Assembly (NCBI GenBank): GCA_951812955.1
Contig: OX638340.1
Coordinates: forward strand, 128,001 to 192,000
Length of the DNA stretch: 64,000 bases
Reading direction: 5' to 3'
From: an uncultured Gemmatimonadota bacterium
GTDB lineage: Bacteria; JAAXHH01
Shown: piece after piece, positions 1 to 64,000 of the stretch
Layout of the letters: each line of letters opens with the position of its first letter
Position numbering within the stretch: position 1 is the first letter of the stretch
Position numbers and translations under genes: made by a program
The notes under the pieces: generated by a model
The model's database searches: none
What the model was told of the DNA's origin: nothing
What the model saw: only the letters and a program-made list of their open reading frames with translations

Positions 1-1
1 C

Positions 2-658
2 GTACGTGGTGCGGGTGTGCTTGCCCAGAGTCCCATTCACCCGAATTTCGAGTTCAAGGGCGGCGACATGGGATTCGATTTCCGTCCGCGCGAAGCTCGC
101 GAACTGCTGCGTCTCCAGGGCTGGGAGGACAGCGACGGCGACGGGTTCCTCGACCGGCAAGGTCGTTCCCTCCGGTTCGAGCTGCTGTTCTCCAGGGGGC
201 AGACTTCCGCCGAGAAGACGGTGCGGGTCGTCAAACTGAACCTGAACCAAATCGGCATCCAGGTCGTTCCCGTGCCCGTTACACAGAAAGAACTGGTCCA
301 GCGGCTTGGTGTCGGCAGCTACGACGCTGCGCTGTTCGTACAGGACTTCGAACCCACAGCGGATGATCTCTACGCGGTCTTCCATTCGGAGAGCATCGGG
401 CTGGGGAATATGCTCGGATACCGGAACCGCCAGGTCGACCGCAATATCAGTTTCCTGTTCGGGCTGCCCGACCGGCAACGGGCCGGACCCGTCTTCCAGC
501 AGCTCGAGATGCTGTTGATTCGGGACCAGCCTTGCATGTTCCTCTATTTTGTCGACACCCGGTACGTCGCGTATGATCCCACCTTGAAAAACCTGGGCCG
601 CCCGGGTGAAGCGCTGCGGTCGCCCGCGGTCTGGTCCCGTACCGAATACTCCCCTTGA
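2..658 (+). CDS. ABC transporter substrate-binding protein, family 5 (peptide/nickel type), C-terminal fragment; the ORF is open to the window edge
   Basis: The reading frame is open from position 2. The translation resembles the C-terminal lobe of oligopeptide-binding proteins. The stop overlaps the next start (ATGA). Confidence 0.65.
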   Translation, partial: VRGAGVLAQSPIHPNFEFKGGDMGFDFRPREARELLRLQGWEDSDGDGFLDRQGRSLRFELLFSRGQTSAEKTVRVVKLNLNQIGIQVVPVPVTQKELVQRLGVGSYDAALFVQDFEPTADDLYAVFHSESIGLGNMLGYRNRQVDRNISFLFGLPDRQRAGPVFQQLEMLLIRDQPCMFLYFVDTRYVAYDPTLKNLGRPGEALRSPAVWSRTEYSP

Positions 659-2538
659 CGACGCGCAAATCCATGTTTCCCAGAAAGTTACGAGAAGGGC
701 TGTGGCCGCGGCTGCTCGTATCCCATATCGCGCTGGCCACCATTCCGGTGCTGATCGTCGGTCTGCTTCTGCTCGCGACGGCCCGTCGTTCGATCGAAGA
801 TACGGTGGCCGACGGCAATCTCGAGGTCGCGCGCAGGGCGAGTAACGAGATCCGGTTGTATATCGAACAGGCGCGGCGCGTGATCGACCAGGCCGCGGAC
901 AACATGGATATGATCGATGCAACGGACGCGGTGTACCAGAAGCTGATCGACAATCTGGTCATCCGGCAGGATTTCCTCAGCGAGCTGTCCGTGCTGGATC
1001 TGGCGGGGCGGGAGAAACTGACCACCCGCCTCGAAGGACCGTTGCGCGCGCGGCCGGACCTGGAACTCCCGGAGGACGGAGATCCCACGGTCTCCCCGGT
1101 GTTCATTTCAGACGATGGCCTGCCTGCGGTGACGATCTCCGTGCCCGTGCGGCGTTTAGGCGAGCACTCGGGATACCTTGCCGCGCGGGTGAACCTGAAG
1201 GACATGTGGGACCTGGTGGACAACATTAAACTGGGGGAGGGACAAAGGGAAGGCTTCGGCAACGCTTACGTCGCGTCCGGAAACGGGCGCCTGATCGCCC
1301 ATCCGGAACGGGACCGTGTATACCGTCAGGACGACCTGTCCGGTTCTCCCGTCGGCACGGCGCTGAGTGAACGGCAGAGCGGCGCGCTGGTCTACACCGG
1401 GCCGGCGGGTGAGATGGCCGCCGCTTTCGCGACCGTCGAACCGCTCGGGTGGAAGGTCGTCATCGAACAACCGGCCGCCAGCGCCTTCGCCCGGTCACGC
1501 GATATGATCCTGGGCATCAGCGTGCTCATGGCCATCAGCGCGGCGGTCGCATCCCTGATCGGTATTCTCGTCGTCCGGAAGATCGTCCGACCAATCTACG
1601 AACTGGTGCGCGGCGCGCAATTATTCGCGCAGGGCAGGTTGACCCATACCATTGAAACGCCGGGGCATGGAGAACTGACTGCGCTCGCGCGCGAGTTCAA
1701 CCAGATGGCCCGCGAGTTGATGGAGAAGGAACGCCGCCTGAAACAGGCCGAGCGCCTGGCTACCCTGAGCAAGTTTGCCACCATACTGTCTCACGAAATC
1801 CGCAACCCGCTTAATTCCATGATCATCAACCTCAGGATTCTCAAGCGGGACATGGAGAATCAGAACGGCGATCAACAAAACCGCGGCGGTCACTATGAAA
1901 AAGTAATATCGGAAATCTGGCGCATAGACAGTCTCGTCGAGAATTTCCTGAATTACGCCCGGCCGCCGGAACTGGCGCCTTACCCCCACGACATAAACGT
2001 GATCCTCGACGAGGTGATCGCGATCCACCAGGGTACGGCACAGGAAAGGGGCGTCCGGATCATTACCCGGTTCCGGGACGGCGAGCTGATGGTATCCGTC
2101 GACATCAACCAGATCAAGCAGGTGTTCTTGAACATCATGCTCAATGCATTCGATGCCATGGAGCACGGCGGTACGCTGACGATTTCCACGGAACGGGCGC
2201 CGCCCCGCAACAGTAGCGATCTGACCCTGGAAGCCGTCGGCGAAGTCCCCCATGTCATCATAAAATTCGAAGATACGGGAAGGGGTATTGATCCCGACCG
2301 GCTGGACCGTATATTCGAGGTGTACTACACGTCCAAGTCGACCGGGACGGGACTGGGCCTGCCCATCGCCCAGCAGATCGCGGAGAAGCACGGAGGCGGG
2401 ATCTCGGTCGAAAGCACGCCGGGCGAGGGGACGGCCTTTACGCTGGCCCTTCCGGCGCTGGGGGCGGATGCGGCAGGGCCCTCCACCGGACAACCTTCCG
2501 AAACCACAGGGACGGAGCAGCCCGGCCAGCGGGACTAG
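655..2538 (+). CDS. Sensor histidine kinase with a periplasmic Cache-like sensing domain, HAMP, HisKA and HATPase domains
   Basis: N-terminal TM helix, a periplasmic region and a second TM helix. H-box SHEIRNPLNSM. N, G1 and G2 boxes are present (EDTGRGID, TGLGLPI). 627 aa. Confidence 0.85.
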   Translation: MTTRKSMFPRKLREGLWPRLLVSHIALATIPVLIVGLLLLATARRSIEDTVADGNLEVARRASNEIRLYIEQARRVIDQAADNMDMIDATDAVYQKLIDNLVIRQDFLSELSVLDLAGREKLTTRLEGPLRARPDLELPEDGDPTVSPVFISDDGLPAVTISVPVRRLGEHSGYLAARVNLKDMWDLVDNIKLGEGQREGFGNAYVASGNGRLIAHPERDRVYRQDDLSGSPVGTALSERQSGALVYTGPAGEMAAAFATVEPLGWKVVIEQPAASAFARSRDMILGISVLMAISAAVASLIGILVVRKIVRPIYELVRGAQLFAQGRLTHTIETPGHGELTALAREFNQMARELMEKERRLKQAERLATLSKFATILSHEIRNPLNSMIINLRILKRDMENQNGDQQNRGGHYEKVISEIWRIDSLVENFLNYARPPELAPYPHDINVILDEVIAIHQGTAQERGVRIITRFRDGELMVSVDINQIKQVFLNIMLNAFDAMEHGGTLTISTERAPPRNSSDLTLEAVGEVPHVIIKFEDTGRGIDPDRLDRIFEVYYTSKSTGTGLGLPIAQQIAEKHGGGISVESTPGEGTAFTLALPALGADAAGPSTGQPSETTGTEQPGQRD

Positions 2539-2556
2539 TCGAAACAGGGGTATTTA

Positions 2557-3906
2557 ATGGAACGCATCCTGATCGCGGAAGACGACCGGAACACCCGGGA
2601 AGGACTGGTGGAACTGCTATCGGGCGAGGGGTACGAAGTGACGGGTGTGGCGGACGGTGAGCAGGCCTATGAAACGGCCCGGAACGACCGATTCGACGTT
2701 TTGCTCACAGATATGAAAATGCCACGGATCAACGGACTAAACCTGATCAAGCGCATGACCGGCACCTCTCCGGAGACGAGTATCATCATGATGACGGCCT
2801 TCGCCACGGTCGAGACGGCTGTAAAGGCCATGCGCGACGGCGCCTTTTCCTACCTGACCAAGCCGGTCAAGGTCGAGGAACTGCTCGCCACCATCGAAGG
2901 GGCGCTGCAGGAGAAGAAGAACAAGCGGCGCGCTGAAGGGTCGCCCGGGTCTTCGTCCATCCCCGATCCGGACATCATTGGCGAAAGCGTCCAGATCAGA
3001 GGTATTTTCGATCGGGTGGACAAGGTCGCCAGGGCCAATACCACGGTCCTGCTGCTTGGCGAGAGCGGTACGGGCAAGAGCCTGATCGCCCGGGCGATAC
3101 ACGCCAGGAGCTTTCGAAAGGACCGGCCGTTCGTGGATGTGAGTTGCGCCTCGATTCCTGAAAGCCTGCTTGAAAGCGAACTCTTTGGTACCGAAAAAGG
3201 GGCGTACACCGGTGCGCTCAGCACGACGCGCAAGGGGTACTTCGAGCGAGCGGCCGGAGGAACGATATTTCTGGACGAAATCGGCGAAATAACCGGTAGC
3301 GTTCAGGTTAAGCTGCTGCGCGTACTGCAGGAACGCCGGTTCGAAAGACTCGGCGGAACCGAACCGCTGAATATCGACGTCCGCGTGATCGCGGCCACCA
3401 ACCGGAACCTGGAGGACGCGGTTACGGAAGGGCGTTACCGGCAGGATCTCTACTACCGCTTGAACGTCATCCCCATTCTCGTTCCTCCCCTGCGCGAGCA
3501 TCCGGACGACATCCCGCCCCTCATCGACTATTTCATCCGGAAATACACGCGGGAGAACGGGCTCGAAGACAAATACATCACCGACGACGCCCTGGAGATC
3601 TGCACGAAGTACGACTGGCCCGGAAACATCAGGGAAGTGGAGAACGCCATCGAAAGCGCCGTAGTATTGAGTGACGGCGAACGCATCCTGCCGGAACATC
3701 TGCCCGATTTCCACCATGCTCCGGCGGCCGTTTCAAGCGCGGGGCCCGTACAGGGTACGCTCAAGGACACCAGGGGACAGGCGGAGAAACGCCTCATTCA
3801 ACAGGCGCTGCTGGAGTCGGGCGGCAATCGAACGCGCGCGGCGGAAGCCCTCGGGGTGACGGTCAGGACCATCCAGTACAAGATCAAGAAATACGATCTT
3901 CAGTGA
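2557..3906 (+). CDS. Sigma54-dependent response regulator (NtrC family): REC, AAA+ and Fis-type HTH domains
   Basis: REC domain (DD..LTDMKMP). Walker A GESGTGKS and the GAFTGA-like ESELFG motif. C-terminal HTH. RBS AGGGG lies upstream of the ATG at 2557. Confidence 0.9.
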   Translation: MERILIAEDDRNTREGLVELLSGEGYEVTGVADGEQAYETARNDRFDVLLTDMKMPRINGLNLIKRMTGTSPETSIIMMTAFATVETAVKAMRDGAFSYLTKPVKVEELLATIEGALQEKKNKRRAEGSPGSSSIPDPDIIGESVQIRGIFDRVDKVARANTTVLLLGESGTGKSLIARAIHARSFRKDRPFVDVSCASIPESLLESELFGTEKGAYTGALSTTRKGYFERAAGGTIFLDEIGEITGSVQVKLLRVLQERRFERLGGTEPLNIDVRVIAATNRNLEDAVTEGRYRQDLYYRLNVIPILVPPLREHPDDIPPLIDYFIRKYTRENGLEDKYITDDALEICTKYDWPGNIREVENAIESAVVLSDGERILPEHLPDFHHAPAAVSSAGPVQGTLKDTRGQAEKRLIQQALLESGGNRTRAAEALGVTVRTIQYKIKKYDLQ

Positions 3907-3967
3907 CGAACCTTCCGGAGGGACGCCATCCGTCGACCGGGATAGCGCTTACAGTCGGTACCGGGTA

Positions 3968-4864
3968 ATGGAATCGAAAACCCTCGCCGTATCCGTCGTG
4001 ATGCCCACGTATAATCGTGAGGAAAGACTGCCGGCGGCGATCCGTTCCGTCCTGGAGCAGTCGTCGCCGCCGTCGGAGATCGTCGTGATCGACGATGGTT
4101 CGACAGACGCGACTCCGGCTCTCATGGAGCGATTTCCAGACGAATTTGCCTCGGAGGGAACTCCGGAAGTACGGTACATCCGGCAGGAAAACCAGGGCGT
4201 CAGCGTGGCCAGGAACCACGGCATCCGCGCTGCGAAGCACGATTGGATCGCCTTTCTCGACTCGGACGACGAATGGCTTCCCCACAAGCTGGAGAAGCAG
4301 TGCCGCGCCCTTGCACGCGAGCCGGGATTCCGGTTCTGCCATACCGACGAAATCTGGATCCGCAAGGGCAGGCGGGTCAATCCCATGAAGAAGCATGCCA
4401 AGTCCGGGGGCCGAATCTTCAACCAGTGTCTGCCCCTGTGCGTCATCTCCCCTTCTTCGGCGCTGATACATCGAACCCTGTTCGATCGCTACGGCATGTT
4501 CGATCCGGAACTGCCGGTGTGCGAAGACTACGACCTGTGGCTGCGCATCTGTGCGCGTGAACCCGTACTCTATATCGACGAACCCCTGCTGAAGAAGTTC
4601 GGCGGCCATGATGACCAGTTGTCGCGCCGTTACTGGGGCATGGACCGTTTCCGCATCCGTGCGCTGGAGAAGCTGATTCAAAGCGGCATACTGGAAGGAG
4701 ATGCACTGTCCGCCGCGCTGGATACCCTATACCGGAAAATCGACATTTACGTTGCCGGCGCGGAGAAGCGACGCAAATTCGAGGAAGCCGACCGCTACAG
4801 GGACAGGAAACGTCAATTCAAACAGCAATTTGAAGCATGCTACGACGGGACATCGGACGGCTGA
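3968..4864 (+). CDS. Family 2 glycosyltransferase
   Basis: N-terminal VVMPTYNRE...IVVIDDGSTD and the DSDDE motif typical of the GT2 fold. Confidence 0.75.
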   Translation: MESKTLAVSVVMPTYNREERLPAAIRSVLEQSSPPSEIVVIDDGSTDATPALMERFPDEFASEGTPEVRYIRQENQGVSVARNHGIRAAKHDWIAFLDSDDEWLPHKLEKQCRALAREPGFRFCHTDEIWIRKGRRVNPMKKHAKSGGRIFNQCLPLCVISPSSALIHRTLFDRYGMFDPELPVCEDYDLWLRICAREPVLYIDEPLLKKFGGHDDQLSRRYWGMDRFRIRALEKLIQSGILEGDALSAALDTLYRKIDIYVAGAEKRRKFEEADRYRDRKRQFKQQFEACYDGTSDG

Positions 4865-5112
4865 CTATACGCAAAACCTTTCACATCGTTCTGAAGGGGT
4901 TTTCCTGTTATTGCCCGAGACTCGCGCGGTTCGGTCCCTGAATTCCTGTTGTTTGGCCGGTCCGGGCCGAAAACACCGGTCCTGAATACCTGTCGGCATG
5001 TTATTTGCGAACTTTTATGATTACGGGTGATCTTTAATAGACGCGTACTGGCCATTACGCTATGTCGCGGGTACTGCGCACCCGGGTCCGTTTTGCCTGT
5101 TGATTGGGAGAG

Positions 5113-7719
5113 ATGATGAAGCGCCTCGCTACGCTGTTCATCCTTTACTGCGGTCTTGCTTCGTTTTCGGCGCATGCGGCTACCTCCGGCAAAGTCACGG
5201 GATTCGTCCGGGACGCGGCGACCAACGATCCGCTGGCGGGTGTCACGGTTCGCGCCGAAGGTACCGAATTGCGGGCCATATCCGGCTTGAACGGCGAGTA
5301 TTTCATCCTCAACGTTCCAGTAGGCTCCATCCGGCTCGAAGTCCAGATGATCGGTTACCTGCCAATCCGGACACAGGAGTTTACCGTTAACAGCGATCGC
5401 ACCACGCGGATCGATTTCGAACTGGAAACGACGATACTCGACCTGGCAGAGCCCGTTGCCATCACCGCGCCGAGGACCTCGATCCGGTCGGACCTGACCG
5501 CTTCGAGTGAAGTGATCGTTCCCCGTGAAATCGAGTCTCTGCCCGTAACGGATCTGTCGGACCTCATCTTTCTGCAGAACGGGGTGGTCCGGGATGCCGA
5601 AGGGAACCTGCACGTTAGAGGCGGCCGCGGGAACGAGATCTCCTATTACGTGGACGGAGCCACCCTGGAGGATCCCCTGCTGGGCGGCATGGGAACGCAT
5701 ATTCAGCTAGGCTCGGTCGAGGAACTGGTAATCAACCGGGGCGGTTTCAACGCGCAGTACGGGGAGGCCATGTCCGGTGTCGTCAATATCGTGACCCGCG
5801 AGGGAAGCGGTTCCCTGTCTGGTACCCTCAGGGCCGCGACGGCCATGCAGTCTCAATACGACCTGGCGTCGGGAGGCTTCGGCGAAACTTCGGCGGGAAG
5901 AGGTGGGCGCCTCGAGGGAATACTGAGCGGCGCGCTGCCCTGGCTCAAAGACCGTGGCGGTTACTTTCTTTCCGGCCAGGTATTGAGCGACGGGCACCAT
6001 ATCCCGCACAACAGCCGATCTCTGGCCACGGTGGCGGGCAACCTAGTGTTCAAACCCTATCCCCTAATGAAACTGAAGGTCAGCGGGCATTACTTCCGTC
6101 AGCGCCATCTTCAGTACGACCACCGCAATGAAAATGGACTATCCTACGATTTCAACCCGGACGGGCTGCCCGAACGACAGGCCCGGAGCCACGCGCTTAA
6201 CCTGTCCGTCAGCCAGAACATCAGCCCGCGTTTCTTCTATACTGCCCGGTTCTACAGGTATTCCACCAACAGCACGCTGCTCCCCTCCATGCTTACGGAC
6301 CGGTATTGGACGCAGTGGCCGGGCTACTCGCAAAACAGTCTCGGCGAGTACGACGGATCGATCTATGAATCCACCCAACTGCCCTCGGAACGATACGAGG
6401 GACTTCCCTTTACCGCTGCAGGCGATTTCTTCCCGCTCTACCGGGATACCCGGGCTACGTACCACGGGGTCCGGGCCGACCTGAGCGGTCAGATAACCTA
6501 TTGGAGCCAGATCCGGGCGGGCGCCGAAGCGCAGTGGTACCGGCTGAACTGGGACGAGAGGTCCTTTCTTCAGGCCGCGCCGCACGGCCAGAGATACTCC
6601 GTCAATCCCGTGGAAGGCGCGCTTTACTTTCAGAACAAGCTTGAAATGAGCAGGTTGATCGTCGACGCCGGACTCCGGGTGGACTACCTGGACACGAGCC
6701 AGCGGTTTTTTGTCGATCTGCCCACGGGCCAGGCGGAGCGAAGAGACAACTCGACCAAGATCCGGCTGAGTCCCCGGCTCGGTGTTTCCCACTCATTTAC
6801 GCCACGGAGCCTGCTCCGGTTCAATTACGGTTACTTCTACCAGCCGCCCGAGTTCCGGCTCGCTTACGCGAACTTGAGACGCGACTTCAGCGGAGATTCC
6901 CCGCGGCTGGGAAACCCGGACCTTGCGCCCCAGAAGACGGTGGCCTATGAGTTCGGGCTGGAGCATATGCTTACAGGGGACGTCCGCATCGGGTTTACGG
7001 CGTCCTACAAGACCATTTCCAACCTGACCTCGACGGCACAGGTCCAGTACCCCGGTGGGATGTATTACATCTTCAACAACGCGGACTTCGGCTCCGTGCG
7101 CAGCGTCGAACTGATCGTGAAACGGGACGTGTCGCGCGTGCTTTCCGGGTCCTTCAACTACACCTATTCCATCGCCCGGGGAAGCGCTTCGTCGCCCCAG
7201 GAGCACGCGCAGCAGGCCGATACCGGCGAGAGAGGCTATTTCCCGCTCGCTTTCGACCAGCGGCATACTGCGAAAGCCGTGATGAGCCTGCTTGCGCCCG
7301 AGACCATCCAGCGGCGCATCCTGGGCGTTCCGCTCAACGGATGGGGGTTGTCTATGATCGGCTACTTCGGCAGCGGCCTGCCGTACACGCCGACCAACAC
7401 CTTGCGCGAAAGTACGGCAACCGCACGGAACCAGGCGCGCCTGCCGGCCTTTGTCAATCTTGATCTCCGCGTTAAAAAGCGTTTCAAGGCCGGCGGATTC
7501 AGTTACACGCTGTTCTCGGAGGTCCGGAACGTGTTCGATCGCCGGAATGTCGTAAGCGTTTATGCCAACACGGGACGTCCGGGGGACGACGGATACACCC
7601 TGGAATCATTCTCGGGCCGTTCGGAGGAGTTTATCCGGTTGAGGCGCCTGTTGAGCCTGGATCCCCAACAGTACGCCCCACCCCGAGAAATCCGCATGGG
7701 TTTCGAAATAGGCTTCTGA
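5113..7719 (+). CDS. TonB-dependent outer-membrane receptor with an N-terminal carboxypeptidase-regulatory-like domain
   Basis: Signal peptide. CarbopepD_reg-like region (GKVTGFVRDAATNDPLAGVTV). Plug and beta-barrel regions. C-terminal aromatic residue (…EIGF). The ORF opens with TTG at 5104; ATG at 5113 or 5116 is the more likely start. Confidence 0.8.
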   Translation: MMKRLATLFILYCGLASFSAHAATSGKVTGFVRDAATNDPLAGVTVRAEGTELRAISGLNGEYFILNVPVGSIRLEVQMIGYLPIRTQEFTVNSDRTTRIDFELETTILDLAEPVAITAPRTSIRSDLTASSEVIVPREIESLPVTDLSDLIFLQNGVVRDAEGNLHVRGGRGNEISYYVDGATLEDPLLGGMGTHIQLGSVEELVINRGGFNAQYGEAMSGVVNIVTREGSGSLSGTLRAATAMQSQYDLASGGFGETSAGRGGRLEGILSGALPWLKDRGGYFLSGQVLSDGHHIPHNSRSLATVAGNLVFKPYPLMKLKVSGHYFRQRHLQYDHRNENGLSYDFNPDGLPERQARSHALNLSVSQNISPRFFYTARFYRYSTNSTLLPSMLTDRYWTQWPGYSQNSLGEYDGSIYESTQLPSERYEGLPFTAAGDFFPLYRDTRATYHGVRADLSGQITYWSQIRAGAEAQWYRLNWDERSFLQAAPHGQRYSVNPVEGALYFQNKLEMSRLIVDAGLRVDYLDTSQRFFVDLPTGQAERRDNSTKIRLSPRLGVSHSFTPRSLLRFNYGYFYQPPEFRLAYANLRRDFSGDSPRLGNPDLAPQKTVAYEFGLEHMLTGDVRIGFTASYKTISNLTSTAQVQYPGGMYYIFNNADFGSVRSVELIVKRDVSRVLSGSFNYTYSIARGSASSPQEHAQQADTGERGYFPLAFDQRHTAKAVMSLLAPETIQRRILGVPLNGWGLSMIGYFGSGLPYTPTNTLRESTATARNQARLPAFVNLDLRVKKRFKAGGFSYTLFSEVRNVFDRRNVVSVYANTGRPGDDGYTLESFSGRSEEFIRLRRLLSLDPQQYAPPREIRMGFEIGF

Positions 7720-7729
7720 TTTTTCGACC

Positions 7730-8131
7730 TTAGAGCGGTTTCGCTCGCTGCACCAGTTGCAGCGGAGCCCCTTCCGGATCGCGGAAGAAAAGCAGGATGT
7801 TCTCTCCCGCCCTCGCTGGCGGACCTTCCAGTTTCACACCCTTCGATTCGAGTACGGCGACGGCTTCGTCCATGTCATCCACGTTAAAGGCAAGATGAAC
7901 GTGGGCGGTTCGGATGTCGGCGAGTTGCGTGTCATCGTCACCGGGCATGGGGATGATCTCGATGTGTCCCGTTCCTCTGGGATCCCGGATGAAGTAGATA
8001 TTCGCGTCGTTCCCGGGATTATTGAATCTGAGCGCGATCTCGAAGCCCAGCACGTCGCAATACCACTTTGCCGCGGCGTCCGTGTCCCGGTAGGCCACGG
8101 CCACGTGTTCCAGTGAATGAATCTTTACCAA
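7730..8131 (-). CDS. VOC (glyoxalase/bleomycin-resistance/dioxygenase) family protein
   Basis: 133-aa protein with the glyoxalase-like beta-alpha-beta-beta-beta pattern (HVAVAY.D...A..WY.DVLGF). Confidence 0.65.
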   Translation of the reverse strand: MVKIHSLEHVAVAYRDTDAAAKWYCDVLGFEIALRFNNPGNDANIYFIRDPRGTGHIEIIPMPGDDDTQLADIRTAHVHLAFNVDDMDEAVAVLESKGVKLEGPPARAGENILLFFRDPEGAPLQLVQRAKPL

Positions 8132-8149
8132 GGCAATGCTCCTTCCTGT

Positions 8150-10216
8150 TCAGGTATGATCTGTAATCCGCCGCAATCTGAGCGTTCCCGACCAGGGGTC
8201 GATTACGACGGGACTCAACACGATTTCTTCACCGGGTGAAGGCCTCCCCTCCACCTTGACCGCCATGCGCGATCCGTAATCAGGAAATTCGACAAGGACG
8301 TTCCGCTCCCTCGTTTCGAGTACGGTCGCCCGGATTCGGACGTCCTTGCGCTGCTCCAGGTACTTCAGGAGCCAGTACCATTCCCTCCGGGCCTGTATCT
8401 TGTTCAGGATCCTGCTGCGTTCCAGGGCGGACAATTCGTCCATCATTTCACTGGCGTTGTAAGCCGGGGAGCCGTCCGCCAGGGCCGCCCGCAACTGCCG
8501 CTGATGGACCAGGTCCGCATAGCGGCGGATCGGCGACGTGACCTGGCAGTAGGTATCTACGCCAAGCGTGGCGTGCGGCCTGGACTTCAGGCTCAGTTCA
8601 AGCGGTTTCATCCTTCTCAGCACCTGGAAGCGCCAGACCGCGTCGCGTTCCGCCTGCTCAAGGTCGCCCAGATCGGTCTCTGGCTGGGTACGAAAAATCG
8701 CGGGCATGTCGCGGCCGTTCAGGTACGCCGCGGCAGTCCAATTGGCGAGGATCATCAACTCCGATACGATGTGCTCGGAACGGGTGGAAGTGTCCCGGTT
8801 CACGATCCGGATGCGTTTCTCGCCGTCGACCTTGATCATGACTACACTGCGTTCCAGATCGACCGCGCCCTGGTCGATGCGCCGCTGGTAGAAAACGTCA
8901 ACCGCCTGGTTCAGGATCTGCAGCACTTCGGCGTACGGTTGCTCAATCGTTCCCAGCAGTCGGTTGGCTTCGTCGTAGGACATTCTCGCACGGTTGACGA
9001 TCACGGAAGGCACGATCCGGGATTCCAGCAATTCGAAGCCGGATGACAGCGAGAATAGGAAACTGATGGCGCAACGCCTTTCACCTTCGAGCAACGCGCA
9101 GTGGCCCTGGGAAAGGTTGGCGGGCAGCATGGGGACGTGCCGGTCCGGCAGATAAAGGGAGGACATCCGTTCCCGGGCCGCGAGGTCCAGGACCGAATCC
9201 CGAGGCACGAGGTCGGCCACGTCGGTGATATGCACGCCGATCCGGTATCCGTCCGCGGTGCGTTCCGCGGAAATGGCGTCGTCCATATCCTGGGTTGACG
9301 CGTCGTCTATCGACAGGATCGGCAATCCGGTCAGGTCTTCCCGGCCTACTTCCGAAGACCGACAGGAAGCGGTGAATGCGAGCACCTCTTCTGAGAACTC
9401 GGTCGGTATCTCGTAACGCAGCAGATCGAGATGTTGATCTTCGTCCCAGAACCCCTTGCGTACCATGACATCGAAGATGGATCGTTGCGGGTCGCCTCCC
9501 GCCAGGGTGGGTATTTCCTTAAGCAGGGAACGCACTTTTTCGATCGCAGTGTATTCGTCGCCCTGAATGACGTACTCCCGGAGATGGGATAGCCAGCGTT
9601 TCTGCCGGTTCGTCAGGGAGTGCAGGTCCTGCCGCGTATCGTCCGCGAACCAGCGGTTGAATCCTTCCCGCTCGGTCTCCACGGCCTGCTGGCGCGCTTC
9701 TTGATCGCGGATGTTGTTGACCTGGTCGGATGAGCGGGACCTGAAGCCGTTGTCCCCTTCGGAGAAGTAGAGGCACTGGCGGCTTAGATGCAGATGCATG
9801 GCCGCCCGTTGCTCCGGCGAGCCGGGTTCGCCCCAGTACAGTTCGCCGATGTCCTCCGAAGTATAGACGGCGGGATCGTCCTTCAGGACCTCCCATACTT
9901 CTTCCAGGTCGAAGGATCCGGCCTGTTCTTCGATATTTCGCCGGACTTCCAGCATTTCGGCCAGGTCGCGCACCCGGATTTCAGTGTACCGTACGATCGG
10001 GTCCGTCGAGATGTCCATGACCCGGTTGGCGGAGGTCGCCACCTTGAATTTTTTCCTGGAAACGGCCTGCAGCATGCCTATTTGAATGTCCCCGCGATGG
10101 CGGAAGATGATCAGATCGCCTGTATGCACCGATTGCCCTTTTCTACACGGATGAGACCGGGTGAATCTGCGGGGATTCGATCCATTTATCCTGTGTCTGG
10201 ACCGGGTCGAAGTCAA
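8150..10216 (-). CDS. rnr: Ribonuclease R / RNase II-family 3'-5' exoribonuclease
   Basis: RNB catalytic domain motifs (DDAIS...; VTSPIRRYADLVHQRQL). OB/cold-shock-like N-terminus and S1-like C-terminus. Confidence 0.85.
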   Translation of the reverse strand: MTSTRSRHRINGSNPRRFTRSHPCRKGQSVHTGDLIIFRHRGDIQIGMLQAVSRKKFKVATSANRVMDISTDPIVRYTEIRVRDLAEMLEVRRNIEEQAGSFDLEEVWEVLKDDPAVYTSEDIGELYWGEPGSPEQRAAMHLHLSRQCLYFSEGDNGFRSRSSDQVNNIRDQEARQQAVETEREGFNRWFADDTRQDLHSLTNRQKRWLSHLREYVIQGDEYTAIEKVRSLLKEIPTLAGGDPQRSIFDVMVRKGFWDEDQHLDLLRYEIPTEFSEEVLAFTASCRSSEVGREDLTGLPILSIDDASTQDMDDAISAERTADGYRIGVHITDVADLVPRDSVLDLAARERMSSLYLPDRHVPMLPANLSQGHCALLEGERRCAISFLFSLSSGFELLESRIVPSVIVNRARMSYDEANRLLGTIEQPYAEVLQILNQAVDVFYQRRIDQGAVDLERSVVMIKVDGEKRIRIVNRDTSTRSEHIVSELMILANWTAAAYLNGRDMPAIFRTQPETDLGDLEQAERDAVWRFQVLRRMKPLELSLKSRPHATLGVDTYCQVTSPIRRYADLVHQRQLRAALADGSPAYNASEMMDELSALERSRILNKIQARREWYWLLKYLEQRKDVRIRATVLETRERNVLVEFPDYGSRMAVKVEGRPSPGEEIVLSPVVIDPWSGTLRLRRITDHT

Positions 10217-10244
10217 GGGATTTCACGGGTGGAAAGTATGCGGG

Positions 10245-10273
10245 TTGACTTCGCTCCGGCTATGGGATATCAT
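10245..10273 (+). promoter_or_regulatory. Candidate sigma70-type promoter for the MBL-fold hydrolase gene
   Basis: TTGACT at 10245-10250, a 17-nt spacer, then TATCAT at 10268-10273, about 55 nt upstream of the ATG at 10328. Confidence 0.4.
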
Positions 10274-10327
10274 GCGTTGAGTTGAATCGCGACAGACTGT
10301 TTTTCAGACGAATCGAAAGGGTCAAAG

Positions 10328-10966
10328 ATGATTTTCGAACAGGTACTGAACGGGGGCGACCGGAACTTCGGTTACCTGGTGGCCGACGAAAAGACCCGGA
10401 AAGCGGCGGCGGTCGATCCATCCTACCGGCCCGAATACTACATGCAGCGAGCGGGCGAGCTGGGCGTGGAACTTGCCTGCATCATCTGCACGCATTCCCA
10501 CCACGACCACGTAAACGGCAATGATCATCTTATCGAGGAACTGGGCATCGACGTGGTGATGTATCGGGACGCGGAGTATTTCTACGATATCGAGGTGACG
10601 GACGGCGAGGTGTTCACACTGGGTGAACTCGAACTGGCTGTGATTCACACGCCCGGCCACTGCGAGGACGGCATGTGTCTTCTGGCGGAAGACAGGCTGA
10701 TTACCGGGGACACGCTTTTCGTGGGTAAAGTGGGCGGCACGGCCACCAAAGAAGAAGCGAGGAAGGAATATGACAGCCTGCGGCGCCTGATGGAACTGGA
10801 CGACGATATCGGCGTCTACCCCGGCCATGACTTCGGAGTAAAGCCCTCGTCGTCGATCGGCTACGAGAGAGAGAACAATCCCTTTATCATGCAGCCCACT
10901 TTCGAGGATTTCCTGCATCTCAAGGAAAACTGGCTCGCGTACAAAGCGGAGCACAACATCCCATAG
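10328..10966 (+). CDS. MBL-fold metallo-hydrolase
   Basis: THxHxDH metal-binding motif (CTHSHHDHVNG) plus downstream His and Asp ligands. Confidence 0.8.
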   Translation: MIFEQVLNGGDRNFGYLVADEKTRKAAAVDPSYRPEYYMQRAGELGVELACIICTHSHHDHVNGNDHLIEELGIDVVMYRDAEYFYDIEVTDGEVFTLGELELAVIHTPGHCEDGMCLLAEDRLITGDTLFVGKVGGTATKEEARKEYDSLRRLMELDDDIGVYPGHDFGVKPSSSIGYERENNPFIMQPTFEDFLHLKENWLAYKAEHNIP

Positions 10967-10982
10967 CCCGCCCCGGGATGCG

Positions 10983-11072
10983 CTTCACGAAATCCGGTCA
11001 AGTCTCTATTCGGTTCACGACGTCCGGTCCGGTTTTGGTGCGGCTCACGACGTCCTGTCCAGTCCCTCTGCA
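10983..11072. repeat. Three imperfect tandem copies of a ~30-bp unit; the copy nearest 11045 is the genuine 3' end (including the stop) of the minus-strand DegT gene
   Basis: The three copies are gcttcacgaaatccggtcaagtctct / ggttcacgacgtccggtccggttttg / ggctcacgacgtcctgtccagtccctctg. The last copy encodes …EGLDRTS* on the minus strand. Confidence 0.6.
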
Positions 11073-12277
11073 ACCTTTCGCACGGCGCCAACCACGTCGT
11101 CGATATCCCCTTCGGTGTAACGCTCGTTGAATGAAATCAGCACGAGTTGTCCGAGCAGTTCGCGGGTTCTGGGGCAGAGTTCGTCCACGCGCTCGAAGTT
11201 GCGGTCTGTATACGGGCTGTAAAAGGGGAAACGGGAGTTCCCGTAGGTCCTGTGCTCCGCGAGCGCCGCCGAACACTGGAATATCGGATCGCCGATATAG
11301 CCGGCGCGTGCGCCGATCCCTTCGGCATTCAGCGCCCGTGCGAAAGTTTCGTTCGAAAACCCGGTAACGCGCATGGGATACGTCCAGTAGCTGTGTCTTG
11401 CGCCGGGCGTGACCGGCGCCGGTACGATACCGCCGAGGTGCTTTATCCCCTCGGTTAACCGGCCGCCAAGTCTGTTTCGCGATTCGACGACCCCGCCGAC
11501 TTTCTCCAACTGGGCCAGCCCCACCGCGGAATGCAGTTCCGTTATGCGGCAGTTCATGCCAAGTGATCCGTACATGCGAGATCCCGCCCGGTCCCGGTCG
11601 TATTGCTTGTCCGCGAACATCCGCATGCAACGGCCCAGGGCGTCGTCCATCGTGATGGTCATGCCGCCGTCCCCGGTGGTCATGTGCTTCGACTGCTGGA
11701 AACTGAAGCATCCCATATCCCCGAAGGTCCCGAGCAACTGTCCCCGGTAACGCGTAAGGTGGGCCTGGCAGCAGTCCTCGATCAGCGTTATCCCCTTTCG
11801 CCGTGCAATCTCCGTCAAGGCCTCCATCCGGCAAGCATTGCCGAAGAGGTGTATGGCGATGATCGCCCGCGTCCTCGGCGTAATCAGTCTTTCGACGTCA
11901 TCCGGGTCCACAGTCAGGGTATCCTGATCCGTGTCCGCGAAGACGGGCACGGCGTTCTGGTACAGGATCGGGATGATCGTGCCCAGGTCGGTGATCGCAC
12001 TCGTAATGATCTCGTCGCCGGGTTCCGGGTTTACCGCGCCGACCGCGACATGGAGGGCCGCCGTTCCCGACGTGGAACCCGTAGCGTGCTTCGCGCCATA
12101 CGTCTCGGCAAACCTGGATTCGAACAGCGGGGTGAGTTCCCCGCCCCACCTGAAAAGATTCTGGGAACGCAGCGCTTTTGTTACGAGTCGGATTTCTTCT
12201 TCGTCGAAGGGGATTCTGGCGGGGAAAGGGCGGGATACCGCGTCCCGGTAGGGGGTCCCGCCGTGCAGGGCCAGCAT
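11045..12277 (-). CDS. DegT/DnrJ/EryC1/StrS-family PLP-dependent sugar aminotransferase
   Basis: Family-typical N-terminus and a PLP-binding region (…SFQQSKHMTTGDGG…). 410 aa. Confidence 0.85.
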   Translation of the reverse strand: MLALHGGTPYRDAVSRPFPARIPFDEEEIRLVTKALRSQNLFRWGGELTPLFESRFAETYGAKHATGSTSGTAALHVAVGAVNPEPGDEIITSAITDLGTIIPILYQNAVPVFADTDQDTLTVDPDDVERLITPRTRAIIAIHLFGNACRMEALTEIARRKGITLIEDCCQAHLTRYRGQLLGTFGDMGCFSFQQSKHMTTGDGGMTITMDDALGRCMRMFADKQYDRDRAGSRMYGSLGMNCRITELHSAVGLAQLEKVGGVVESRNRLGGRLTEGIKHLGGIVPAPVTPGARHSYWTYPMRVTGFSNETFARALNAEGIGARAGYIGDPIFQCSAALAEHRTYGNSRFPFYSPYTDRNFERVDELCPRTRELLGQLVLISFNERYTEGDIDDVVGAVRKVAEGLDRTS

Positions 12278-12317
12278 GAACGATCTCCGTGTCTTCCGCC
12301 TGACGCTCGAATCGATA

Positions 12318-12361
12318 TGGCGGCTTTACTCCGTCACCTGCGGCTTTACTCCGTCACCTGC
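12318..12361. repeat. Perfect 22-bp tandem duplication (GGCTTTACTCCGTCACCTGC ×2) in an intergenic region
   Basis: Read directly from the sequence. It lies between the GNAT gene 3' end and the DegT gene 5' end. Confidence 0.8.
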
Positions 12362-12389
12362 GGCTGTCACTACGTGCCGGCGTGAAGAC

Positions 12390-12905
12390 CTACAGATCCA
12401 CCCGGTAACGGCACTTCCATTTCGTGTCCCACGTGTACAGCGGATCGTCCGGGGGAATGGGGACGGTTTCGACCAGCGTTGAACCGATAATCTCGCAGGT
12501 TCTCCTGGAGGCGGCGTTATCGGGGTTGCAGGTGATCCACAGCGGGTTGATACCGTGCGCCCGGGCCAGGGGCAGGAGGAGCAGGCAACCGCGCGCGGCC
12601 AGGCGGCGGCCGCGGTAAGGCGGTTCCACGGAGTAGCCGATATGCCCCGCATACAATTCGATATGCTCCGTGTGGCCGATGCGCAGGGAGAGTCGTCCCA
12701 TCACGATGGACTGACGGTCCGTCTGCACCATGTCGAATATGTATTCGGGAACGACGCCCCTTCGTGCGTTGCCCTGCAGCGTCCTGCGGAGCAGCAACTG
12801 CAGATCGCCGTCCACGAGCACGCCCGGATCGCGAAATCGAAACGGGTCGTCCTCGACCTTGAATCGGTTTCTGAGGTCAGAAATCAACAGACTGATGTTT
12901 TTCAT
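12390..12905 (-). CDS. GNAT-family N-acetyltransferase (probable)
   Basis: Motif A-like R/Q-x-x-G-x-A (YRGRRLAARGC) followed by the …NPDNAASRRTCEIIG region. 171 aa. Confidence 0.55.
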   Translation of the reverse strand: MKNISLLISDLRNRFKVEDDPFRFRDPGVLVDGDLQLLLRRTLQGNARRGVVPEYIFDMVQTDRQSIVMGRLSLRIGHTEHIELYAGHIGYSVEPPYRGRRLAARGCLLLLPLARAHGINPLWITCNPDNAASRRTCEIIGSTLVETVPIPPDDPLYTWDTKWKCRYRVDL

Positions 12906-12973
12906 CGACTATGATGGACTTCCCACACCGGATCTCCGGGGCAGGAGTGAAGTCCACGTCTTTGGCGTACCCG

Positions 12974-14416
12974 TCAATACCGGTAGTGATCGGGTTTGAA
13001 GGGACCTTCGATTGGAACGCCGATGTAGTCCGCCTGGTTCCGGGACAACCGGGTCAGCGTCACGCCCAGCTTGTGCAGGTGAAGCCTGGCCACTTCCTCG
13101 TCCAGGTGTTTGGGCAGGGTCGTGACTCCGGTCTCGCGGTCATGAAGCCGCAGGTCGATCTGCGCGATCACCTGGTTGGTGAAGGAACTGGACATGACAA
13201 ATGAAGGATGGCCCGTGGCGCATCCCAGGTTGACCAGTCTTCCCTCGGCAAGCAGGTAGATGACGTGGCCGTCGGGAAAGACGTACTTGTCCACCTGGGG
13301 CTTGATGTTCTGTTTCACGATACCGGGGTATTCGTTCAGCGCGTCCACCTGGATTTCGTTGTCGAAATGGCCGATGTTGCAAACTATGGCCTGGTCCTGC
13401 ATGTTCTCCATGTGTTCGATCCGGATGATGTCGCGGTTTCCGGTCGTCGTTACGAAGATCTGGCCCTGATCGAGCGCATCTTCGACTGTAGTCACTTCAT
13501 AGCCTTCCATGGCGGCCTGAAGCGCGCAGATTGGATCGATCTCCGTGATCAGGATGCGCGCGCCGAACCCCCGCATGGACTGAGCACAACCCTTGCCCAC
13601 GTCTCCATATCCGCAGACGACGACCGTTTTTCCGGCGACCATGACGTCCAGGGCGCGTTTCAGGCCGTCCGCTAGCGATTCGCGGCAGCCGTACAGGTTG
13701 TCGAACTTCGATTTGGTCACCGAATCGTTGACGTTGATGGCCGGAAACAGAAGCTTGCCGTCCTGCATCATCTGGTAGAGCCGGTGGACCCCGGTGGTCG
13801 TCTCTTCGGATACGCCGCGGATGTTGGCACTCATTTCGTGCCAGAACCGTGGGTTTCTATCCAGCTGCCGCCTGAGCACTTCGTTAATGATCTGCATCTC
13901 GCGGCTGTCGGCCGGTTCGTCCAGGATGGAGGGGTCATCTTCGGCTTCCACGCCCCGATGAATCAGCAGGGTGGCGTCGCCGCCGTCATCCACGATCTGC
14001 GTCGGGCCGGTCTCGCCTTCGAAGGTCAACGCCTGCAGCGTGCAGGCCCAGTATTCTTCCAGACTCTCCCCCTTCCACGCGTAGACGGGCAGGCCATCGT
14101 CCGCGATGGCCGCCGCCGCGTGGTCCTGGGTCGAGAAGACGTTGCAGGATGCCCACCGTACGTCCGCGCCCAGGGCCTTGAGCGTCTGGATGAGCACGGC
14201 GGTCTGAATCGTCATGTGGAGGGAACCCATGATACGCGTGTCTTTGAGGGGCTGTTCACGGGCGTGTTTCTCTCGAATGGCCATCAGTCCGGGCATTTCC
14301 TGTTCTGCGATGGCGATTTCGCGGTGACCCAATTCGGCCTCGGACAGGTCGGCTACTTTATAGGGAAGATCGGAATAGTCCGGCAATTCGATGGTGGTCG
14401 GCACTTCCTGCGCCAT
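12974..14416 (-). CDS. ahcY: Adenosylhomocysteinase (S-adenosyl-L-homocysteine hydrolase)
   Basis: Full-length match to the AhcY family, including the NAD-binding [10 protein letters not shown] motif. Start assigned to MAQEVP, whose ATG is preceded by AAGGAGAG. The ORF extends 34 codons further upstream. Confidence 0.93.
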
Positions 14417-14691
14417 GTAAGCTCTCCTTGGTACTGTTTTGCGGACTGCAGGCTCGAGGTTTCGTTCAGATAATCGATCCCTATTATATGCGGTAGCCAC
14501 CTCGAATGCAACAACCACGTTGACTGTCTACCGTCCCGCCCGGATGATTCGCGGAACCGGCCGCAATGCTGGAACTCCGCCCGCGTAGTGCAGAAATCGC
14601 TTGTAAACCGGTATCCGGACTCTTATAGTCTTTCCCATCCACTGCCATGCAGCATTACTCCACTGGACGATCTCGCACGCGGGAGGGACTC

Positions 14692-14958
14692 ATGATCGAT
14701 CAGGCATTGCTGGACATACTGGCCTGCCCGGAAACCAAGGAGGAAGTCAATCTCGCGCCAGATCACGTCGTCGAAACCGTCAATGGCCGGATAAGTGCCG
14801 GTACGCTCGTCAACCGGGGCGGCGAGAAGGTGACGGAGCCCATCGAGGGTGGATTGGTACGGGCCGACGGAGCGTATCTGTATCCTATCAGGGAAGAGAT
14901 CCCGATCATGCTGATCGACGAAGCGATTCCCCTTTCCGGCGAGGTCAACGCGCCCTGA
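14692..14958 (+). CDS. Trm112-family protein
   Basis: LLDILACP motif and a short (~89 aa) size. RBS GGGAGGG lies upstream of the ATG at 14692. Confidence 0.65.
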   Translation: MIDQALLDILACPETKEEVNLAPDHVVETVNGRISAGTLVNRGGEKVTEPIEGGLVRADGAYLYPIREEIPIMLIDEAIPLSGEVNAP

Positions 14959-15027
14959 CCGGTTCGCAGCGGCAACGAACGGTCAGATTCCCTATCTTAC
15001 CCGTACCACTCGTACAAGCGAAACTGC

Positions 15028-16383
15028 ATGTCCCAGGCACCCGATCCCTACGCACAGCTTCCCGAACACGTTAAAGACCCGCCCAAGGACCGATGGTCTA
15101 CAATCCGTCAACTGGGACCGGGCCTGCTGCTGACCGGTTCAATCGTAGGTTCCGGCGAACTCATTGCCACCACGCGACTGGGTGCCGAGGTCGGTTTCGT
15201 CGTTCTCTGGCTCATACTCCTGAGCTGCGCGGTCAAGGTACCGGTGCAAAGCGAACTCGGCCGGCACGCCATCGCCACCGGCCAGACCACCTTCGTGGCC
15301 TTCAACAAGGTGCCCGGACCGCGATTCCGGGTAACCTGGCTCGTCTGGGGAAGCCTGCTCCTCCTGCTCTGGAGCACCATGCAGGTGGGCGGCATTTTTG
15401 GAACGATGAGCCTGTCGCTGGACCTGATCTTTCCATTCTTCGGAAACACGTCCTGGCTGATTATTCTCACCTTGGTCGGCATGGGGCTCGGTCTCGTGGG
15501 ACAGTACATGACGCTGGAACGGATTACCACCCTCCTGGTGGCCCTGTTCACCTTCACGACACTGGCCAGCGCGCTGCTCCTGTTCTGGACCCCCTATGCC
15601 GTTACACCGGCAGCGCTCCTGGACGGATTGCGGTTCGCCCTCCCGTCGGACGGCGCCGTGACAGCCTTTGCCGTCTTCGGCATCACCGGTGTAGGCGCTT
15701 CCGAACTGTTGCTTTACCCGTACTGGTGCGTGGAAAAGGGCTATGCCCGGGCGGCCGGACCCCGCGACGGCAGCGCGGCCTGGCGTGAACGCGCCATGGG
15801 ATGGATCAGTGTAATGAAGAAGGACGTATGGCTGTGCATGGTCATTTACACGGTGGCGACGCTGGCCTTCTTCTTCCTCGGCGCGGCTGTGCTCCACGCC
15901 CAGGGCCTTGTTCCGGAGGGGTTCGGTACCGTGCAGATCCTTTCCGGGATGTACACCGAAACGCTGGGAAACTGGGCGTTCTACCTGTTCGGCGTCGGCG
16001 CTTTCGTAGTCCTGTTTTCGACGTATTTCGTCACCATCGTAGGCCAGTCGCGCATGCTGGCAGACGCCCTTTCGGTACTCGGCTTCATAACCTACGCGCG
16101 GCCCGAGGACAGACGCCGCGTCGTGCAGGTGATCGGTGTCCTGCTGCCCCTGGTTTACCTCGTCCTCTTCGTCTTGTGGTCCGCGCCGGTCACGATGGTG
16201 ATCTTCGGTGGACTGATGCAGACAATCCTCTTGCCAGCCATTGGATGGGCGGCGCTCTACTTCAGCCGGACCACGGCGAAGGAAGCGGGCGTCCCGCCGT
16301 CCAGGACCTTGCTGGTCGCACTGACTGCCGCCACGATCATCATGGCCGTTTTTGCCGTGTACGCCGTCTGGGTTAGACTGTAG
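15028..16383 (+). CDS. Nramp-family divalent metal cation transporter
   Basis: N-terminal GPG..LTGSIVGSGEL Nramp signature. Roughly 11 predicted TM helices. 451 aa. Confidence 0.8.
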   Translation: MSQAPDPYAQLPEHVKDPPKDRWSTIRQLGPGLLLTGSIVGSGELIATTRLGAEVGFVVLWLILLSCAVKVPVQSELGRHAIATGQTTFVAFNKVPGPRFRVTWLVWGSLLLLLWSTMQVGGIFGTMSLSLDLIFPFFGNTSWLIILTLVGMGLGLVGQYMTLERITTLLVALFTFTTLASALLLFWTPYAVTPAALLDGLRFALPSDGAVTAFAVFGITGVGASELLLYPYWCVEKGYARAAGPRDGSAAWRERAMGWISVMKKDVWLCMVIYTVATLAFFFLGAAVLHAQGLVPEGFGTVQILSGMYTETLGNWAFYLFGVGAFVVLFSTYFVTIVGQSRMLADALSVLGFITYARPEDRRRVVQVIGVLLPLVYLVLFVLWSAPVTMVIFGGLMQTILLPAIGWAALYFSRTTAKEAGVPPSRTLLVALTAATIIMAVFAVYAVWVRL

Positions 16384-16439
16384 TCAGGGCCGGACAGGAA
16401 ATGGCCACGCTGGACCGGACCCGAGGCGGGATGCCTCCC

Positions 16440-16575
16440 GATCAGACCAGGCTGGATTGCTGGTCGCGGGCACGATGGGCTTCCCGATCAGACCAGGCTG
16501 GATTGCTGGTCGCGGGCACCATGGGCTTCCCGTTCAGACCAGGCTGGATTGCTGGTCGCGGGTACGATGGGATGA
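16440..16575. repeat. 46-bp unit repeated three times in tandem; the third copy contains the real stop and last codons of the minus-strand hydantoinase-fusion gene
   Basis: Copies 1 and 2 differ at one position. Copy 3 is diverged and encodes …RDQQSSLV*. An out-of-frame ORF (16442..16843) ends with the same peptide. Confidence 0.8.
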
Positions 16576-19500
16576 GGCCCTCGACCGAGGCGGTCCGTAA
16601 CCGCCACCACCGGCGGACAGGGCGACGATGTGGTCCCCCGGCAGAATCGGTACCTCGGTTTCCTTGGACTTCAACATTCTTTCCGTGCCGTTGGATACCA
16701 CCTTGTAGCGGTGCGGCAGGCCCGGCTCGCCTCCGAACAGTCCGAAGGGAGGATTGATCACGCCGTCTCCGGCCATATTCAGTTTCGCTGGTTCGTCCCC
16801 CTCGTAGACCATTTCGAAAACCGCGCCCAGACCGCCCCGCCACGTGCCGTCTCCTCCTGATCCCGGCCTCAGGTCGTTCCGGACGATCTTGAAGGGGAAG
16901 CGCTCCTCGGTGATCTCCACGCTGGGACTCCGGATCGCCCCGGCCACGTTGACCTCGCCCACGCAGGACCAGCCGTCGTACCCCCGGGAAGCGCCTCCTC
17001 CGCCCCGTCCGAAGAAGAAATGCCAGATGAAGCGTTGGCCCGTCCGCGGGTCGCGTCCGGTGATCGCGAAACGAAGCCGCCTGGAAAACCCCGCGTTCAC
17101 GGCATCAGGCGCCACGGGCGCCAGCGCCTTGAAGACGGCCTCCACGATCTCTTCCCCGCAGTGATTGGTGCTCATGCAGACCGGCGCGGGAGGATTCGGG
17201 TTCACGATCAGACCCTTCGGGGCGATCACCTTCACCGGCCGCATGGATCCCTCGTTTTTGGGCACGTCGGAGGGCGCCATGTACATGATGGCGACGTGAG
17301 CCAGCGAGCGTGTATTGGCATAGGCGCTGTTGATGAATCCGGTGACCTGGGGACTCGAATCGCCCAGGTCTATGGTCATGTTGTCGTCCTGGACGGTGAC
17401 CCGTGCGCGGATGGGGATCGACACGGCGTCGAACCCGTCGTCGTCCAGCAGCGTTTCCCCGTAGTACACGCCGTCCCTCCAGCCGGTAATCAGTTGCCGG
17501 ATCCGCCGTTCCGCGCTGTCCAGGATGGCCGCGACGGAGGTTGTCAGGCCTTCGGTGCCGTAATCGTCGAGGAGCGACTGCAGCCGGCGGGCGGCGATCT
17601 GTACCGAACCGATCTGGGCGTGCAGGTCGCCGGTGAAGTTCTCAGCGTGTCTCACGTTGACCGCCAGCATGCGCAGCAGGTCCTCCCTTGGCCGGCCCGC
17701 TTCGTACAGCCTTACGGGAGGTATGCGAAGGCCCTCGTGGTAAAGTTCGCTGGCCGAGGGATTGTATCCACCGTGGGTTCCTCCGCCGATGTCGCTGTGA
17801 TGGGCGCGGTTGACGGCGAAAAACAGCAGGTTTCCGTCGCGGAACACGGGATAGATCGCCGTGATGTCCGGCAGGTGGCTGCCGCCGAAATAAGGGTCGT
17901 TCAGGATGAACAGATCGCCTTCGACGATGCCATCGCCGAAGTACTCGCGCACCGCTTCGACGGCCGGAGGCAGGGCGCTGATATGCACGGGTATACCCTC
18001 GCCCTGCGCCACGAGTTGACCCTCCGCGTCCAGGATCGCGGTGGAGAAGTCCCTGCTGGAGTTCAGGATCTGCGACATGGAGGTGCGGATCATGACGTCG
18101 GCCATCTCTCGGGCGATCGATTCCAGGCGGTGGCCCACGACCGAATGGGTAACCGGATCCGAGGTGGCCGATGCAGGGTCCAATGTAGCCGATGTCTGGT
18201 CCGATGTAGCCGAGACCGGGTCGGGCGTGGTGTGCGAAACGGACAGCACCATGCCCCCGTAGGAGTCGATTTCGAGCCGGTCGCCTTCTTCCACGAGTAC
18301 GGTGGTGAAGTCGGACTCCACGATGGCCGGTCCTTCGATCCCGACTCCGGGCGCCAGGTCGTCGGCCGTGAAAACGGCGGCTTCGGTCCAGGCGCCGGTG
18401 TATATCCGCCGCGTGCCCTTGCGGGCAGCAGGGGTCGATGCGGCGTTCGCTTTCTCCGGCAGGATGATGGAGGGCAGTTTCCCGGTAATTGTGGCCCGCA
18501 GTGTGACCAGGCGGACTTCCTGGTCGAGTTGATGGTAGGAGTAGAGGACCCGGTATCTTTCGTGAAACAGTGCCGCCCAGGTACGCCGGATGGCGTCGTC
18601 GACCTGGTCCAGGTCCGGGATGCTCACGTTGACTTCATAGATCTGGTCCAGGTACCGCATGTCGGCGGTGAACAGGGTGGTGATGTCATCGCCTGCCAGT
18701 CCCTGTTTCCTAAGCTGTGCGGTGCCCTGTTCCGCCATGCGGTCCATCAGCCTTCTCACTTCGTCCAGGTCGACTACGTCCAGACTGGCCGTGAATGACT
18801 GCGCATAGTCGTACCTCAGGTCGGATGCGAGCATGCCGTATGCAGAAAGCACCGGTGCCGCCGAAGGGAGATGGACCGTGCTTATGCCGGTCTTGCGTGC
18901 CACCTTGCCCACGTGAAGTCCTGCCGCGCCGCCGAAGGCCAGCAGGGAGAAGTTCCGGGGATCCCCGCCGCGCCGCACGGTCAGCAGCCGGATGCCTTCG
19001 GCCATGGCCGTGGTTACGACGTCCAGCACGCCGTGTGCGGCTTCCTCAACGGTAAGCCCCAGGGGTTTCGCCACGTGTGCCTCCAGTGCCTCTTGAGACC
19101 GGTTCGGATGCAGCAGGGTCCGCCCGCCCAGGAAATTCCCCGGATCGAGGTACCCCAGGACCAGGTTTGCGTCGGTCACCGTGGGCCGGTCGCCTCCCTG
19201 CCCGTAACAGGCCGGCCCCGGATCGGCCCCGGCGCTCTGGGGCCCCACGTGCAGGGTGCCTCCATCATCCACCCGGGCGATGCTACCGCCACCCGCCCCC
19301 AGCGTATGGAGATCGATCATCGGCACGGCGATTTTCCATCCCCCTTCGTAGTGTTCCCCCGAAACCTGCGGATCGCCGCCTTCGATCACCGAAATGTCCG
19401 TGCTCGTCCCGCCCATATCGAATCCGATGAGATTGGCCTCGCCGATCAGCCGGCCGTAGGCCACAGCGCCGCTGACGCCGCCGGCGGGACCCGAGAGTAT

Positions 19501-20316
19501 AGCCTGCACGGCCTGCCGTGCCGCGGCGTCCAGCGGTGTGACGCCGCCGTTGGAGGTCATGGTGAGTATCTCGTTCTCCAGCCCCAGTCCCGAAGTCTCT
19601 TCCTGCATGCGCCTGAGGTACCTGGCGTAGACTGGTCCCACGTAGGCGTTGACGGCCGTCGTGCTCAGCCGGTCGTATTCCTTGATCTGCGGCAGGATCC
19701 CGGAGGAGAGCGACAGGTAAAGGTCGGGATGCCGCTCCCGGATGCGTTCGCCCACGAACCGCTCATGGGACGGGTTCAGGTAGGAGAAAATCAGACACAC
19801 GGCCACGGATTCCACGCCGGCCTGTACGAGGACGTCCAGAATCTCGTCCAGCGCTTCGTCATCCACGGGCGCTTCGACGGCGCCGTCGGCGCGGACACGC
19901 TCCGCGAGCGTGCGGCGCAAAGCCCTGGGTACCAAAGGTTCCACGGGCGTCATCCGGAGATTGTACCGGTCTTCTTTCAAGCCTTCCCGAAGCTCCAGGA
20001 GGTCCCGGAAGCCCTCCGTAGTAATCAGGCCAACCCGGGCGCCCTTGCGCTCAAGCAGCGTGTTGGTCGCGACAGTGGTGCCGTGGATGAACAGGCGCGT
20101 CTGAGCCAGAAGTTCGGCAATGGGAAGACCGTAGGATCCTGCAATGTCCCGGAGCCCGTCCATCACCGCGTTGGAAGGTGCGTCGGGGGTGGATGCCGTC
20201 TTGAAGTAACGAGGCGCGGAACGACCTTCGACCACGACGAAATCCGTGAATGTCCCGCCAACGTCAATGCCGATGGAAAAGGGCTGAGGAGTGTCGTCCG
20301 TGGACCGACTATTCAT
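16534..20316 (-). CDS. Fused hydantoinase/oxoprolinase HyuA-HyuB polypeptide (5-oxoprolinase-like, ATP-dependent)
   Basis: The N-terminal half is Hydantoinase_A (FSIGIDVGGTFTDFV…). The C-terminal half is Hydantoinase_B (…GEGIPVHISALP…). They are joined by a Ser/Thr/Asp/Pro-rich linker. Start assigned to MNSRS at 20316; the ORF extends to 20424. Confidence 0.85.
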   Translation of the reverse strand: MNSRSTDDTPQPFSIGIDVGGTFTDFVVVEGRSAPRYFKTASTPDAPSNAVMDGLRDIAGSYGLPIAELLAQTRLFIHGTTVATNTLLERKGARVGLITTEGFRDLLELREGLKEDRYNLRMTPVEPLVPRALRRTLAERVRADGAVEAPVDDEALDEILDVLVQAGVESVAVCLIFSYLNPSHERFVGERIRERHPDLYLSLSSGILPQIKEYDRLSTTAVNAYVGPVYARYLRRMQEETSGLGLENEILTMTSNGGVTPLDAAARQAVQAILSGPAGGVSGAVAYGRLIGEANLIGFDMGGTSTDISVIEGGDPQVSGEHYEGGWKIAVPMIDLHTLGAGGGSIARVDDGGTLHVGPQSAGADPGPACYGQGGDRPTVTDANLVLGYLDPGNFLGGRTLLHPNRSQEALEAHVAKPLGLTVEEAAHGVLDVVTTAMAEGIRLLTVRRGGDPRNFSLLAFGGAAGLHVGKVARKTGISTVHLPSAAPVLSAYGMLASDLRYDYAQSFTASLDVVDLDEVRRLMDRMAEQGTAQLRKQGLAGDDITTLFTADMRYLDQIYEVNVSIPDLDQVDDAIRRTWAALFHERYRVLYSYHQLDQEVRLVTLRATITGKLPSIILPEKANAASTPAARKGTRRIYTGAWTEAAVFTADDLAPGVGIEGPAIVESDFTTVLVEEGDRLEIDSYGGMVLSVSHTTPDPVSATSDQTSATLDPASATSDPVTHSVVGHRLESIAREMADVMIRTSMSQILNSSRDFSTAILDAEGQLVAQGEGIPVHISALPPAVEAVREYFGDGIVEGDLFILNDPYFGGSHLPDITAIYPVFRDGNLLFFAVNRAHHSDIGGGTHGGYNPSASELYHEGLRIPPVRLYEAGRPREDLLRMLAVNVRHAENFTGDLHAQIGSVQIAARRLQSLLDDYGTEGLTTSVAAILDSAERRIRQLITGWRDGVYYGETLLDDDGFDAVSIPIRARVTVQDDNMTIDLGDSSPQVTGFINSAYANTRSLAHVAIMYMAPSDVPKNEGSMRPVKVIAPKGLIVNPNPPAPVCMSTNHCGEEIVEAVFKALAPVAPDAVNAGFSRRLRFAITGRDPRTGQRFIWHFFFGRGGGGASRGYDGWSCVGEVNVAGAIRSPSVEITEERFPFKIVRNDLRPGSGGDGTWRGGLGAVFEMVYEGDEPAKLNMAGDGVINPPFGLFGGEPGLPHRYKVVSNGTERMLKSKETEVPILPGDHIVALSAGGGGYGPPRSRASSHRTRDQQSSLV
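18130..18245. repeat. Nucleotide-level short repeats (gatgtagccga-like) encoding the low-complexity linker (…SATSDQTSATLDPASATSDPV…) between the HyuA and HyuB halves of the fused gene
   Basis: Read directly from the sequence and from the minus-strand translation. Confidence 0.6.
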
Positions 20317-20469
20317 GGGTGTTCTCCGGACCGTGTTGACGAAAAACGATCTGTGTCCTATACTATCGAAAGGCTCGTGTGAAGGGCTCGCAGAACGGAG
20401 TGCGGAAGCTGCATGCCGGAGCACGGCAGCATCCGACAGGTCCTATCGAAGATACAGCTGGACGAATAT

Positions 20470-21063
20470 ATGAATACAGACCGCATTTTCGAAAAAAACG
20501 AACACTGGATCAAGCGAAAACTAAGCGCCGATCCCGGTTATCTCGAGCGGCTTTCGCGGCAACAACAACCCGATATACTCTACATCGGATGCGCCGACAG
20601 CCGAGTAGCTCCCGAGGCCTTCATGGGCGCCGGGCCGGGTGAGGTCTTCGTGCACCGCAACGTGGGCAATCTGGCGATCCCCCTCGACCCGAACACCGGG
20701 TCCGCCATCGTCTACGGGGTCGAACACTTGAAAGTCGGGCACATCGTCGTGTGCGGGCACTACGACTGCGGTGCGGTGAAGGCGGTCATTCAGTCGGAGG
20801 ACCTCGGCACGCTCGAGCCCTGGCTGCGGCACTTGAGGAAGGTTTACCGCCGCCACGAGTCCGTACTGGTGTCCATTCCGGATTTCGCGGCCCGGTGCGA
20901 CCGCCTGGTCGAATGCAATGTCCGCGCGCAATGCGCCAACATATTGGAGTTTCCCGAGGTGCGAAAGTCGATCGAAGAGCACGGGTTGCAGGTGCACGGC
21001 TGGGTCTTCGACCTGCGCAACGGGCTGATCAAGGACCTGGCGGTCGGTCCCGTTCGGAAATGA
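20470..21063 (+). CDS. Beta-class carbonic anhydrase
   Basis: CADSRV…HYDCGAV zinc-ligand and active-site motifs. The ORF opens at 20413; MNTDRIF at 20470 is the plausible start. Confidence 0.8.
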   Translation: MNTDRIFEKNEHWIKRKLSADPGYLERLSRQQQPDILYIGCADSRVAPEAFMGAGPGEVFVHRNVGNLAIPLDPNTGSAIVYGVEHLKVGHIVVCGHYDCGAVKAVIQSEDLGTLEPWLRHLRKVYRRHESVLVSIPDFAARCDRLVECNVRAQCANILEFPEVRKSIEEHGLQVHGWVFDLRNGLIKDLAVGPVRK

Positions 21064-21135
21064 AATCGCGCTTCCGATCGGCCCGACGCCTCTTCGACCG
21101 GTTTTTACCTGCTGTTTGCGGCGTAGGCCACGCCG

Positions 21136-22833
21136 TCAGTCTCCCCCCGCCTGCTTCCGCAATACCCTGCCCGTCAGCGCGCCCGTATGTTCCCCCGTTT
21201 CTATCACGACCGTGCCATTGACCAGGACGCTGTCGATACCCCGGGCATACTGGTGTGGATTCATGAAGTCCGCCCGGTCGATGACGGAATCCGGATCGAA
21301 GACCACGAGATCGGCGACCTGTCCGACATCGATCGTGCCGCGGCCGGAAAGGCCCAGCCTGCGGGCCGGCATGCCGGTCATCTTGTGGACGGCGGTGGGC
21401 AGGTCGAACAACCGGTCTTCGCGGCAGTACTTGCCGAGTACCCTGGGAAACGTCCCGTAGTACCTGGGATGGGGCCTGGTCTCGCTTAAAGGGCCATAGT
21501 CCGCCGCGGCGCCACCGTCCGACGCGACCATGACGAGCGGATGGGTCAGCACGGAACGGATCTCCTCCTCGCTCATGCCGAACCCCACCATGCCCACACT
21601 CCCGTTCTCGGCGATGAGGAGTTCCCGGACGAAATCGAAAGGGTCTTGTCCGCTGCGCGCGACGATCTCCGACACCCGTCGTCCCACGTAGTCCTGGTTT
21701 TCCGCCCTGCCGACCGACGTGATCATCACGGCGCTCCAGTCTCCCAGCATGTCGACTTTCTCGATGGCTGCCTGTTTCATCAGGGACAGTGTTTCCGGTG
21801 TCTGCAGCCGGCTCAGGAACGCCTCGGCGCCGCCTGCCCGGAACCGGGTTGGAAACAGGTTCTGCAGCGTCGTGGCGTAGGCGATGTAGGGATACCGGTC
21901 CAGGGTGATGTCCATCCCTTCCCCAACCGCCTGTTCGATCATTTCGAAGGCCACAGATACCTTTTCCCGGTTGCGCCTGCCGGAGGCTTTGAAGTGGGCG
22001 ATCTGCAGGGCGATTTCGGCCTTCCTTGCGGTACTGATCGCTTCGCTTACGGCTTCTATGAGGTAGTCGTCCTCGTTGCGCATGTGGGTGGCGTAAAAAC
22101 CGCTATACCCCGCCGCCACACGGCCGAGTTCGGCGATTTCATCCTCGTCGGCGAAACTTCCGGGAGTATATTCAAGCCCGGAGGAGAGTCCCCAGGCTCC
22201 TTCCGACATGGCCTGGTCCACAAGCGCCTTCATGGTATCGATCTGCCGCGCGCTGGCCGGAATGTTTTCATATCCGACCACATGTCCGCGAATGGTGCCC
22301 TGCCCCGCCAGAGATATGAAGTTAACCCCGATGCCCTGCTGTTCCAGCGTGTTGAACAGGCCCGTGAAGTCCGTCCAACCGATATCCACGCCGTACCGCC
22401 GGCCGTAACCGTCCCGCAGCGACCTTTGCCGGTCTTCGGTCAGGGGTGCAAGTGATGAGCCGTCCTGACCGGCCACTTCCGTGGTTACACCCTGCCTGAT
22501 CTTGCTTTCGGCCTTGGGATCTACCAGCAACGAAAGGTCGGTGTGCGAATGTATGTCAATGAATCCCGGACAGACGATCTTCCCCGAAGCATCGATCGTC
22601 TTTGCACCCGTGCCGCTGACCGGGCCGATCTGGACGATCCGGTCTTCCGCGATGGCAATGTCGGCATCCACGGGAGGCGCTCCCGTACCGTCGATCACGC
22701 GTCCGCCTCTTATGATCACATCGTAATTCTGAGCGATCGCACATCCGTCAATCATCAGCGGCAGAGCGCCGACAGCCGCGCCGGCGCCCGCAATTCCGGT
22801 GCTCCTGAGAAAGGTACGTCTGGTCCAATCCAT
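21136..22833 (-). CDS. Amidohydrolase-superfamily enzyme of the D-aminoacylase (N-acyl-D-amino-acid deacylase) type, with a Tat signal
   Basis: RRTFLRSTGIAGAGAAVGA twin-arginine signal. DIHSHTD metal-binding motif. ~565 aa, typical of the D-aminoacylase subfamily. Confidence 0.75.
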   Translation of the reverse strand: MDWTRRTFLRSTGIAGAGAAVGALPLMIDGCAIAQNYDVIIRGGRVIDGTGAPPVDADIAIAEDRIVQIGPVSGTGAKTIDASGKIVCPGFIDIHSHTDLSLLVDPKAESKIRQGVTTEVAGQDGSSLAPLTEDRQRSLRDGYGRRYGVDIGWTDFTGLFNTLEQQGIGVNFISLAGQGTIRGHVVGYENIPASARQIDTMKALVDQAMSEGAWGLSSGLEYTPGSFADEDEIAELGRVAAGYSGFYATHMRNEDDYLIEAVSEAISTARKAEIALQIAHFKASGRRNREKVSVAFEMIEQAVGEGMDITLDRYPYIAYATTLQNLFPTRFRAGGAEAFLSRLQTPETLSLMKQAAIEKVDMLGDWSAVMITSVGRAENQDYVGRRVSEIVARSGQDPFDFVRELLIAENGSVGMVGFGMSEEEIRSVLTHPLVMVASDGGAAADYGPLSETRPHPRYYGTFPRVLGKYCREDRLFDLPTAVHKMTGMPARRLGLSGRGTIDVGQVADLVVFDPDSVIDRADFMNPHQYARGIDSVLVNGTVVIETGEHTGALTGRVLRKQAGGD

Positions 22834-22847
22834 GCGTTCTGCTCCTG

Positions 22848-23624
22848 TTAACCGGTCAGTCGAATCTTCAGTCCCTTATCAGAAAGAAACTGCTTGATGG
22901 AATTCACGGAGTAGTGTCCGTAATGCAGCATGGAAGCCACCAGTGCCGCATCGGCGCGGCCGGCCGTGAGCGCGTCGTATAGGTGCTCGGGCCGTCCCCC
23001 GCCGCCAGAGGCGATGACCGGGATTCCCACGGTTTCGGCGATCATCCGGGTCAGCGTCAACTCGTAGCCTTCGAGGGTGCCGTCCGCGTCGATGGAATTG
23101 ACGACGATCTCACCCGCCCCGAGGGCCTCGCCCCGCCGGGCCCATTCGATGGCGTCCATGCCGGTGTCCCGGCGGCCGCCATGGGTCACGATTTCGTAAC
23201 CGGAAGGCAACGAACCGGATGATTTGGCCTTCACGTCCATGGACAGCACGACGGCCTGTACCCCGAATGCGTCGGCCGCTTCGGAAATGACACCTGGATT
23301 TGCGACGGCCGCCGTGTTCAGGTTCACCTTTTCCGCGCCGGCTTCGAGCACCTTTCTGCAGTCATCGACCGTTCGCAGGCCCCCGCCCACCGAAAAGGGT
23401 ATGAATACCTGCCGGGCTACCTCTTCCACCACGTCCAGCATGATGCCGCGCTGGTCGCTCGACGCCGTAATGTCGTAGAAGACGAGCTCGTCCAGGCCGG
23501 CCTCGTAGTACCGTCTCGCCGCCGAAACCGGGTCGCCGATGTCTTTCGTGTTGACGAAACGGACGCTCTTGACCAGCCGGCCGTCCCGGACGTCCAGGCA
23601 GGAAATGAGCCGCTTGCTCAGCAT
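22848..23624 (-). CDS. hisF: Imidazole glycerol phosphate synthase, cyclase subunit
   Basis: [23 protein letters not shown] aligns with the canonical HisF N-terminus (MLAKRIIPCLDV…). The start overlaps the hisH stop by 7 nt. Confidence 0.9.
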
Positions 23625-24238
23625 GCGTTCCCGTCCCACTTCACGAATTCGTCCAGGATCTTCAGGCCCACGGGACCGCTTTTCTCCACGTGAAACTGGG
23701 TCGCGACGATGTTGTTCCTGCCGATGACGGCCGCAAACTCAACGTCGTACCGGCATTTTGCCAGTACATCCGTATCGTCAACCGGCGCTGGATAGTATGA
23801 ATGTACAAAGTAGACCTCGTCGCCCGTTCGCAGGTGACGGAGCACGGGATGCGCGCTGCACACCCGCAGTTCGTTCCATCCCATGTGCGGTACCTTCAGG
23901 GCGGCGTCCTCCGGTTTAAATCGAAGGCACCTGCCCTCGATCAGGTCCAGACAGCGCTGGTCGGTTTCCTCGGAATCCGAAAGCAGGATCTGGCAGCCGA
24001 CGCAGATCCCCAGGATGGGCGTTCCCCTGGCGGCGGCCGATTTGAGCGCTACGTCGAGCCCTCTTTCGTGGAGGGTTTCCAGGGCTGAATGAGCATGGCC
24101 CACCCCGGGGAAGATGATGCGTTCCGCGTGGTCCAGGTCATCCGGGATCGACGTGATGATCGAACCCACACCCAGGTGGTCCAGCGCTCTTTTCACCGAG
24201 GTCTGATTTCCAGCGTCGTAATCTACAATGTGAATCAT
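23618..24238 (-). CDS. hisH: Imidazole glycerol phosphate synthase, glutamine amidotransferase subunit
   Basis: [11 protein letters not shown]…GICVGCQ, a class-I glutamine amidotransferase catalytic-Cys motif. 206 aa. Confidence 0.9.
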
Positions 24239-24382
24239 GGAGAAGTGCGTTCGTCGAGGTTGCCTGGAGGGTACCGATCCGATTCCAACCGCATGTCCCT
24301 AGTAATCGCGGCAGAGGTTATTTGTCAAGGGAAAGATGGTGCAGCGGGGCTGCCGCGGAAGCCCTTTTATCTTGAATAGGAC

Positions 24383-24411
24383 GTTGACATGATCGATAGG
24401 CGTTTCTATAC
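24383..24411 (+). promoter_or_regulatory. Candidate sigma70-type promoter upstream of the M24 peptidase gene
   Basis: TTGACA at 24383-24388, a 17-nt spacer, then TATACT at 24406-24411, about 100 nt upstream of the ATG at 24511. Confidence 0.5.
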
Positions 24412-24510
24412 TGGTTTGGTCCGTCATCGCACCTCGACTACCGCGCCGGAATTCGCCCCGGACCGTGAACCCAGCGCACTGAATTCGCACCATCCGGAGT
24501 CGATACCCAG

Positions 24511-25767
24511 ATGCTCTTCAACGTCGAACGTGCAACGGAGTACATGCGAGATTGCGGTCTCGATGCGCTGGTCGCGACTTCGCCCGTTAATATCACCTAT
24601 TTCACGGGTTATTTCATCTGGATCGACGGGCTCATGAAGGAGTACATGGTCAGCCCCGGCGGTTCAGCGGATATAGCGCAGGGATACGCGCTGTTTCCGG
24701 CCGACGGCGAGCCCGCTCTGGCGGTTACCGGATCGATGCTGGCCGTCAACGGCGTGGACCTCCGGGTCCGTGATCTCAGGGTAAGCGGCGACTCCGGTTT
24801 GGACTGGTCGCTGGCGCCTCGGTCGCTGTCCGGCCGAATGAACCGGGTGTACGCCCTTGTGAAGGATGCGCCGGGTTACGGCACGACTACCGAGGCACTC
24901 GCCGGCGCCCTGAGCGACCGGGGACTTGCGAGCGGGACACTGGGCGTGGAAGCGGACGGGATGACCGCCGGCCGGTACGCGCAGCTGCGCCGGACGCTCC
25001 CTGACGCCCGGCTGCTCGATTGCTCGAACCTCATACGGCTGCTCCGCATGGTCAAGACCGGCGACGAGATCGATCGGCTCGTGCAGGCGGCGGAAATCAG
25101 CGAGACGGCGGCCATGTCGGCCATGGAACAGGCGCGACCGGGCGACAACGTGCAGGACGTCATCCGCCGGTTCAGAGCGGAGTTGGGGGGCCGGGGGGCG
25201 GACCTGGATCATTTCGCCTTCGGGGTCCACGGACTGGGTATCGCGACGGAACCGGATTTCATCCTGGGAGAAACCGACGTGGAATATGTGGACTGGGGAT
25301 GCAGGTACCGCTCGGTTTATTCGGATACCGGGACCACTTACGCCATGCGGCCCTTGTCCGGGGACATGCAAGGCCGGTTCGAAGTGCTCCGCGCGTCCAT
25401 GGACGCCGGCCTGGCGGCCATACGGCCCGGAGTCCTTTCCTCGACGGTCCAGGCGGCGATGCAGGACGTGGTGGACGATGCCGGCATGGCCATGTATCCT
25501 CACGGTCACGGGGTCGGCATGGAAGTGCGAGACTACCCCATCCTGGCGCCGGATAACGGCCTGAGGATCGCCGATGACTGCGTGGATGTTCCGTCCGACC
25601 TGGTCATCGAAGAAAACATGGTGCTTAACGTGGAAGCGCCGCTCTGCCTGGCGGGGGTCGGTTCCCTGCACCTGGAACAGTCCGTCGTCGTGACGGATAG
25701 CGGGTCTCGTCCTCTCGTCGAGCAGCAACGGGAGCGGCCGGTGTTTCCCCTCGGCGCCTCGACGTAG
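24511..25767 (+). CDS. M24-family metallopeptidase (creatinase/prolidase fold; Xaa-Pro peptidase-like)
   Basis: Creatinase-like N-terminal domain followed by a pita-bread domain with His/Asp/Glu metal ligands (…HGHGVGMEVRD…). Confidence 0.8.
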   Translation: MLFNVERATEYMRDCGLDALVATSPVNITYFTGYFIWIDGLMKEYMVSPGGSADIAQGYALFPADGEPALAVTGSMLAVNGVDLRVRDLRVSGDSGLDWSLAPRSLSGRMNRVYALVKDAPGYGTTTEALAGALSDRGLASGTLGVEADGMTAGRYAQLRRTLPDARLLDCSNLIRLLRMVKTGDEIDRLVQAAEISETAAMSAMEQARPGDNVQDVIRRFRAELGGRGADLDHFAFGVHGLGIATEPDFILGETDVEYVDWGCRYRSVYSDTGTTYAMRPLSGDMQGRFEVLRASMDAGLAAIRPGVLSSTVQAAMQDVVDDAGMAMYPHGHGVGMEVRDYPILAPDNGLRIADDCVDVPSDLVIEENMVLNVEAPLCLAGVGSLHLEQSVVVTDSGSRPLVEQQRERPVFPLGAST

Positions 25768-25813
25768 GAGATGGGAAGTACTTAATCGGCAGCGACCTCG
25801 AAATCGGCATCCT

Positions 25814-26839
25814 ATGAAAATAACAGGGATCCAACTTCATCAGCCCGCGGGCCTGCTTCGTTTGCTTACCAACGCCGGGCTCGAGGGGCACTGTACGGGG
25901 GTTGCCGCATTGGGGCACGACGTCGATCGCGTGGCATCCATCCTGGTGGATACGAACCCCGTAGACCGGGAACGGACCTGGTGGGCGATGAAGGATCCGG
26001 GTGAAGGGTTGTCCGCATCCCTTCGCGCCGGGATCGACGTTGCCCTGTGGGACCTTTCCGCGAAGATCGCGGGCCGGCCGCTGTTCAGGCACCTGGGCGG
26101 ATTCAGGGCCCGCGTCCCAGTCTGCCGGGCTGGTACGGCGTCAGGCACTGATCGGACTGATCGGGCCCCCTCCGAGATCGTCCGGGAAGCGAAAGACGCG
26201 CGGCAGGCCGGGTTCGGAGCCTATCGATTCGGCATGCGGACCGACGAGACCTCGCTGATCCAGCTGATACATGAAGTGCGGGCGGCCGTGGGTCCGGAGT
26301 TCCCGTTGGTGCTCGACGGCCAGGCCCGGTGCGTAATCGACGAGGCGATACGAATCGGCAGGGCGCTCGACGAGGCGGATTATTTCTACTTCGACCGTCC
26401 CCGTCCTCCCGGAGATCACTCCGGCGGGAAACAGGTGGCCGGTGAGATCGATACGCCGACCAGCACCGAGGTGTCCAGTCCCATTGCGGCGTCTCAGGTC
26501 ATGTCGGCCGGGTCTGCCGATCACATTCGCACCGACGTGCTAAGTTGCGGCGGCTTGACGGACGTGTTGAAGTCGGCCCGCTGCGCCGAGGCCTTTGGCG
26601 CCTACTGCCATCTGCGCGGTTTCGGGATCTGTGACGGTTTCGCCCATCTGCATCTGGCCGGCGCCCTCAGAAACACGCCCTTTATCGAGATGACGGAACT
26701 CGAGACTGCATCGCCTTTTGTTCGAAACCCACCGCGGGCTGACGGCGGGTTTGTCCAATTGCCCGATCTTCCGGGCCTCGGGATGGAAGTCGACCTGGAC
26801 GCGGTAATGGATAGTACATCGGAATTGATCGAAGCATGA
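25814..26839 (+). CDS. Enolase-superfamily protein (mandelate racemase/muconate-lactonizing enzyme type)
   Basis: The DVALWDLSAKIAGRPL motif is typical of MR/MLE capping and barrel domains. The usual metal-ligand EEP motif reads FDRP here. Confidence 0.7.
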   Translation: MKITGIQLHQPAGLLRLLTNAGLEGHCTGVAALGHDVDRVASILVDTNPVDRERTWWAMKDPGEGLSASLRAGIDVALWDLSAKIAGRPLFRHLGGFRARVPVCRAGTASGTDRTDRAPSEIVREAKDARQAGFGAYRFGMRTDETSLIQLIHEVRAAVGPEFPLVLDGQARCVIDEAIRIGRALDEADYFYFDRPRPPGDHSGGKQVAGEIDTPTSTEVSSPIAASQVMSAGSADHIRTDVLSCGGLTDVLKSARCAEAFGAYCHLRGFGICDGFAHLHLAGALRNTPFIEMTELETASPFVRNPPRADGGFVQLPDLPGLGMEVDLDAVMDSTSELIEA

Positions 26840-26878
26840 TCGAAGCATGATCGAAGCACGATCCGAAGTACGATCAGG
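26827..26878. repeat. 11-bp unit GATCGAAGCAT repeated ~4 times, starting inside the last codons and stop of the upstream enolase-superfamily gene
   Basis: The gene ends …ttg atc gaa gca tga. This is followed by tcgaagcatga tcgaagcacga tccgaagtacgatcag, whose later copies are decayed. Confidence 0.75.
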
Positions 26879-26892
26879 GATTAAGGAATACC

Positions 26893-28083
26893 ATGCAGAT
26901 CCAGGATGTAAAATGTTACGTAATGGAGGATGAGCCGGAAACGCGCCGGGAAAGCAGCGCGGACCGGGGCAGCATGGCGCCTGTGCCGCCGGGCATCTCC
27001 GGGCTGTTTACCCACGACCAGGGATTCGGCGCGGGCGCGCCCGACGGATTCTCCTTCACCGGCGACAGTCCCGAACCCAAGTATCGCCTGGTGATCCGGC
27101 TCGTGACGGACGGCGACCTGGACGCCTACGCGGATTATGGCACAGGATTCGATCCCCGGGAACTGGAATGGCAGGGCAAAGCGTTCCTTGCCCGGTACGC
27201 CCACATGCTCATCGGCGTGGACGCCTTCGACCGGGAGTATGTCTGGCAGCGTTTGTGGATGGCCCAACGCTTCATGTACACGGGAAGGGGGCTGCTCGAT
27301 ACAGTCGACCGCATGCTGTGGGACCTGGCCAGCCGGAGCGCGAGGCTCCCCATCTACAAACTCCTCGGCGCATGCCGCGAAAGCGTGCCCGCCTACTGCA
27401 ACGTGGGCGGCCGGACCATCGACGACCTGGTTGAGAACGCGGTGACGCGCGTGAACGAGGAAGGATTCATCGGCTGCAAGGATCATTCCTACCGGGGCGT
27501 GAAGGCCAACGGTGAGATGGCCGTGAGACTGCGGGAAGCGCTGGGCGACGACATCATGCTCTTTCACGACCCCGTCGAATCATACACCTACGAGGAGGCC
27601 GTGAAGATCGGGCGCATCATGGAAAGGTGCCGGTACCGGTGGATCGAAGAACCATTGCAGGACTACGACATCCTGGGACTTCAGAAGCTGTGCGCGACCC
27701 TCGACCTCCCGGTCCTGACCCTGGAGTGGATCGGGGCCATCGGGGGACAGCCCTACAACACGGCGCCGTACCTGGCGCTGCAGGCCGCCGATATCGTTCG
27801 TCAGCGGGGTATCGGCATTACGGGGCAGGTCAAGCAGGCCCAGCTGGCCGAGAGTTTCGGCGTGGAAGTGCATGGCGGGGATCCACACGTCATCCTGGCC
27901 ATCGGAAACGATCCCGTCTTCGAAGCATTCATGGGATTGCAGCCGCGCCCCCCTGCAGCGGAGCTTGACTGCCGCGGGACTCTTGTAGTGGAAAACGGCG
28001 CCATGTCGATCGCCTGGAGCGACCGCCCCGCGCCCGAACCGGACTGGGACGAGATGGCGCGCGACGCAGTAAGCGTTATTTGA
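26893..28083 (+). CDS. Enolase-superfamily protein (MR/MLE type), second paralog
   Basis: MLWDLASRSARLPIYKLLG, the canonical IEEP metal-ligand motif and a DP metal-ligand motif. Confidence 0.75.
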   Translation: MQIQDVKCYVMEDEPETRRESSADRGSMAPVPPGISGLFTHDQGFGAGAPDGFSFTGDSPEPKYRLVIRLVTDGDLDAYADYGTGFDPRELEWQGKAFLARYAHMLIGVDAFDREYVWQRLWMAQRFMYTGRGLLDTVDRMLWDLASRSARLPIYKLLGACRESVPAYCNVGGRTIDDLVENAVTRVNEEGFIGCKDHSYRGVKANGEMAVRLREALGDDIMLFHDPVESYTYEEAVKIGRIMERCRYRWIEEPLQDYDILGLQKLCATLDLPVLTLEWIGAIGGQPYNTAPYLALQAADIVRQRGIGITGQVKQAQLAESFGVEVHGGDPHVILAIGNDPVFEAFMGLQPRPPAAELDCRGTLVVENGAMSIAWSDRPAPEPDWDEMARDAVSVI

Positions 28084-28122
28084 CCCGGGTTACCAACCGA
28101 ATCACCAATATGTGGAGTGAAC

Positions 28123-29112
28123 ATGACTGAGAAAATACGTTGGGGCATACTCGGAACGGGCGCCATTGCCCACAAGTTCGCGGAAGCCATGGAATTCGTT
28201 CCGGATGCGGAAGTGGCGGCGGTGGGGTCGAGGGCGCGTAATACGGCGCACGCTTTCGCCGACGAGTTCGCGATACCCGGGAGGCACGAATCCTACCGGG
28301 CCCTGGCGGAAGCCCCGGATGTCGACGCGATCTACGTGGCCTCCCCGCATCCCATGCACCACGATCACACGCTGCTGTGCCTGAACGCGGACAAGGCCGT
28401 GCTTTGTGAGAAACCCTTTGCCCTCAACGCCGGGGAAGCAGAATCCATGGTTCATTGCGCAAGAGACCGGGGCCTTTTCCTCATGGAGGCCATGTGGACT
28501 CGGTATCTGCCCGCGATCGCGCAGGTACGCCGGTGGCTCGCTAAGGATGCGATCGGCGAAGTGCGCTTGATGATGGCCGATTTTGGATTCCGCGCGGGGT
28601 TCAACCCGGAAGGCCGGCTGCTGAATCCGGTGCTGGGCGGCGGTGCCCTTCTCGACATCGGCGTCTACATTGTCTCGCTGGCCTCCATGGTCTACGGAGC
28701 GCAGCCGACCCGCATCACCGCGCTCGCGGATATCGGCGAAACCGGCGTGGATGAGCAGACCACCATGGCATTTCGCTACGGTTCGGGCGCCATGGCTTCC
28801 CTGTCCTGCGCGATCCGGACCGACACGCCCAGGGATGTCCGGATCCTGGGAACAGGGGGCAGCATCCATATCCCGGCGCCCTTCTATGACGCCTGCATCG
28901 CGACGCTGAACGCGGACGGCGAAGAGCAGGTTACGGCCGAGCCCGACCGTGTGGAGAACGGATTCAAGTACGAGATCGAGGAAGCGGGCCGGTGCCTGCG
29001 GGAAGGGCTGCTCGAGAGTCCCGCGCTCCCGTTGGACGAGACCCTGGCCATCATGCGGACCCTGGACGCCGTCCGGGCGGAGATCGGGTTGGAATACCCA
29101 ATGGAGGCGTGA
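28123..29112 (+). CDS. Gfo/Idh/MocA-family NAD(P)-dependent oxidoreductase
   Basis: N-terminal Rossmann WGILGTGAIAHKF and an EKP motif (LCEKPFAL). Confidence 0.85.
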   Translation: MTEKIRWGILGTGAIAHKFAEAMEFVPDAEVAAVGSRARNTAHAFADEFAIPGRHESYRALAEAPDVDAIYVASPHPMHHDHTLLCLNADKAVLCEKPFALNAGEAESMVHCARDRGLFLMEAMWTRYLPAIAQVRRWLAKDAIGEVRLMMADFGFRAGFNPEGRLLNPVLGGGALLDIGVYIVSLASMVYGAQPTRITALADIGETGVDEQTTMAFRYGSGAMASLSCAIRTDTPRDVRILGTGGSIHIPAPFYDACIATLNADGEEQVTAEPDRVENGFKYEIEEAGRCLREGLLESPALPLDETLAIMRTLDAVRAEIGLEYPMEA

Positions 29113-29189
29113 CTCCTTTCGAGTGGAGGCGTGATTCCTTTCGAATAAAGGCATGGTTCCTATCGAGTAGAGGCGCGATCCCTTTCGAG
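29102..29189. repeat. Four decaying tandem copies of a 22-bp unit that begins with the last codons and stop of the Gfo/Idh/MocA gene
   Basis: The copies are tggaggcgtgactcctttcgag / tggaggcgtgattcctttcgaa / taaaggcatggttcctatcgag / tagaggcgcgatccctttcgag. The gene ends …P M E A *. Confidence 0.8.
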
Positions 29190-29266
29190 GATCCGGGTAC
29201 ACTTCACCCCACATTACCGTATCATTGAAATCTAGCGGTGTACCATTGAAATATTGAGGAGCCCCA

Positions 29267-30244
29267 ATGGAATACGGCAATATTACGAATGTAGACAAGC
29301 CCGTATCGCGACTGGTTCAGGGTACGATCATGTTGAGTACCGCCGAAGAAGAGTACAGTTTCGACTTGCTGGACCAGGTGTACGAGGCCGGCATAAACAC
29401 CTTCGACAGCGGCCATCTTTACGGGGGTGGCGAATGCGAACGCGCGTTGGGCAAGTGGATCGAGGACCGGGGCCTGCGCGACGAGATTGTTATTCTGACC
29501 AAGTGTTGCCATATGAATTCCGACCGGGAGCGGGTGACGCCCTACGATATCTCGTCTGACCTGCACGATTCGCTGGCCCGGTTGCGCACGGATTACATCG
29601 ATCTCTACCTGCTGCATCGGGATGACATCCGCGTGCCTGTCCGGCCGATCGTGGACCGGCTCAATCACTATATCGGCGCGGGCAACCTGGGCGTAATCGG
29701 CGGATCCAACTGGACCCACGACCGGATCGAGCGAGCCAACCTGTACGCCGCGACAAGCGGGCAGCAGCCTTTCACGGTCAGCAGTCCGAATTTCAGCCTG
29801 GCCGAGCAGGCCGAACCGCCCTGGAGGGGATGCATCAGTATCAGCGGGAAAGACGGCGCCGAAGCGCGTTCGTGGTACCAGGAAAACCAGATGCCGCTCT
29901 TTACCTGGTCCAGTATCGCCAGTGGTTTCTTTTCGGGCAGGGTGAACCGGGAGAACTATGACGGGATGGTCGAACAGGGCCTGCTCGACGAGAGCACGGT
30001 AAGGGCCTACTGCACGGACGACAACTTCGAACGGCTGGACCGTGTCGGACAGTTGGCGGAGGAAAAAGAACTGTCCATCCCCCAGATCGCCCTGGCCTAC
30101 GTCCTCGGACAGCCCTTGAATATCTACGCCCTCGTAGGCGCCCGAAACGGCGATGAAATCAGTGCCAACCTGCAGGCATTGCAAACTGAGCTCTCCGCGG
30201 AAGAGATGGCCTGGTTGAACCTGGAACGACCGGAACGTCCGTGA
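29267..30244 (+). CDS. Aldo/keto reductase
   Basis: AKR catalytic tetrad context (DSGHLYGGGECE…), ~325 aa. RBS GAGGAG lies upstream of the start. Confidence 0.85.
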   Translation: MEYGNITNVDKPVSRLVQGTIMLSTAEEEYSFDLLDQVYEAGINTFDSGHLYGGGECERALGKWIEDRGLRDEIVILTKCCHMNSDRERVTPYDISSDLHDSLARLRTDYIDLYLLHRDDIRVPVRPIVDRLNHYIGAGNLGVIGGSNWTHDRIERANLYAATSGQQPFTVSSPNFSLAEQAEPPWRGCISISGKDGAEARSWYQENQMPLFTWSSIASGFFSGRVNRENYDGMVEQGLLDESTVRAYCTDDNFERLDRVGQLAEEKELSIPQIALAYVLGQPLNIYALVGARNGDEISANLQALQTELSAEEMAWLNLERPERP

Positions 30245-30282
30245 CCTGGTGGAAGAACTCGCAGACCGGTGGGGACATGATC

Positions 30283-31953
30283 ATGAACAAGGTTACGAAA
30301 ACTGCAGCATTCTGCATTTGCGGGCTGGCAGTGATAACCTGCGTACTCTTGCTTGCCGGCCACCCTGATGCCCAGGTGCATAACGTCGTGGGCAAGGCGA
30401 TGCCCGATGATGCGGCGCCGCTGGACCGGCAGGTCTTCCGCTTTCTGAACGACGAACCGACCAACCTGGACATCGGCGTGGCCATCTACGAGGTGGGCGG
30501 CATTGTATTCCTCTTCGAACGCCTCACCATGCTGGACCACAACAACCGGGTGATACCGGGCGCCGCGACGGAATGGACGGCCAACGAGGACCAGTCGAAG
30601 TGGACCTTCAGCATGCGGCCCGGCGCCCGTTGGAGCGACGGCCGGCCAGTGACGGCCCACGATTTCGAATACAGCTACAAGCGCATGCTGGACCCGGCGT
30701 CGGGGAGCGGATACGCCTTTTTCTACTACAACATCAGGGGCGCGCGGGAATTCAACACCGGGCAGAACGCCGATCCGAACTCAGTAGGCGTTTACGCGGT
30801 GGACGATATGACCCTGGTCATCGAAACCGAAGGGCCCTGCCCCTATCTGCCCATGATCGCCGCATTCTTCACGTCGATTCCAGTACCGCGCTGGCAGGAG
30901 GAGAAATTCGGCCCCCGCTGGGCGTCCGACGAGAACGTCGTCAGCAATTCATCCTACAAGGTCGATCGCTGGCGTATCGGTGAGCGCCTTACGTTGTCGC
31001 TCGACGCCTACTACAACGGACCGGTAAAGGGGTTCTTTTCGCAGATCCATTCCATTTTCAAGAACCGGGGCAACACCGGGCTGCTTTCGTACGAAAACGA
31101 CGAGTTGGACCTGGTGCAGATCGACGTGCGCGAACTCAGCCGGATCGAGCAGGACCCGGTGTTGAGCACACAGCTGCACAAGTACATGGATTTCAACGCG
31201 CTCTACCTGTTTTTCAAGACGCGGGAAGGCCTGTTCAGCGACCTTCGCGTGCGACAGGCCATCAGCCACGCCATCGACCGCGACGCGCTTTGCAACATCG
31301 TGCTCCGGGACACGGCGCTTCCTGCGTACACCATGCTGCCCCCGGGTTTCCCGGGTTATTCCGGCGATGAATTGAAGGACGTGCAGCGATACGACCCCGA
31401 ATTGGCCAGGCGCCTGCTGGCCGAAGCCGGATATCCAGGAGGACGGGGGTTCCCATCCGTGGACATCTGGCTGCGCAACGACCCGAACCGTATCATGGCC
31501 GCCGAGGCCGTATCGGGCATGCTGTCCAACAACCTGGGCCTAAAGGTCGGCGTGCGGAACATGGAGCCCCGGGTCTACAGCGAGGCCATGGCCCAGTACC
31601 GGATCGACCTCAGCCTGATCCCCTTCCAGTACGATTTCCCCGACCCCCACAACCTCCTCGGCATGGTCTGGCACTCGCAGCCCGTGGGCGCGGGACGGCA
31701 TGACTGGATGAACGCGGAGTTCGACCGCCTTGTAGACGACGCGGCGCGGGAGACCGATGCAGAACGCCGATTCGAGATGTATCGCGAGGCGGAACGGATC
31801 CTGGTCGAGGACGTGGGCGGCGTCTTCCTCTACCACGACTACTTCCTGCAGCTTCGCAAACCCTGGCTGGCGGGCTGGCAAAAGGACTCCATGGGCCAGG
31901 AACCCTTCTTCATCGACAATTCCACGATTACGGATCTGTATATACGGCGGTAG
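30283..31953 (+). CDS. ABC transporter substrate-binding protein, family 5 (peptide/nickel/opine type)
   Basis: Signal peptide MNKVTKTAAFCICGLAVITCVLLLAG, then the SBP_bac_5 fold. The ORF opens at 30241. ATG at 30283 has the better RBS spacing (GGGGA then 7 nt). Confidence 0.8.
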   Translation: MNKVTKTAAFCICGLAVITCVLLLAGHPDAQVHNVVGKAMPDDAAPLDRQVFRFLNDEPTNLDIGVAIYEVGGIVFLFERLTMLDHNNRVIPGAATEWTANEDQSKWTFSMRPGARWSDGRPVTAHDFEYSYKRMLDPASGSGYAFFYYNIRGAREFNTGQNADPNSVGVYAVDDMTLVIETEGPCPYLPMIAAFFTSIPVPRWQEEKFGPRWASDENVVSNSSYKVDRWRIGERLTLSLDAYYNGPVKGFFSQIHSIFKNRGNTGLLSYENDELDLVQIDVRELSRIEQDPVLSTQLHKYMDFNALYLFFKTREGLFSDLRVRQAISHAIDRDALCNIVLRDTALPAYTMLPPGFPGYSGDELKDVQRYDPELARRLLAEAGYPGGRGFPSVDIWLRNDPNRIMAAEAVSGMLSNNLGLKVGVRNMEPRVYSEAMAQYRIDLSLIPFQYDFPDPHNLLGMVWHSQPVGAGRHDWMNAEFDRLVDDAARETDAERRFEMYREAERILVEDVGGVFLYHDYFLQLRKPWLAGWQKDSMGQEPFFIDNSTITDLYIRR

Positions 31954-32004
31954 GTGGTTTCTCAGGCGTGCGTTTGTTGAGCAGATGAGCACGCCGCGTC
32001 GCGC

Positions 32005-33300
32005 TCAGTGGATCTGTGCCAGATCCTCCCAGAAGCGCGGATAGGTCTTCCCCACCACGTCCGGATCGAGGATGTTCAGGTTACCCAACCGGGTCCCCAG
32101 CACGGCGAAACTCATGGCCATGCGGTGGTCGTGGTAGGTCTCAATATCTACGGTATCTTCGGTGCGCCGTGCGGTAGTATTCCCCGGTAGTTCGCCGATC
32201 TCGATGTAGTCCGGGCCGGTCTTCACTTCAATACCGATTTTTCGCAGCTCGGTCGCGGGACACTCGATCCGGTCACACTCTTTCTTCTTCAGTGTGCCAA
32301 TCCCCGTAATCCTTGTTGAGCCGGGAATCAGCGGTGATATGGCTATCAGGGTCAGGGCGGCGTCCGGAATGTCTGCGCAGTCTATCGCGCCGTCCACCGG
32401 CGTAACGTGACCGGCATCGGGACCGGCAATGACGGATTTTTGGTCCTCCATCTGAACGCGCGCTCCCAGGCTTTCGCAAACGGAAAGAAACCGCATATCG
32501 CCCTGCCGGCTCGCCGAACCGAGGTTCTCGAAGACCACGCTTCCTCCGTGTATGAGGGCGAGCGCTGCGAAGTACGAACCAGCGGAAGCATCTCCTTCCA
32601 CCGACCGGGAACCGGCGCGGTACTGTTGTGGAGCGACATCGAACCCGCGGTAATCGCGGTTCGCCACTTCGACGCCGAACTTACGCATCTCATCGAGGGT
32701 GATGTCGACGTACGGCCGGCTGACAAGATGGCCTTCGACCTGTATATCAAGTCCGTCGGGAAGCAAAGGCGCAATCTGCAGCAGGGCGGAGAAGAACTGG
32801 CTGGAAACATCGCCTTTCATCCGGACCGAACGGCGGAACGTACCGGGTCCTCTAATGGATACAGGTAAGCATCCGCCATTAGCAGCTTCTGTCGCTCCCC
32901 CTAATTGTTCCACCGCATCGAGCAGCGGCAGGTTCGGTCTTTCGTTCAGGCTGCCCCGTCCAACCAGTCTGGTTTCCTCGGTTCGCAGGGCGGAGAGCGC
33001 GATCAGGAATCGGGCCGATGTGCCGCTGAGTCCAAGACCAAGCGTTACAGGACCATTCGAAAAACGGCCGCCTTTCCCTTCTACGGTCAACGTTCGATAG
33101 TCTTCACTCGTTTCGATGGAAATCCCTAGGTCGCCCAGGCACTCCACCATTTCTCGCGTGTCGTCACAGTCGCAAGGCGAGGCGATCTCGGTCGTCCCTT
33201 CGGCCAGCGCGGCGAGCACCAGGTTTCTCAGCGTTATGGATTTGCTTCCTGGCAAATCGATAAACGCATTAATGGAATTACGAAACGTATTAACTAACAT
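32005..33300 (-). CDS. aroA: 3-phosphoshikimate 1-carboxyvinyltransferase (EPSP synthase)
   Basis: LPGSKSITLRNLVLAALAEGTT signature near the N-terminus. 431 aa. Confidence 0.85.
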   Translation of the reverse strand: MLVNTFRNSINAFIDLPGSKSITLRNLVLAALAEGTTEIASPCDCDDTREMVECLGDLGISIETSEDYRTLTVEGKGGRFSNGPVTLGLGLSGTSARFLIALSALRTEETRLVGRGSLNERPNLPLLDAVEQLGGATEAANGGCLPVSIRGPGTFRRSVRMKGDVSSQFFSALLQIAPLLPDGLDIQVEGHLVSRPYVDITLDEMRKFGVEVANRDYRGFDVAPQQYRAGSRSVEGDASAGSYFAALALIHGGSVVFENLGSASRQGDMRFLSVCESLGARVQMEDQKSVIAGPDAGHVTPVDGAIDCADIPDAALTLIAISPLIPGSTRITGIGTLKKKECDRIECPATELRKIGIEVKTGPDYIEIGELPGNTTARRTEDTVDIETYHDHRMAMSFAVLGTRLGNLNILDPDVVGKTYPRFWEDLAQIH

Positions 33301-33385
33301 AGTATTAATATCATATCAATTATTATTTTAAATAATATTACGTATCGTATTCAAAGACTGTTTCACTCAACTCTGTTTCACACTC
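33290..33385. promoter_or_regulatory. AT-rich island (~25-30% GC) immediately upstream of aroA (minus strand), containing direct repeats CTGTTTCAC ×2
   Basis: The sequence runs tattaatatcatatcaattattattttaaataatattacg…gactgtttcactcaactctgtttcac. It is compositionally extreme compared with the rest of the window. Confidence 0.5.
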
Positions 33386-33408
33386 GATTTTCATCTTGCC
33401 TGGCCTGC

Positions 33409-34173
33409 CTACACGCATCCACCATAAGCTCGACCCGATACCAGGTCGTACTCGGGCATGGCGCCGCTTCCGATATACTTTGACCGGGCATCCATGTACG
33501 CGACGGTTAGGCCGATACGCCGTTCGTCGCTGGTATTGGCGTCGGTCCGGTGCAGGGCAAGGCTGTGGTGGAACGAACAGCCCCCGGCCTTGAGCGGAAC
33601 GGCTACTTCCCGTTCATAGCTGACGTGGGCGTCTTCGACACGAAAGTCCTCGAGATGTTTGTGCTCGATCACACCGTCTTTGTGTGAACCGGATATGAAT
33701 CGCATGCACCCGTTCTGCTCGGTGGCGTCGTCCAGGGCGATCCAGCAGATCACGAGGTTGGGCGGATCGATGTTCGTCCAGTAGGCGGAGTCCTGGTGGG
33801 GCGGTTTCGCCGAACCGACCCTCGGTGGTTTGCAGAGTGTCTGGTCCACGTAGATCTTGAGATCGGGGCCAATCAGGTTTCGAACCACGCCCAGGATCTT
33901 CGGATGCCGGGCCAGCTCTTTGAATACCGGGTCGTGCTTCGTCAGATTCCAGATTTTACGGACGTTGTTGAACCGCACGGGATCAGCCTGCGCTTCACCC
34001 TTCACGACCCTGGGTTCGATTTGAACGTACTCGGCCGGATAATCGACCACTTCGTTGCCGATATCTTCGAGACGCTGGTGGAGCGCTTTGGTCTCCAGCG
34101 GCGTCAGCAGGCTCTCGTAAGGTAGAAATCCCCGTTCGTTGAACTGGTCGACCTGTGCCTGGGTCAACGACAC
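33409..34173 (-). CDS. Phytanoyl-CoA dioxygenase (PhyH)-family Fe(II)/2-oxoglutarate oxygenase
   Basis: PhyH-like N-terminus (QVDQFNERGFLPYE) with an HxD…H facial triad context. Confidence 0.75.
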   Translation of the reverse strand: MSLTQAQVDQFNERGFLPYESLLTPLETKALHQRLEDIGNEVVDYPAEYVQIEPRVVKGEAQADPVRFNNVRKIWNLTKHDPVFKELARHPKILGVVRNLIGPDLKIYVDQTLCKPPRVGSAKPPHQDSAYWTNIDPPNLVICWIALDDATEQNGCMRFISGSHKDGVIEHKHLEDFRVEDAHVSYEREVAVPLKAGGCSFHHSLALHRTDANTSDERRIGLTVAYMDARSKYIGSGAMPEYDLVSGRAYGGCV

Positions 34174-34203
34174 GACTTGCCTCCTTTAAGAAGCATTCAT
34201 CAT

Positions 34204-34800
34204 CTAAGCAGCATTAAACCACCACTCCGGCCACCCGAGCACCAGTTCCGCCAGCGCGGAGTATCCGCCAGCGCCCGGATGAACCCGGTCACCGAGTGCG
34301 GCTTCGCTCCGCCAGACCTCACCGGTATTCAGATCATGGATCACCTCGAGGTAGGGCACGCCGAGTCTTCCGGCGATTTCGCCGATGAGCGAAGAAACCT
34401 CCATCCTGCGGCCGTGTTCCTCCTCGTCGATCCCGGGCGGCGGTCCGATCATCAACGTGGGTAAAAGCGATCGCGCGCGTGACAGAATCTCTTCGGTGTT
34501 GCGCACGGTATCGGCCCGTTCCACGCGCGGCTTCCCATCTATGAACCAGCAGTCGTTTGCGCCGAAGCCGAAGACCACCCGGCCGTCATGAGGTATAAGG
34601 CGCCTGGCCTCGACTTCCCGTTCCCATCGCCGGAGCACGTCCGCGCTCGTGTCACCGCGAATGCCGAGATTGTAGCTCGTGATGGAGGTTTCGTCGGACC
34701 TCGATGCGGCACACGCGCGCCCCGGCCATCCAAGATAGGCGGGATCACCGGTACCGTTCACGTAGGAATCACCTATAAAGTATACACGAATGTCTTCCAT
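34204..34800 (-). CDS. SGNH/GDSL-family hydrolase
   Basis: GDSY block I near the N-terminus (VYFIGDSYVNG). Block V has DGVHP-like spacing (DRVHPGAGG). Confidence 0.75.
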   Translation of the reverse strand: MEDIRVYFIGDSYVNGTGDPAYLGWPGRACAASRSDETSITSYNLGIRGDTSADVLRRWEREVEARRLIPHDGRVVFGFGANDCWFIDGKPRVERADTVRNTEEILSRARSLLPTLMIGPPPGIDEEEHGRRMEVSSLIGEIAGRLGVPYLEVIHDLNTGEVWRSEAALGDRVHPGAGGYSALAELVLGWPEWWFNAA

Positions 34801-34812
34801 AAATCCTTCGGT

Positions 34813-34868
34813 TCTCTAAATCCGCTCGTTCTCTCCGCTCTGTTCTCTCCGTTTTGTTCTCTCCGCTT
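34813..34868. repeat. Three tandem copies of GTTCTCTCCG(C/T)T in the 5' region of the GDSL hydrolase gene, followed (34895-34930) by a 9-bp-stem inverted repeat TTCCGTGAC…GTCACGGAA
   Basis: Read directly from the sequence. Confidence 0.6.
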
Positions 34869-35096
34869 TGCCATCCTGCCATGCTGTATATCCTCACGTC
34901 TTCGGTTCCGTGACGTGATTCAGGATCCGGTCACGGAAGCCGAAAACGCCTTTAGCATACGAATTCCGAGTGTATTTATCAATTGCCAATTTCGTCGCAG
35001 CGTGGAAAATTGGTAATGAGTATGGTAATGGGAATCATGTATTGAAACACGTCGCATGACCGACGCATTATCCAGGCTTTCCGGGAGAACGCCACC

Positions 35097-36104
35097 GTGC
35101 ACGGTTACATCATCGATAACAACCTGATTCGTCATGCTGAGCTTCCCGATCCGGTAGAGCCCGGTCCCGGCGAGGCGCTCGTCAAGGTCCGTTCCATTTC
35201 ATTGAACTACCGGGATCTCATGGTCGCCAGGGGCAGGTACGGAAGGCCGTATGAGGGTACGTTCGTCGCCGGTTCCGACATGGCGGGCGATGTGTTGGAC
35301 ACGGGGCCGGGGGTCGAGCACCTTCGGCCGGGCGACCGGGTGGTGAACGCGCCGTTCCTCGACTGGCCTGCCGGAAAACTCACAACCGACGGTATGATGA
35401 CCCTCGTAGGCGCAGGCGGCGTGGACGGCGTCCTGTGCGAACAGGTGCGCTATCCCGCGGCAGCCCTGGTCCACATGCCGTCCCATTTCTCCTATCACGA
35501 AGGCGCGACGCTGCCCATAGCCGGGCTGACCGCCTGGGCCTCGGTCGTGTCACAGGGTCATGTACTGGCCGGGGAGTGGGTCCTGCTTCACGGAACAGGC
35601 GGGGTTTCCGTGTTTGCCGCCCAACTGGCCAGGATCGCGGGCGCGCGGGCTTTGCTGACCACGTCTTCCAAAGAGAAAGCCGGCAGGATGAAGGCAGCAT
35701 TCGGCGTGGTGGAGACTTTCGATTACCGCGACGAAGACTGGCCCGAACGGGTCCGGTCTTTCACCGGGGGCACGGGGGTCGACCTGGTCGTGGACGTGGC
35801 CGGCGGCCAGACCTTCGCCAATTCCCTCAAGGCCTGTGCGCTGCATGCCCGGGTATCGCTCGTGGGCATCCTGGACGGCTTCGAAACCCGCCTCAACCCT
35901 TTCGATATTATCGGCCGGCAGATCCAGGTGCGCGGAATATACACTTCTTCGGCCGAAGACCTGCGCGACCTCGCAAGGGCGTGCGAGGCGTCGAAGCTCA
36001 GGCCCTGTATCGACCGCGTGTTTCCCTTCGACGAAGTTCCCGCAGCCTACGATTACCTTGAATCCCAGCGGCACATTGGAAAGATCGTGTGTGCGATGCC
36101 CTGA
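35097..36104 (+). CDS. Medium-chain dehydrogenase/reductase (quinone oxidoreductase/zinc-type ADH family)
   Basis: N-terminal GroES-like fold and a Rossmann GTGGVSVFAAQLA motif. Confidence 0.85.
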   Translation: MHGYIIDNNLIRHAELPDPVEPGPGEALVKVRSISLNYRDLMVARGRYGRPYEGTFVAGSDMAGDVLDTGPGVEHLRPGDRVVNAPFLDWPAGKLTTDGMMTLVGAGGVDGVLCEQVRYPAAALVHMPSHFSYHEGATLPIAGLTAWASVVSQGHVLAGEWVLLHGTGGVSVFAAQLARIAGARALLTTSSKEKAGRMKAAFGVVETFDYRDEDWPERVRSFTGGTGVDLVVDVAGGQTFANSLKACALHARVSLVGILDGFETRLNPFDIIGRQIQVRGIYTSSAEDLRDLARACEASKLRPCIDRVFPFDEVPAAYDYLESQRHIGKIVCAMP

Positions 36105-36334
36105 CGATTCCGCCGGGTGTCACCGGTAATACCGAAGACCCGCGTAATGATCGCTGGCAAAAACTTGTCACGTATAAGCACGTCGCGAAATGATCGTTTG
36201 ACAAAAAGCACGTCGCGGCATCGCTCGCTACGTGATATCCCCCTGGAAATCGCTCACGCAACACTGCGCTTTACGGGATTTCTCGTGGTAATTCGCCCGC
36301 GGAACACTAACTGCTGAAGTCGCCCGCTTGAAAA

Positions 36335-38563
36335 TCAGAGGAAACTCAGGTGGCGTTTCCTGTCGTTGACCCGTCCGATGCAGGCCGCCTGTTCGTATCC
36401 GGCGTCCCGGAGTTTCGCGATCACCTCTTCTTCCCGTGATGAAGGTACGCCGGCCAGAAGGCCTCCCGATGTCTGGGGATCGTAGAGGATGGCGTCTGCT
36501 ACGCCGGTTTCGGCCTCGACTTTCCACCTCTTCTGTAGATGTTCGCGGTTGGACGGCGCCAGCGTGCTTTCCACACCGGCCGCAATACACTCCTCGGTGC
36601 CCGCGTAACGGGGTATCCGATCTATTTCGAGCTCCGCGCTGGTGCCGCTGGCTTCGAGCATTTCGGCCAGGTGGCCCGCCAGGCCGAAGCCGGTCACGTC
36701 GGTGACTGCCGGAATCCCGACTTGCTTGAGGATGCTCGCCGCTTCACCGTTGGATTTCAGCATGCCCTCGAAGACCTCGTCGATCCAGGTGCCCTTCGCC
36801 TTCAGGTGCATGTCGGCTGCGAGTATGACTCCCGTGCCGACGGGCTTGGCCAAGATGATCCCGTCACCGGGACGCAGTCCGCCCTTTCTGAAAACCGAAT
36901 CGCTTCCGGCCAGACCGTTCATGGTCACGCTGACGGCCGTTTCCGAACCTTCGCTGGTATGGCCGCCCAGAAGCGTGATACGCAAGCGCCGCGCCTCTTC
37001 CGCGATCCCGCCCATGAGCTGTCTCAGATCGTTCGCCACGAGGTGTTTCTCCGCGTAGGGCAGGGTGACCGTAACGAGCGCCGAATGAGGTTCGGCCCCC
37101 ATGGCATATAGGTCGGACGCGGCGTGGACCAGGGCGATGCGGCCGAAGAGATGCAGGTCGCCTGTGAATGCGCGGAATCCGTCCACGGTCTGCACCAGCG
37201 ACCGGCCCGGAGGTATCTCCAGGAGCGCGGCGTCGTCGGCGTCATGCAGGCCGATCCGCACGTCCTCCCGGTCGAATACCTCCAGTTCATCGAGTACGCC
37301 GGTCAACACGGTCGAACCGACCTTGGCGCCGCACCCTGCACAGCGCATGGCGGCCTCGTCCGCGTCTCTGCCAGTTTCCTTACCGGAGGGCAGCGAATCG
37401 CCGGCCGGTTCCATGGGCGGCAGCAGCGAGGGATCGAACTTTCGCATCCACCGCTGGTCAATCCAGTTCTTCAGTCGCCATACCCACGCCCCATGGAATG
37501 AAATGTGGCGCCGGCTCGCGACGGCGTTCCGCGTACCGGTCATGAGCAGTGCGAGCGCCGAGGCCTGGGGCCTGAACGGAACCAGGGGGCGCTGCTCCAG
37601 CCATGCGTGGATATTCCGTGCGAGAATTGGCCCTTCCCGGACGGCGTATACCCCCGATTTAGGAAGGGGGCGTGACTCGAACTCGATGCAATCCCCCGCC
37701 GCGAAGACATTGTCGTAATCCATGGCCTGCAGCGTGGGGCGTACCCGGATGAAGCCGTTCCCGCTGGTTTCCAGGTTCGTCCGTTTCAGCAGGTCCGGCG
37801 ACGCTCCACCCGTGGCCCAGAGCAGGAAATCGCAGGGCAAGGATGAATGGTCCTCGAAATGGACGCCGTCCTCGTCCACCGCAGACACCCGAAGGCCCGT
37901 CAGGCACGTGATCCCCTTCTCTTCGAGATACCGCATGATCGTCCTGGCTACCCTGGGATTATGGCCGGTCAGCAAAGTGGACTGCGATTCCACAAGCGTG
38001 ATCTCTACCGGCGCGAAACGTACGCCCCACCTGGAGTGCATGGCGAAGGCCAGTTCCGCGCCGGCCGCACCGCCGCCCGCGATGACGATCCGCAGGGGTT
38101 GTCCGTCTGCGCGATAGTTTTTTTCGAACTGGTGAACCCTTCGCAGCAGCCTGCCGAGCGGTCTCGTGGGTACGGCGTTCTCACGCACGCCCGGGGTATC
38201 CAGGCCCCTGGGAATCGAACCGATATTGACCGATAGGGCATCGTAGGCCAGGGGCGGCCTGCCATCCTCGAAAAAAACCTGCTGGATTACGGGATCGATG
38301 GCGTCTACCCTTGCCCTAATGAACCGGATTCCCGCCCACGCGCACAGGGGCCTTAGTTCCATTTCCATTTCATCGGGTCGGTACAACCCGGCCAGGCAGC
38401 CGGGGAGCATTCCTGAATAGCAGACGCTGGATTCGTCTGAAATGAGCGTAACGCGGACGTCTCGAAGGGCTTTTTTCATGGTCAACATGCGGATTACCTG
38501 CACATGGGCGTGTCCGCCGCCGACCAGTACGAGGTCTTTCTTATAGGGTGATGCCTGGTTCAT
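36335..38563 (-). CDS. selD: Bifunctional fusion of an NADH-dehydrogenase-like FAD-dependent pyridine-nucleotide-disulfide oxidoreductase domain (N-terminus) with selenide, water dikinase SelD (C-terminus)
   Basis: The N-terminus has LVLVGGGHAH FAD-binding and later GGGAAG Rossmann motifs. The C-terminal half has the SelD N-terminal Cys/Lys motif (RCAGCGAKVG) and the AIR-synthase-like PurM fold. 742 aa. Confidence 0.8.
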   Translation of the reverse strand: MNQASPYKKDLVLVGGGHAHVQVIRMLTMKKALRDVRVTLISDESSVCYSGMLPGCLAGLYRPDEMEMELRPLCAWAGIRFIRARVDAIDPVIQQVFFEDGRPPLAYDALSVNIGSIPRGLDTPGVRENAVPTRPLGRLLRRVHQFEKNYRADGQPLRIVIAGGGAAGAELAFAMHSRWGVRFAPVEITLVESQSTLLTGHNPRVARTIMRYLEEKGITCLTGLRVSAVDEDGVHFEDHSSLPCDFLLWATGGASPDLLKRTNLETSGNGFIRVRPTLQAMDYDNVFAAGDCIEFESRPLPKSGVYAVREGPILARNIHAWLEQRPLVPFRPQASALALLMTGTRNAVASRRHISFHGAWVWRLKNWIDQRWMRKFDPSLLPPMEPAGDSLPSGKETGRDADEAAMRCAGCGAKVGSTVLTGVLDELEVFDREDVRIGLHDADDAALLEIPPGRSLVQTVDGFRAFTGDLHLFGRIALVHAASDLYAMGAEPHSALVTVTLPYAEKHLVANDLRQLMGGIAEEARRLRITLLGGHTSEGSETAVSVTMNGLAGSDSVFRKGGLRPGDGIILAKPVGTGVILAADMHLKAKGTWIDEVFEGMLKSNGEAASILKQVGIPAVTDVTGFGLAGHLAEMLEASGTSAELEIDRIPRYAGTEECIAAGVESTLAPSNREHLQKRWKVEAETGVADAILYDPQTSGGLLAGVPSSREEEVIAKLRDAGYEQAACIGRVNDRKRHLSFL

Positions 38564-38919
38564 GAATATCTCGAGTTAGAATCTTCATCGCGACGATCCA
38601 GCGAATATCGGGACGATTCCGGGAATTCGGCAATCTTTGGATGAGAACCCGCTTTGTACATCCCGATTGACCTGGTGATCACGTAACCACGCTAAAACGG
38701 ACGATATCGGGCGAATGCGAGCGAGTACGAAATATACAATGTAACATCAGGCGGTCAAAAGGCCATATTGAACCGAATGGTATGGGCCGTACGGGGACGA
38801 TTCCGTTGCCCGCTCAACCTTGACAGGCCCTGTAGATTAACCATGCGTGATCACCGTGTAAAAAGCGCGCATTCAAGCATGAATCGAAGTCGGAACAACA
38901 CCACTATAGAGGAGTTTAG

Positions 38920-39444
38920 ATGGCTTTCAATATCAAAAAACGCGGCAAACTGACCTACTATTACCACGGGGACAGCCCGGTGCTGTCGGCCCTGGTGACC
39001 GAAGAGCAGTCCGACGGCGACCTGAGGATCTATTTCGCCGGGCTGACGGGCGGCTATTCGGCCAAGGGCGTGCTGGAACGGGACGAGTTGGTCTCGATGG
39101 AACCGGAGCAGGAGATCCCCCTCGTGTTTCAGAGCTGGGAGAGGTGGCTGATCGACGCCGGACTGTGCAGTTCGCTCAGGGAAATCGATTTTATTGAGGT
39201 GCACGCCTTCGGATGCCAGCCCAAGTCTCCGAATCCCCTCGTGGACCCAATTGGGTACGCCGCGGAGCAGGACCGGCTAAAAGAAGCCTACGCCCGCGCG
39301 TACAGCGGGTTCTTCCGGGATTACCTGCCGGATAACGGGGTTCCATGCCGCTTCACGGTCCACCTCGTAGACGTGCCCGACAAGGCCGCGTCTTACGAAT
39401 TCTATTCCACGGCGCTCTGGCAACGGTCGCTGCAATCCGATTAG
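38920..39444 (+). CDS. Hypothetical protein (no family recognised)
   Basis: 174-aa ORF with a good RBS (GAGGAG, 5 nt, ATG). Its GC content is typical of coding sequence. Confidence 0.5.
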   Translation: MAFNIKKRGKLTYYYHGDSPVLSALVTEEQSDGDLRIYFAGLTGGYSAKGVLERDELVSMEPEQEIPLVFQSWERWLIDAGLCSSLREIDFIEVHAFGCQPKSPNPLVDPIGYAAEQDRLKEAYARAYSGFFRDYLPDNGVPCRFTVHLVDVPDKAASYEFYSTALWQRSLQSD

Positions 39445-39607
39445 TCCCAAACAGGCGCGTTCGTCTGATCGACGGGTGAACAACCTGTACAGCATGGCCG
39501 ACTGTGTTTCGGCAGAAATCTCTGCAGTCCGGTTCCTCCGGATGACCGGATGGTTCTGTCGCTTCGGGACGGTCGAACACCCGTAGCTGGCCGCACCCAT
39601 AACCGGC

Positions 39608-39636
39608 TTGACACCCATCCGGTTCAGGATCATATT
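39608..39636 (+). promoter_or_regulatory. Candidate sigma70-type promoter for the RraA-like/sulfatase operon
   Basis: TTGACA at 39608-39613, a 17-nt spacer, then CATATT at 39631-39636, about 75 nt upstream of the ATG at 39711 (RBS GGAAGGAG). Confidence 0.4.
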
Positions 39637-39710
39637 CACCGGGTTGCATCCACCGTTCAGCCTGTTTTATTCCCGATCCGCTGCCGTAAGCACCCTGGAA
39701 GGAGCAACGC

Positions 39711-40448
39711 ATGTCCGCGCGGTCCTCGCAGGAGGCGCTGGAAGCGCTGAAACAGTTCGATACGCCCTCGATTACGAACGTGGTGGCGACCTACCCGACC
39801 CACCCCCTCTGCCTGGGCCTGTACAATCCCTGGTCGGAGAACTGGTATACCGATCAGACCATCAAGTGCATCTATCCCGATCTCGGGCGCACCGTGGGCT
39901 ATGCCGTCACGTGCGTATTCGGTCTTCCCGAGCCGGGCTTCAAGAACCTTTCCTTCCTGGACGTGATCGATGCCCTGGACGCATCCCCGCAACCGACGAT
40001 TCTGGCAATCCAGCAGAAATTTCCCCCGGAGATCGCCGGCAAGGTGGGGCTCGCCGGCGGTAATATGACCGCTTCTGCCAAGGCGGTGGGATGTGTGGGG
40101 GTCGTCTCGAACGGACCCTCCCGCGATATCGACGAGATCCGCCCCATGAAGGTACAGTATCTGCTCAGCGGAATTACGCCGGGACATGGCGACATGGCCG
40201 TGCACGCGGTGAACGTGCCCGTATCCGTTGGCGGAATGGACGTGGCCCCGGGCGAGATCATCCACATGGACGAGAACGGCGCCTGCAAGTTCCCGGCCAA
40301 CAAACTGGACGCGGTGCTCGAAAACGCCACGGCGCTTGCGGTCGAGGAAGAGTCCCGCATCGCCGCCTTCCAAAGCGCGCGCAATGCCGACGATGTCCGG
40401 GCTATCCTGGGCGGACACAGCTACGGCAAGAAAGAAGAGGCTGAATGA
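39711..40448 (+). CDS. RraA-family protein (RNase E inhibitor / 4-hydroxy-4-methyl-2-oxoglutarate aldolase / demethylmenaquinone methyltransferase-like fold)
   Basis: RraA-like fold motifs (…AGGNMTASAKAVGCVGVV…GITPGHGDM…). The stop overlaps the next ATG (ATGA). Confidence 0.7.
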   Translation: MSARSSQEALEALKQFDTPSITNVVATYPTHPLCLGLYNPWSENWYTDQTIKCIYPDLGRTVGYAVTCVFGLPEPGFKNLSFLDVIDALDASPQPTILAIQQKFPPEIAGKVGLAGGNMTASAKAVGCVGVVSNGPSRDIDEIRPMKVQYLLSGITPGHGDMAVHAVNVPVSVGGMDVAPGEIIHMDENGACKFPANKLDAVLENATALAVEEESRIAAFQSARNADDVRAILGGHSYGKKEEAE

Positions 40449-41926
40449 AATGCGTCTTTGTCGTACTTGATACCGTCCGCCGGGACTTCCTGTCCTCATA
40501 CGGCAACGACTGGGTCCATACGCCGGCCCTCGACCGTCTGGCCGAGCGAGGCGTCGTTTTCGACAACCACTGGGTAGGTTCGCTTCCGTGCATGCCCGCG
40601 CGCCGGGAGTTCATGACCGGCAGGTACAACTTCATCTACCGGGGCTGGGGACCCATCGAGCCCTACGACGACACCCTGCCCGGCGAGTTGCGTAAGAACG
40701 AAGTATTCACCCACTTGCTGACCGATCATTACCACTATTTCGAACTCGGCGGCGAGAACTACCACACGGCCTTCAACACCTGGGACTTCTTCCGAGGCCA
40801 GGAAAACGACTGGTGGGCGTCCCACGTGGACCGGATGGCCCTGCCGGATCACCTGGGGCAGCTCACGCAGCAGAACTATGGCAACCGCAAGCTGCAGCAG
40901 CGGGAGGAAGACTTCTCCGGTCCCAAGACCGCGCAGGCGGCCATCGAGTGGCTGAAGTCGAACCAGGCGGCGGAGGACTGGTTCCTTCAGGTCGAGATCT
41001 TCGATCCCCACGAACCCTTCTATTGCACGGAGAAGTATAGGTCCATGTACGGGGACGATTACAAAGGCCCCTTTTACGACTGGCCGAGTTACGACGAAGT
41101 GCACGAGTCGCCGGAAGCCATAGACCACGTCCGGAAGTGCTATGCCGGGCTGCTTACGATGACGGACCACTGGGTCGGCAAGATCTTCGACACCCTCGAC
41201 GAACTTGGGTTGTGGGAAGATACCCTGGTCGTGTTCACCACGGATCACGGCACCATGCTGGCCGAGCATGATTTCTGGATGAAGAACATTATGCCGCTGT
41301 ACAACGAGATCGTCCGCATTCCCCTGATCGCCAGTCTGCCCGGCAACGAGAGAGCCGGAACGCGGACCGGCGCGCTCACGCAGACCATCGACCTGATGCC
41401 GACCTTTCTCGACTACTTCGATACACCGCCGCCGCCCCACGTGCAGGGTACGTCGTTGCGCGGGATGCTGGACGGCGAAGGCGTGCGATCGGACGGCATT
41501 TTCGGATATTTCGGCATGGCGATGAACATCACCGACGGCCGGTACGTGTACATGCGCAACCCGGTGAACGAGGATGCCGGCCCCCTCTACGCCTATACGG
41601 CCATGCCCACCGGCGGCCTGAACCGCTGGTATCCGCGGGAGGTGTACGACCGGGTGGAAACGGGCCGCTACTTCGGCCACACCTACAACCTGCCGCTGTA
41701 CAAGATCCCGACGGAGGGCAAGGTCCCGAGGCACCATCCAGACGAGGCGTCCTACGCGGGGCGCAACCAGCTGTTTGACGTGGTCGCCGATCCCGCTCAA
41801 CAGCACCCGATCGTCGATCCGGAACTGGAAAGGCATTTCACCGACGGGATTGCCCGGCACCTTGAAACCTGCGAGGCCATGCCGGAGCAGTTCGCCCGGC
41901 TCGGTATCGACCCGCCCGGCGCATAG
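40445..41926 (+). CDS. Cys-type sulfatase (formylglycine-dependent arylsulfatase family)
   Basis: Signature C-M-P-A-R-R-E-F-M-T-G-R (C-x-P-x-R-x4-T-G) and an N-terminal metal-binding DxxR…D motif. Confidence 0.9.
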   Translation: MKCVFVVLDTVRRDFLSSYGNDWVHTPALDRLAERGVVFDNHWVGSLPCMPARREFMTGRYNFIYRGWGPIEPYDDTLPGELRKNEVFTHLLTDHYHYFELGGENYHTAFNTWDFFRGQENDWWASHVDRMALPDHLGQLTQQNYGNRKLQQREEDFSGPKTAQAAIEWLKSNQAAEDWFLQVEIFDPHEPFYCTEKYRSMYGDDYKGPFYDWPSYDEVHESPEAIDHVRKCYAGLLTMTDHWVGKIFDTLDELGLWEDTLVVFTTDHGTMLAEHDFWMKNIMPLYNEIVRIPLIASLPGNERAGTRTGALTQTIDLMPTFLDYFDTPPPPHVQGTSLRGMLDGEGVRSDGIFGYFGMAMNITDGRYVYMRNPVNEDAGPLYAYTAMPTGGLNRWYPREVYDRVETGRYFGHTYNLPLYKIPTEGKVPRHHPDEASYAGRNQLFDVVADPAQQHPIVDPELERHFTDGIARHLETCEAMPEQFARLGIDPPGA

Positions 41927-42094
41927 CGTATTGCACGATGGAGGGATCCGTTGGGCGGTACGCGGAACGAGCAGGCCGGAAAAACCCAATACGCGGAACA
42001 AGCAGTACGCGGACCAAGCAGGCCAGAGCCTGCAAGGTACGAGCTGCGATAAATGGTTCGCTGTAACGAGTACGCAGATACAAGGGGTAAGCTG

Positions 42095-43891
42095 ATGATT
42101 CACCGCCTTCGTCGCCAGGCGCCGGTTTTCGTCGCGGCCGTACTTGCGCTGTCATTTCTGCAATGCGGCGCGCAGCCCGATCCTGATGAGACCGAAGAAG
42201 GCAGCGGCCCCCAGCTGTTGTTCGGTCAGACCGCGGAGATGAAAGAGGCTGCCCACGCCGCGTTGATGGAACGTCTTCCTGAAGATGCCGCGCCCCTGGA
42301 GTACCAGGTGTTCCGGTACATGGCCGCCGAACCCAAGAGCATGGACCAGGGCGTCTCGATTTACGTGGCCGGCGGCAGCGAATTCCACTTCGAAAGGCTC
42401 GCCATGTTCGGTGTGAATGGGGAGCTCATCCCGGGTGCGGCGGATTCCTGGGAGACCACGGAAGACGGGAAGACTTGGACCTTTCACCTGCGCCGGGACG
42501 CACGGTGGAGCGACGGACGGCCCGTCACCGCGCACGATTTCGAATACACCTTCAAGCGGTTCCTCCATCCGAACGCGGGCAACGTTTACGCCTTTCTCTA
42601 CTACGATATCAAGGGCGCCCGGGCATACAACCAGCGGGAAACGGACGATGTCGACACCGTGGGGGTCTGGGCCGTGGACGACTATACCCTGGTCATAGAG
42701 ACGGAACAATCCTGCGCCTTCCTGCCCCATATCACCGCCTACCTGACCTCCGCACCCGTTCCCCCGTGGCAGGTCGAGAAGTATGGGGACCAGTGGGCGC
42801 TCGCCGGCACCTGCCTGACCAATGGGCCCTTTCAACTCGAGACCTGGAAAACGGGCCAGTACATGACCTTCGGCCTGAATCCCCATTACTCCGGCCCCAA
42901 TCCCGGCCATCTCCGCCAGATCGTCCGCATATTCAACGCCATGGTTGGCTCGGTCAGCGCGTCGAACGACATGGGGCTGCTGCCCTACGAAAATGACGAG
43001 ATCGACGTAATCGATATCAGCCCCATGGTCTACGGCGGCCTGCGCGGCGACCCGGAGTGGAACGAACCCGCGTGGACTTACGACCAGTTCACGACGATCT
43101 ACCTTTTCTTCCGGACGCGTCAGCCCCCCTTCGACAACCTCAAGGTCCGCCAGGCCTTCGCCCATGCCATCGACAAAGTGTCGCTGAACGAGACGATTCT
43201 CCAGGACATGATGATTCCCGCCTATACCATGCTTCCGCTCCATTTCCCAGGTTACGTCGGGGATAAATACCAGGACCACCAGCGGTTCGACGTGGAACTC
43301 GCCCGGCAACTGCTCGCGGAGGCGGGTTATCCGGACGGCAGGGGTTTTCCGCGGATGGATATCTGGCTCGCCGACGCGACGCCCGCTTCTTCCATCAGCC
43401 AGGCTGCCCAGGCGTTACAGGAGATGCTCAAGGAGAATCTGAATATCCAGATCGGCATCCGGAACACGGAAGGGGCCGCGTACCGGTCGGCCATGTACAA
43501 CTGGGACATGCCCATGAGCATCGTCGGTTTCAACTACGACTTCCCCGATCCCCATAGCATGCTCGGCATCATCTGGCGATCACAGCCCAGGGGCTATACC
43601 CGCCACGACTGGCTGAATCCGGCCTTCGACCGGCTGATCGACATGGCTGCCGGGGAGCTGCATCACGAGGCCCGCATGGCCATGTACGACGAGGCCGAAG
43701 GGATTCTCGCCTCCGAGGCCGCCGCGGTCTTCCTGTGGCATGTCAATACCTACCAGTTGCGCAAGCCGTGGTTGAAGGGGTTCAAGGAAGACCGGTGGGG
43801 CAATTTTCCCAATTACCGGAACGCGGGCACGTATTACGACCTCTACATTGGGAAAGAGGCCGTGGAAAGCGATCGCCGCATTGATTACTGA
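42095..43891 (+). CDS. ABC transporter substrate-binding protein, family 5, lipoprotein-type signal; paralog of 30283..31953
   Basis: MIHRLRRQAPVFVAAVLALSFLQCG lipobox-like signal. ~600 aa SBP_bac_5 fold. The ORF opens at 42053. Confidence 0.8.
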   Translation: MIHRLRRQAPVFVAAVLALSFLQCGAQPDPDETEEGSGPQLLFGQTAEMKEAAHAALMERLPEDAAPLEYQVFRYMAAEPKSMDQGVSIYVAGGSEFHFERLAMFGVNGELIPGAADSWETTEDGKTWTFHLRRDARWSDGRPVTAHDFEYTFKRFLHPNAGNVYAFLYYDIKGARAYNQRETDDVDTVGVWAVDDYTLVIETEQSCAFLPHITAYLTSAPVPPWQVEKYGDQWALAGTCLTNGPFQLETWKTGQYMTFGLNPHYSGPNPGHLRQIVRIFNAMVGSVSASNDMGLLPYENDEIDVIDISPMVYGGLRGDPEWNEPAWTYDQFTTIYLFFRTRQPPFDNLKVRQAFAHAIDKVSLNETILQDMMIPAYTMLPLHFPGYVGDKYQDHQRFDVELARQLLAEAGYPDGRGFPRMDIWLADATPASSISQAAQALQEMLKENLNIQIGIRNTEGAAYRSAMYNWDMPMSIVGFNYDFPDPHSMLGIIWRSQPRGYTRHDWLNPAFDRLIDMAAGELHHEARMAMYDEAEGILASEAAAVFLWHVNTYQLRKPWLKGFKEDRWGNFPNYRNAGTYYDLYIGKEAVESDRRIDY

Positions 43892-44050
43892 GGCACCCGG
43901 CGATGATCGCGCCCGGCCTTCGGATCGCGTCCTGCGACTATCACGCTCGGCCTCCGGATTGACTGCGTGTTTCGCATAGAAGCATCGGTTTTTCCTGAGG
44001 CTTGCAGATTGACCACAGAACGTCGATAAAGAAAACGGACAGGCTCACCC

Positions 44051-44875
44051 ATGGAAAACGAACACCAGTACGCCAAGATGACCGACGCGCAGCGTGAGCA
44101 TCTGGACCAGTACGGCTATCTGGTTATCGAAGACGCGTTGCCCCCAGCCGTTGTAGGCGAGTTGAACGCAGGCATCGACGAAGTGTACGACAGAGCCTGG
44201 AACGAAGGCAAGCTGGGGGATAAAGACGATCTGAACTTGCGGAACTGCATTGTGGCACACGACGCCTTTCTTCAGTTGCTCGACTGGCCGGCGACGATCC
44301 CGCTGGCCTGGGGCGCGCTCAGCTGGAACATCCAGATGATCACCTCCCACCTGATCGTGCTTCCGTCCGGACCGGAACCCTCCGAGGAGGCCAAGCGCGG
44401 GCATGGCATGCACCGCGACGGCGGCCGTTCCTTCGTCGAAATGCAAGAGCCCCATCCCCGCATCCTGCTGAAGATCGCCTACGTACTCAGCGACCAGACG
44501 GACCCGGCATCGGGCGCCACGGCCCTGGTGCCCGGCAGCAACCGGATCACGGGAGAACCGCCGCGGGATCCGGCCACTGGATGGCCATATGGCGCTATCC
44601 AGATGAACCTGCCCGCCGGAAGCGCCTTCCTGTTCGAACAGCGCACCTTTCACAGCATCGGGAAGAACTGGTGCGGCCAGGACCGCCGGACCATCTTCAT
44701 GGGGTATGCCTACCGCTGGGTAAAGCCCATGGACTATATCCAGATGCCGAAGTCGCTCGTGGACCGCTGCACTCCCCTGCAGAAGCAGTTGATCGGCGAA
44801 GTGGGCGACGCACTGAGCTACTATCTGCCGGAGGAAGAGGACGTTCCCCTCAAGGCGTATCTGGAAGGGAAATGA
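44051..44875 (+). CDS. PhyH-family Fe(II)/2-oxoglutarate dioxygenase
   Basis: PhyH-like motifs (DQYGYLVIEDALP…HRDG…). Confidence 0.75.
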   Translation: MENEHQYAKMTDAQREHLDQYGYLVIEDALPPAVVGELNAGIDEVYDRAWNEGKLGDKDDLNLRNCIVAHDAFLQLLDWPATIPLAWGALSWNIQMITSHLIVLPSGPEPSEEAKRGHGMHRDGGRSFVEMQEPHPRILLKIAYVLSDQTDPASGATALVPGSNRITGEPPRDPATGWPYGAIQMNLPAGSAFLFEQRTFHSIGKNWCGQDRRTIFMGYAYRWVKPMDYIQMPKSLVDRCTPLQKQLIGEVGDALSYYLPEEEDVPLKAYLEGK

Positions 44876-44884
44876 GGTCCGCAC

Positions 44885-46240
44885 ATGGCCAATGTCCTCC
44901 TGCTCATGTCCGACGAGCACAATCCGTTCTACGCTTCAGTCTACGGCCATTCCTTCGTGCATACCCCGGCCATGGACCGGCTCGCGGAGAACGGGGTCGT
45001 CTACGAGAGCGCCTACTGTCCCTCGCCCCTGTGCACGCCCAGCAGGTCCGCCTTCATGTCGGGACGCCGGGTCCACCAGATACAGGCCTATTCCAACTGC
45101 ACAATCGGCGTGGAGCCGGATATACCGACCTATGGACGCGCCCTGGCCGAACAGGGGGTTCATTCCGTGCACGTGGGCAAGACCCACGTTTACGCTCCGA
45201 GCAGTGGACTGGGATTCCGTGAGACGCGGAACGCCGTGGAGAATATGGGCGCCGGCGATCTGGAAATCGGCCGCCGTCCTTTCCGTATCAGGCGAGCGGC
45301 CGCGGAACGGGCCACCCAGTTCGGCGTGAAAGCATCGCATCTCCGGGTCGACCTGGACCGCGTCGACGCCGCCATAGACTGGATATCAAATACCGCGCCG
45401 ACCCTGGATACGCCGTGGACGCTCTCGGTAAACATCATCCATCCCCACTTCCCCCACTATACGTCGCAGGAACTCTGGGATCTCTATCCGCAAGGCGGCG
45501 ATCTGCCGGAGTACGGGACGGATCGGGAGACTGCGAACCACCCCAGGGCACGGGAAGTCAGGGAGCACTTCCAGACGGACGCGTTCACCGAGGAACAGGT
45601 ACGGGGACAGCGGCGGGGATACCTGGCGTGCGTGACGTTCGTGGACCGGCAGCTGGCGCGGCTTATCGAAGCGCTGAAGGCATCGGGACAATACGACGAT
45701 ACGAATGTCATTTACACGTCGGACCACGGCGAAATGCTTGGAAAGTTCGGCATGTGGTGGAAGTGTTCTCTCTACGAAGACGCGAGCCGGATCCCATGCA
45801 TCGCGGCGGGACCCGATTTTCCTGCGGATCTGCGCGTGTCGACGCCGGTGGACCTCCACGATGTACAGGCGAGCCTCTTCGAATCGACCGGCGCCGACCG
45901 TCCAATCGACTGGGTGGGGCGGCCTCTGCAGAACATGCCCGAACAGGATGACCAGCGCGTCGTTTTCTCCGAATACCATGGCCACGGCGTTCGCCAAAGT
46001 GCCTTCATGATCCGAAAAGGCAGATGGAAGTACATTCACCACCTTAACGCGCCGCACCAACTGTTCGACCTGGACCGGGATCCCGATGAACTGCAGAACG
46101 TGCATGGCGCGTGCGCCGAGGTGGCCGCAGACCTGGAGCGGGAGCTCCGCGCGATCTGCGATCCGGAAGTGGAGAACGACCGCGCGGATCGATTCATTGA
46201 AACGCAACTTGCGTCCATGTCGTCGAGTGGCCCATCGTAG
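44885..46240 (+). CDS. Cys-type sulfatase
   Basis: Signature C-T-P-S-R-S-A-F-M-S-G-R and the N-terminal LLLMSDEHN motif. Confidence 0.9.
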   Translation: MANVLLLMSDEHNPFYASVYGHSFVHTPAMDRLAENGVVYESAYCPSPLCTPSRSAFMSGRRVHQIQAYSNCTIGVEPDIPTYGRALAEQGVHSVHVGKTHVYAPSSGLGFRETRNAVENMGAGDLEIGRRPFRIRRAAAERATQFGVKASHLRVDLDRVDAAIDWISNTAPTLDTPWTLSVNIIHPHFPHYTSQELWDLYPQGGDLPEYGTDRETANHPRAREVREHFQTDAFTEEQVRGQRRGYLACVTFVDRQLARLIEALKASGQYDDTNVIYTSDHGEMLGKFGMWWKCSLYEDASRIPCIAAGPDFPADLRVSTPVDLHDVQASLFESTGADRPIDWVGRPLQNMPEQDDQRVVFSEYHGHGVRQSAFMIRKGRWKYIHHLNAPHQLFDLDRDPDELQNVHGACAEVAADLERELRAICDPEVENDRADRFIETQLASMSSSGPS

Positions 46241-46285
46241 CGAGCCCATCGTAACAAGCCCATCTGAATAAGCAAACGGAGCGAA

Positions 46286-47695
46286 ATGAGCGGGAAACGA
46301 TTGCTAGGAATCACCGTTCTGGCCGACTTCATCCTGAACGAGGGGGTGGAGTCCGTGCTGGACAATCTCGTCGAACGGGCCGGCGCCACAGCCGTGGCGC
46401 TGAACCCCACGGTGACCGCGCCGTCGGAGGAGGGGGCCGGTTCCTTCCAGCCACCCACCGACGCCGGAAGCAGTCCAAGGCTCTTCGATCGTCCCCTGTG
46501 GGGCCGGCGCTCGCTCTGGGTCCGTAGCGCGCCCAGTTATCACCCCCGAACCTCGTACTATGCCGATACTCCGTACAAGCCCCGCGCGCCGAACGAGTTG
46601 ACCGACGAGCATGGCGATCTGGTCGGACGATTCATCGACGCGGCCCTGGACCGGGGACTCAAGGTCTACCTGCAGTTGAGCGGCGCGACGCCACCCGGAC
46701 TCCTGGACGACGACCGGCCGCGACGGCCGGACGGACAACTGCCGGACCGCATGGCCGACACGGGATGTCTCGCCAGCGAGGCGATCCGGGCTTACATCGC
46801 GGCCTACGTGCGCGACCTGTTGGAGCAGTACCCTCGGATTACAGGATTCCGGCCGGACTGGCCCGAGTATCCCTGTTACAAGCTGGACGAAGCCTTTCAG
46901 GATTTCAATCCACAGGTGGCGCACTGGGCGGCGGCCCATGGATTCGACTACGCGTCCATACACCGGGAGGTCCTGGCGGCGTTCGAATATCTGCACGGAC
47001 GGCTCGAGAACGGTGATCTGCTGGACTTCAGCGGTCCCGGCCGGGGCACGGCGACGCTGGCTGAACTGCTCCGTTCCTCACCGGGTATCGTGGAGTGGAT
47101 GCGCCTTAAGTCCGCCCTGTCCAACGACCTGCTGCGCCACTGGAGGACCGTCGTCACGGACCATGGCGGACCCGAAATGGAGCTGTCTGCCAACGCCTTC
47201 ATGCTTCCGCTCACCCTGTGGACGGGCTTCGATTTCCGTGAAGCGGCGAAACTCTGCGACGCCCTGTCTCCCAAGCTGTATACCATGCACTGGTCGGTCA
47301 TGGTGGAATTCTGGGGGCGGGTACTCCTGAAGCACAATCCCGGCCTGGACGAGCGGCTTCTGGTGCGTTCGCTCGCCCATCTCTTCGACCTGGGCGATGA
47401 AATCACGGCCACACGCATCGATCAATACAGGTATCCCGATCCCGACGAGCCCCATCCCATTCCCGACAACGTCCAGAGTCGGCGGATCGAGCAGGTCTGC
47501 GCCGAAGTGAACGGCCGCGCGTTGGTCACCCCGCTGATGCACGGTTACGGCCCGCACCACGACTTCGTCCGGCGTTTCAGGGTGGTGGCGGAAAGCCCGG
47601 CCGATGGCGTATGGATCAATCGTTACGGGTACCTCAGCGACGAAAAGCTGGATGCGGTGGGGCGCATATGGCGGCGAGCAGACCGAGCAACTTGA
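46286..47695 (+). CDS. Hypothetical protein embedded in the sulfatase locus (no family recognised; possibly a TIM-barrel hydrolase-like fold)
   Basis: 469-aa ORF with a coding-like composition. It sits between two sulfatase genes. Confidence 0.5.
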   Translation: MSGKRLLGITVLADFILNEGVESVLDNLVERAGATAVALNPTVTAPSEEGAGSFQPPTDAGSSPRLFDRPLWGRRSLWVRSAPSYHPRTSYYADTPYKPRAPNELTDEHGDLVGRFIDAALDRGLKVYLQLSGATPPGLLDDDRPRRPDGQLPDRMADTGCLASEAIRAYIAAYVRDLLEQYPRITGFRPDWPEYPCYKLDEAFQDFNPQVAHWAAAHGFDYASIHREVLAAFEYLHGRLENGDLLDFSGPGRGTATLAELLRSSPGIVEWMRLKSALSNDLLRHWRTVVTDHGGPEMELSANAFMLPLTLWTGFDFREAAKLCDALSPKLYTMHWSVMVEFWGRVLLKHNPGLDERLLVRSLAHLFDLGDEITATRIDQYRYPDPDEPHPIPDNVQSRRIEQVCAEVNGRALVTPLMHGYGPHHDFVRRFRVVAESPADGVWINRYGYLSDEKLDAVGRIWRRADRAT

Positions 47696-47745
47696 CGGCG
47701 CCTGCTGGACGAGGTGGGCCGCATCTGGCGGCGCACTCGAAAGGA
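47647..47745. repeat. Two imperfect tandem copies (~57 bp) spanning the 3' end and stop of the hypothetical gene
   Basis: Copy 1 encodes LDAVGRIWRRADRAT*. Copy 2 (ctggacgaggtgggccgcatctggcggcgcactcga) would encode LDEVGRIWRRTR. Confidence 0.7.
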
Positions 47746-47750
47746 AACCA

Positions 47751-49277
47751 ATGACCCGGCCCAACATCCTGTTCATCATGACGGACCAGCAGCGCTTCGA
47801 TACCATCGCCGCGCTGGGGAACGACGTCATCCACACGCCTAACATGGATCGCCTGGTGCGCCGGGGCGTTTCCTTTACCCGGGGCTACTCGACCTGCCCC
47901 GTCTGTGTGGCGGCGCGGACGACCATCCGCACCGGTTGTGATCCGCCCACTACCCGCGTATTCAGTAACAGCCGGTCCGCTCCTGTGCCAGGCCAGGCCG
48001 GTACGCTTGAAGGCCGGTGCGGGGACTATCTTGCACGTACCCTGTCGGCGATGGGCTACCGAACCTTCGGCGTGGGAAAGTTCCACACGGCCCCATGGGA
48101 TGAAGACATCGGATATGAATCCCAGCTGCATAGCGAGGAGCTTTACGCCAGCCCGCGTCAGCGTCGGGAGGAAGCCTACGCGGGATGGATTGCGCGGGAA
48201 CATCCGGAATTCGACTATATCGAAGCGCTCATGGGGGAACGGACTGAGATGTACTACATGCCCCAGGCGAGTCCGCTGCCCGCCCACCTGACCTTGGAAT
48301 CCTGGGCGGCCGACCGCTCGATCGAGGCATTGCAGCAACCCGGCGATCGGCCGTTCTTCGGCTTCGTGTCCTTCATCGGTCCTCATCCGCCCTTTGCGCC
48401 GCCTGTACCCTTCAATCGGATCTACGATCCCGACCGTATGCCCGGTCCGGTTCGGGGCGAAAAGGCGGTGGACCACATGGACGAGCAGATACCCTACATG
48501 AACCGGATCATCTGGGCGGACGAGATCAACGATGCCTTGACACGGACTCTAAAGGCCCGTTATTACGGAGAGATCACCTACATCGACGATTGCCTGGGAC
48601 GGATACTGGATGCCGTCGAGGCCAGGGCGGACGCCAATGATACGCTCATCTGCTTTTTCTCGGACCACGGCGACCATCTCGGCGACCATACGGCTTGGCA
48701 AAAGGAGAGTTTCTTCGACGTTTCGGCACGGGTGCCTTTCCTGGTAAGCTGGCCCGCCCGGCTTCCGCGGGATGTCCGCCGAGACGACCTGGTCTGCCTG
48801 ACCGATCTGTTTGCCATCGCCACCCATGCCGCCGGACAGACCCAGGTCCGCGACGGTGTCGACGTACTCGGCGCAATCGAAGGCAGCGTCTCGCCGAGGG
48901 AGCACCTCTTCGGATATTACGGCGAGCCGGGAACGGACCGGTTCAAAATCATGGTCCGAAGCGAAGACTGGAAATACATTTACCTGGCCAACGGAGGTGG
49001 GGAGCAACTCTTCAATACGGCCGAAGACCCCGCCGAGATCGCGAACAGGATCGAGACCGATCGGGACGTGGCGGACGGTCTGTATCGCTGTGCAGTGGAA
49101 GCATGTGGCCATCCAGGCGCTTCCGGTGCCCTGGTTGGCAAGAACCTGAGGTCCTTTCCCTACACCAGGTGGAAGGCCTCGCGGATATACCAGTTCGACC
49201 GCTCGCGGGATGTGCGGGGGTTTCCCGGTCATCCCAGCGAAGTGTTGGGTCCCTGGATCCGTCGCGGCCGCAGATAA
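47751..49277 (+). CDS. Sulfatase with a variant active-site motif C-V-A-A-R-T-T-I-R-T-G (Pro replaced by Ala)
   Basis: ILFIMTDQQRFD metal-binding N-terminus. The motif keeps the R(+4) and TG(+9/+10) spacing but has Ala at +2. The ATG at 47751 is preceded by AAGGAA. The ORF opens at 47604. Confidence 0.85.
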   Translation: MTRPNILFIMTDQQRFDTIAALGNDVIHTPNMDRLVRRGVSFTRGYSTCPVCVAARTTIRTGCDPPTTRVFSNSRSAPVPGQAGTLEGRCGDYLARTLSAMGYRTFGVGKFHTAPWDEDIGYESQLHSEELYASPRQRREEAYAGWIAREHPEFDYIEALMGERTEMYYMPQASPLPAHLTLESWAADRSIEALQQPGDRPFFGFVSFIGPHPPFAPPVPFNRIYDPDRMPGPVRGEKAVDHMDEQIPYMNRIIWADEINDALTRTLKARYYGEITYIDDCLGRILDAVEARADANDTLICFFSDHGDHLGDHTAWQKESFFDVSARVPFLVSWPARLPRDVRRDDLVCLTDLFAIATHAAGQTQVRDGVDVLGAIEGSVSPREHLFGYYGEPGTDRFKIMVRSEDWKYIYLANGGGEQLFNTAEDPAEIANRIETDRDVADGLYRCAVEACGHPGASGALVGKNLRSFPYTRWKASRIYQFDRSRDVRGFPGHPSEVLGPWIRRGRR

Positions 49278-49391
49278 GAGGCGACACGGCCGCAGATAAG
49301 AATCAGGGTGACCGGAGTTTGTCTCGGTTTTCCCCGCAATATCATTCTTGGGAATCCGCGCTCGAATCGACGAAGAGGAAGAGTTCATATC

Positions 49392-50738
49392 GTGAACCCC
49401 GTTGATACATCCACCGCAGTCCCGGCATCGGCCATGCCTTCCGCCGGAGGCGACCCGGTCCCCGTCCCGGCGTTCCACGTGATGATGAAACCCCGGGGGG
49501 CCATCTGCAATCTCGATTGCAAGTACTGCTACTTCCTCGCGAAGGAGGACCTGTACCCGGGCAGCGGATTCCGCATGTCCGAAGACCTGCTCGAAGAATA
49601 CATCCGGCAGTACATCGAGGCCCAGCAGGTACCGGAAGTCACCTTTGCCTGGCAGGGCGGCGAGCCCACGCTCATGGGACTGGACTTCTTCCGCAAAGCC
49701 GTTGAATTCCAGAAAAAACACCAGAAACCGGGAACGCGGCTATTCAACTCGCTGCAGACCAACGGTACGCTCCTCGACCGGGACTGGTGCCAGTTCTTTC
49801 ATGAAAACGACTTCCTGATCGGTCTTAGCCTGGACGGCCCCCGGGCGCTGCACGACGCCTACCGGGTCGACAAGGGCGGCAAACCGACCTTCGACACCGT
49901 AATGCGCGCCGCCGAGATGATGCAGTCCCACGAGGTCGAATTCAACATACTGACCACGGTGCACGCGGCGAACGCGGGGCACCCCGTCGAAGTCTATCGC
50001 TTCATGCGGGACGTGGTGAAGACCCGCTTTATCCAGTTCATTCCTATCGTGGAGCGGGACAACGAGACAGGGTACCAGGAAGGCAACGAAGTGACGAACC
50101 GGTCGGTGACGGGGAAGCAGTACGGCCGGTTCCTGATCGGGATTTTCGACGAATGGGTACGCCGGGACGTGGGGAATATGTACGTGCAGATATTCGACGT
50201 GTCGCTCGCTGCCTGGTCGGGCCAGAGCCCGGGTCTCTGCATATTCATGGAGACCTGCGGCGATGCCCTCGCCCTGGAGCACAACGGGGATCTATATTCC
50301 TGTGATCACTATGTCGAACCGGATTACAAGCTGGGGAATATCGCCGAAATACCCATGATGGATATGGTCCTGTCCGATCAGCAGCGGGCCTTTGGACAGG
50401 CCAAACTGGACACGCTTCCGCAATACTGCCTGTCATGCGACGTGCGGTTCATCTGCAACGGGGGTTGTCCGAAGAATCGTATCATAAACACGCCCGACGG
50501 CGAACCGGGCCTGAACTACCTGTGCGAGGGGTACAAGGCCTTCTTCCACCACATCGACGGTCCCATGCAATTTATGGCCAATGAACTGCGCAACCGGCGG
50601 GCTCCCGCCAACGTGATGTCGTACATCCGCCAGCGCGAATCCGAACTTCGGAAACAGCAGCAGTTTCAATCGGTGGGGCGAAACGATCCCTGTCCTTGCG
50701 GAAGCGGCCTGAAGTACAAGCGGTGCCACGGAAGGTAG
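49392..50738 (+). CDS. Anaerobic sulfatase-maturating enzyme (radical SAM/SPASM), with a C-terminal SEC-C metal-binding motif
   Basis: CNLDCKYCYF (Cx3Cx2C) and SPASM Cys clusters (CLSCDVRFICNGGCP). C-terminal DPCPCGSGLKYKRCHG. GTG at 49392 follows GAGGAAGAG by 8 nt. An alternative ATG lies at 49434. Confidence 0.85.
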   Translation: MNPVDTSTAVPASAMPSAGGDPVPVPAFHVMMKPRGAICNLDCKYCYFLAKEDLYPGSGFRMSEDLLEEYIRQYIEAQQVPEVTFAWQGGEPTLMGLDFFRKAVEFQKKHQKPGTRLFNSLQTNGTLLDRDWCQFFHENDFLIGLSLDGPRALHDAYRVDKGGKPTFDTVMRAAEMMQSHEVEFNILTTVHAANAGHPVEVYRFMRDVVKTRFIQFIPIVERDNETGYQEGNEVTNRSVTGKQYGRFLIGIFDEWVRRDVGNMYVQIFDVSLAAWSGQSPGLCIFMETCGDALALEHNGDLYSCDHYVEPDYKLGNIAEIPMMDMVLSDQQRAFGQAKLDTLPQYCLSCDVRFICNGGCPKNRIINTPDGEPGLNYLCEGYKAFFHHIDGPMQFMANELRNRRAPANVMSYIRQRESELRKQQQFQSVGRNDPCPCGSGLKYKRCHGR

Positions 50739-50806
50739 GACGGCACGCTTGCGTACCGCCCGGTTCCCGCCGGGACTGGGCCTGGACGACCGATCCTCAC
50801 ATCAAA

Positions 50807-51460
50807 TCACATATAGTAGCCGCGTTCCACCGCGAGGGTCAGGGAAAGCTCGATATCCGAGATCGCCCTTGACATGGCCTGGCCGATGAGGTCCAGCTTG
50901 CGCACCTGGTCGATGCGTTCGGTGGCCTGCGCGAGTTCCCGCGAGGACAGGATCTCCTTGAAGAGATTGCACGCGTGGGCGAGGTTGATGATCACGACGT
51001 CGCGCGGACCGGGGATCTTTTCGCTGAACAGCACTTCCATGATCCGGAGCTTGACTTCACGCTCGGCCGTTCCGTCGATGGTGGGATAGCGCCGCGACCG
51101 GAACACCCACAGGAAGTTTCCTTCTTCCCTGCTCAGGATTCCCCGTTCCACGAGCCGGTCGATAGCCGTCTCACGGATGTCGTCGGCACGGTCTACCGCG
51201 TGCTCGATCCAGTACCGTGCCCCATGTGTTTCTGGTGACGCCGCGATGTCCGCCAAAAGGGGGTCGAGGAGACTGTCACCCAAAGGGTTGGAGTCCACGA
51301 GGACCAGCTTGTCGACATCGGTATCGATACGGTTCTCGAGGGCCAGGTCCATCAACACGCCTCCGGCAAGGCCATACCGCAAGAGGCGGTCGGGCACACC
51401 CAGGAACTTCCCGTCGTCGTCGAGCGTCAGCAACATGATCTCTTCCGCGAATCTTAACAT
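50807..51460 (-). CDS. GPP34/GOLPH3-family protein
   Basis: The N-terminal pattern FAEEIMLLTLDDDGKF…GLAGGVLMDLAL matches the GPP34 hallmark (LAEELLLLALDDEKGK…GLAGAAL.EL). Start at MLRF, preceded by AGGAGAG. The ORF opens at 51520. Confidence 0.7.
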   Translation of the reverse strand: MLRFAEEIMLLTLDDDGKFLGVPDRLLRYGLAGGVLMDLALENRIDTDVDKLVLVDSNPLGDSLLDPLLADIAASPETHGARYWIEHAVDRADDIRETAIDRLVERGILSREEGNFLWVFRSRRYPTIDGTAEREVKLRIMEVLFSEKIPGPRDVVIINLAHACNLFKEILSSRELAQATERIDQVRKLDLIGQAMSRAISDIELSLTLAVERGYYM

Positions 51461-51653
51461 CTTCTCTCCTGGTTTGTAATTCGTTTTAGTGCATGCCGCA
51501 GGCGACCCTGGCATCTCCAAAGTTTCTTATGTATCAATAGCCATTCCGAATAGCCATCCTGAATTCACTTATCAAATTGAAGCTTTTTATACGTGTCCAT
51601 TTTCGCGTTTGCTGTCAAGGGAATAAAGCCCTGTCGAAGGCCGTCGGACCGCT

Positions 51654-54014
51654 TCAGAAATGACGTGCCAGTTCCACGCCCCAGTAGGGCGGTTCGTTTA
51701 CGAATCCGGTCAGGTTGTTGAAATCGATACCGCCGGTGAGAGATACGTCGTCGAAGATGTTTCTGCCGACCAGGGAGATCTCCAGTCCGGACCCCCGCGC
51801 CAGGTAGGAGAGGCGGACCCCGCATTCCAAAAGCCGATCGTCCTGAAACTCCACGGATTCGTATAGAAAGAACCGGACCGCGCTGCGGTAGGCCAGATCG
51901 GCCGTGGCCACCAGGTAGGAGCCGTCCGGCAGGATCATGGGGTAGCGCAGGATGGCGTCCGCGATCCACCTGGGTGCCTGGGGCAGGCCGTTGCCGTCTA
52001 TCCTTACCGTGCCGGGCTCCCGCCCCGAGGGATCCAGCACGGTACAAGGAGCGCCACAGCCCTGTACGGCGAGTTCGTCATCTTCTATACGGGTATGATT
52101 ATAGCTCAGTCCGGTCGTAAGGCGCAGCCGGCCCGCCGGTGCGAGGGTTACTTCCGCTTCGAAACCCCTCCCCAGGGTCCGCTCCGCGTTGACCAGCCGG
52201 TTGAAATTGGCTTCGCCGCCTACCGCGGTGAGTTGCTGGTTGTGAAGACGGTAGTGAAATGCGGCCAGGTCGAGGCGAAGCCGGCCGTCCCAAAGGCGCA
52301 TTTTCGTTCCGCCTTCGATGGAATATATGGTCTCATTCCCTGCCACGGAGACCATATCGCCGAACAGCAGGCGTCCTTGTATGCTCGGTGCGCGGAACCC
52401 TCTGGCGGCGCGTATGTAAGTCTGCACGCCGGATGAGACCGTATAACGCATGCTCAGGTCGCCGCTCCACGCGCTGTCGGTGGGACTGCGGTGTATCGGT
52501 CCGATCCCACCGGCCCCGGAGACCGCTGGCGCTTCGACCCTTCTGGCGGTGTAGTCCTTCGCGTCACGGGAAAACCGCAACCCCCCGCCGATCTCCACGA
52601 TATCGCCCAGGTGCAGGGTGGAAGCCAGAAACGCGGCCCAGGCCTCGGCCTCCTGGTGTTGTCGGGTGTATCCGTCCTGCGTTCCACCGGCCAGGGTATC
52701 GTAATTGAAGTCGTCTATGTCGACCGACTCATTCAGGTAGTACAGGCCGAAAAGGTAATCGAGACGCCGGTGTTCCTGGCTGACCAGCCGGATTTCCTGG
52801 CTGACCTGGCGCAGGAAGGGGATGCCCCCCGCCGTTTCGGAAGGAAATGGTATCACGCCCGGACCGCTGGGTGGACTGAATACCGCACCGTAGCCGCCGT
52901 CTATGTCTCCGCGTGAAAAACTCTCGAGCCGTTCCATGCCTGTCAGCGAAACCAGTTCGTGGGTACCCGTCCGGTAGCGTACCTCTACCGTCATGCCATG
53001 GGAATTCAACTCCCGCGTATTTCGTCCATCTATCGCGATGCGGTCGCGGGAGAAACCTTCCGTCAGTCCGCCCCGGTCCGGTGCGATTACGTTGGCGCGG
53101 AACAATCGGGCGGAGCCGTCGAGATCCCGGCCATGGATATTGACCAGCGCTTCAAGATCCGTCACGGGTTTCCAGCGCAACTGAAATCGGCCGGCCAGTT
53201 CCAGGTACCCCCCGAGCGCTGCATTCGGACCATTGTGCTCGTTATCCACCCAGTCGCCCCTCCGCTGCGCCAGCACCGAAAGACGGGCGGTGAGTGCTGG
53301 GGATCCGAGCGGTCCGGATACCGCCCCTTCGAAAGTGGCGCTGTTGAATCGCCCGTAACCCAGGCGGCCGAAACCTTCCGGTTCCTCGGTCGGCCGGGCA
53401 GATTCCAGCTTGACGATACCGGCCGGCGTGTTCCGGCCGAAAAGCGAGCCCTGGGGACCGCGGAGCACCTCGATCCGGGCGAGGTCGAATGCGGGATAGC
53501 CCTTCAACAACGCGTTTTCGAGTACGATGCCGTCGTAGACCACGGAAACAGGCTGCGAAGCGTTCAGGTCGAAGTCCGTGTTGCCCAGGCCCCGGATGTA
53601 AAAGCGGGGGAAAATCCGGCCGTAGGAGGACTCCATATGCAAACTGGGCACCCGGTTCGAAAGGAATCGAAGGTCCATGCCCGATGAACGGAGCACTTCG
53701 GACTTCCCTTGCTGAATCGTGGAAAGGGACAGTGGGACTTCGAATGCGGGTTGTTCGCGTTTCCGCGCGGTGACCACGACCTCTTCCATCAGGATCGGTG
53801 CGCCGGCCGTGCCGCGTGTTTCCGCGTCGTCCGTGGCCTGCCGAGTGTCTGCCGAGGTGCGCGGGTCCGTGTCCTGCGCGGCCGCGTTGTTCGTTGTAAA
53901 TACAAAGATCACAGTCAGGACGGTCAGAACCGCCATTAGAAGAACGGTTTCCGCCTTGCGTCTCCGCGAAGCCTGAACGGAATCGAATATACAGTTCGCA
54001 GTCGGTGTAATCAT
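51654..54014 (-). CDS. TonB-dependent outer-membrane receptor
   Basis: Signal peptide, plug region (VVTARKREQPAFEVPLSLSTI), beta-barrel and a C-terminal …ARHF. The ORF opens at 54257; the start is assigned near MITPTAN and is uncertain. Confidence 0.8.
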   Translation of the reverse strand: MITPTANCIFDSVQASRRRKAETVLLMAVLTVLTVIFVFTTNNAAAQDTDPRTSADTRQATDDAETRGTAGAPILMEEVVVTARKREQPAFEVPLSLSTIQQGKSEVLRSSGMDLRFLSNRVPSLHMESSYGRIFPRFYIRGLGNTDFDLNASQPVSVVYDGIVLENALLKGYPAFDLARIEVLRGPQGSLFGRNTPAGIVKLESARPTEEPEGFGRLGYGRFNSATFEGAVSGPLGSPALTARLSVLAQRRGDWVDNEHNGPNAALGGYLELAGRFQLRWKPVTDLEALVNIHGRDLDGSARLFRANVIAPDRGGLTEGFSRDRIAIDGRNTRELNSHGMTVEVRYRTGTHELVSLTGMERLESFSRGDIDGGYGAVFSPPSGPGVIPFPSETAGGIPFLRQVSQEIRLVSQEHRRLDYLFGLYYLNESVDIDDFNYDTLAGGTQDGYTRQHQEAEAWAAFLASTLHLGDIVEIGGGLRFSRDAKDYTARRVEAPAVSGAGGIGPIHRSPTDSAWSGDLSMRYTVSSGVQTYIRAARGFRAPSIQGRLLFGDMVSVAGNETIYSIEGGTKMRLWDGRLRLDLAAFHYRLHNQQLTAVGGEANFNRLVNAERTLGRGFEAEVTLAPAGRLRLTTGLSYNHTRIEDDELAVQGCGAPCTVLDPSGREPGTVRIDGNGLPQAPRWIADAILRYPMILPDGSYLVATADLAYRSAVRFFLYESVEFQDDRLLECGVRLSYLARGSGLEISLVGRNIFDDVSLTGGIDFNNLTGFVNEPPYWGVELARHF

Positions 54015-54287
54015 ATCGGCTCGAATGAAAATGTGAGTATGCGGAAAGTTCAGATCGAGTATTTTTCGAGCAATTATGGATAGCGCGGGTACGTGCGTGA
54101 TTGGCATCGAAACGGACGGCAATTTGACGAGTCCGGCTCGTCCTGTCAAGCGCAACATCTCGAACGCGGAAAGCCCATTCATTCCTTCAGCCAGGTGCGA
54201 TTCGGTCCACTGAATTCGCTTGTAAGCAGACCTTTGTGAAGGTATTTTTCGCCACAAACCTCCCTGCTCATGAATAGGAGACTAAAC

Positions 54288-55238
54288 ATGATATCGAAGT
54301 CAGCCATCCTCGCATCGGTTCTGTGCATGCTGGCATACCTTTCCTTCCCGACGGATTCTTCCGCAATGGCCGGGGAAAACCGCAGCCGCCAGGGGTTCTA
54401 CTTCGTGTTGCAGGCCGGCGTATCCGTTCCCGGCGATTTCGAGTCCACGCGAACGAACACCGACAGTGTTCCCACGAATTGCGATCAGTGGCTTCCCGGT
54501 GAGACACTGAACGATGGAACCAGGGTTCCCCTTCCGCTTTCCGAGTGCTCGACCCGAACGTTTCTTGCAAGCCCCAACCAGTTCGACCTGGGATCCGGTG
54601 TTATGGCTGGAGTCCAGATTGGTTATGCCCTTAGGGCCCTGCGCGTCGAAGGCGAGTATTTTCGCAGAGGACAGAGCGGAGCGCTCCTGCCATTGGTTAT
54701 ACCGGGGGATGAGAAACAGGCGGAATTCGTCGAGCGCAGCGAGAAGATCAGCGATTTCCGGTCAGATCACCTTTTTGCCAATCTCTATTACGACTTTAAC
54801 GGCATGCTGTCGCCAGATGCTCTGCCCTACCTGGGTGTGGGGATCGGGATGGCCAGGCAGCAGTTCTTCTATTCGGCCGTGTCCGTTCGGACGAACGACC
54901 GGGACAGAATGCGGCAACTCGGACGGAACTCTCACGCGGCCGGCCTGGCATCACTCGCCGATGCCACGCTCTCCGACAGGATATTAACGTTCCAGTTCCT
55001 CGCCGGCGTCGACTACGCCATGGGCGAGTGGTTTTCGGCCGATCTGAAACTGAGGTACGGCAGGACCGGTGAGTTTCTGGACGGCGAGAACACCTGGAGA
55101 CTGCTGCGCGGGCACGAATCCACCGTGGGACCGACTTCCGAAACCGGCTCCGATATGCCGGTTTTATACGAAATCAAGGGAAGCCCCGCTCAATTCTGGG
55201 GTATATCCCTGGGCCTGCGGTATCAAATCGGAGGCTAG
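54288..55238 (+). CDS. Outer-membrane beta-barrel protein (OmpA-like/porin family, probable)
   Basis: Signal peptide MISKSAILASVLCMLAYLSF. Alternating amphipathic beta-strand pattern. RBS AGGAGA lies upstream of the ATG at 54288. Confidence 0.5.
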   Translation: MISKSAILASVLCMLAYLSFPTDSSAMAGENRSRQGFYFVLQAGVSVPGDFESTRTNTDSVPTNCDQWLPGETLNDGTRVPLPLSECSTRTFLASPNQFDLGSGVMAGVQIGYALRALRVEGEYFRRGQSGALLPLVIPGDEKQAEFVERSEKISDFRSDHLFANLYYDFNGMLSPDALPYLGVGIGMARQQFFYSAVSVRTNDRDRMRQLGRNSHAAGLASLADATLSDRILTFQFLAGVDYAMGEWFSADLKLRYGRTGEFLDGENTWRLLRGHESTVGPTSETGSDMPVLYEIKGSPAQFWGISLGLRYQIGG

Positions 55239-55310
55239 CGGGGGCGGCCGACCGCGTAAATGGTTGACGCGGATCGGTGAGGCCGTGGTCGGAGGCGTCC
55301 ACGGTAAGGA

Positions 55311-55359
55311 TAAAAAAAGGCGCCGAAACAGATTGCTCCGGCGCCTTTGTCGTTTTTTT
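55311..55359. terminator. Bidirectional Rho-independent terminator between the convergent OMP and cspA genes
   Basis: A-run, then a GC-rich hairpin GGCGCCG-(12-nt loop)-CCGGCGCC, then TTTGTCGTTTTTTT. It reads as a terminator in both orientations. Confidence 0.7.
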
Positions 55360-55376
55360 CGGGGAACTTTGCCGCT

Positions 55377-55577
55377 TTACTGCTTCGTGACGTTTGCGGC
55401 CTGGAATCCCTTGGGCCCTTCCGTGATATCGAACTCGACCGCATCACCCTCGGCTAGGGACTTGAAACCCTCTCCCTGGATCGCGGAGTAGTGTACGAAG
55501 ACGTCATCGCCACCATCGTGCTCGATAAAACCGTAGCCCTTGTGGTCGTTGAACCACTTTACTTTACCGACTGCCAA
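55377..55577 (-). CDS. cspA: Cold-shock protein (CspA family)
   Basis: [18 protein letters not shown]-1 motif and [11 protein letters not shown]-2. 66 aa. Confidence 0.95.
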
Positions 55578-55822
55578 TATTGCTCACCACCTTTCAGGCA
55601 TTTGTAGATACTTCTACAGCGAAGTCTCTGTTCGACTTTCAACCCGCATATAGAAAAACGGCAGGACCGTAAGTTCTGATCCGTGCCGCATCGTTTTTTG
55701 TTTTACGATCATGCAGGAGACAGAGACAAATCCTGAAACCTAATAAATCAAAACCGCCTTGAATGTCAACACTTTTTTCTTTTTGCGGCGTAATCGCGGT
55801 CAATCAGGTCGCCATCACCAGC

Positions 55823-57439
55823 CTATCTTTCCACACGCTCGACCCGCGCTTCCATCAGCAGCCAGGAATCGGGGTCGAGCAGGACCTCACCGGGTGCTTC
55901 GTCGAGGTCGAAGCGAAACTCGTGGGATCTCTCAAGCAACTCGATCTGCCTCCGTTGTTCCCGGTCTCCATCCGCGAAGGCCAGGGTTACGGGTAGCCGG
56001 AAAGGCTCTTGCCGCTGGGTCTGCCGTACCTGCATGGCGACTTCCCCGGTTCTCTCGTCCCATGTCCAGGTCGCCTCGACCACGGGATGTCCCGCACGGA
56101 AGATCCACTGTTCGAAGAACCAATCAAGTGAACTCCCGTACCGGGCTTCCATAACAGCCCGGAAATCCCTGGTCAACACGGTCTGGTCGCGGAATTCGCG
56201 GTAGAAGCGCCGTATGCCGTCGAAGAAGGCTTCGTCCCCCATCAGGCCCCTCAGCATGTGGAGCACCAGCCCGCCCTTGCTGTAGTTGTAAGCGTTCAAT
56301 AGATCGAACAGGTCCGTTATCGCGGGATTGATTATGGGCGCGGGAGCGCGGCGGTTCGCCTCGATATACCGGGCCCTGCTCCGGGACAGCATCTGGTGAA
56401 ATCGTTCATCGCCTTCTGCTTCTTCGAAAAACAGTGCGCCGAAGTAGGTTGCGAACCCTTCGCTGAGCCACAGGTGGTGCCAGTCGGACTCGGTCACCGA
56501 GTCGCCAAACCATTGGTGGGCGATCTCGTGGGCAATAGTCAGCTCGCCCATTTTGGCACCCAATATAGACTTTTCCGAGAAAAAGATGGCACTGGCGTTC
56601 TCCATGCCGCCGAACCGGGTGGAAGACTGTACCAGCGCGAGTTTCGCGTAGGGATAAGGCCCAATCAGGTCGGTGTAGAAGGCCAGCATGTCCGTGGAAC
56701 GGGAAAAATCCGTTATTCCCGCGTCCCGGTCGCCGGGAAAGAGGTAGTATGAAACGGGGATCCCCTGCCAGGACCCCGGTCGGATAATAGAAAAGCGCGC
56801 TGCTCCGACGACCATGCAGTAGGTGGGGATGGGCGCGTCGGTCTTCCAGTGCGTTCGTTTCCTTGCAGGCGAGAGGGTCGTCGTTTCCAACAGACGGCCA
56901 TTGGCCACTACGTCGTAGGCCGCGGGCGCGGTGACGATGAACTCGGCCGTGGCCTTGTCATAGGGGTGGTCCACCCCGGGGAACCAGTGCCGGGCCCGGT
57001 TCGGCCAGTTGTCCGCGAACACCGACCGGTCGCCGAACTTGTTCGCCTGGATGAACAGGCCGTCCACGGGCTCGCCGTGATAGATCACTGCCACCGCAAC
57101 CGTGTCGCCCACGGCATGGCCGTCCCCCAGCGTAACGCGCAATCGGCCGTCCCGGTGCTCAAAGGCCGCGATTTCGCCGTCGACCGTCACCCGGTCCACG
57201 GTGAGCGAACCCAGGTCGAGGGGCAGGACGTCCCGTCTGCCGGCCAGCATCGCCGCCAGGATCGTGGTTTCGCCCTGGATGGCCTTGCCTGTTTCACCGA
57301 TATCCAGGCTGATCCGGTAATGGAGGATGTCCACGTCGTCCAGGCGGGCGTATCCGTCGCTGGCCTGGCCGGCAGCGGGCGAAAGGCCCGGGAGGAGCAG
57401 CACCGCCGTGATGATCCACCTAGTGATCCACTTCTTCAT
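55823..57439 (-). CDS. M1-family zinc aminopeptidase (aminopeptidase N-like), secreted
   Basis: HEIAHQWFG (HExxH) followed by the …LWLSEGFATY Glu ligand. GAMEN-like GGMENAS. Signal peptide MKKWITRWIITAVLLLPG, with an AGGAGG RBS. Confidence 0.9.
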   Translation of the reverse strand: MKKWITRWIITAVLLLPGLSPAAGQASDGYARLDDVDILHYRISLDIGETGKAIQGETTILAAMLAGRRDVLPLDLGSLTVDRVTVDGEIAAFEHRDGRLRVTLGDGHAVGDTVAVAVIYHGEPVDGLFIQANKFGDRSVFADNWPNRARHWFPGVDHPYDKATAEFIVTAPAAYDVVANGRLLETTTLSPARKRTHWKTDAPIPTYCMVVGAARFSIIRPGSWQGIPVSYYLFPGDRDAGITDFSRSTDMLAFYTDLIGPYPYAKLALVQSSTRFGGMENASAIFFSEKSILGAKMGELTIAHEIAHQWFGDSVTESDWHHLWLSEGFATYFGALFFEEAEGDERFHQMLSRSRARYIEANRRAPAPIINPAITDLFDLLNAYNYSKGGLVLHMLRGLMGDEAFFDGIRRFYREFRDQTVLTRDFRAVMEARYGSSLDWFFEQWIFRAGHPVVEATWTWDERTGEVAMQVRQTQRQEPFRLPVTLAFADGDREQRRQIELLERSHEFRFDLDEAPGEVLLDPDSWLLMEARVERVER

Positions 57440-57516
57440 GTTGTGTTCCTCCTTGACACGTTTCGCGGTCTTTCTCATATATTCTCCGCACACTTCCATC
57501 CATAACGAAAGGGCCG

Positions 57517-58302
57517 ATGGGCATGGTCCGTCTTACAGACGAGGACATCCGATTCTTCGTCCGCGAAGGCTACCTGATCAAACGCGGCGTGCTGAACCCC
57601 GACCTGATGGCCATGGGACGGGAACGCATGTGGCGGAATCTGCCGCCTCCCCTCGAACGCGGTAAACCGGCAACCTGGATCGGACCCTTTGCCGAACCGG
57701 TCGACGACGGCGCGTCCCACAGGCACAGGTTCATGTGGAAGTACCGGGAACCCGGCGGAGAGGACTGGATGTTGCGACTCCTGGCCACCGATCCTTCCGT
57801 GATGGGCATGGCGGAACAGCTCCTGGGGGAAGGAACGCTGGTCGACCCAGATCGCATCCGCGGTATTTACTGCGTCCTGCCCGAGGGCGACGCACCGCCC
57901 CGTCCCCTGGGTTGCCACGTGGACGCCCATCCCTTTCACCTCGGCGTCGTGGGATACATCGACGACGTGAGTCCGAAGGGTGGCGGATTCACCGTCTGGC
58001 CGGGCAGCCATCGGATATTCTATCCCGATTTCCCCACGCGTTACTGCTTCGAACGAACCCCCTCGTACCAGGCGCACCTGGAAGAGGTGAACCGGATGCC
58101 TTACGCAGACTGTCACGGCAATGCCGGAGACATCGTCTTCTGGCACCACCGCATGGGCCATTCAGTCGGCCACAACCGGTCCACCCGGATCCGCCAGGCG
58201 GTCCTCTACGACTACAAGCGGACGGACCTGGACGAGAACGCGCCTCCCGGCGACAACATGTGGGTGGATTGGCCCGGCGTCCGTGCCGTTTTAGCATCTT
58301 GA
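57517..58302 (+). CDS. PhyH-family Fe(II)/2-oxoglutarate dioxygenase (third paralog in the window)
   Basis: PhyH-like motifs (FFVREGYLI…HVDAHP…H). Confidence 0.75.
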   Translation: MGMVRLTDEDIRFFVREGYLIKRGVLNPDLMAMGRERMWRNLPPPLERGKPATWIGPFAEPVDDGASHRHRFMWKYREPGGEDWMLRLLATDPSVMGMAEQLLGEGTLVDPDRIRGIYCVLPEGDAPPRPLGCHVDAHPFHLGVVGYIDDVSPKGGGFTVWPGSHRIFYPDFPTRYCFERTPSYQAHLEEVNRMPYADCHGNAGDIVFWHHRMGHSVGHNRSTRIRQAVLYDYKRTDLDENAPPGDNMWVDWPGVRAVLAS

Positions 58303-58395
58303 CATGTGGGTAGACTGGCCCGGCGTCCGTGCCGTTTTAGCATCTTGACATGTGGGGTAGACTGGCCAGGCGTCCGTGCCTTACTGGCGTCTTGA
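58265..58395. repeat. 46-bp unit repeated three times in tandem, beginning inside the last codons and stop of the PhyH gene and filling the gap to the convergent MTAP gene
   Basis: Copy 1 (…ggcccggcgtccgtgccgttttagcatcttga) contains the real stop. Copy 2 is near-identical. Copy 3 is diverged. Confidence 0.85.
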
Positions 58396-58399
58396 ATCC

Positions 58400-59263
58400 C
58401 TACTCGAAGTAGCGGCCCACGATCGGCTTCAGCTTCTCCAGCGTGCCGCCGGGTACCGAATCCCGGTCGGAAACGATGGCGTTGGCCAGCGCGTTGTGAC
58501 AGCGGCACGTGCTTTCCACCGGGATGGCCGGCACCACGTGGCGGACGACCTGCCGCGCCTGTTCCACGTTGGCGTGCAGGTTCTCGATGATCATGTCGAC
58601 GGTGACGGCGTCGTGATCTTCGTGCCAGCAGTCGTAGTCGGTGGAACACGCGATCGTGGCGTAGCAGATCTCGGCCTCCCGGGCCAGCTTGGCTTCCGGC
58701 GCGGCCGTCATGCCGATGACCGAGAACCCCCAGCCCCGGTAAACGTTCGATTCCGCCCTGGTCGAGAACTGGGGTCCCTCCATGCAGAGATAGGTGCCGC
58801 CGTCATGTACCGTCAACCCCGTCGATTCAGCGCCGTCGACGAGCAGTTTGCGCAAGGGGCCGCAAAAGGGTTCGGCGAGGCCCACGTGCACGACGAGATC
58901 GTTGCCGAAGAAGCTGGTCGCGCGGTGCCGCGTATGGTCGTACAGCTGATCCGGAATGACGAAGTCCCGCGGACGTATGTGCTCCTGGAGACTGCCCACC
59001 GCGCTGACCGACAGGATCCACTGCACGCCCAGCGTCTTCAGCGCGAAGATGTTCGCCCGCACGTTAATTTCAGACGGCCCGATGCGGTGGCCGCGGCCGT
59101 GACGTGCCAGGAAAGCCACGCGCCGGCCCTCGAGGGTGCCGGTCACGATTGCGTCGCTGGGATCGCCGAAGGGGGTGGCGGGCCGGACCTCCTTGAGATC
59201 CGTCAGGCCTTCCATACCGTAGAACCCCGTGCCGCCGATAACCGCGATCTGCGCGTTCGCCAT
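58400..59263 (-). CDS. mtnP: S-methyl-5'-thioadenosine phosphorylase
   Basis: MANAQIAVIGGTGFY…, a PNP/MTAP family-2 N-terminus and conserved body. 287 aa. Confidence 0.88.
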   Translation of the reverse strand: MANAQIAVIGGTGFYGMEGLTDLKEVRPATPFGDPSDAIVTGTLEGRRVAFLARHGRGHRIGPSEINVRANIFALKTLGVQWILSVSAVGSLQEHIRPRDFVIPDQLYDHTRHRATSFFGNDLVVHVGLAEPFCGPLRKLLVDGAESTGLTVHDGGTYLCMEGPQFSTRAESNVYRGWGFSVIGMTAAPEAKLAREAEICYATIACSTDYDCWHEDHDAVTVDMIIENLHANVEQARQVVRHVVPAIPVESTCRCHNALANAIVSDRDSVPGGTLEKLKPIVGRYFE

Positions 59264-59385
59264 TTCGCAACTCCCCTGGTTGATTCGAACGGTTCGTTTA
59301 CAACGATGAAACCTGATGAAATGGTGCTGGAGTAGACATATAACCCGCCCCTCTTTTTATATCAATAAATAAAATCGATTAGTTC

Positions 59386-59413
59386 TTGACAACGCCCCCC
59401 GGCGGTTTATCTT
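59386..59413 (+). promoter_or_regulatory. Candidate sigma70-type promoter of the nuo operon, with an AT-rich UP-like element upstream (59350-59385)
   Basis: TTGACA at 59386-59391, a 16-nt spacer, then TATCTT at 59408-59413, preceded by tttttatatcaataaataaaatcgatt. Confidence 0.45.
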
Positions 59414-59434
59414 GATCGGCGAGTTCAGGGATAG

Positions 59435-59842
59435 ATGTACCTGGAAGCAGCCTCTGTCGACCGATCTATCTGGTTATCCCGAATCGACTACATGTCATAC
59501 CTTCCCCTTATCCTGCTCGTCCTGCTTGTCCTGATCGTCGCGGCCGTAATCATTACCCTTTCTACTTTCATAGGCAGAAAAAAAACGAGCGCCTCCAAGC
59601 TTGCGTCCTACGAATGCGGTGTTCCGCTTCAGGACTCCGCCCGGAAGAGCTTCTCCGTCAAGTTCTACCTGATCGCAATCCTTTTCATTCTTTTTGACGT
59701 GGAGATCATTTACCTCTACCCATGGGCCGTCGTTTATGGCGATCTTCAGGTATTCGGCGCATTAGCCATGGGGGTGTTCTTTCTGATGCTTGTCATCGGA
59801 TTCCTGTACGAATGGAAACGGGGAGCCCTGGAATGGGATTAG
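59435..59842 (+). CDS. nuoA: NADH-quinone oxidoreductase subunit A
   Basis: [10 protein letters not shown]…[24 protein letters not shown] NuoA signature. Start is ATG at 59435, or the alternative ATG at 59492. Confidence 0.85.
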
Positions 59843-60303
59843 AAGACCAGCTTCAGGAAAACGTCATGACCACCAAGGTCGACGCGATGGTCGGCTGGGC
59901 CCGGAAAAATTCGCTCTGGCCGATGCCTTTCGGCACCGCCTGTTGCGCCATCGAACTCATGGCGACGCTGGCCTCCCGGTTCGACCTGGCCCGTTTCGGA
60001 GCCGAAGCCATACGGTTTTCCCCCCGGCAGTCCGATCTGCTGATCGTTTCCGGGAGGGTTTCCATCAAGATGATGCCCGTACTGAAGACGATCTACGACC
60101 AGATGCCGGAACCCAAGTGGGTCGTCTCCATGGGAGCCTGTGCCTCCTCTGGCGGCGTATTCAATACCTATACGCTAGTGCAGGGCGTTGACCAGTATAT
60201 CCCGGTGGATGTGTATATCCCGGGTTGTCCCCCCAGGCCCGAAAACGTGATCCAGGCGTTGATGAAGATCCAGGAGAAAGTGGCCCAGGCCAAAGCGAAC
60301 TGA
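59833..60303 (+). CDS. nuoB: NADH-quinone oxidoreductase subunit B
   Basis: The Cys ligands of the N2 [4Fe-4S] cluster are present (…CCAIELM…GACASSGG…CPP). The start overlaps the nuoA stop. Confidence 0.9.
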
Positions 60304-60944
60304 TGAACAGAAAATCCATCGCAGAGCTTCTGCTCGACATCAAAGCAGTCACCATCAACGTCGAAGCCCCCTACCATTACAGTTCCGGTATAATATCTCC
60401 TATATATTGCGATAACCGCCTGATCATATCCTGTCTGGAAGAGCGCAAGGTGATCGTCGACGCATTTATCGAGATCATCGACGCCCTCGAAGTTTCGCCG
60501 GATGTCATCGCGGGAACGGCGACCGCCGCCATCCCATTCGCGGCGTGGGTATCGAACCGCCTGGACCTGCCCATGGTCTATGCGCGTTCGGGACAGAAAG
60601 GCTACGGCAAGGAACACCGGGTCGAGGGCACCCTGGTCCCCGGTCAGAAGGTGCTTTTCACCGAAGACCTGGTCACCACGGGTGGGGGCGTGCTGAAAGC
60701 GGTCGAAGACGTGGTCAGGTTCGACGTGGAGGTGATCGGCGTGGCCACCATTTTCGAGTACGGCCTGCCCGCCGCCACGGAGGGATTCCAGAAGGCCGGT
60801 CTGCCGAAATGGAGCATGGCGGACTTCGTGGCCATTCTGGACGTCATGAGTGAGCGGGGCGAGCTTTCGGACGACAGTAGAGACATCGCAATGGACTGGC
60901 AATCGGATCCCAGGGGCTGGGGCAGCAAGATGGGTTTCGAATAA
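60303..60944 (+). CDS. pyrE: Orotate phosphoribosyltransferase
   Basis: Type-I PRTase PRPP-binding motif (VLFTEDLVTTGGGV) and an OPRTase-like N-terminus. The ATG overlaps the nuoB TGA (TGATG). Confidence 0.8.
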   Translation: MNRKSIAELLLDIKAVTINVEAPYHYSSGIISPIYCDNRLIISCLEERKVIVDAFIEIIDALEVSPDVIAGTATAAIPFAAWVSNRLDLPMVYARSGQKGYGKEHRVEGTLVPGQKVLFTEDLVTTGGGVLKAVEDVVRFDVEVIGVATIFEYGLPAATEGFQKAGLPKWSMADFVAILDVMSERGELSDDSRDIAMDWQSDPRGWGSKMGFE

Positions 60945-60955
60945 AGGGGATTGAA

Positions 60956-61492
60956 GTGGAGAACCAGGAGGAACGCCAGACCGAGGGCGTTGATCCGCAG
61001 GAGCCGGACCAGGGCGAGGTAACGGCGCGAATCCGGGCCCGGTTCGTCGACGCGTCGGTCCGGCGCGGCAACGCGGTGGGGTGCGAGAGTGTCATCGCCG
61101 AGCTGGATTCGCTTCACCCGTTCATGACCTTTCTGAGAGACGATCCGGAATTGGCTTTCGATTATCTCGTCGACGTGACCGCCGTGGACCGGTTGAAGCT
61201 CGACGAGGCCATCCGTTACGCCGTAGTCTACCAGCTGTATTCCTACAAATTCAACCGCCGTTTCAGCGTAAGCGTTCCCGTTCCGGAAGCAGACCCCCGG
61301 ATCGAGTCGGTGGTGTCTGTCTGGCCTGGCGCGAACTGGCTGGAACGGGAAGTGTACGACATGTACGGGATCGTCTTCGACGGCCATCCCGACCTGCGCC
61401 GCATCCTGATGCCGGACGACTTCGGCTCGCATCCCCTGAGGAAGGACTATCCCCTTCACGGCAAAGGGGAAAGGGACAACTTCGTTTTCTAG
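60956..61492 (+). CDS. nuoC: NADH-quinone oxidoreductase subunit C
   Basis: NuoC/30-kDa subunit motifs (…WLEREVYDMYGIVFDGHPDLRRIL…). GTG start follows AAGGGGA by 5 nt. Confidence 0.85.
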   Translation: MENQEERQTEGVDPQEPDQGEVTARIRARFVDASVRRGNAVGCESVIAELDSLHPFMTFLRDDPELAFDYLVDVTAVDRLKLDEAIRYAVVYQLYSYKFNRRFSVSVPVPEADPRIESVVSVWPGANWLEREVYDMYGIVFDGHPDLRRILMPDDFGSHPLRKDYPLHGKGERDNFVF

Positions 61493-61525
61493 CCGGCCGT
61501 TCGCGATGGACACGGCCAGGCCCCT

Positions 61526-62803
61526 GTGAAAGCACGCACCGTGAATACCACGCAAATCGATAAGCTCGCCGAGACGGACCTCGAGGAAATCCGGAACGAA
61601 CGGGTAACTTTCGAGCGCACGCCCGACATGCCCAGCGAGCACATGATCCTCAATTTCGGTCCCCAGCATCCGGCGACCCACGGGACGCTGCACATCGTGC
61701 TGGAACTGGACGGAGAAAAGGTCGTGGGCGCCACGCCGCACCTCGGCTACCTGCACACCGGCTTCGAGAAACTGGGAGAGTACCGGAGTTACAACCAGTT
61801 CGTCACGCTGACCGACCGGATGAATTACCTGTCCCCCTTAAGCAACAACATTGGCTATTCTCACGCGGTCGAGAAACTGATGGATATCGAAATCACGCCG
61901 CGCTGCCGGAATATACGGGTCGCCCTGGCCGAACTTTCCCGCCTCGCCGACCACCTGTTGTGCGTCGGCACGGCCGCCCTCGATATCGGTGCGTTCACCG
62001 CCTTTCTGTACGGGTTCAGGGCCCGGGAAGTGCTGTACGACCTGTTCGAAGCGGTATGCGGCACGCGGCTGACCACGAGTTATACGCGCGTGGGCGGTCT
62101 CCTGCGCGACGTGCCGGACAATTTCGCGGAGATGGCCCGTGAATCGGTGGAGGAGACACTGACGGCCGCGTCGGAAATCGACCGGCTCCTGACGCATAAC
62201 CGCATCTGGCGCGACCGGACCGAGGGCGTGGGCGTACTCTCCGCGGAAGACGCCGTGGCCTGGGGCGCCACGGGACCGGTGCTCAGGGCGTCGGGTGTCG
62301 ACTGGGACATCCGCAAGAACGAGCCTTACCTCGGGTACGAGGGCTACGATTTCGACATCCCCATCGGCCGGAACGGGGACGCGTACGACCGCTATCTCGT
62401 GCGGATGGAAGAGATCAGGCAGAGTGCGGAGATTGTTCGGCAGGCCGTGGAAAACATGCCGTCGGGGCCCGTGAACGCCGAGGAAGAACACGCCGTACTG
62501 CCCGAGAAATCGGAAGTTTACGAGTCCATGGAATCGTTGATCTACCATTTCAAGATGACCATGGAGGGGCATGGGCCGACACCGCCGGTGGGCGAGGTGT
62601 ATGCCGCGACGGAAGCGCCGAACGGAGAACTGGGTTTTTTCATCGTCAGCGACGGCAGCCGGGAACCTTACCGTATACGGGTGCGTCCCCCGTCTTTCAT
62701 CAACTTTTCGTTATTCCCCATGCTGATAAAGGGGCATATGCTTTCCGACGTCGTTGCGATACTGGGCAGCCTGAATGTCATCGCCGGAGAACTGGACCGA
62801 TAG
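61526..62803 (+). CDS. nuoD: NADH-quinone oxidoreductase subunit D
   Basis: …NFGPQHPATHG… and …RVGG… 49-kDa subunit signatures. GTG start. Confidence 0.9.
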   Translation: MKARTVNTTQIDKLAETDLEEIRNERVTFERTPDMPSEHMILNFGPQHPATHGTLHIVLELDGEKVVGATPHLGYLHTGFEKLGEYRSYNQFVTLTDRMNYLSPLSNNIGYSHAVEKLMDIEITPRCRNIRVALAELSRLADHLLCVGTAALDIGAFTAFLYGFRAREVLYDLFEAVCGTRLTTSYTRVGGLLRDVPDNFAEMARESVEETLTAASEIDRLLTHNRIWRDRTEGVGVLSAEDAVAWGATGPVLRASGVDWDIRKNEPYLGYEGYDFDIPIGRNGDAYDRYLVRMEEIRQSAEIVRQAVENMPSGPVNAEEEHAVLPEKSEVYESMESLIYHFKMTMEGHGPTPPVGEVYAATEAPNGELGFFIVSDGSREPYRIRVRPPSFINFSLFPMLIKGHMLSDVVAILGSLNVIAGELDR

Positions 62804-63296
62804 CTTGGCCACACCGTTGGAATTCACAGAAGAGGCGCGGAAGCGCGCGGCGGAGATCCTGAGCCGGTATCCTGATGAATACAGGAAGTCGGCCGTGGTT
62901 CCGCTCCTGCATCTCGCGCAGGAAGAGTGGGGTTTCGTCTCGCCGGAAGCCATGGCCTGCGTGGCCAGGCTGATCGGCTGCTCGCCGGTCAAGGTCGCCG
63001 AAATCGCGACGTTCTATCCCATGTTCAACAAGGAGCCCGTGGGCGATCATGTACTGGCGGTATGCCATACGCTGCCCTGCGCGCTGACCGGATGCGGGGA
63101 CATTTTCGATCACCTGTCGGATAAACTCGGCATCCGACTCGGCGAGACCACGGAAGACGGCCGTTTCACGCTGCGTAAGTCGGAATGCCTTGCTGCCTGC
63201 GACCGCGGCCCCGTGCTCTTGGTAAACCGGAAACTGCACACCCATCTCACCACGGCTAGGGTCGACGAAATTCTCGATGGCCTGGAAGAAGGATAG
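62775..63296 (+). CDS. nuoE: NADH-quinone oxidoreductase subunit E (24-kDa, [2Fe-2S])
   Basis: The four-Cys ligand pattern (C…C…C…C) is present in a thioredoxin-like fold. The start overlaps the nuoD 3' end. Confidence 0.9.
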   Translation: MSSPENWTDSLATPLEFTEEARKRAAEILSRYPDEYRKSAVVPLLHLAQEEWGFVSPEAMACVARLIGCSPVKVAEIATFYPMFNKEPVGDHVLAVCHTLPCALTGCGDIFDHLSDKLGIRLGETTEDGRFTLRKSECLAACDRGPVLLVNRKLHTHLTTARVDEILDGLEEG

Positions 63297-63299
63297 CGC

Positions 63300-64000
63300 A
63301 TGGCCGCACCGCTAGCGATACTGACGGCGCACCCGCCGGCGGGAACCGATCCCGGTGATATCGAAGCGTACATGGCCGGCGGCGGTTACGGCGCGGTACG
63401 GAAGGCGCTCACGACCATAAGCAAGGACGGACTGATCGAAGAGATCAACGCCTCGGGGATCAAGGGCCGGGGCGGTGCCGGATTCTCGACGGGCATGAAG
63501 TGGAACCTGTGCGCCGACCTGTATCCGCGGTACCTGTGCGCAAACGCGGACGAAAGCGAACCCGGCAGCTTCAAGGACCGGCTCCTGCTGGAATCGAAAC
63601 CCCATCAGATCATCGAAGGCATGATCATCACCAGCTACGCCCTGGGGATCAACCTGGGCTATATCTATATCCGCGGTGAGTTCTTCCAGATCATCGACCA
63701 GATGGAAGCCGCCCTGGCGGACGCCGAAAAACACGGCTTCCTCGGCAAGAATATCCTGGATTCGGGCTTCGATCTGGAACTGTACGTCCATCCCGGCGCC
63801 GGGGCCTACATTTGCGGAGAAGAGACGGGCCTGATCGAATCCCTCGAGGGCAACCGGCCCTACCCCCGGCTGAAACCGCCGTTCTTCCCCGCCGCCATCG
63901 GTCTCTGGGGACAGCCCACGATCGTGAACAACGTGGAAACCATGGCCCAGATCACCACGATCGTCGACATGGGGGCGGAAGCCTACAAGCAGATCGGAAC
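63300..64000 (+). CDS. nuoF: NADH-quinone oxidoreductase subunit F (51-kDa), 5' fragment running off the window
   Basis: GIKGRGGAGFSTGMKW (FMN/NADH-binding) in the translation. The ATG is 4 nt after the nuoE stop. Confidence 0.9.
   Translation, partial: MAAPLAILTAHPPAGTDPGDIEAYMAGGGYGAVRKALTTISKDGLIEEINASGIKGRGGAGFSTGMKWNLCADLYPRYLCANADESEPGSFKDRLLLESKPHQIIEGMIITSYALGINLGYIYIRGEFFQIIDQMEAALADAEKHGFLGKNILDSGFDLELYVHPGAGAYICGEETGLIESLEGNRPYPRLKPPFFPAAIGLWGQPTIVNNVETMAQITTIVDMGAEAYKQIG

Follow-up and report, generated by a model that had tools for sequence, protein, structure and literature searches.

Bacterial minisatellites, or VNTRs, are tandem repeats of approximately 10-100 bp that arise from slipped-strand mispairing or unequal recombination. 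[quoted passage not shown]

In prokaryotic genomes, a recent survey found that tandem repeats are enriched downstream of stop codons (PMC12418385), and MIRU ends have been described as overlapping the adjacent genes (PMC3184786; PMC12548453). For animal mitochondria, tandem duplication has been invoked to account for intergenic gaps and gene rearrangements (e.g. PMC5370444, PMC5122201). Our literature search found no bacterial paper on stop-spanning gene-end duplication as a source of spacers.

Here, we analyze three head-to-tail 46-bp units in an uncultured Gemmatimonadota bacterium, located in a 64-kb window (the whole stretch of DNA under analysis) between a fused hydantoinase/oxoprolinase gene and a convergent transporter gene. 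In keeping with bacterial VNTRs, the units stand head to tail with a constant period of 46 bp and no spacers or other intervening unique sequence, are highly identical to one another, and number three or one among relatives. They differ from typical VNTRs in that the unit visibly comes from the coding end and stop codon of the adjacent gene, and in that the three copies are stable in four assemblies rather than hypervariable. Given the enrichment downstream of stops found by the survey (PMC12418385), the location of the array is not unusual. MIRUs are of similar size (~40-100 bp), form intergenic tandem arrays and make contact with gene ends, but the unit described here occurs at one locus (as far as the 64-kb window and a 30-mer scan of JGI metagenome contigs extend), is locally derived, is flanked by convergent genes and has no sequence relationship to the other arrays of the window. 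DGRs likewise have a repeat of a gene's 3′ end just downstream of it, whereas at the present locus the copies adjoin one another directly and measure only 46 bp. For the evolutionary process, spacer formation by duplication and decay in mitochondria is the closest analogy, although the genome type and replication system are different, and at the present locus only the last ~12 codons were duplicated, leaving gene order unchanged.

Anatomy of the array and its derivation from the gene end

The fused gene (16534..20424, minus strand; hereafter hyuAB) had been named a fused hydantoinase gene in an earlier note made from the sequence alone, and both Pfam and homologues agree, with Hydant_A_N, Hydantoinase_A, Hydant_A_C and Hydantoinase_B, and thus HyuA and HyuB domains, found in a single ORF of 1296 aa. 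The Hydantoinase_B profile is matched end to end (1-519 of 519), up to residue 1279 of 1296, and the true start probably lies at 20337, which would give 1267 aa as in the closest homologues. The gene ends in ...GGGGYGPPRSRASSHRTRDQQSSLV before its stop, and the protein in ...HRTRDQQSSLV, with the TGA at 16534-16536. On the other side, an Nramp-family transporter gene (15028..16383, plus strand) is convergent with hyuAB, its stop facing the array across 150 nt.

A tail of the form ...SR(D)xSSRxRDx(E/Q)S(G/S)L(V/A), followed by the stop, is conserved in ~30 Gemmatimonadota-type orthologues at 79-97% identity, most of which are free of any array, indicating that the in-frame copy is ancestral and that the array was made from it. 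The PDB homologues 6yra_B and 7hk5_A run ~40-55 residues further and had suggested a C-terminus truncated or replaced by the array, a possibility ruled out by the retention of the short tail across the whole clade and by the complete Pfam HyuB match. Stop-codon readthrough or selenocysteine insertion is rejected as well, since the stop at this position is TGA, TAG or TAA depending on the orthologue. Further upstream in hyuAB, near the start of the Hydantoinase_B match (~residues 735-758), lies an in-frame, imperfect repeat of 21 bp (7 codons), present in 3.4 copies in the window (18152..18222), 3.7 in the relative L001 (8104..8180) and 4.4 in the relative L002 (8095..8186).

The array occupies approximately 16434-16573 of the window. 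TRF reports a single array at 16436..16571 with a period of 46, 3.0 copies, 95% matches, 0% indels and a score of 251, the highest in the window, while a repeat search places three copies at 16433-16570 with start-to-start spacings of 46 and 46. The two agree on the 46-bp ×3 array of the earlier note, whose coordinates and base counts hold. With ≤3 mismatches allowed, a 34-mer of the unit finds three matches in the 64-kb window, namely the tandem copies, and none in 100 dinucleotide-preserving shuffles.

On the gene strand, the cleanest register of the duplicated segment (S) runs CCCATCGTG...TCTGATCGGGAGG, also given as CCCATCGTG...CTGGTCTGATCGGGAGG. The 46-nt unit comprises the last 35 coding nt and the TGA stop (together the 38 bases of the gene end), plus 8 nt of 3′ flank. 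The ancestral context is CAT-S-CATCCCGCC, and the novel junction, AGG/CCC, has a microhomology of ≤1 nt. Each unit also carries GACCAG-N9-CTGGTC, a 6-bp inverted repeat or small hairpin.

In this register, copy 3 (16526..16571, minus strand) is gene-proximal and, with the TGA of the gene and the C-terminal motif conserved in orthologues, forms the real 3′ end of hyuAB. Copy 2 (16480..16525, minus strand; TGA at 16488-16490, in the +1 frame relative to the gene) and the distal copy 1 (16434..16479, minus strand; TGA at 16442-16444, in the third frame) are non-coding. The earlier note had placed copies 1 and 2 beyond the stop and a single base apart, had taken copy 3 for the true gene end and had concluded that the duplication copied coding sequence, all of which stands. 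Alignment of the three units, which it had proposed as a check, gives one difference between copies 1 and 2 in its own register (G/C at 16474 versus 16520), and mismatches at 3/46 positions between copies 3 and 1 on the gene strand.

Copy 3 also carries a lineage-specific G>A change that replaces Ala with Thr (ACC at 16561-16563), and copy 1 retains the ancestral HRARDQQSSLV version found in close relatives. With Ala (GCC) in both non-coding copies and in all close relatives, versus Thr (ACC) in the working copy of the window, the dead copies preserve the older state and form a small molecular fossil of the ancestral Ala codon.

As the period of 46 equals 3n+1 and there are three copies, the three TGAs fall in three frames and each frame ends in ...RDQQSSLV: besides the gene itself, the minus-strand ORF 16442..16843 ends in ...HRARDQQSSLV at the TGA of copy 1, and the remaining frame in ...HGARDQQSSLV at the TGA of copy 2. 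The earlier note had offered the overlapping ORF as confirmation that coding sequence was copied; the same peptide does appear in another register, but its evidential value is trivial, since it follows from the 3n+1 period. For the same arithmetical reason, the presence of one tail in all three frames is no evidence of design, and such a device is also not reproduced in a second 46-bp array of the window (58256..58380), in which a 1-nt insertion returns the third copy to frame 0.

Between copy 1 and the Nramp gene lies an older part of the spacer (16384..16433, minus strand) that is common to the single-copy relative L004. It contains CCACGCTGGA at 16405-16414, a weak gene-end-like stretch that is possibly a decayed earlier gene-end copy, though suggestive only. 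For a fourth, older copy within the 58-nt spacer, statistical support is weak (p=0.04 in L004 and p=0.006 in the relative L021), and nhmmer did not detect one there.

The syntenic loci of relatives were recovered through the fused protein. Three copies are present at the same locus in L001 (ENA ERZ24894576 ctg49590l, a 629-kb contig), L002 (GCA_001753035.1) and L003 (JAPOOT010000031.1, isolate APA_bin_41), with point changes particular to each array and a 1-nt deletion common to L002 and L003. L004 (OY762445.1, a complete 3.9-Mb chromosome), which shares ~97.5% nucleotide identity with the window over the last ~1 kb of the gene and 98% identity over the C-terminal 399 residues, has a single copy. 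The comparison with relatives proposed in the earlier note was thus informative: the array is genuine, comes from coding sequence and varies in copy number among close relatives. The closest relatives, in the set L003-L029, are uncultured Gemmatimonadota MAGs, some of them recorded as Latescibacterota, and isolate names such as APA_bin_41, IRC1_bin_16, SB0665_bin_8 and Plut_88884 suggest, as names can, sponge or coral hosts.

We consider it likely that the array is a bacterial minisatellite of the VNTR type, formed by neutral tandem duplication of a 46-nt gene-end segment that spans the stop. We infer a mutational mechanism, and neutrality with it, in which a first duplication by replication slippage or illegitimate exchange over this segment would have been followed by unequal exchange between the two existing copies, yielding the third. 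Since the stop codon lies within the unit, the ribosome meets the native tail and stop in the first copy and terminates there; the protein stays as it was, which is why the duplication is tolerated, and both copies further downstream are non-coding. The net effect is a longer spacer to the convergent Nramp gene, from ~58 to 150 nt.

Gene-end copies at the same junction and elsewhere in the window

Across ~24 orthologous loci, the hyuAB/Nramp spacer is variable, ranging from -4 nt, where the stops overlap, up to 155 nt. Overlapping stops (CTAG or TTAA, i.e. TAG/CTA or TAA/TTA; spacer -4) are found in six loci (L006, L008, L013, L015, L018 and L028); this compact arrangement is probably ancestral and would have given rise to the spacers, as long as 155 nt, of sister lineages. 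A nhmmer profile of orthologous gene tails detects decayed gene-end copies in the spacers of L029 (E=1.4e-9), L012 (E=2.3e-6) and L009, which has two (E=7.9e-7 and 2.7e-4), in addition to a weak 12-nt match in L027 (E=0.029). By eye, the L012 copy, the L029 copy and the second L009 copy look homologous. At least three separate duplication events are counted at this junction, or four if L027 is included, with periods of ~22, 39, 46 and 56 nt. The spacer downstream of hyuAB in L007 (~5260..5355) contains two copies of a different, ~34-nt repeat, CTTCGGnCCGGTCCGGCGCGGGACCGCTCAACG, which is not derived from the gene end.

In the window itself, the second 46-bp array (58256..58380; 2.7 copies; TRF score 220) repeats the last 14 codons and stop (MWVDWPGVRAVLAS before the stop) of a PhyH-family dioxygenase gene (57517..58302, plus strand), which is convergent with a PNP_UDP_1 phosphorylase gene (58400..59263, minus strand). 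Relatives form a series at this junction, running from a single copy in L034 and L035-38, where the spacer is 3-4 nt, through two in L032 and L033 to 2.7 in the window. Within a genome, the copies have lineage-specific variants in common, a pattern suggestive of gene conversion or repeated unequal exchange. The hyuAB/Nramp and the PhyH/PNP junction both have a period of 46.

Three shorter arrays (26826..26875, 29104..29189 and 46230..46273; periods 11, 22 and 14) each begin in the last 3-4 codons of a plus-strand gene (ending at 26839, 29112 and 46240, respectively) and include its stop. A stop codon is spanned by five of the nine non-coding arrays of period ≥11 in the window, and a uniform ORF-preserving model predicts 1.1 such arrays (P=0.0015), or 1.9 (P=0.02) without divergent spacers and one large gap, the test being post hoc and built on nine arrays, rough gene calls and a crude model. 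As a lead rather than a result, this excess hints at a bias not anticipated under pure neutrality; part of it could stem from slower decay, a persistence bias that operates when one copy is under coding constraint. Apart from these arrays, a stretch of 1.6 kb (47696..49307) has no ORF that passes the crude GC3-based gene call, and it may hold an RNA gene, a gene of atypical composition or a pseudogene.

Such recurrence raises the question of whether duplication of 3′ ends, stop included, is itself biased or selected in this Gemmatimonadota lineage, with a preference for tightly abutting, especially convergent, gene pairs, rather than being random mutation filtered by selection. To this reading, we give only a small chance. 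It is pointed to by the at least three junction events in ~24 genomes, the 1/2/2.7 series at PhyH/PNP, the shared 46-bp period, and the five of nine arrays against 1-2 expected. Head-on transcription or replication conflict at overlapping stops might then be the trigger; spacers would be made repeatedly from nothing, new copies being gene-proximal and older ones decaying distally, and gene conversion would sometimes keep the copies alike. Returning to the neutral minisatellite that we prefer, gene-end duplication appears to be one of the common ways in which tightly packed genes of the lineage acquire spacer DNA.

Tests for function and for known classes of element

Scanning both strands of 15900-17000 returned no terminator-like site (hairpin plus T-run), and no promoter-like site was found in the terminator/promoter scan of the array region. 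Rfam 15 covariance models gave no match on either strand of 16000-17000 at E≤1, and the array folds no better than its shuffled versions on both strands (z-scores of -0.4 and -0.3). Together, the folding scores, the terminator scan and Rfam rule out a structured RNA or terminator. The repeat search reported no inverted repeats in the array at default thresholds.

No dispersed copies of the unit (≤3 mismatches) exist in the 64-kb window beyond the three tandem ones, and an exact 30-mer of the unit matched only the L002 contig itself among JGI metagenome contigs, which argues against a dispersed MIRU/REP-like family. A MIRU is also contradicted by the orientation of the flanking genes, which are convergent (hyuAB minus, Nramp plus) rather than co-directional operon genes with a bridging small ORF, and REP/BIME palindromes by the stem of only 6 bp per unit, folding equal to shuffles and lack of dispersal. 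A CRISPR array does not fit, as the copies abut, the period equals the unit length and there are no unique spacers. Finally, a DGR VR/TR pair is rejected because no reverse transcriptase occurs among the called genes within ±6 kb in syntenic relatives, and because none of the three mismatches between copy 1 and copy 3 (G/T, G/A and T/A) has A in the non-coding copy.

When the window, L001 and L002 are compared, 4/82 columns vary in the coding end, 11/100 within the extra copies and 8/47 elsewhere in the spacer; the last two regions are indistinguishable in substitution constraint (Fisher p=0.31). The array shows no sign of function in these sequence-level tests and is probably neutral, a judgment drawn from absence of evidence.

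A selected cis-element, in which the extra copies are kept to space out or insulate the two convergent genes, seems quite unlikely to us. Variants of this reading would make the copies a non-canonical terminator or RNA-polymerase collision buffer, hairpins that stabilize the 3′-UTR, or sites of antisense pairing between the convergent transcripts. Exactly three copies are present in four assemblies that differ by ~1-4% in flanking DNA, steadier than in a highly mutable VNTR, and some would read this as maintenance; however, L004 manages with one copy, and several lineages do without any spacer. The 6-bp inverted repeat in each unit speaks for a cis-element, but it comes with no hairpin-plus-T-run terminator, no folding beyond shuffles and no Rfam family. 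Spacers at this junction in other lineages have repeatedly been built from gene-end copies, starting from overlapping stops, and stop-spanning arrays exceed the expectation of the uniform model, yet in L009, L012 and L029 decay has brought the older copies down to ~73% identity, like unconstrained DNA, and the substitution rate of the extra copies is no lower than elsewhere in the spacer. Between lineages with only 86% identity in their PhyH proteins, the extra copy at the PhyH/PNP junction still reaches 83%, a similarity that gene conversion or repeated unequal exchange explains equally well.

Gain or loss of copies among close relatives, and the significance of the array

The single copy of L004 is directly followed by TCGGGAGGAATCCCGCC, the sequence found after copy 1 in the window, and its flank reads TCGGGAGG(A/C)ATCCCGCC; as sequence, these flanks are exactly those that would be expected of a pre-duplication, or collapsed, state. 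A GGGAGG>GGGAAG change at the copy 3/copy 2 junction is common to the window, L001 and L002, indicating a single origin of the array. Over 3.9 kb upstream, shared derived sites join the window and L002 against L004 by 25 to 5 to 1, which makes the single-copy L004 the outgroup, while the signal over 4 kb downstream is mosaic. Overall, these comparisons favor a gain of the array after the split from L004.

Alternatively, the array may have been ancestral to the species-level group, L004 having lost two copies by inter-repeat recombination, a history that we regard as improbable. Such a loss, by deletion between copies 3 and 1, would restore the single-copy sequence exactly, and the first 1 kb downstream groups L004 with the window (6 derived sites) in preference to a position beyond the three-copy genomes (2 sites), with 16 versus 13 over the 4 kb. 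The upstream 25:5:1 ratio nevertheless favors L004 as outgroup, the last ~1 kb of the gene puts it outside as well (97.4-97.7% for pairs with L004 versus 97.6-98.7%), and the more distant relatives L005, L010 and L021 have single ends. A repeat mis-expanded in the assembly of the window is barely credible, given that the three-copy array recurs in three further assemblies from different projects, with its own substitutions in each, and that the three copies of the window differ mutually, unlike assembly stutter.

A perfect 20-bp intergenic repeat between acetyltransferase and DegT-type aminotransferase genes (12320..12365) is present in 2.3 copies in the window and 3.8 in L002 (13962..14036), and was not detected in L001 by TRF at a score ≥40, a threshold at which arrays of about two copies or fewer are missed. 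It looks like another copy-number-variable locus in the lineage.

On its own, the array matters little, with the protein unchanged and no sign of function: it is an ordinary gene-end tandem triplication of an already known kind, probably neutral. Its presence as one versus three copies could serve as a strain-typing marker for this Gemmatimonadota group. Interest is slightly raised by the recurrence at the same junction and by the possible genome-wide preference for stop-spanning duplications. The locus offers a clean, dated example of how a compact bacterial genome can gain intergenic DNA where convergent genes abut or overlap: the gene's own end, copied past the stop, becomes the spacer. Older, decayed cases are found at this junction in sister lineages, and a second case at another junction of the window. 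If an excess of stop-spanning duplications were to hold genome-wide, it would point to a bias, mutational or selective, that acts at the 3′ ends of genes and is not currently emphasized for bacteria.

Follow-up and report, generated by a model that had tools for sequence, protein, structure and literature searches.

The gene at positions 36335 to 38563 of the window, the 64,000-nucleotide stretch of DNA that was analysed, very probably encodes a bifunctional selenophosphate synthetase of the known Ndh-SelD fusion family. Its sequence identifies the C-terminal half as a Cys-type SelD, which would make selenophosphate from ATP and reduced selenium and which keeps the Cys-x-x-Lys loop and four aspartates. 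The N-terminal half is identified in the same way as a flavoprotein that binds FAD and NAD(P)H, shares the fold of type-II NADH dehydrogenases (NDH-2) and has no conserved cysteine.

The fusion is already known: descriptions go back to about 2008, marine bacteria carry it very commonly, and a curated model, TIGR03169, is dedicated to it. Both Zhang and Gladyshev (2008, PMC2398784) and Mariotti et al. (2015, PMC4561486) name Ndh-SelD as the most frequent SelD fusion, and the latter predict that it retains selenophosphate synthetase activity; a share of about 40% of the Cys-type SelDs in ocean metagenomes was reported in 2008. The first-pass annotation of this DNA did not recognise it as a well-documented and very common marine form. 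As a discovery the fusion carries little weight, being a catalogued family whose proposed selenium-reductase role is already in print, and it is useful as annotation, indicating that a lineage near Gemmatimonadetes MAGs probably uses selenium. The additions made here are small: a CxxC that is the sole invariant cysteine pair, an Asn87-to-His replacement, and selU or senB/senA neighbours at other loci.

A single gene

36335..38563, minus strand: whole Ndh-SelD fusion gene, 742 codons plus a TGA stop (36335-36337), from the ORF list, Pfam and NCBIfam, and a single ORF in relatives
38731..38758, minus strand: promoter-like TTGACC-16-TATATT, tentative, from a consensus scan, in the divergent intergenic region some 170 nt ahead of the start codon

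As the first-pass annotation held, the product is a single polypeptide. The ORF is intact on the minus strand, runs from an ATG to a TGA and encodes exactly 742 aa; its composition is of the coding type (GC3 of 0.75 against GC2 of 0.47). Homologues of the same length and architecture, 69-92% identical, lie on dozens of independent contigs, and the one-ORF form is present at more than 50 independent loci in many phyla. In reference genomes, at least about 45 full-length fusions, again from many phyla, are found among the matches listed, a set from which the closest Gemmatimonadota genomes are absent. The gene order around the fusion is identical in three independent assemblies and is kept in close relatives. 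A look-up of the exact protein sequence gave no record; homologues 91-92% identical place the gene in a lineage whose closest named relatives are Gemmatimonadetes MAGs.

Could such a long ORF be an artefact, two neighbouring genes merged by a sequencing frameshift or by an assembly error? We checked for a frameshift and for an assembly join and found neither, and the comparative data rule both out, the uninterrupted ORF recurring in dozens of independent assemblies and phyla. No support for an artefact was found; the sole oddity is one relative (P0005) whose called start is an internal Met, which makes it 16 residues shorter, but the residues upstream of that start, GGGHAH included, are conserved in other relatives. 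The AlphaFold model also argues against a chance join, since it predicts a coherent two-domain fold (pLDDT 89.9, pTM 0.91) whose halves match NDH-2 and SelD, respectively, in Foldseek. An artefactual origin is thus scarcely credible.

The 356-bp divergent intergenic region holds three promoter-like sites, against 1.1 expected from shuffles; these give no evidence of function.

The SelD half and its active site

36338..37348, minus strand: SelD (selenide, water dikinase) domain, residues 406-742, from TIGR00476, PDB and Foldseek
37322..37342, minus strand: catalytic loop C408-A-G-C411-G-A-K414 (CAGCGAK, residues 408-414), by alignment to E. coli SelD, coordinates verified
37124..37126, minus strand: codon of His480, at the position of the catalytic Asn87 of E. 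coli SelD, by alignment offset

A domain search returned the Pyr_redox_2 plus AIRS/AIRS_C architecture and supported SelD in the C-terminal half, where the first-pass annotation had placed it, with a Cys-Gly-Ala-Lys motif at its N-terminus. Pfam assigns AIRS to residues 443-551 (E 4.4e-21) and AIRS_C to residues 564-737 (E 1.4e-19), and the NCBIfam model TIGR00476 (selD) scores 258.1 bits over residues 406-709, against a cutoff of 125. The best PDB sequence matches of the protein are SelD (3u0o and 2yye) and NDH-2 (4nwz), the E. coli SelD 3u0o matching residues 408-730 (E 1.6e-40). The modelled fold is consistent with this, giving Foldseek TM-scores of 0.75-0.86 normalised to 2zau, 2zod and 3u0o.

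In the loop, C411-G-A-K414 aligns to C17-G-C-K20 of the E. coli enzyme, such that C411 corresponds to Cys17 and K414 to Lys20, as in a Cys-type SelD. C408 completes, with C411, a CxxC that is specific to the fusions. The metal/ATP-binding aspartates D51, D68, D91 and D227 of E. coli are found as D444, D461, D484 and D622. Conservation was read from 66 homologues of 43-91% identity: C408, C411, K414 and the four aspartates are invariant in 66/66, and the CxxC is the only invariant cysteine pair in the whole protein (66/66 sequences). It is present in every fusion locus for which the loop was read and in 0/16 Cys-type stand-alone SelDs, a split that reproduces the one reported by Zhang and Gladyshev (2008, PMC2398784), who stated a CxxC in the SelD active-site loop for all fusions. 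The CxxC loop is modelled with low confidence (pLDDT 50-75).

The catalytic asparagine that is conserved in SelD, Asn87, is not found in the window protein, which has His480 at this position. The equivalent residue is His in 66/66 fusion homologues and at all fusion loci except one (L035), and it is Asn in 30/30 stand-alone SelDs. We read the His as a trait of the subfamily and not as a loss of function; details of the kinase chemistry may nevertheless be different with it. The literature that we found on the fusion mentions neither this His signature nor an association with sen clusters.

Selenium genes in the window and at other loci

The first-pass annotation took the gene to mark its organism as selenium-utilising. 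This is reasonable, and the lineage carrying the fusion probably does use selenium, but the grounds come from published genomes and from other loci, not from the window. Genomes with such fusions have selenoproteins or Sec machinery (Mariotti 2015, PMC4561486). Among the matches listed, the fusion directly adjoins selU, the tRNA 2-selenouridine synthase gene (NF008751, 494 bits), in 20/45 loci and senB (TIGR04348, 394 bits) in 7/45; selU or senB is therefore its neighbour in 27/45 of these listed loci in total. At two loci (L008 and L015) senA is also present (NF041186, 473 and 534 bits). In the gene contexts of closer relatives (50-92% identity), the fusion stands without an adjoining selenium gene.

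The same is true of the window. Pfam scans of about 50 of its genes gave no selA, selB, selU, senA, senB, yqeB, yqeC or sirA-like gene, bearing out the earlier remark that selA, selB and ybbB are missing here; no tRNA, tRNA-Sec included, was found in the 64 kb, and an Rfam scan for SECIS or other families gave no match in the window. Six in-frame-TGA selenoprotein candidates in the window were rejected as adjacent same-frame genes or antisense shadows.

The window without a selenium-pathway gene, tRNA-Sec or selenoprotein gene, the His at the Asn87 equivalent and a sizeable score of 458 bits with TIGR04369 could together be taken to mean that the protein is no working selenophosphate synthetase but a paralogue that resembles SelD and handles sulfur or some other substrate, of the kind grouped in TIGR04369 ('fusion_not_SelD') or in the archaeal SelD-like family, and hence no mark of selenium use. 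However, the TIGR04369 score (458.3 bits) falls far under the curated cutoff of 700, and membership was rejected, whereas the TIGR00476 cutoff is passed (258 versus 125 bits). The catalytic Cys, the Lys and all four Asp are invariant, and both the selU or senB/senA neighbours of the CxxC-plus-His fusion type and the selenium traits of fusion-bearing genomes, as given above, speak for selenium as the substrate. It is very improbable, then, that the protein is such a paralogue, and a true SelD is the reading that we retain.

The flavoprotein half

37436..38539, minus strand: NDH-2-like flavoprotein domain, residues 9-376 (TIGR03169 'Nterm_to_SelD' / Pyr_redox_2), from NCBIfam, PDB and Foldseek
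38504..38521, minus strand: first dinucleotide-binding motif GGGHAH, residues 15-20, presumed FAD site, coordinates verified
38399..38419, minus strand: YSGMLPG, residues 49-55, signature of the fused flavoprotein family, coordinates verified
38054..38077, minus strand: second dinucleotide-binding motif GGGAAGAE, residues 163-170, presumed NAD(P)H site, coordinates verified
37349..37435, minus strand: inter-domain linker DPSLLPPMEPAGDSLPSGKETGRDADEAA, residues 377-405 (29 residues), a gap-rich alignment region with low pLDDT

The N-terminal 370 or so residues had been described as a flavoprotein with two dinucleotide-binding domains (GGGHAH…GGGAAG), and Pfam, NCBIfam and the motif coordinates agree. 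Pyr_redox_2 covers residues 9-311 (E 1.5e-32) and Pyr_redox residues 158-234, and TIGR03169 (Nterm_to_SelD) scores 389.8 bits over residues 10-376, against a cutoff of 310. By sequence, the domain matches the NDH-2 structure 4nwz over residues 8-373 (E 2e-25); by Foldseek, the modelled N half has a TM-score of 0.82 normalised to the same structure. Both GxGxxG motifs of the two-Rossmann FAD/NADH fold of NDH-2 are present (residues 15-20 and 163-168). Invariant in the 66 homologues are G15, G17 and H18 of GGGHAH, Y49, S50, G51, M52 and P54 of YSGMLPG, and G163, G165, G168 and E170 of GGGAAGAE. In the NCBIfam scan of the fusion protein, no NDH-2 equivalog model was passed.

Of the C-terminal part of NDH-2, the fusion keeps only the first amphipathic helix, WVWRLKNWIDQRWMRKF, which occupies residues 359-375 in the predicted structure and has K365, I368 and D369 invariant in the 66 homologues; the linker and SelD follow. 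The length of the linker varies, and disorder is predicted for it (pLDDT below 50 for residues 387-405).

With the NDH-2 fold almost complete in the N domain, this helix included, a quinone-linked or membrane-associated role is possible. The domain would then be an NDH-2- or SQR-type enzyme through which the selenium/CxxC site and the quinone pool of the membrane exchange electrons, as in the oxidation of excess selenide or the use of quinol, and not a soluble NAD(P)H-dependent selenium reductase. Its closest structures are indeed membrane-peripheral NADH:quinone oxidoreductases (4nwz, 5na1, Ndi1) and sulfide:quinone oxidoreductases (3hyv, 3sz0), of which 3sz0 has selenide bound; the alignment spans about 389 of 394 NDH-2 residues, and the amphipathic helix is conserved. 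On the other hand, the second Rossmann motif, that for NAD(P)H, is fully conserved, and the linker and SelD stand where NDH-2 has its last membrane-anchor segment. Moreover, SQR-type catalysis needs conserved redox-active cysteines in the flavoprotein, and residues 1-376 have no conserved cysteine at all, the best being C292 in 41/66 sequences. We consider a quinone-linked enzyme unlikely and continue with an NAD(P)H-dependent one.

A possible mechanism

The first-pass annotation suggested a dedicated reductase that supplies reduced selenium or regenerates the SelD Cys, which is essentially the reductase-for-selenium hypothesis already printed for the fusion (Zhang et al. 2008, PMC2432076), and in both cases the role is an inferred one; our literature search found no biochemical study or assay of any Ndh-SelD fusion. 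In such a scheme, NAD(P)H would reduce the flavin, which would hand on its reducing equivalents to selenium that is bound by the mobile N-terminal SelD loop. Alternatively, the acceptor might be the invariant C408/C411 pair of the loop itself, as a disulfide or a selenenyl-sulfide. In either form, the electron path from the flavin to the CxxC or to selenium is proposed as a matter of pure inference. Selenide would thereby be made, or kept reduced, at the kinase active site without free diffusion, an arrangement that would be of use in aerobic marine bacteria, given the instability of free selenide there. The selenophosphate would then enter the selenium pathway present in the genome, be it that of selenocysteine, of tRNA 2-selenouridine or of selenoneine.

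It is tempting to go further and to propose that fusion-type SelDs are a mechanistically distinct, self-contained machine, which would turn oxidised selenium into selenophosphate, with electrons running from NAD(P)H through FAD to a disulfide or selenenyl-sulfide of the CxxC loop. The clade-wide change of Asn87 to His would retune the kinase site for loop-bound selenium instead of free selenide, and in oxic seawater a single enzyme would work for all three pathways, those of selenouridine, selenoneine and selenocysteine. We regard this larger proposal as conceivable, if rather doubtful. The invariant CxxC, the clade-specific His at Asn87 and the recurrent pairing with selU or selenoneine genes offer handles on the role of the flavoprotein half.

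Comparison with known systems

From the published Ndh-SelD fusions (PMC2432076, PMC2398784, PMC4561486) the window protein differs in nothing substantive. It shares with them the N-terminal flavoprotein, the Cys-type SelD, the CxxC loop and an apparently marine bacterial origin, and passes the cutoffs of both TIGR03169 and TIGR00476; what sets the window gene apart is its lineage near Gemmatimonadetes MAGs and the lack of an adjoining selenium-pathway gene. With the stand-alone SelDs of E. coli (3U0O) and Aquifex aeolicus (2YYE/2ZOD) it has in common the AIRS/AIRS_C fold, the Cys-x-x-Lys loop and the four Asp, at approximately 27-30% identity, but it differs from them in its flavoprotein extension of about 400 residues, in an additional Cys placed three residues ahead of the catalytic one and in the His for Asn87.

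The N domain shares the two-Rossmann fold and both GxGxxG motifs with NDH-2 of Caldalkalibacillus thermarum (4NWZ) and with SQR (3HYV, 3SZ0). It is only about 25% identical to these enzymes, lacks the terminal membrane anchor and the SQR-type catalytic cysteines, and has instead the family-specific YSGMxPG motif and the fusion to SelD. The two-module layout recurs in TIGR04369, whose model aligns end to end with the window protein (residues 13-727), but the latter passes the equivalog model of true SelD, with both the Cys and the Lys retained.

A similar logic, with a selenium-delivery or selenium-processing enzyme placed N-terminal to SelD, is seen in the NifS-SelD fusions of Geobacter sp. 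FRC-32 and of protists (Mariotti 2015, PMC4561486), and our locus scan found such fusions at four further loci (L054, L064, L074 and L083). Their partner is a PLP-dependent cysteine desulfurase and not a flavoprotein, their loop, GxGCACK, has no CxxC, and Asn87 is kept. Finally, in sen clusters the selenophosphate used by SenB comes from SenC, which is homologous to SelD (Kayrouz et al. 2022, bioRxiv 10.1101/2022.04.13.486033). The selenoneine papers that we found do not say if SenC of Variovorax, the characterised one, is fused to another domain, and the window differs from the sen clusters in having no senA or senB. At L008 and L015 a fusion of the Ndh-SelD type takes the position of SenC beside SenB and SenA.

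Architecture of the Fusion Protein

The gene joining an NADH-dehydrogenase-like flavoprotein to selenophosphate synthetase SelD (Ndh-SelD) is an intact reading frame of coding-type composition (GC3 of 0.75 vs. GC2 of 0.47). All the motifs named in the first-pass annotation (GGGHAH, GGGAAG, and Cys-Gly-Ala-Lys) are present, and their coordinates were verified.

36335..38563 (-): Ndh-SelD fusion ORF, 742 codons, ATG start, TGA stop
Residues 15-20: GGGHAH
Residues 163-170: GGGAAGAE
Residues 408-414: CAGCGAK

Pfam places Pyr_redox_2 at residues 9-311 (E 1.5e-32), with Pyr_redox nested inside, AIRS at 443-551, and AIRS_C at 564-737. The flavoprotein plus SelD arrangement is covered by curated NCBIfam models, TIGR03169 ("Nterm_to_SelD"; 389.8 bits vs. 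a cutoff of 310, residues 10-376) and TIGR00476 (the SelD equivalog; 258.1 bits vs. a cutoff of 125, residues 406-709). Thus, the two-domain architecture proposed earlier, with a flavoprotein N half and a SelD C half, was right. The look-alike model TIGR04369 ("fusion_not_SelD") was rejected, at 458 bits vs. the 700 required.

In comparison with solved structures, the C half resembles E. coli SelD 3U0O (E 1.6e-40) and also Aquifex SelD, and the N half resembles the type II NADH dehydrogenase 4NWZ (E 2e-25). AlphaFold2, run on 66 homologues, gave a confident model (mean pLDDT 89.9, pTM 0.91) in which residues 387-405 form a disordered linker and the CxxC loop is modelled less confidently. Foldseek superposed the N half on NDH-2 (TM 0.82 when normalised to 4NWZ), with a similarity in fold to sulfide:quinone oxidoreductases (SQR) as well, and the C half on SelD (TM 0.75-0.86); no PDB chain covering both halves was matched.

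Distribution and Gene Order

A protein search gave 6,946 matches at E <= 1e-10. Nearly all of the best 120 are full-length with the Pfam architecture of the window protein, and about 50 of these 120, at 69-92% identity, come from independent contigs; the closest named relatives among those listed are Gemmatimonadetes MAGs. The 92% identical gene occurs in three independent assemblies in the window's gene order (sulfatase, RraA-like, 174-aa hypothetical, fusion, Zn-ADH, GDSL lipase, PhyH, EPSP synthase), which is also kept in relatives at 61% and 83% identity. When one genome per species was scanned, at least about 45 full-length fusions turned up, in Alpha-, Beta-, and Gammaproteobacteria, Cyanobacteria, Acidobacteriota, Binatia, Longimicrobiales, and Pirellulaceae. 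Since full-length fusions recur in independent contigs and assemblies, in conserved order and across many phyla, a frameshift or assembly join is ruled out, and the single polypeptide read in the first pass stands.

The gene call for the protein of the 92% identical relative (P0005; loci L001-L003, gene start 10001) begins at an internal Met (MQVIRML...) and is 16 residues too short. Because the short call loses the GGGHAH FAD motif, it is probably a gene-caller error and not a real difference.

Active-Site Residues

Alignment of 66 fusion homologues (43-91% identity) leaves C408 and C411 as the sole invariant cysteines; the flavoprotein half has six cysteines, none of them conserved. Also invariant are K414, D444, D461, D484, and D622, which align with E. 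coli Lys20, Asp51, Asp68, Asp91, and Asp227. Every fusion locus in which the loop was read has CxxC, as against 0 of 16 Cys-type stand-alone SelDs; CxxU occurs in 3 of 14 Sec-type SelDs. This reproduces the 2008 statement that all Ndh-SelD fusions, vs. fewer than 5% of single-domain SelDs, have CxxC (Zhang & Gladyshev 2008, PMC2398784).

His480 (codon at 37124-37126) aligns with E. coli Asn87, a conserved and catalytically essential asparagine (PMC4210487). All 66 fusion homologues have His at this position, as do, in a comparison of loci L001-L053 and L084-L091 with L054-L083, all fusion loci but L035; the 30 stand-alone SelDs examined have Asn without exception. We found no mention of this signature in the literature read.

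Four SelD genes, L054 (~2328-4616), L064, L074, and L083, from Calditrichaceae, Lentimicrobiaceae, Zixibacteria, and Caldisericaceae MAGs, have 390-441 in-frame codons 5' of the SelD match. In L054 these codons encode a NifS/IscS-like cysteine desulfurase (TIGR03402 at 499 bits, under the 530.75 cutoff). These are NifS-SelD fusions, a type earlier reported as rare; unlike the Ndh-SelD proteins, they have a GxGCACK loop and retain Asn87.

Neighbouring Genes and Selenium Use

Neighbour genes were clustered over 45 fusion loci. The tRNA 2-selenouridine synthase MnmH/SelU (NF008751, 494 bits) directly adjoins the fusion in 20 of them, and the selenoneine selenosugar synthase SenB (TIGR04348, 394 bits) is adjacent in seven: L006, L007, L009, L016, L024, and two that also contain SenA (473 bits in L008 and 534 bits in L015; cutoff 420).

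L008: fusion ~9965-12265; senB 12237-13199 (-); senA 13228-14541
L015: fusion ~582-2855; senB 3447-4406 (-); senA 4541-5839

Given these neighbours, the fusion is predicted to provide selenophosphate to the selenouridine and selenoneine pathways, at the least, in other bacteria. Where SenB and, in at least two loci, SenA accompany it, it would stand in for SenC within a complete selenoneine cluster. A SelD-like function outside selenium is unlikely in view of these neighbourhoods within the same subfamily and of the curated-model scores.

In 10 Rhodobacterales loci (within L032-L046 and L053), a ~207-aa gene with no NCBIfam match and the same orientation as the fusion lies just 3' of it (e.g., L043:6020-6643).

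Across the 64-kb window, we found no selA, selB, selU (ybbB), senA, senB, yqeB/yqeC, or sirA-like gene, in keeping with the absence noted in the first pass, and no tRNA, Rfam family, or credible in-frame-TGA gene. No selenium genes adjoin the fusion in the relatives of 50-92% identity examined. The earlier suggestion that the organism uses selenium is well founded as an inference drawn from the family and not from the window itself.

Other genes of the window are as follows.

35097-36104 (+): Zn-ADH/PIG3-like NAD(P)H quinone oxidoreductase, convergent with the fusion
38920-39444 (+): conserved hypothetical, 174 aa, no Pfam or NCBIfam match
46286-47695 (+): conserved hypothetical, 469 aa, no Pfam match
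39711-50738: sulfatase-rich cluster with an RraA-like gene, SBP_bac_5 binding protein, and PhyH dioxygenases
40445-41926, 44885-46240, 47604-49277, and the intervening 469-aa unknown: four sulfatases
49308-50738: radical-SAM/SPASM protein of this cluster, C-terminal SEC-C motif
59435-64000 (+): start of nuo (complex I) operon, nuoA to nuoF
59435-59842 (+): nuoA
59722-60303 (+): nuoB
60225-60944: ORF between nuoB and nuoC, phosphoribosyltransferase-domain match (E 6.7e-11)

The Zn-ADH/PIG3-like gene is also directly 3' of the fusion in L001, L084, L086, and L090; L086 (55% identity) keeps it though its remaining neighbourhood differs. This may reflect a functional link or mere lineage inertia. 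A 356-bp intergenic region separates the 174-aa gene from the divergently oriented fusion gene, and both hypotheticals keep their positions in L001, L084, and L090. The radical-SAM/SPASM protein looks like an anaerobic sulfatase-maturating enzyme.

Proposed Mechanism

Judged by sequence, the SelD catalytic apparatus is intact except for His in place of Asn87, and the N half is an intact FAD and NAD(P)H flavoprotein lacking redox cysteines of its own. NAD(P)H would reduce FAD, which in turn would reduce the CxxC pair, or CxxC-bound selenium, on the flexible loop opening the SelD domain; in this way, reduced selenium would be supplied at the kinase site. A less likely reading, based on the near-complete NDH-2 fold and the amphipathic helix conserved at residues 359-375, gives the N domain a quinone-linked role; conservation of the NAD(P)H motif and the lack of SQR-type cysteines speak against it. 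The putative reductase feeding SelD, as the first-pass annotation also had it, is a hypothesis already in print (Zhang et al. 2008, PMC2432076).

Comparison with Known Fusions

The observation of the fusion is confirmed and its interpretation supported; Ndh-SelD is a gene fusion that has been described before and is very common. Hundreds occur in Global Ocean Sampling data, making up ~40% of the Cys-type SelDs there, and their function was termed "not fully clear" (PMC2398784); we found no biochemical work on the fusion in later literature. NADH-dehydrogenase-like fusions are the commonest SelD fusion by a wide margin, always with the NADH-type partner N-terminal and a Cys-type SelD; protists gained them by horizontal transfer, and genomes with them have selenoproteins or Sec machinery (Mariotti et al. 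2015, PMC4561486). Against this background, the value left lies in the still putative role of the flavoprotein half and in a small clade signature, CxxC together with His480.

What the first reader, a model, noticed from the sequence alone, without database searches (positions are those of the whole stretch)
39608..50738. Sulfatase/anSME catabolic locus with co-transported substrate: RraA-like, three Cys-type sulfatases, SBP, PhyH dioxygenase, hypothetical protein, radical-SAM maturase
An ~11-kb same-strand cluster, in order:
- an RraA-fold protein (39711) whose stop overlaps (ATGA) the start of sulfatase 1 (40445);
- a family-5 SBP (42095);
- a PhyH-type Fe/2OG oxygenase (44051);
- sulfatase 2 (44885);
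- an unrecognised 469-aa protein (46286);
- sulfatase 3 (47751);
- an anaerobic sulfatase-maturating enzyme (49392).

Co-localising the maturase with its cognate sulfatases, a peptide/opine-type binding protein and a hydroxylating oxygenase suggests a dedicated pathway for uptake and desulfation/oxidation of a sulfated small molecule. Candidates include a sulfated peptide, an osmolyte, or a sugar-acid derivative. The mix of SBP family 5, PhyH and an RraA-like aldolase/decarboxylase fold is not a described sulfatase PUL-type arrangement. No permease or ATPase genes are present in the locus.
Basis: partly seen in the sequence, partly recalled or inferred. Interest (0 to 1): 0.65.

Follow-up and report, generated by a model that had tools for sequence, protein, structure and literature searches.

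The report
Cytoplasmic sulfatase, maturase and glycosidase-like cluster
An uncultivated marine bacterium (Latescibacterota) carries a conserved gene cluster of three intracellular sulfatases, the enzyme that activates them, a binding protein and an unnamed enzyme with a sugar-cleaving fold; it most likely breaks down an imported sulfated sugar compound, which is a variation on known biology.

Summary
All eight genes lie where stated, on one strand, and the family assignments are confirmed. The three sulfatases carry CMPAR, CTPSR and CVAAR active-site motifs. The maturase passes the curated anSME cut-off. The ATGA overlap is real. No ABC permease or ATPase occurs anywhere in the 64 kb.

New findings:
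- The "unrecognised" 469-aa protein belongs to a large, unnamed family found in at least 440 species. It has a confident glycoside-hydrolase-like (β/α)8 barrel, closest to PgaB/GH153, Cwp19/GHL10 and GH42.
- All enzymes lack signal peptides; only the binding protein is exported.
- Sulfatase 3 is a conserved CxAxR type, the class that the literature assigns to anSME rather than FGE. This explains the adjacent maturase.
- Synteny shows a core of sulfatase 2, barrel protein and sulfatase 3, usually with the anSME nearby. This core survives where the flanks differ.
- RraA–sulfatase 1 and SBP–PhyH are modules that come and go.
- RraA orthologues in other phyla sit in unrelated contexts.

Best reading: cytoplasmic desulfation and cleavage of an imported sulfated glycoside. 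This is a new variant of a known kind and of moderate interest.

The parts
39608..39636 (+). Sigma-70-like promoter match (TTGACA-17-CATATT), 75 nt upstream of the first gene. A GGAAGGAG ribosome-binding site lies at about 39699.
   Evidence: The number of such matches in the region is no higher than in shuffles, so this is only a candidate.
39711..40448 (+). RraA-like / class II aldolase-fold protein, 245 aa. Its stop codon overlaps the sulfatase 1 start (ATGA).
   Evidence: PF03737, E 1.4e-19. It scores far below the LigK and RraA equivalog cut-offs. The overlap is seen. The RraA-sulfatase 1 pair also occurs in L093, but orthologues elsewhere sit in unrelated contexts.
40445..41926 (+). Sulfatase 1, Cys-type (CMPAR), with no signal peptide. 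Its nearest solved relatives are phosphonate monoester hydrolase-type enzymes.
   Evidence: PF00884 begins at residue 4. PDB 2vqr, 108 bits. The motif is conserved in 20/20 orthologues.
42095..43891 (+). Family-5 solute-binding protein (OppA-like), with an N-terminal signal peptide and a lipobox-like Cys. It is the only exported product of the locus.
   Evidence: PF00496, E 1.6e-76. OppA 8are, 186 bits. The sequence MIHRLRRQAPVFVAAVLALSFLQC is seen. A 69% orthologue again follows a sulfatase 1 orthologue in L090.
44051..44875 (+). PhyH-family Fe(II)/2-oxoglutarate dioxygenase, 274 aa. The HxD...H residues are present by inspection.
   Evidence: PF05721, 57.9 bits against a cut-off of 22. Best PDB hit is TlxI 7vbq, 46 bits. 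A 66% orthologue is present in L090.
44885..46240 (+). Sulfatase 2, Cys-type (CTPSR), with no signal peptide. It is choline-sulfatase-like but scores below the equivalog cut-off.
   Evidence: PF00884 begins at residue 3. TIGR03417, 262 bits against 433. PDB 6fny, 179 bits.
46286..47695 (+). 469-aa member of an unnamed family with a glycoside-hydrolase-like (β/α)8 barrel. It has a conserved D191-W-P-E194 motif, and K330 and H419 are invariant.
47751..49277 (+). Sulfatase 3, Cys-type with the CxAxR variant motif (CVAAR), and no signal peptide.
   Evidence: PF00884. PRK13759, 263 bits against 481. PDB 7oz8, 167 bits. C-V-A-A-R-x-T-[IV]-R-T-G occurs in 26 of 27 orthologous ORFs at 60% identity or more; one gave no motif match.
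49392..50738 (+). Anaerobic sulfatase-maturating enzyme (radical SAM/SPASM), with an extra C-terminal SEC-C zinc motif.
   Evidence: TIGR03942, 499.9 bits against a cut-off of 349.45. PF04055, PF13186 and PF02810. CNLDCKYC is present.

Best explanation
The locus is a catabolic cluster of a Latescibacterota (PAUC34f-related) bacterium. It most likely takes up a sulfated glycoside or short sulfated oligosaccharide and dismantles it inside the cell.

Proposed steps:
1. The exported, probably lipid-anchored family-5 binding protein captures the compound. It hands it to an Opp/Dpp-type ABC permease encoded elsewhere and shared with paralogous binding proteins (inferred).
2. In the cytoplasm, three formylglycine-dependent sulfatases of different subfamilies remove different sulfate esters. 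This is inferred from family and motif.
3. The co-encoded radical-SAM maturase converts their active-site cysteine to formylglycine. It is needed in particular for sulfatase 3, whose CxAxR motif belongs to the class the literature assigns to anSME and not to FGE.
4. The 469-aa glycoside-hydrolase-like barrel, always wedged between sulfatases 2 and 3, cleaves the glycosidic bond. Glu194 probably acts as the general acid. The mechanism is non-canonical, possibly substrate-assisted, because no conserved carboxylate nucleophile is seen (inferred).
5. The PhyH dioxygenase and the RraA-like aldolase-fold protein are accessory. They may act on the aglycone or on the sugar or sugar-acid products, and they are not constant members.

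Shown here: gene content, motifs, cytoplasmic location, fold and synteny. Inferred: substrate class, order of steps and the transporter partner.
For: - Families and motifs.
- anSME is above the curated cut-off.
- Cytoplasmic location: the Pfam sulfatase domains start at residues 3-4 of each protein, and the barrel's first strand starts at residue 6, so there is no room for signal peptides. The SBP alone has one.
- CxAxR-type sulfatases are assigned to anSME in PMC2459300.
- Independent weak sequence signals from family members: GH42 (4/45, best E 1.2e-5), GHL6 (5/45), GHL10 (2/45). A PDB profile hit to a GH42 LacZ (E 4.9e-4) aligns E194 with the GH42 'NNE' acid/base Glu.
- Synteny where the flanks differ:
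  - Sulf2-barrel-Sulf3 is kept in L025, L028 and L093, and in the short contig-limited loci L020 and L032 whose flanks cannot be judged.
  - L090 keeps Sulf1-SBP-...-PhyH-...-Sulf2-barrel.
  - L093 keeps RraA-Sulf1-...-Sulf2-barrel-Sulf3-...-anSME.
- In 65 more distant loci, sulfatase ORFs are about 4-fold denser within 2 kb of the barrel gene than at 2-8 kb.
- In other phyla the barrel gene sits with sugar and sugar-acid enzymes and with sulfur-removing enzymes: SIS-sulfatase-GFO-SDR; PhyH-PhyH-TauD; MR_MLE/FAH/Aldedh.
Against: - The SBP is closest in sequence to oligopeptide-binding OppA proteins, not to known sugar-binding family-5 proteins.
- The sulfatases' nearest characterised relatives act on small molecules (choline sulfatase, phosphonate monoester hydrolase) and not on glycans.
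- The barrel protein lacks a conserved nucleophile and matches no CAZy-linked Pfam model itself, so hydrolase activity is unproven.
- In 47 of 65 more distant loci no sulfatase lies within 8 kb of the barrel gene.
- No depolymerase, permease or regulator is in the locus.
- Co-transcription was not tested, and the promoter and terminator scans are at chance level.
Confidence: 0.5

Rival explanations
1. The locus imports and desulfates a sulfated non-carbohydrate small molecule, such as a sulfotyrosine- or sulfoserine-containing peptide, choline-O-sulfate-like osmolyte, or another alkyl or aryl sulfate. PhyH hydroxylates the carbon skeleton. The barrel protein has some role other than glycoside cleavage.
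For: - The SBP is OppA-like: 181 bits to the OppA model and 186 bits to PDB OppA 8are.
- Sulfatase 2 is closest to choline sulfatase, sulfatase 3 to arylsulfatase PRK13759, and sulfatase 1 to PehA/PMH.
- All sulfatases are cytoplasmic, like enzymes that act on small solutes.
- Peptidases (M1, M24) are present elsewhere in the window.
Against: - All equivalog cut-offs are missed by wide margins: 262 against 433, 263 against 481, 151 against 900, 181 against 947.
- The most constant partner of sulfatases 2 and 3 is a glycoside-hydrolase-like barrel.
- SBP paralogues sit in sugar-acid clusters: MR_MLE, GFO and AKR in the window, and UxuA and ILVD_EDD in L092.
- The SBP is dispensable from the cluster in L093.
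Confidence: 0.25
2. The genes have no common pathway. A sulfatase-rich genome has placed functionally separate genes side by side: a sulfatase/maturase set, an orphan binding protein, one of many PhyH paralogues and a widely conserved RraA-like protein. The synteny seen reflects shared ancestry only.
For: - In about 20 species with 83% or more identity, the flanking genes (SelD fusion, orf174, GPP34, TonB receptor) are just as collinear as the cluster.
- RraA orthologues at 73-76% identity sit in unrelated contexts.
- The barrel gene stands alone in most other phyla.
- Three PhyH genes and two SBP5 paralogues occur in this window alone.
- PAUC34f genomes are reported to be sulfatase-rich (PMC7081726).
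Against: - The order Sulf1-SBP-PhyH-Sulf2-barrel, or RraA-Sulf1...Sulf2-barrel-Sulf3...anSME, persists at 62-77% identity despite insertions, deletions and different flanks.
- Gene spacing is tight: gaps of -4 to 168 bp.
- The CxAxR sulfatase lies directly upstream of the maturase.
- Sulfatases are enriched next to the barrel gene in several gene orders.
Confidence: 0.15
3. The 'sulfatases', at least sulfatase 1, work mainly as promiscuous phosphonate or phosphate mono- or diester hydrolases, and the locus serves phosphorus scavenging rather than sulfate-ester catabolism.
For: The best NCBIfam and PDB relatives of sulfatase 1 are PehA and phosphonate monoester hydrolases.
Against: - The scores are very low: 151 bits against a cut-off of 900 and 108 bits to 2vqr.
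- Sulfatases 2 and 3 are closest to true sulfatases.
- No phosphate-regulon or phosphonate genes lie nearby.
Confidence: 0.07

Closest known systems
Sulfatase-maturase operons (Klebsiella atsBA; Bacteroides and Clostridium anSME with their sulfatases)
   Same: Formylglycine-dependent sulfatases are encoded next to a radical-SAM/SPASM maturase. The maturase passes the curated anSME model. A CxAxR-type Cys sulfatase is paired with an anSME, as described for that class (PMC2459300).
   Different: This locus has three sulfatases of different subfamilies, all without signal peptides, whereas the classical examples are periplasmic or secreted (from my own knowledge). The maturase carries an extra SEC-C tail. 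The same operon-like cluster encodes O2-dependent dioxygenase chemistry (PhyH). A binding protein and a GH-like barrel are interleaved with the sulfatases.
Polysaccharide utilisation loci for sulfated glycans (Bacteroidota SusC/D PULs; sulfatase-rich clusters of Planctomycetota and Verrucomicrobiota)
   Same: Several sulfatases are co-located with a glycoside-hydrolase-fold enzyme and an uptake component. A TonB-dependent receptor gene lies next to the cluster.
   Different: There is no SusD and no recognised CAZy-family enzyme. The enzymes are cytoplasmic. Uptake is through an ABC-type family-5 binding protein whose permease is not in the locus. The TonB receptor is convergently oriented and is conserved only within the collinear clade.
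PgaB C-terminal domain (GH153), Cwp19 (GHL10) and GH42 beta-galactosidases, as relatives of the 469-aa protein
   Different: Identity is only 9-17%. The window protein has no significant Pfam hit. It is cytoplasmic and single-domain, and it has a roughly 100-residue helical insertion (residues 201-294). K330 and H419 are invariant across the family. No substrate is known.
Choline-O-sulfate utilisation (betC choline sulfatase with a binding protein)
   Same: A choline-sulfatase-like enzyme (sulfatase 2) is encoded near a solute-binding protein, with intracellular desulfation of an imported ester.
   Different: Sulfatase 2 reaches 262 bits against the 433-bit equivalog cut-off. The SBP belongs to family 5, not to the glycine-betaine/choline type. 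There are no betA/betB-type genes. Two further sulfatases and a GH-like barrel are present.

Membership tests
Type I (formylglycine-dependent, S1) sulfatases: the three sulfatase genes | Sulfatase domain (PF00884) above the gathering score | tested here: met
   135.5, 125.0 and 144.2 bits against a cut-off of 25.
Type I (formylglycine-dependent, S1) sulfatases: the three sulfatase genes | Active-site C/S-x-P/A-x-R motif near the N-terminus | tested here: met
   CMPAR, CTPSR and CVAAR. The motifs are conserved in orthologues.
Type I (formylglycine-dependent, S1) sulfatases: the three sulfatase genes | Formylglycine actually formed, and sulfate-ester hydrolysis | not testable with these tools
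   Needs expression with the maturase, mass spectrometry and enzyme assays.
Type I (formylglycine-dependent, S1) sulfatases: the three sulfatase genes | SulfAtlas subfamily assignment (S1_n), which predicts substrate class | not tested
   No SulfAtlas models were available. Only proxies were obtained: the nearest PDB and NCBIfam relatives.
Choline sulfatase (TIGR03417 equivalog): sulfatase 2 | Score above the curated equivalog cut-off | tested here: not met
   261.8 bits against 433.45.
Anaerobic sulfatase-maturating enzyme (TIGR03942) | Score above the curated equivalog cut-off | tested here: met
   499.9 bits against 349.45. It falls just below PRK13745, at 481.6 against 484.
Anaerobic sulfatase-maturating enzyme (TIGR03942) | Radical-SAM CxxxCxxC cluster plus a SPASM auxiliary-cluster domain | tested here: met
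   CNLDCKYC is in the sequence. PF04055 and PF13186 hit.
Anaerobic sulfatase-maturating enzyme (TIGR03942) | Converts Cys or Ser of the cognate sulfatases to formylglycine | not testable with these tools
   Biochemical assay required.
RraA / HMG-CHA aldolase family: first gene | RraA-like domain (PF03737) | tested here: met
   71.3 bits against a cut-off of 24.5.
RraA / HMG-CHA aldolase family: first gene | Membership of a characterised equivalog (LigK/PcmE aldolase, or E. coli-type RraA) | tested here: not met
   TIGR02798: 44 bits against 304.5. PRK09372: 27.6 bits against 136.
Oligopeptide-binding protein OppA: the SBP | SBP_bac_5 domain; score above the OppA equivalog cut-off | tested here: not met
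   The domain is present (258 bits), but the OppA model gives 181 bits against 947. It is a family-5 SBP of unknown ligand.
PhyH Fe(II)/2OG dioxygenases | PhyH domain above the gathering score, with HxD...H iron ligands | tested here: met
   57.9 bits against 22. H-R-D and a distal His are seen in the sequence (by inspection).
Glycoside hydrolases (GH153, GHL10 or GH42-like barrel): the 469-aa protein | (β/α)8 barrel most similar to glycoside hydrolases | tested here: met
Glycoside hydrolases (GH153, GHL10 or GH42-like barrel): the 469-aa protein | Significant sequence match to an existing GH or GHL family model | tested here: not met
   No Pfam or NCBIfam hit for the window protein. Only a few distant family members hit GH42, GHL6 or GHL10, and weakly. 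It is therefore not a member of a named family.
Glycoside hydrolases (GH153, GHL10 or GH42-like barrel): the 469-aa protein | Catalytic acid/base and nucleophile carboxylates in place | tested here: inconclusive
   E194 aligns with the GH42 acid/base, and D191 and E194 are at least 90% conserved. No conserved Glu or Asp is found for a nucleophile; K330 and H419 are invariant instead.
Bacteroidota-type PUL | Adjacent SusC/SusD pair | tested here: not met
   A TonB-dependent receptor is present, but no SusD-family hit was found among the neighbouring ORFs scanned.

The most novel reading that the evidence does not exclude
The 469-aa protein founds a new glycoside-hydrolase family. The family is cytoplasmic and present in at least 440 species of six or more phyla at 55-95% identity. 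Its catalytic apparatus is non-canonical: a D-x-x-E acid motif, with invariant Lys and His where a nucleophile is expected. It is dedicated to sulfated or sulfonated sugars and works hand in hand with flanking sulfatases or, in Opitutales, with a TauD-type dioxygenase. On this reading the locus defines a previously undescribed intracellular, ABC-fed route for sulfated glycosides, possibly host glycosaminoglycan or mucin fragments, in sponge- and coral-associated Latescibacterota.
Probability: 0.3. Interest if true: 0.6.

Novelty: new variant of a known kind. Interest (0 to 1): 0.4.

Why it matters
Sulfated glycans and other sulfate esters are a large marine carbon and sulfur pool. PAUC34f/Latescibacterota lineages are uncultivated and sulfatase-rich, but their sulfatases have no assigned substrates.

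This locus gives a compact, testable unit:
- three cytoplasmic sulfatases with their own maturase;
- one of the sulfatases is the CxAxR type assigned to anSME rather than FGE;
- a binding protein that can be used to fish for the ligand;
- a widespread enzyme family with a glycosidase fold and no name.

Identifying the ligand would annotate over a thousand homologues of the barrel protein. It would also clarify why sponge- and coral-associated bacteria keep intracellular sulfatases. The biology is an extension of known sulfatase-maturase and glycan-utilisation themes, not a new principle.

Tried and rejected
- Sequence search of the 469-aa family profile against the PDB found nothing with the close-family profile. 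The wide profile gave only marginal hits.
- The Foldseek search against AFDB50 was not available.
- Rfam found no RNA family anywhere in the window.
- Promoter and terminator scans were at or below shuffle expectation. They give no evidence for or against an operon, and the 39608 promoter-like site is only a candidate.
- I tested RraA-like as a pathway marker by looking at three close orthologues in other phyla. All three contexts were unrelated, so I dropped it as a core component.
- I asked whether the missing permease marks something special about this locus. I rejected that idea because the paralogous SBP in the window and the SBP homologues elsewhere are also orphan.
- I considered membership of the choline sulfatase, OppA, LigK and E. 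coli-type RraA equivalogs. All score far below the curated cut-offs.
- Literature searches for a described sulfatase + PhyH + SBP5 arrangement, or for 'cytoplasmic sulfatase', returned nothing relevant.
- I did not fold orf174 or the other proteins, because only single-sequence input would have been allowed.
- I did not use the metagenome scan, because the genome scan already gave 80 species-level loci.

Full report
**1. Observation**

Profile searches confirm every assignment:
- RraA-like: PF03737, E 1.4e-19.
- Three sulfatases: PF00884, E 3e-39, 5e-36 and 7e-42.
- A family-5 solute-binding protein: PF00496, E 1.6e-76.
- A PhyH dioxygenase: 57.9 bits against a cut-off of 22.
- A radical-SAM/SPASM protein that passes the curated anaerobic sulfatase maturase model: TIGR03942, 499.9 bits against 349.45.

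The 469-aa ORF has no Pfam or NCBIfam hit. The ATGA stop/start overlap of the first two genes is in the sequence. Intergenic gaps run from -4 to 168 bp.

I scanned essentially all large ORFs of the 64-kb window. There is no ABC permease or ATPase anywhere, and there are no other sulfatases.

**2. Anatomy**

The three sulfatases are all Cys-type: CMPARREFMTG, CTPSRSAFMSG and CVAARTTIRTG. In each, the Pfam domain begins at residue 3-4, so there is no room for a signal peptide.

The barrel protein, PhyH and RraA-like proteins also start directly with folded sequence. Only the SBP has an N-terminal signal sequence ending in a lipobox-like Cys (MIHRLRRQAPVFVAAVLALSFLQC). All the chemistry is therefore cytoplasmic, and only the binding protein faces outward.

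Sulfatase 3 carries the CxAxR variant. Its orthologues keep C-V-A-A-R-x-T-[IV]-R-T-G (26 of 27 ORFs at 60% identity or more). The literature assigns CXAXR-type and SXPXR-type sulfatases to anSME, and CXPXR-type to FGE (PMC2459300). This gives a concrete reason for the maturase gene sitting directly downstream of sulfatase 3.

None of the enzymes reaches an equivalog cut-off:
- Sulfatase 2: 262 bits against 433 for choline sulfatase.
- Sulfatase 3: 263 bits against 481 for arylsulfatase PRK13759.
- Sulfatase 1: 151 bits against 900 for PehA.
- SBP: 181 bits against 947 for OppA.
- RraA-like: 44 bits against 304.5 for LigK.

The nearest solved structures are equally distant.

**3. The 'unrecognised' protein**

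It has more than 1,400 homologues, none with a Pfam domain or an informative name. It forms 399 clusters at 50% identity and has relatives in 440 GTDB species. The genome records label these as Latescibacterota, 'Gemmatimonadota', Planctomycetota, Caldilineaceae/Chloroflexota, Verrucomicrobiota, Armatimonadota and Actinomycetota. Identity between phyla is still 55-60%.

An AlphaFold model built on 31 homologues is confident (pLDDT 90.4, pTM 0.91). It is a (β/α)8 barrel with a helical insertion at about residues 201-294.

The fold searches point to glycoside hydrolases:
- Foldseek agrees, with PgaB C-terminal domain E 3e-9 and GH42 next.

Sequence evidence, independent of the model, points the same way. 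A scan of 45 diverse family members gives weak hits to Glyco_hydro_42 (4 members, best E 1.2e-5), GHL6 (5 members) and GHL10 (2 members). A family profile hits a GH42 LacZ in the PDB (E 4.9e-4). That alignment places the family's D191-W-P-E194 on the GH42 'NNE-Y' acid/base motif. A Cwp19 hit above the reporting threshold (E 0.08-0.15) places it on Cwp19's 'FDDYFYP'.

Across the whole family only P56, K330 and H419 are invariant. D191, E194, R65, R69, Y198 and Y447 are at least 90% conserved. No conserved carboxylate is available as a nucleophile. This resembles GH153, where only one catalytic Asp was identified (PMC5933820).

I therefore call it a glycoside-hydrolase-like barrel of a new, unnamed family. 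Its activity is unproven and its mechanism is probably non-canonical. The conserved basic residues would suit an anionic substrate (sulfated or acidic), but that is inference.

**4. Source and synteny**

The window is 95-100% identical at the protein level to the same locus in a 3.9-Mb MAG chromosome (OY762445.1, L007) and in ERZ25069711 (L001). Relatives are labelled Candidatus Latescibacterota, or 'Gemmatimonadetes' in older records. Several MAG names suggest sponge or coral hosts, but that rests on my reading of the names and was not verified. PAUC34f/Latescibacteria are reported to be sulfatase-rich (PMC7081726; PMC4454575).

In about 20 species with 83% or more identity, the whole eight-gene cluster is kept. 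So are its flanks (SelD fusion, orf174, GPP34, TonB receptor), so this layer shows only general collinearity.

The informative cases are more distant genomes whose flanks differ:
- L025 and L028, plus the short contig-limited loci L020 and L032 whose flanks cannot be judged, keep sulfatase 2, barrel and sulfatase 3 at 61-84% identity. In L025 the anSME lies 6 kb downstream.
- L093 keeps RraA-Sulf1 ... Sulf2 (fragmented)-barrel-Sulf3-MetE-like-unknown ... esterase-anSME (with SEC-C). It has no SBP or PhyH.
- L090 keeps Sulf1 (74%)-SBP (69%)-amidohydrolase-MR_MLE-PhyH (66%)-unknown-GT2-epimerase-Sulf2 (62%)-barrel (77%).

So there is a core, Sulf2-barrel-Sulf3 with the maturase nearby, and two modules that come and go: RraA-Sulf1 and SBP-PhyH.

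Below about 66% identity the barrel gene shows one of three situations:
- It is paired with a different, divergently transcribed sulfatase (about 35% identity to Sulf2; 8 loci).
- It has a convergent PhyH directly downstream (3 of the 65 more distant loci).
- It stands without any sulfatase within 8 kb (47 of 65 loci).

Sulfatase ORFs are about four times denser within 2 kb of the barrel gene than at 2-8 kb.

In other phyla its neighbours are sugar or sugar-acid enzymes, or sulfur-removing enzymes:
- SIS-sulfatase-GFO-SDR-barrel (L061).
- PhyH-PhyH-TauD-barrel (Opitutales, L033).
- MR_MLE-RraA-like-FAH-Aldedh-...-barrel-MR_MLE x4 (Caldilineaceae, L056).

By contrast, close RraA orthologues (73-76%) in three other genomes lie in unrelated contexts. 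In L028 the orthologue is in an aminotransferase-DAO-sugar kinase operon.

**5. The binding protein**

The locus SBP has a 48%-identical paralogue 10 kb upstream. That paralogue closes a cluster of M24/creatinase-like, two enolase-superfamily, GFO and aldo-keto reductase genes, again without a permease. Homologues in other genomes are also orphan. One sits beside a SulP transporter, UxuA and an ILVD/EDD dehydratase.

Orphan SBP5 paralogues embedded in different catabolic clusters look like a lineage habit. The simplest reading is a shared ABC permease encoded elsewhere, which was not tested. By sequence the SBP is nearest to oligopeptide binders, so its ligand class is genuinely open.

**6. 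Explanation and rivals**

The best-supported model (about 0.5) has these steps:
1. A sulfated glycoside or short oligosaccharide is bound by the SBP and imported.
2. It is desulfated at different positions by three cytoplasmic sulfatases, which the co-encoded anSME has activated.
3. It is cleaved by the GH-like barrel.
4. PhyH and the RraA-like aldolase-fold protein act as variable downstream or side-activity enzymes.

Gene content, motifs, localisation, fold and synteny are shown. Substrate, order of reactions and transporter partner are inferred.

The rivals are:
It is supported by the OppA-like SBP and by the choline- and aryl-sulfatase-like nearest relatives.
- A no-common-pathway reading (about 0.15). 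It is supported by the modularity and by the general abundance of these families in the lineage.
- A phosphonate- or phosphate-ester reading for sulfatase 1 (under 0.1).

**7. Comparison and novelty**

The locus works like known sulfatase-maturase operons and, more loosely, like sulfated-glycan utilisation loci. It is not a SusC/D PUL, a choline-sulfate operon or an Opp operon by any curated threshold.

Its distinctive points are:
- wholly cytoplasmic sulfatases;
- a CxAxR sulfatase next to an anSME that carries a SEC-C tail;
- a radical-SAM 'anaerobic' maturase sharing a cluster with an O2-dependent dioxygenase;
- an orphan family-5 binding protein;
- an unnamed, widely distributed GH-like family as the constant partner.

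I found no description of this arrangement in the searchable literature, but absence there is weak evidence.

I rate it a new variant of a known kind, with interest 0.4. The main value is as a handle on an uncharacterised enzyme family and on intracellular sulfatases of uncultivated marine symbiont lineages.

Noticed in passing
window 24511-31953 (+): A second catabolic cluster: M24/creatinase-like, two enolase-superfamily (MR_MLE) proteins, GFO_IDH_MocA and an aldo-keto reductase. It ends in a second orphan SBP_bac_5 that is 48% identical to the locus SBP. No permease or ATPase is present here either.
   Followed up: partly
window 38920-39444 (+): A 174-aa ORF with no Pfam hit lies directly upstream of the locus. 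It is 87-100% identical across about 20 species. A 172-aa ORF without a Pfam hit also lies upstream of the cluster in L093, but its similarity to orf174 was not tested. Function unknown.
   Followed up: partly
window 50679-50738 (+), the C-terminus of the anSME: The maturase ends in a SEC-C zinc-binding motif (PF02810, E 1.3e-10) that lies beyond the region matched by the reference anSME models. The motif is also present in the relatives in L001-L003, L093 and L094. Its role is unknown.
   Followed up: partly
window 36335-38563 (-): A 742-aa fusion of an N-terminal pyridine-nucleotide-disulfide oxidoreductase domain with selenophosphate synthetase-like AIRS/AIRS_C domains. It is conserved upstream of the locus in the close clade.
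   Followed up: no
window 50807-51520 (-): A bacterial GPP34/GOLPH3-family protein (PF05719, E 8e-45) lies convergent to the cluster, followed by a TonB-dependent receptor at 51654-54257 (-). Both are conserved only within the collinear clade.
   Followed up: no
window 33409-34173 (-) and 57517-58302 (+): Two further PhyH-family dioxygenase genes make three in 64 kb. They are only remotely related to the locus PhyH (26% identity over 100 aa). PhyH is also a frequent neighbour of the barrel gene in other genomes.
   Followed up: partly
L056 3656-15814; L061 4939-11398; L033 6523-11395: In other phyla the 469-aa family sits in sugar-acid or organosulfur contexts. In Caldilineaceae the order is MR_MLE-RraA-like-FAH-Aldedh-...-barrel-MR_MLE x4. 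In an unclassified MAG it is SIS-sulfatase-GFO-SDR-barrel. In Opitutales it is PhyH-PhyH-TauD-barrel.
   Followed up: partly
L025 5224-7281; L093 13072-15066; L028 29-3599; L090 14365-17928: Two accessory gene sets recur next to the core triad. A MetE-like (Meth_synt_2) protein plus a 317-aa unknown follow sulfatase 3. Alternatively, a 601-608-aa unknown, a GT2 and an NAD-dependent epimerase precede sulfatase 2.
   Followed up: no
window 16534-20424 (-): A 1296-aa fused hydantoinase A/B (oxoprolinase-type) gene. Amidohydrolase, carbonic anhydrase and Nramp genes lie nearby. These are unrelated to the finding.
   Followed up: no

Follow-up and report, generated by a model that had tools for sequence, protein, structure and literature searches.

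Locally derived, copy-number-variable tandem arrays at gene 3′ ends in an uncultured Gemmatimonadota bacterium and its relatives

Tandem arrays in the window and their sequence character

The window, i.e., the whole 64-kb stretch of DNA, carries tandem arrays at eight or nine of its ~50 gene ends (Table 1); together with its orthologues in related genomes, this one region defines the scope of the analysis. By strand of the gene, arrays are found at 6 of 33 plus-strand and 3 of 17 minus-strand ends; the GC skew across the window is ~0 and is thus uninformative on a replication-strand effect. An earlier note on this DNA listed six arrays at gene ends. All six exist, but their number was understated: two arrays (46231-46272 and 49261-49304) and a possible ninth (12320-12399) had been missed, and the PhyH array, given as starting at 58265, actually starts at 58256/58257. 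TRF detects four of the six, at 16436-16571 (46 nt ×3.0, 95%), 26826-26875 (11 nt ×4.4), 29104-29189 (22 nt ×3.9, 78%) and 58256-58380 (46 nt ×2.7, 94%). TRF misses the arrays at 10983-11072 (70% identity between copies) and 47646-47759 on account of their divergence; their scores in an ungapped direct-repeat scan are 42 and 40, respectively, compared with a control maximum of 23 in 62 mid-gene windows.

Table 1. Tandem arrays of the window, with coordinates as positions in the window and the genes to which they belong.
Feature	Position	Strand	Unit and copies	Gene and relation to the array
DegT aminotransferase end	10983..11072	−	~30 nt ×3; copies 2 and 3 ~70% identical to copy 1	11045..12277; copy 1 (11043-11072) = last 8-9 codons + stop TGA 11045-47
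GNAT end (candidate ninth array)	12320..12399	−	20 nt ×2, perfect (12320-12359), downstream of the gene	12390..12905; 1-2 decayed copies reach stop TAG 12390-92; stop inside array uncertain
Hydantoinase A/B (fused) end	16436..16573	−	46 nt ×3; copies 42-45/46 identical	16534..20424; copy 1 (16528-16573) = last 12 codons + TGA 16534-36 + 6 nt past the stop
Hydantoinase gene, intragenic, in frame	18152..18222	−	21 nt ×3.4	16534..20424
MR_MLE end	26826..26881	+	11 nt ×3, perfect, + 2 decayed copies	25814..26839; stop TGA 26837-39 opens copy 2
Gfo/Idh/MocA end	29103..29190	+	22 nt ×4; identity to copy 1: 20/22, then 16/22, 17/22	28117..29112; copy 1 = last 2-3 codons + stop TGA 29110-12
5′-end array	34808..34870	−	14 nt ×3-4	34204..34800; directly upstream of the start, last copy bears the ribosome-binding site
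Wholly intergenic array	41955..42027	+	16 nt in a 47-nt period	~30 nt past the stop at 41926
Sulfatase-46240 end	46231..46272	+	14 nt ×3	44885..46240; copy 1 holds TAG 46238-40
Hypothetical gene end	47646..47759	+	57 nt ×2, 40/52 identical	46286..47695; unit = 3′ end + TGA 47693-95, plus ribosome-binding site and ATG of the next sulfatase (start 47751)
Sulfatase-49277 end	49261..49304	+	22 nt ×2	47751..49277; copy 1 holds TAA 49275-77
Second intragenic, in frame	52766-52806		21 nt ×2	
PhyH-family end	58257..58395	+	46 nt ×3	57517..58302; copy 1 = last 15 codons + TGA 58300-02

According to the earlier note, the copy that terminates the gene is intact and the copies further downstream are progressively more diverged. 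The first part holds for PhyH, whose single-copy orthologues end at the same codon. In gene 46286-47695, which has no Pfam match, the C-terminus of the product has apparently been remodelled, and what now serves as the stop seems to derive from the next gene's ATGA, in a copy that has decayed. Divergence rises with distance at the Gfo/Idh/MocA, PhyH, MR_MLE and sulfatase-46240 ends, but not in the hydantoinase array, where copy 1 is the odd one, or in the GNAT array, where the two distal copies are identical. The array upstream of gene 34204..34800 is the same process acting at a 5′ end.

When compared with the window and with one another, the units match only their own arrays; cross-matches are chance words of at most 12 nt, and the 10-mer AGCCCATCGT common to two units is probably also due to chance. 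The units are derived from the local gene and, as the earlier note rightly stated, are not REP or MITE copies, and the arrays are not CRISPRs either, since the copies abut directly with no unique spacers. The idea that mobile or repetitive elements of one dispersed family (MIRU-, REP- or MITE-like) insert at gene boundaries is effectively refuted. The location of the arrays in short spacers at gene boundaries would suit such a family; MIRUs have been described inserting at start codons with coupled small ORFs (PMC12548453), and each PhyH unit is a complete ATG…TGA mini-ORF. Nevertheless, besides matching nothing but their own array, the units are continuous and homologous with the coding 3′ end of single-copy orthologues, and they have no terminal inverted repeats or hairpins.

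Folding of all arrays and of four units against 200 dinucleotide shuffles each gave z-scores of −2.1 to +1.3, i.e., no extra stability. Terminator-like sites, scanned over 40 kb, occur at or below the shuffle level, with none in any array on the sense strand. A terminator or hairpin origin thus finds no support in these fold z-scores or the terminator scan. The whole window has no Rfam match at the gathering threshold. In a full-text literature search with incomplete coverage, no account was found of bacteria in which gene 3′ termini are systematically duplicated in tandem.

Variation of the arrays among related genomes

The same arrays, or different ones at the same gene ends, are present in ~28 independent assemblies of sponge- or coral-associated "Latescibacterota/Gemmatimonadota" MAGs, including short-read scaffolds and the chromosome-level sequences OY762445.1 (L024) and OY843748.1 (L002/L039). 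The arrays are real, local and copy-number-variable, and the same gene ends have acquired them repeatedly and independently. The earlier note named collapse of the arrays to single copies in long reads as a refutation; the source is uncultured, and assemblers are known to have difficulty with tandem repeats. However, the copies are distinguished by point substitutions, and the same arrays recur in independent assemblies from different samples and technologies, chromosome-level ones among them (hydantoinase ×3 in L037; PhyH ×3 in L024 and L008); the probability of an assembly or polishing artefact is close to nil.

The assemblies nearest to the window are 93-98% identical to it (L024, 93.7%; L001 and L046, 95-98%). 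The PhyH unit is present once, twice or three times among genomes, always with the same 46-nt boundary: there are three copies in the two genomes named above, two in ~8 others, and only one in L001 and L046 despite their high identity to the window. Within a genome, the PhyH copies are closer to one another than to orthologous copies. Because of the PhyH array, the convergent gene 58400..59263 lies 97 nt away in the window instead of ~4 nt. Between the window and L024, four of the seven indels of at least 3 nt are array copy-number changes, and the wholly intergenic array at 41955..42027 shows a 17-nt copy-number change in the same comparison. In L005, a deletion lies between GGCGTCC repeats.

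Of 34 orthologous gene ends, 17 have an array in at least one genome, and several periods are often seen at one end. At the sulfatase-46240 end, 14 of 20 related genomes have an array, with periods of 14, 18, 25, 36 and 71 nt. The DegT end occurs in two-copy and other versions in L037, L038 and L040 (in L040, a perfect 33 nt ×3 plus 9 nt), the GNAT spacer holds different arrays in L038, L043 and L044, and the hydantoinase end has two copies in L038. At the MR_MLE end, the copy number ranges from four to more than nine among genomes, with an expanded array in L037 and L038 and unlike units of 22 and 34 nt in L040, L041 and L044. The Gfo/Idh/MocA end has arrays in L037 and L038 and a single copy in L039 and L044. 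The end of gene 46286-47695 is duplicated in most genomes, with an 85-nt single-copy state in L004, L006, L013-15 and L030; the sulfatase-49277 unit, present twice in the window, is present four times in L024 and is replaced by other units in L002, L007, L012 and L017.

The ancestral spacers were tiny, based on three observations: the median length of array-free co-directional spacers is 19 nt; in L041, the convergent hydantoinase and Nramp genes overlap by 4 nt without an array (150 nt apart in the window); and L014, L015 and L030 have a 48-nt array-free stretch where other genomes have arrays. The partial copies at the ends of young arrays are mostly 4-10 nt long (individual examples are DegT in L040, and CTGA…11 nt…CTGA at MR_MLE), a length that would fit short direct repeats on either side of the segment first duplicated; PhyH shows only 1-2 nt. 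Slippage between two CTGA/TGATC repeats spaced 11 nt apart is the probable origin of the MR_MLE array. The clade-wide, fast-evolving and VNTR-like nature of the arrays lies beyond what the earlier note could know.

Placement, period and density of the arrays

Eight of the 13 window arrays with a score of at least 30 contain a stop codon, compared with 0.69 expected, and none of 20,000 random placements reaches eight; the claim that such cases are far more frequent than chance would give is thus borne out. With a null that allows any position not wholly inside a CDS, 3.96 ± 1.57 stop-containing arrays are expected in the window (P = 0.013). Across the clade, under the same null, 53 stop-spanning arrays are observed versus 30.9 ± 4.5 expected (a 1.7-fold excess), 41 wholly intergenic arrays versus 41.7, and 3 start-spanning arrays versus 30.3, where starts come from a crude purpose-made gene caller, so that classification at starts is approximate, and where the genomes, being phylogenetically related, do not give independent counts (the PhyH array, for example, enters from 9 of them).

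The period of intragenic arrays is a multiple of 3 in 53 of 57 cases detected by TRF and in 38 of 39 detected by the direct-repeat scan, whereas stop-spanning arrays show no bias (period mod 3 = 18:19:12). This difference is a signature of selection. In-frame duplications recur at N-terminal coding regions: 11 of 21 strong in-frame arrays lie in the first 20% of genes, with periods that differ between genomes.

Arrays are also unusually dense in this lineage. The clade has 2.59 arrays per 10 kb. In the sister group L013-16/L030, where the genes are the same, the figure is 0.47; loci of other phyla have 0.82, marine contigs (166 kb) 0.24 and E. coli (50 kb) 0. The density in the clade is ~5 times that of the sister group and ~10 times that of other marine contigs. 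Chromosome-level MAGs of the clade also include OZ241920.1, and those of the array-poor sister group include OZ245326.1, OZ252103.1 and OZ253560.1. In the lineage-excess comparison, 45/256 stops have arrays versus 2/77 (Fisher P = 3e-4). We infer that the excess is due to a raised mutational supply rather than to weaker purifying selection, two causes that are not separable in a host-associated lineage.

Arrays occur in 8 of 77 divergent spacers (10%), in 31% of convergent spacers and in 20% of co-directional ones. Divergent (promoter) spacers are the longest (median ~230 nt), yet they have the lowest array frequency. Counted per stop, arrays occur at 25/160 stops of convergent pairs versus 60/304 of co-directional ones; a conflict of convergent transcription was rejected as the cause, since the frequency per stop is not raised at convergent pairs.

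These counts bear on a mutational mechanism tied to gene 3′ ends, in which RNA polymerase, uncoupled past the stop, would pause, backtrack, form R-loops or meet a replication fork or a convergent polymerase, and template switching there would give rise to the duplications. The 1.7- to 2-fold excess of stop-spanning arrays over the tolerated-position null argues for it, as do the scarcity of arrays in divergent spacers despite their length and the position of the co-directional-spacer arrays, 42 of 60 of which begin within the stop or at most 10 nt from it. We nevertheless regard this mechanism as unlikely: there is no per-stop enrichment at convergent pairs, the units have no hairpin or terminator character, recurrent duplications are also found in N-terminal coding regions (always in frame) and, at the expected rate, in intergenic DNA, and the single-copy state often lacks any spacer that could house a terminator. 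Moreover, unit boundaries are skewed toward the stop because the ancestral spacers were tiny. On our best reading, a mechanism tied to gene ends is not needed to explain the arrays. The earlier note offered two alternatives, of which frequent duplication, tolerated only where the first copy keeps the frame and stop, is favoured by the period and placement data; the other, a process coupled to gene ends or terminators, finds no support in the folding, the terminator scan or the convergent pairs.

Proposed origin and comparison with known systems

We propose, with a probability of about 0.65, that the arrays are locally generated, VNTR-like minisatellites, produced by a lineage-wide excess of slippage-type duplication on which selection acts as a filter, the genome being compact. 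In the clade, short stretches of 10-60 nt would be duplicated in tandem, and would shift in copy number, unusually often, likely by replication slippage or template switching between direct repeats of ~4-10 nt. Bacteria are known to gain and lose repeats through RecA-independent template switching between short repeats (PMC7145654), and microhomology-flanked tandem duplication has been documented elsewhere (PMC7643612). Because the genome is compact (89% coding, ancestral spacers of 0-20 nt and many overlapping genes), selection would purge nearly all duplications inside genes, except in-frame ones in tolerant regions, and nearly all those spanning start codons. A duplication spanning a stop codon would be harmless, given that the protein would still be ended correctly by the first copy and the extra copies would become new spacer; gene 3′ ends are thus where survivors would accumulate, and a large part of the lineage's intergenic DNA may have this origin.

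The stop-spanning excess that remains over the tolerated-position null, 1.7-fold in the clade and 2-fold in the window, speaks against such a filter, and since the divergent spacers are the longest yet array-poor, the filter model must assume strong constraint there. The excess could go beyond survivorship if duplication were triggered at translation or transcription ends (e.g., by template switching where the ribosome releases the polymerase), or if the clade had lost a slippage-suppressing factor, which would make tandem duplication the main source of new intergenic DNA, 3′ UTRs and altered C-termini, such as that of gene 46286-47695; we consider this possibility a slim one.

A further explanation, which we consider quite doubtful, is that the arrays are kept because they are useful, by separating overlapping or abutting genes (which would relieve convergent transcription or unwanted translational coupling), making 3′ UTRs or providing back-up stops. 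Overlaps or 4-nt gaps have indeed been turned into spacers of 50-150 nt (PhyH, hydantoinase/Nramp), each extra copy adds one more stop codon, and many genomes have arrays at matching gene ends. Nevertheless, copy number and unit sequence turn over rapidly, with many close relatives in a single-copy state, reverted or retained (L001, L046), and distal copies decay like neutral DNA. Where the period is not a multiple of 3, most of the added stops fall out of frame; additionally, there is no conserved structure, and the sister group, with the same gene order, does without arrays.

Under the preferred reading of mutational excess and selective filtering, the arrays are a clean case from nature in which genome architecture is shaped jointly by mutational bias and purifying selection, since the spacers of a compact genome can come almost wholly from tandem duplication of gene ends. 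They mark an uncultured clade of sponge and coral symbionts with an unusual mutation spectrum, and since a sister group has the same genes without arrays, a comparison of the repair and replication genes of the two groups offers a way to look for the genetic cause. In practice, the arrays are ready high-resolution strain markers (VNTRs) for symbionts and a trap for gene callers and assemblers. Should a process coupled to gene ends prove true, it would be a new kind of localised mutagenesis.

The arrays share features with several known systems. As in the VR/TR pairs of DGRs, a gene's 3′ end is closely followed by a further copy of itself. DGR VR/TR pairs are far longer than the units described here. 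In addition, the copies in our arrays are adjacent, number more than two and have mismatches of all types rather than adenine-specific ones, and a Pfam scan of ten window genes found no reverse transcriptase. REP/BIME elements and intrinsic terminators also lie just downstream of stops, often between convergent genes; the arrays, however, have no palindrome, T-run, common sequence or fold stability beyond that of shuffles. The short tandem repeats of plant mitochondria likewise accumulated rapidly in one specific lineage and involve short microhomologies, but they concern an organelle and its non-coding or intron DNA, without systematic stop-codon capture in a compact bacterial genome (PMC7643612).

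MIRUs are tandem units of 40-100 nt in short co-directional spacers, with ends that touch the neighbouring stop and start codons (PMC12548453). They differ in being a dispersed family with a shared consensus that is thought to be mobile, whereas our units are mutually unrelated and come from the local gene. The MIRU features of tandem units in co-directional spacers and contact with stop and start codons were reportedly set out by Supply and colleagues in 1997.

The arrays also resemble bacterial VNTRs or minisatellites, which arise by slipped-strand mispairing or RecA-independent template switching. The arrays have the head-to-tail units longer than ~8 nt, here 10-60 nt, and the copy-number differences between close relatives at the same locus that characterize VNTRs, as well as partial terminal copies that fit flanking short repeats, within-array homogenisation and in-frame periods inside genes. 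The arrays described here, however, are not a handful of contingency or typing loci but occur at ~20% of gene ends across a clade, and most of them originate in a gene's final codons and stop. One and the same end has acquired different units independently in different genomes, and the arrays make up a visible share of the intergenic DNA.

Stop-spanning arrays in the window

The window has a G+C content of 60.7% and is 89% coding, and about 50 of its genes have a clear codon-position G+C signature. An earlier note, made from the sequence alone, had described six arrays in which the last codons and stop of a gene are repeated head to tail. Its gene labels (DegT aminotransferase, fused hydantoinase A/B, MR_MLE enolase-superfamily, Gfo/Idh/MocA and PhyH) agree with Pfam; the sixth gene (46286-47695) has no Pfam match. 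All six arrays are real: Tandem Repeats Finder (TRF) recovered four as described, and the DegT and hypothetical-gene arrays, whose divergence is beyond the reach of TRF, are nevertheless plain in the sequence and in an ungapped direct-repeat scan, for which 62 mid-gene control windows gave a maximum score of 23. Arrays behind two sulfatase genes, absent from the earlier list, and a possible ninth stop-associated array were also identified.

Arrays and neighbouring features, in window positions unless a homologous locus in another assembly (L number) is named
Feature	Position	Description	Basis
DegT array	10983-11072	score 42	ungapped direct-repeat scan
GNAT-gene array	12320-12399	behind GNAT gene; possible ninth	TRF and scan
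Hydantoinase array	16436-16571	46 nt x3.0, 95% identity	TRF
MR_MLE array	26826-26875	11 nt x4.4	TRF
Gfo/Idh/MocA array	29104-29189	22 nt x3.9, 78% identity	TRF
Sulfatase array, gene 44885..46240	46231-46272	CCCATCGTAGCGAG / CCCATCGTAACAAG / CCCATCTGAATAAG; stop TAG in copy 1	TRF and scan
Hypothetical-gene array, gene 46286-47695	47646-47759	score 40	ungapped direct-repeat scan
Sulfatase array, gene 47751..49277	49261-49304	22 nt x2; stop TAA in copy 1	scan
PhyH array	58256-58380	46 nt x2.7, 94% identity	TRF
Array directly upstream of start codon	34808-34870	last copy bears ribosome-binding site	
Wholly intergenic array	41955-42027		
In-frame intragenic arrays	18152-18222; 52766-52806	21 nt	
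N-terminal duplications, orthologues of 51654..54257	L003 14512-14668; L005 14515-14642; L024 14477-14579	in frame, 45 or 63 nt	
N-terminal duplications, orthologues of 49308..50738	L009 10071-10157; L012 10109-10192; L036 10047-10133	in frame, 39 nt	
N-terminal duplications, orthologues of 55823..57499	L004 18101-18170; L036 17025-17110	in frame, 12, 24 or 33 nt	
Insertions, MR_MLE-Gfo/Idh/MocA spacer	L038 18339-19044, L039 18122-18827, L040 19226-19934, L044 17950-18520; L041 20527-20591, L043 17890-19449		
Low-G+C patch	33300-33409	30% G+C (TAACTAACATAGTATTAATATCATATCAATTATTATTTTAAATAATATTACG...)	
Segment absent from L024	54425-54698	274 nt	
Intrinsic terminator	55316-55348 (-)	15-bp stem, then T-run	

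Each 46-nt unit of the PhyH array (58257-58395) forms a full mini-ORF of 14 codons (ATG...TGA), beginning 1 nt past the preceding TGA, a property peculiar to this array; terminating ribosomes could in principle re-initiate along it. At gene 46286-47695, the repeated unit took in the ribosome-binding site and ATGA of the next gene, and the TGA that now ends the gene is apparently a decayed copy of that ATGA; we infer that duplications can remodel proteins too.

The proposal that the arrays are terminator-like structures was not borne out, and they are rejected as terminators: arrays and consensus units folded no more stably than dinucleotide shuffles (z from -2.1 to +1.3), and terminator-like sites occurred at or below shuffle level, with none in an array on the sense strand. 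Rfam gave no match over the window. In the 40 kb scanned, a single intrinsic terminator was convincing; it lies within the 585-nt spacer downstream of gene 55823..57499, whose end is array-free in 19 of 19 genomes. GC skew is flat, so replication direction is not readable from the window. Each unit matched only its own array; thus, there is no dispersed family. The hydantoinase (16472-16481) and first sulfatase (46230-46239) units have the 10-mer AGCCCATCGT in common, probably by chance, since no other pair of units shares a word longer than 8 nt.

Variation among related genomes

GTDB species representatives, searched with the anSME-like gene 49308-50738, gave 36 loci. About 21 share synteny with the window, at a nucleotide identity of 80-95%, and belong to sponge and coral MAGs labelled Latescibacterota or Gemmatimonadota, several of them assembled as one chromosome of 3.7-3.9 Mb; L024 (OY762445.1, 93% identical) and L001 (JAPOOT01, 95.5%) are closest. 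Homologues of the carbonic-anhydrase gene 20413-21063 added seven syntenic loci and a short fragment, L042, covering orthologues of window 10-31 kb, and a metagenome scan with the PhyH protein added 55 more loci. The arrays recur in these independent assemblies and their copies differ by substitutions, which rules out an assembly artefact for practical purposes.

As the comparison of orthologous loci proposed in the earlier note showed, copy number and units vary between related genomes, and the array loci behave like VNTRs. The 46-nt hydantoinase unit is present three times in L037 and twice in L038. The PhyH array has three copies in L024 and L008, two in L002, L006, L010, L011, L017, L036 and L047, a partial array in L005, and one copy in L001, L004, L009, L012-15, L029 and L046. 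L001 and L046 are the closest relatives for this gene, indicating that arrays also contract. The PhyH unit boundary is identical in all genomes (...TGA|CATGTGGG...), copies are more alike within a genome than to their orthologues, and the distal copy in L008, L017 and L036 resembles the C-terminus of single-copy genomes. These stop at the same codon as array-bearing ones, so the protein is unaltered by the duplication; the gap between the convergent stops is ~4 nt in the single-copy state and 97 nt in the window. Similarly, hydantoinase and Nramp overlap by 4 nt in L041, and the window spacer is 150 nt, 138 of it array. The end of sulfatase gene 44885..46240 carries an array in 14 of 20 genomes, with five different periods and unrelated units, and is short and array-free in L014, L015 and L030. 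Overall, 17 of 34 orthologous gene ends have an array in at least one genome, and four of the seven indels of at least 3 nt between the window and L024 (93.7% identity) are array copy-number changes, one a 45-nt in-frame change.

Array density depends on lineage. Array-rich genomes of this clade have 2.59 arrays per 10 kb, against 0.47 in a sister group with the same genes in the same order (L013-L016 and L030), 0.82 in loci from other phyla, 0.24 in marine contigs with PhyH homologues (166 kb) and 0 in 50 kb of E. coli K-12. An array is present at 45/256 stops in array-rich genomes, compared with 2/77 in the sister group (Fisher P = 3e-4, in a test that ignores shared ancestry). The sister group, with about five times fewer arrays, is a natural contrast for tracing the genetic cause of the excess.

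Other features of the locus also vary. The spacer between the second MR_MLE gene and the Gfo/Idh/MocA gene is an insertion hotspot: relatives bear either a toxin-antitoxin-like nucleotidyltransferase/HEPN pair or a gene for an RVT_1 reverse transcriptase, and the window and L037 have neither. The segment absent from L024, the closest chromosome-level relative, lies inside predicted gene 54270..55238. The low-G+C patch, in a 61% G+C genome, lies upstream of gene 32005..33300 (-), which has a lower third-position G+C (0.65) than the genes around it; the patch may be recently acquired DNA or else a promoter or UP-like region. Within 40445-50738, three sulfatase genes (40445, 44885 and 47751) with no obvious signal peptides adjoin a radical-SAM/SPASM maturase-like gene ending in a SEC-C zinc-binding motif, a content typical of sponge symbionts.

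Placement and origin of the arrays

A uniform scan of the whole window gave 13 arrays scoring at least 30, eight of which hold a stop codon. Random placement predicts 0.69 (0 of 20,000 trials reached eight), which upholds the earlier claim of a frequency far above chance; placement anywhere except wholly inside CDS predicts 3.96 +/- 1.57 (P = 0.013). At the same score threshold, arrays occur in 75/361 (21%) clade windows around stop codons (other phyla, 3/89), in 46/355 (13%) around start codons (2/91), mostly the same arrays in short spacers, and in 2/478 (0.4%) mid-gene windows (1/144). Spacers with arrays number 25/80 convergent, 60/304 co-directional and 8/77 divergent; per stop codon, the rate is 16% at convergent pairs, which therefore do not stand out from co-directional pairs (20%). 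Of the 60 arrays in co-directional spacers, 34 start inside the upstream gene, eight more start no further than 10 nt from its stop, and only four reach the next start codon.

Across 518 kb of array-rich genomes, 134 arrays were found, 39 of them intragenic. The other 95, compared with placement anywhere not wholly inside CDS, contain a stop codon in 53 cases (expected 30.9 +/- 4.5), a start codon in three (30.3 +/- 4.5) and neither in 41 (41.7), two arrays holding both. The period is a multiple of 3 in 38/39 intragenic arrays (53/57 by TRF) and unbiased in stop-spanning ones (period mod 3, 18:19:12); the constraint appears exactly where the reading frame must be kept. Of the strong in-frame arrays of the clade, 11/21 lie within the first fifth of the gene, i.e., in N-terminal regions, and the same N-terminus carries different periods in different genomes. 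Since in-frame N-terminal, intergenic and stop-spanning arrays all occur, the duplication process is at work in 5′ coding ends, spacers and 3′ ends alike.

The simplest account pairs a raised supply, or lowered removal, of short tandem duplications of the slippage type with strong filtering by selection in a compact genome. Duplicating a segment in tandem would break only features that span it entirely. If the segment contained a stop, the first copy would keep the upstream gene whole; an intragenic segment would survive only if in frame and tolerated, and one containing a start would place a spurious start ahead of the true one. Ancestral spacers were 0-20 nt long, so a harmless segment of 20-60 nt must in most cases include a stop, and because such segments end just past the stop, first units end near it. 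Rough rates are in line with this account: ~2.8 arrays for each kb of target around stops and ~0.125 for each kb of CDS, the latter implying tolerance of roughly one in-frame duplication in eight.

The evidence for slippage itself is only suggestive. Young arrays (at least 93% identity) typically close with an incomplete copy of 4-10 nt, which fits slippage of a segment with a short direct repeat on either side; the DegT array of L040 is a perfect 33 nt x3 plus 9 nt. Array-free relatives have, at the MR_MLE end, CTGAtcgaagcCTGA, with two 4-nt repeats 11 nt apart and the stop in one, and the window unit is 11 nt. In L005, a deletion lies between two GGCGTCC repeats inside a PhyH copy. RecA-independent template switching and slippage between short repeats are established routes by which bacterial repeats are gained and lost (PMC7145654), and microhomology-flanked tandem duplications are known elsewhere (PMC7643612).

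The earlier note had offered tolerance and a mutational process coupled to gene ends as alternatives. The former stands as part of the simplest account. The latter is unlikely; it would also explain why stop-spanning arrays exceed the tolerated-position null 1.7-2-fold and why long divergent spacers have few arrays, and both observations can be explained by promoter constraint and the shared ancestry of the counted arrays.

Relation to known repeat systems

A full-text literature search turned up no account of a bacterial clade in which gene 3′ termini are systematically and recurrently duplicated in tandem. The arrays are neither MIRU, REP or MITE elements, as their units have no shared consensus, nor CRISPR, as no spacers separate the copies, in both respects as the earlier note had held for REP/MITE and CRISPR; DGR repeats were rejected for want of adenine bias and of an adjacent RT among the ten window genes scanned against Pfam. 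MIRUs (PMC12548453) are the nearest known case by position, but they form a dispersed family, unlike the arrays described here. By the tests run, the arrays are VNTRs/minisatellites, with the copy-number variation that marks this class; they are real, clade-wide and unusually frequent, and the underlying mechanism is probably ordinary.
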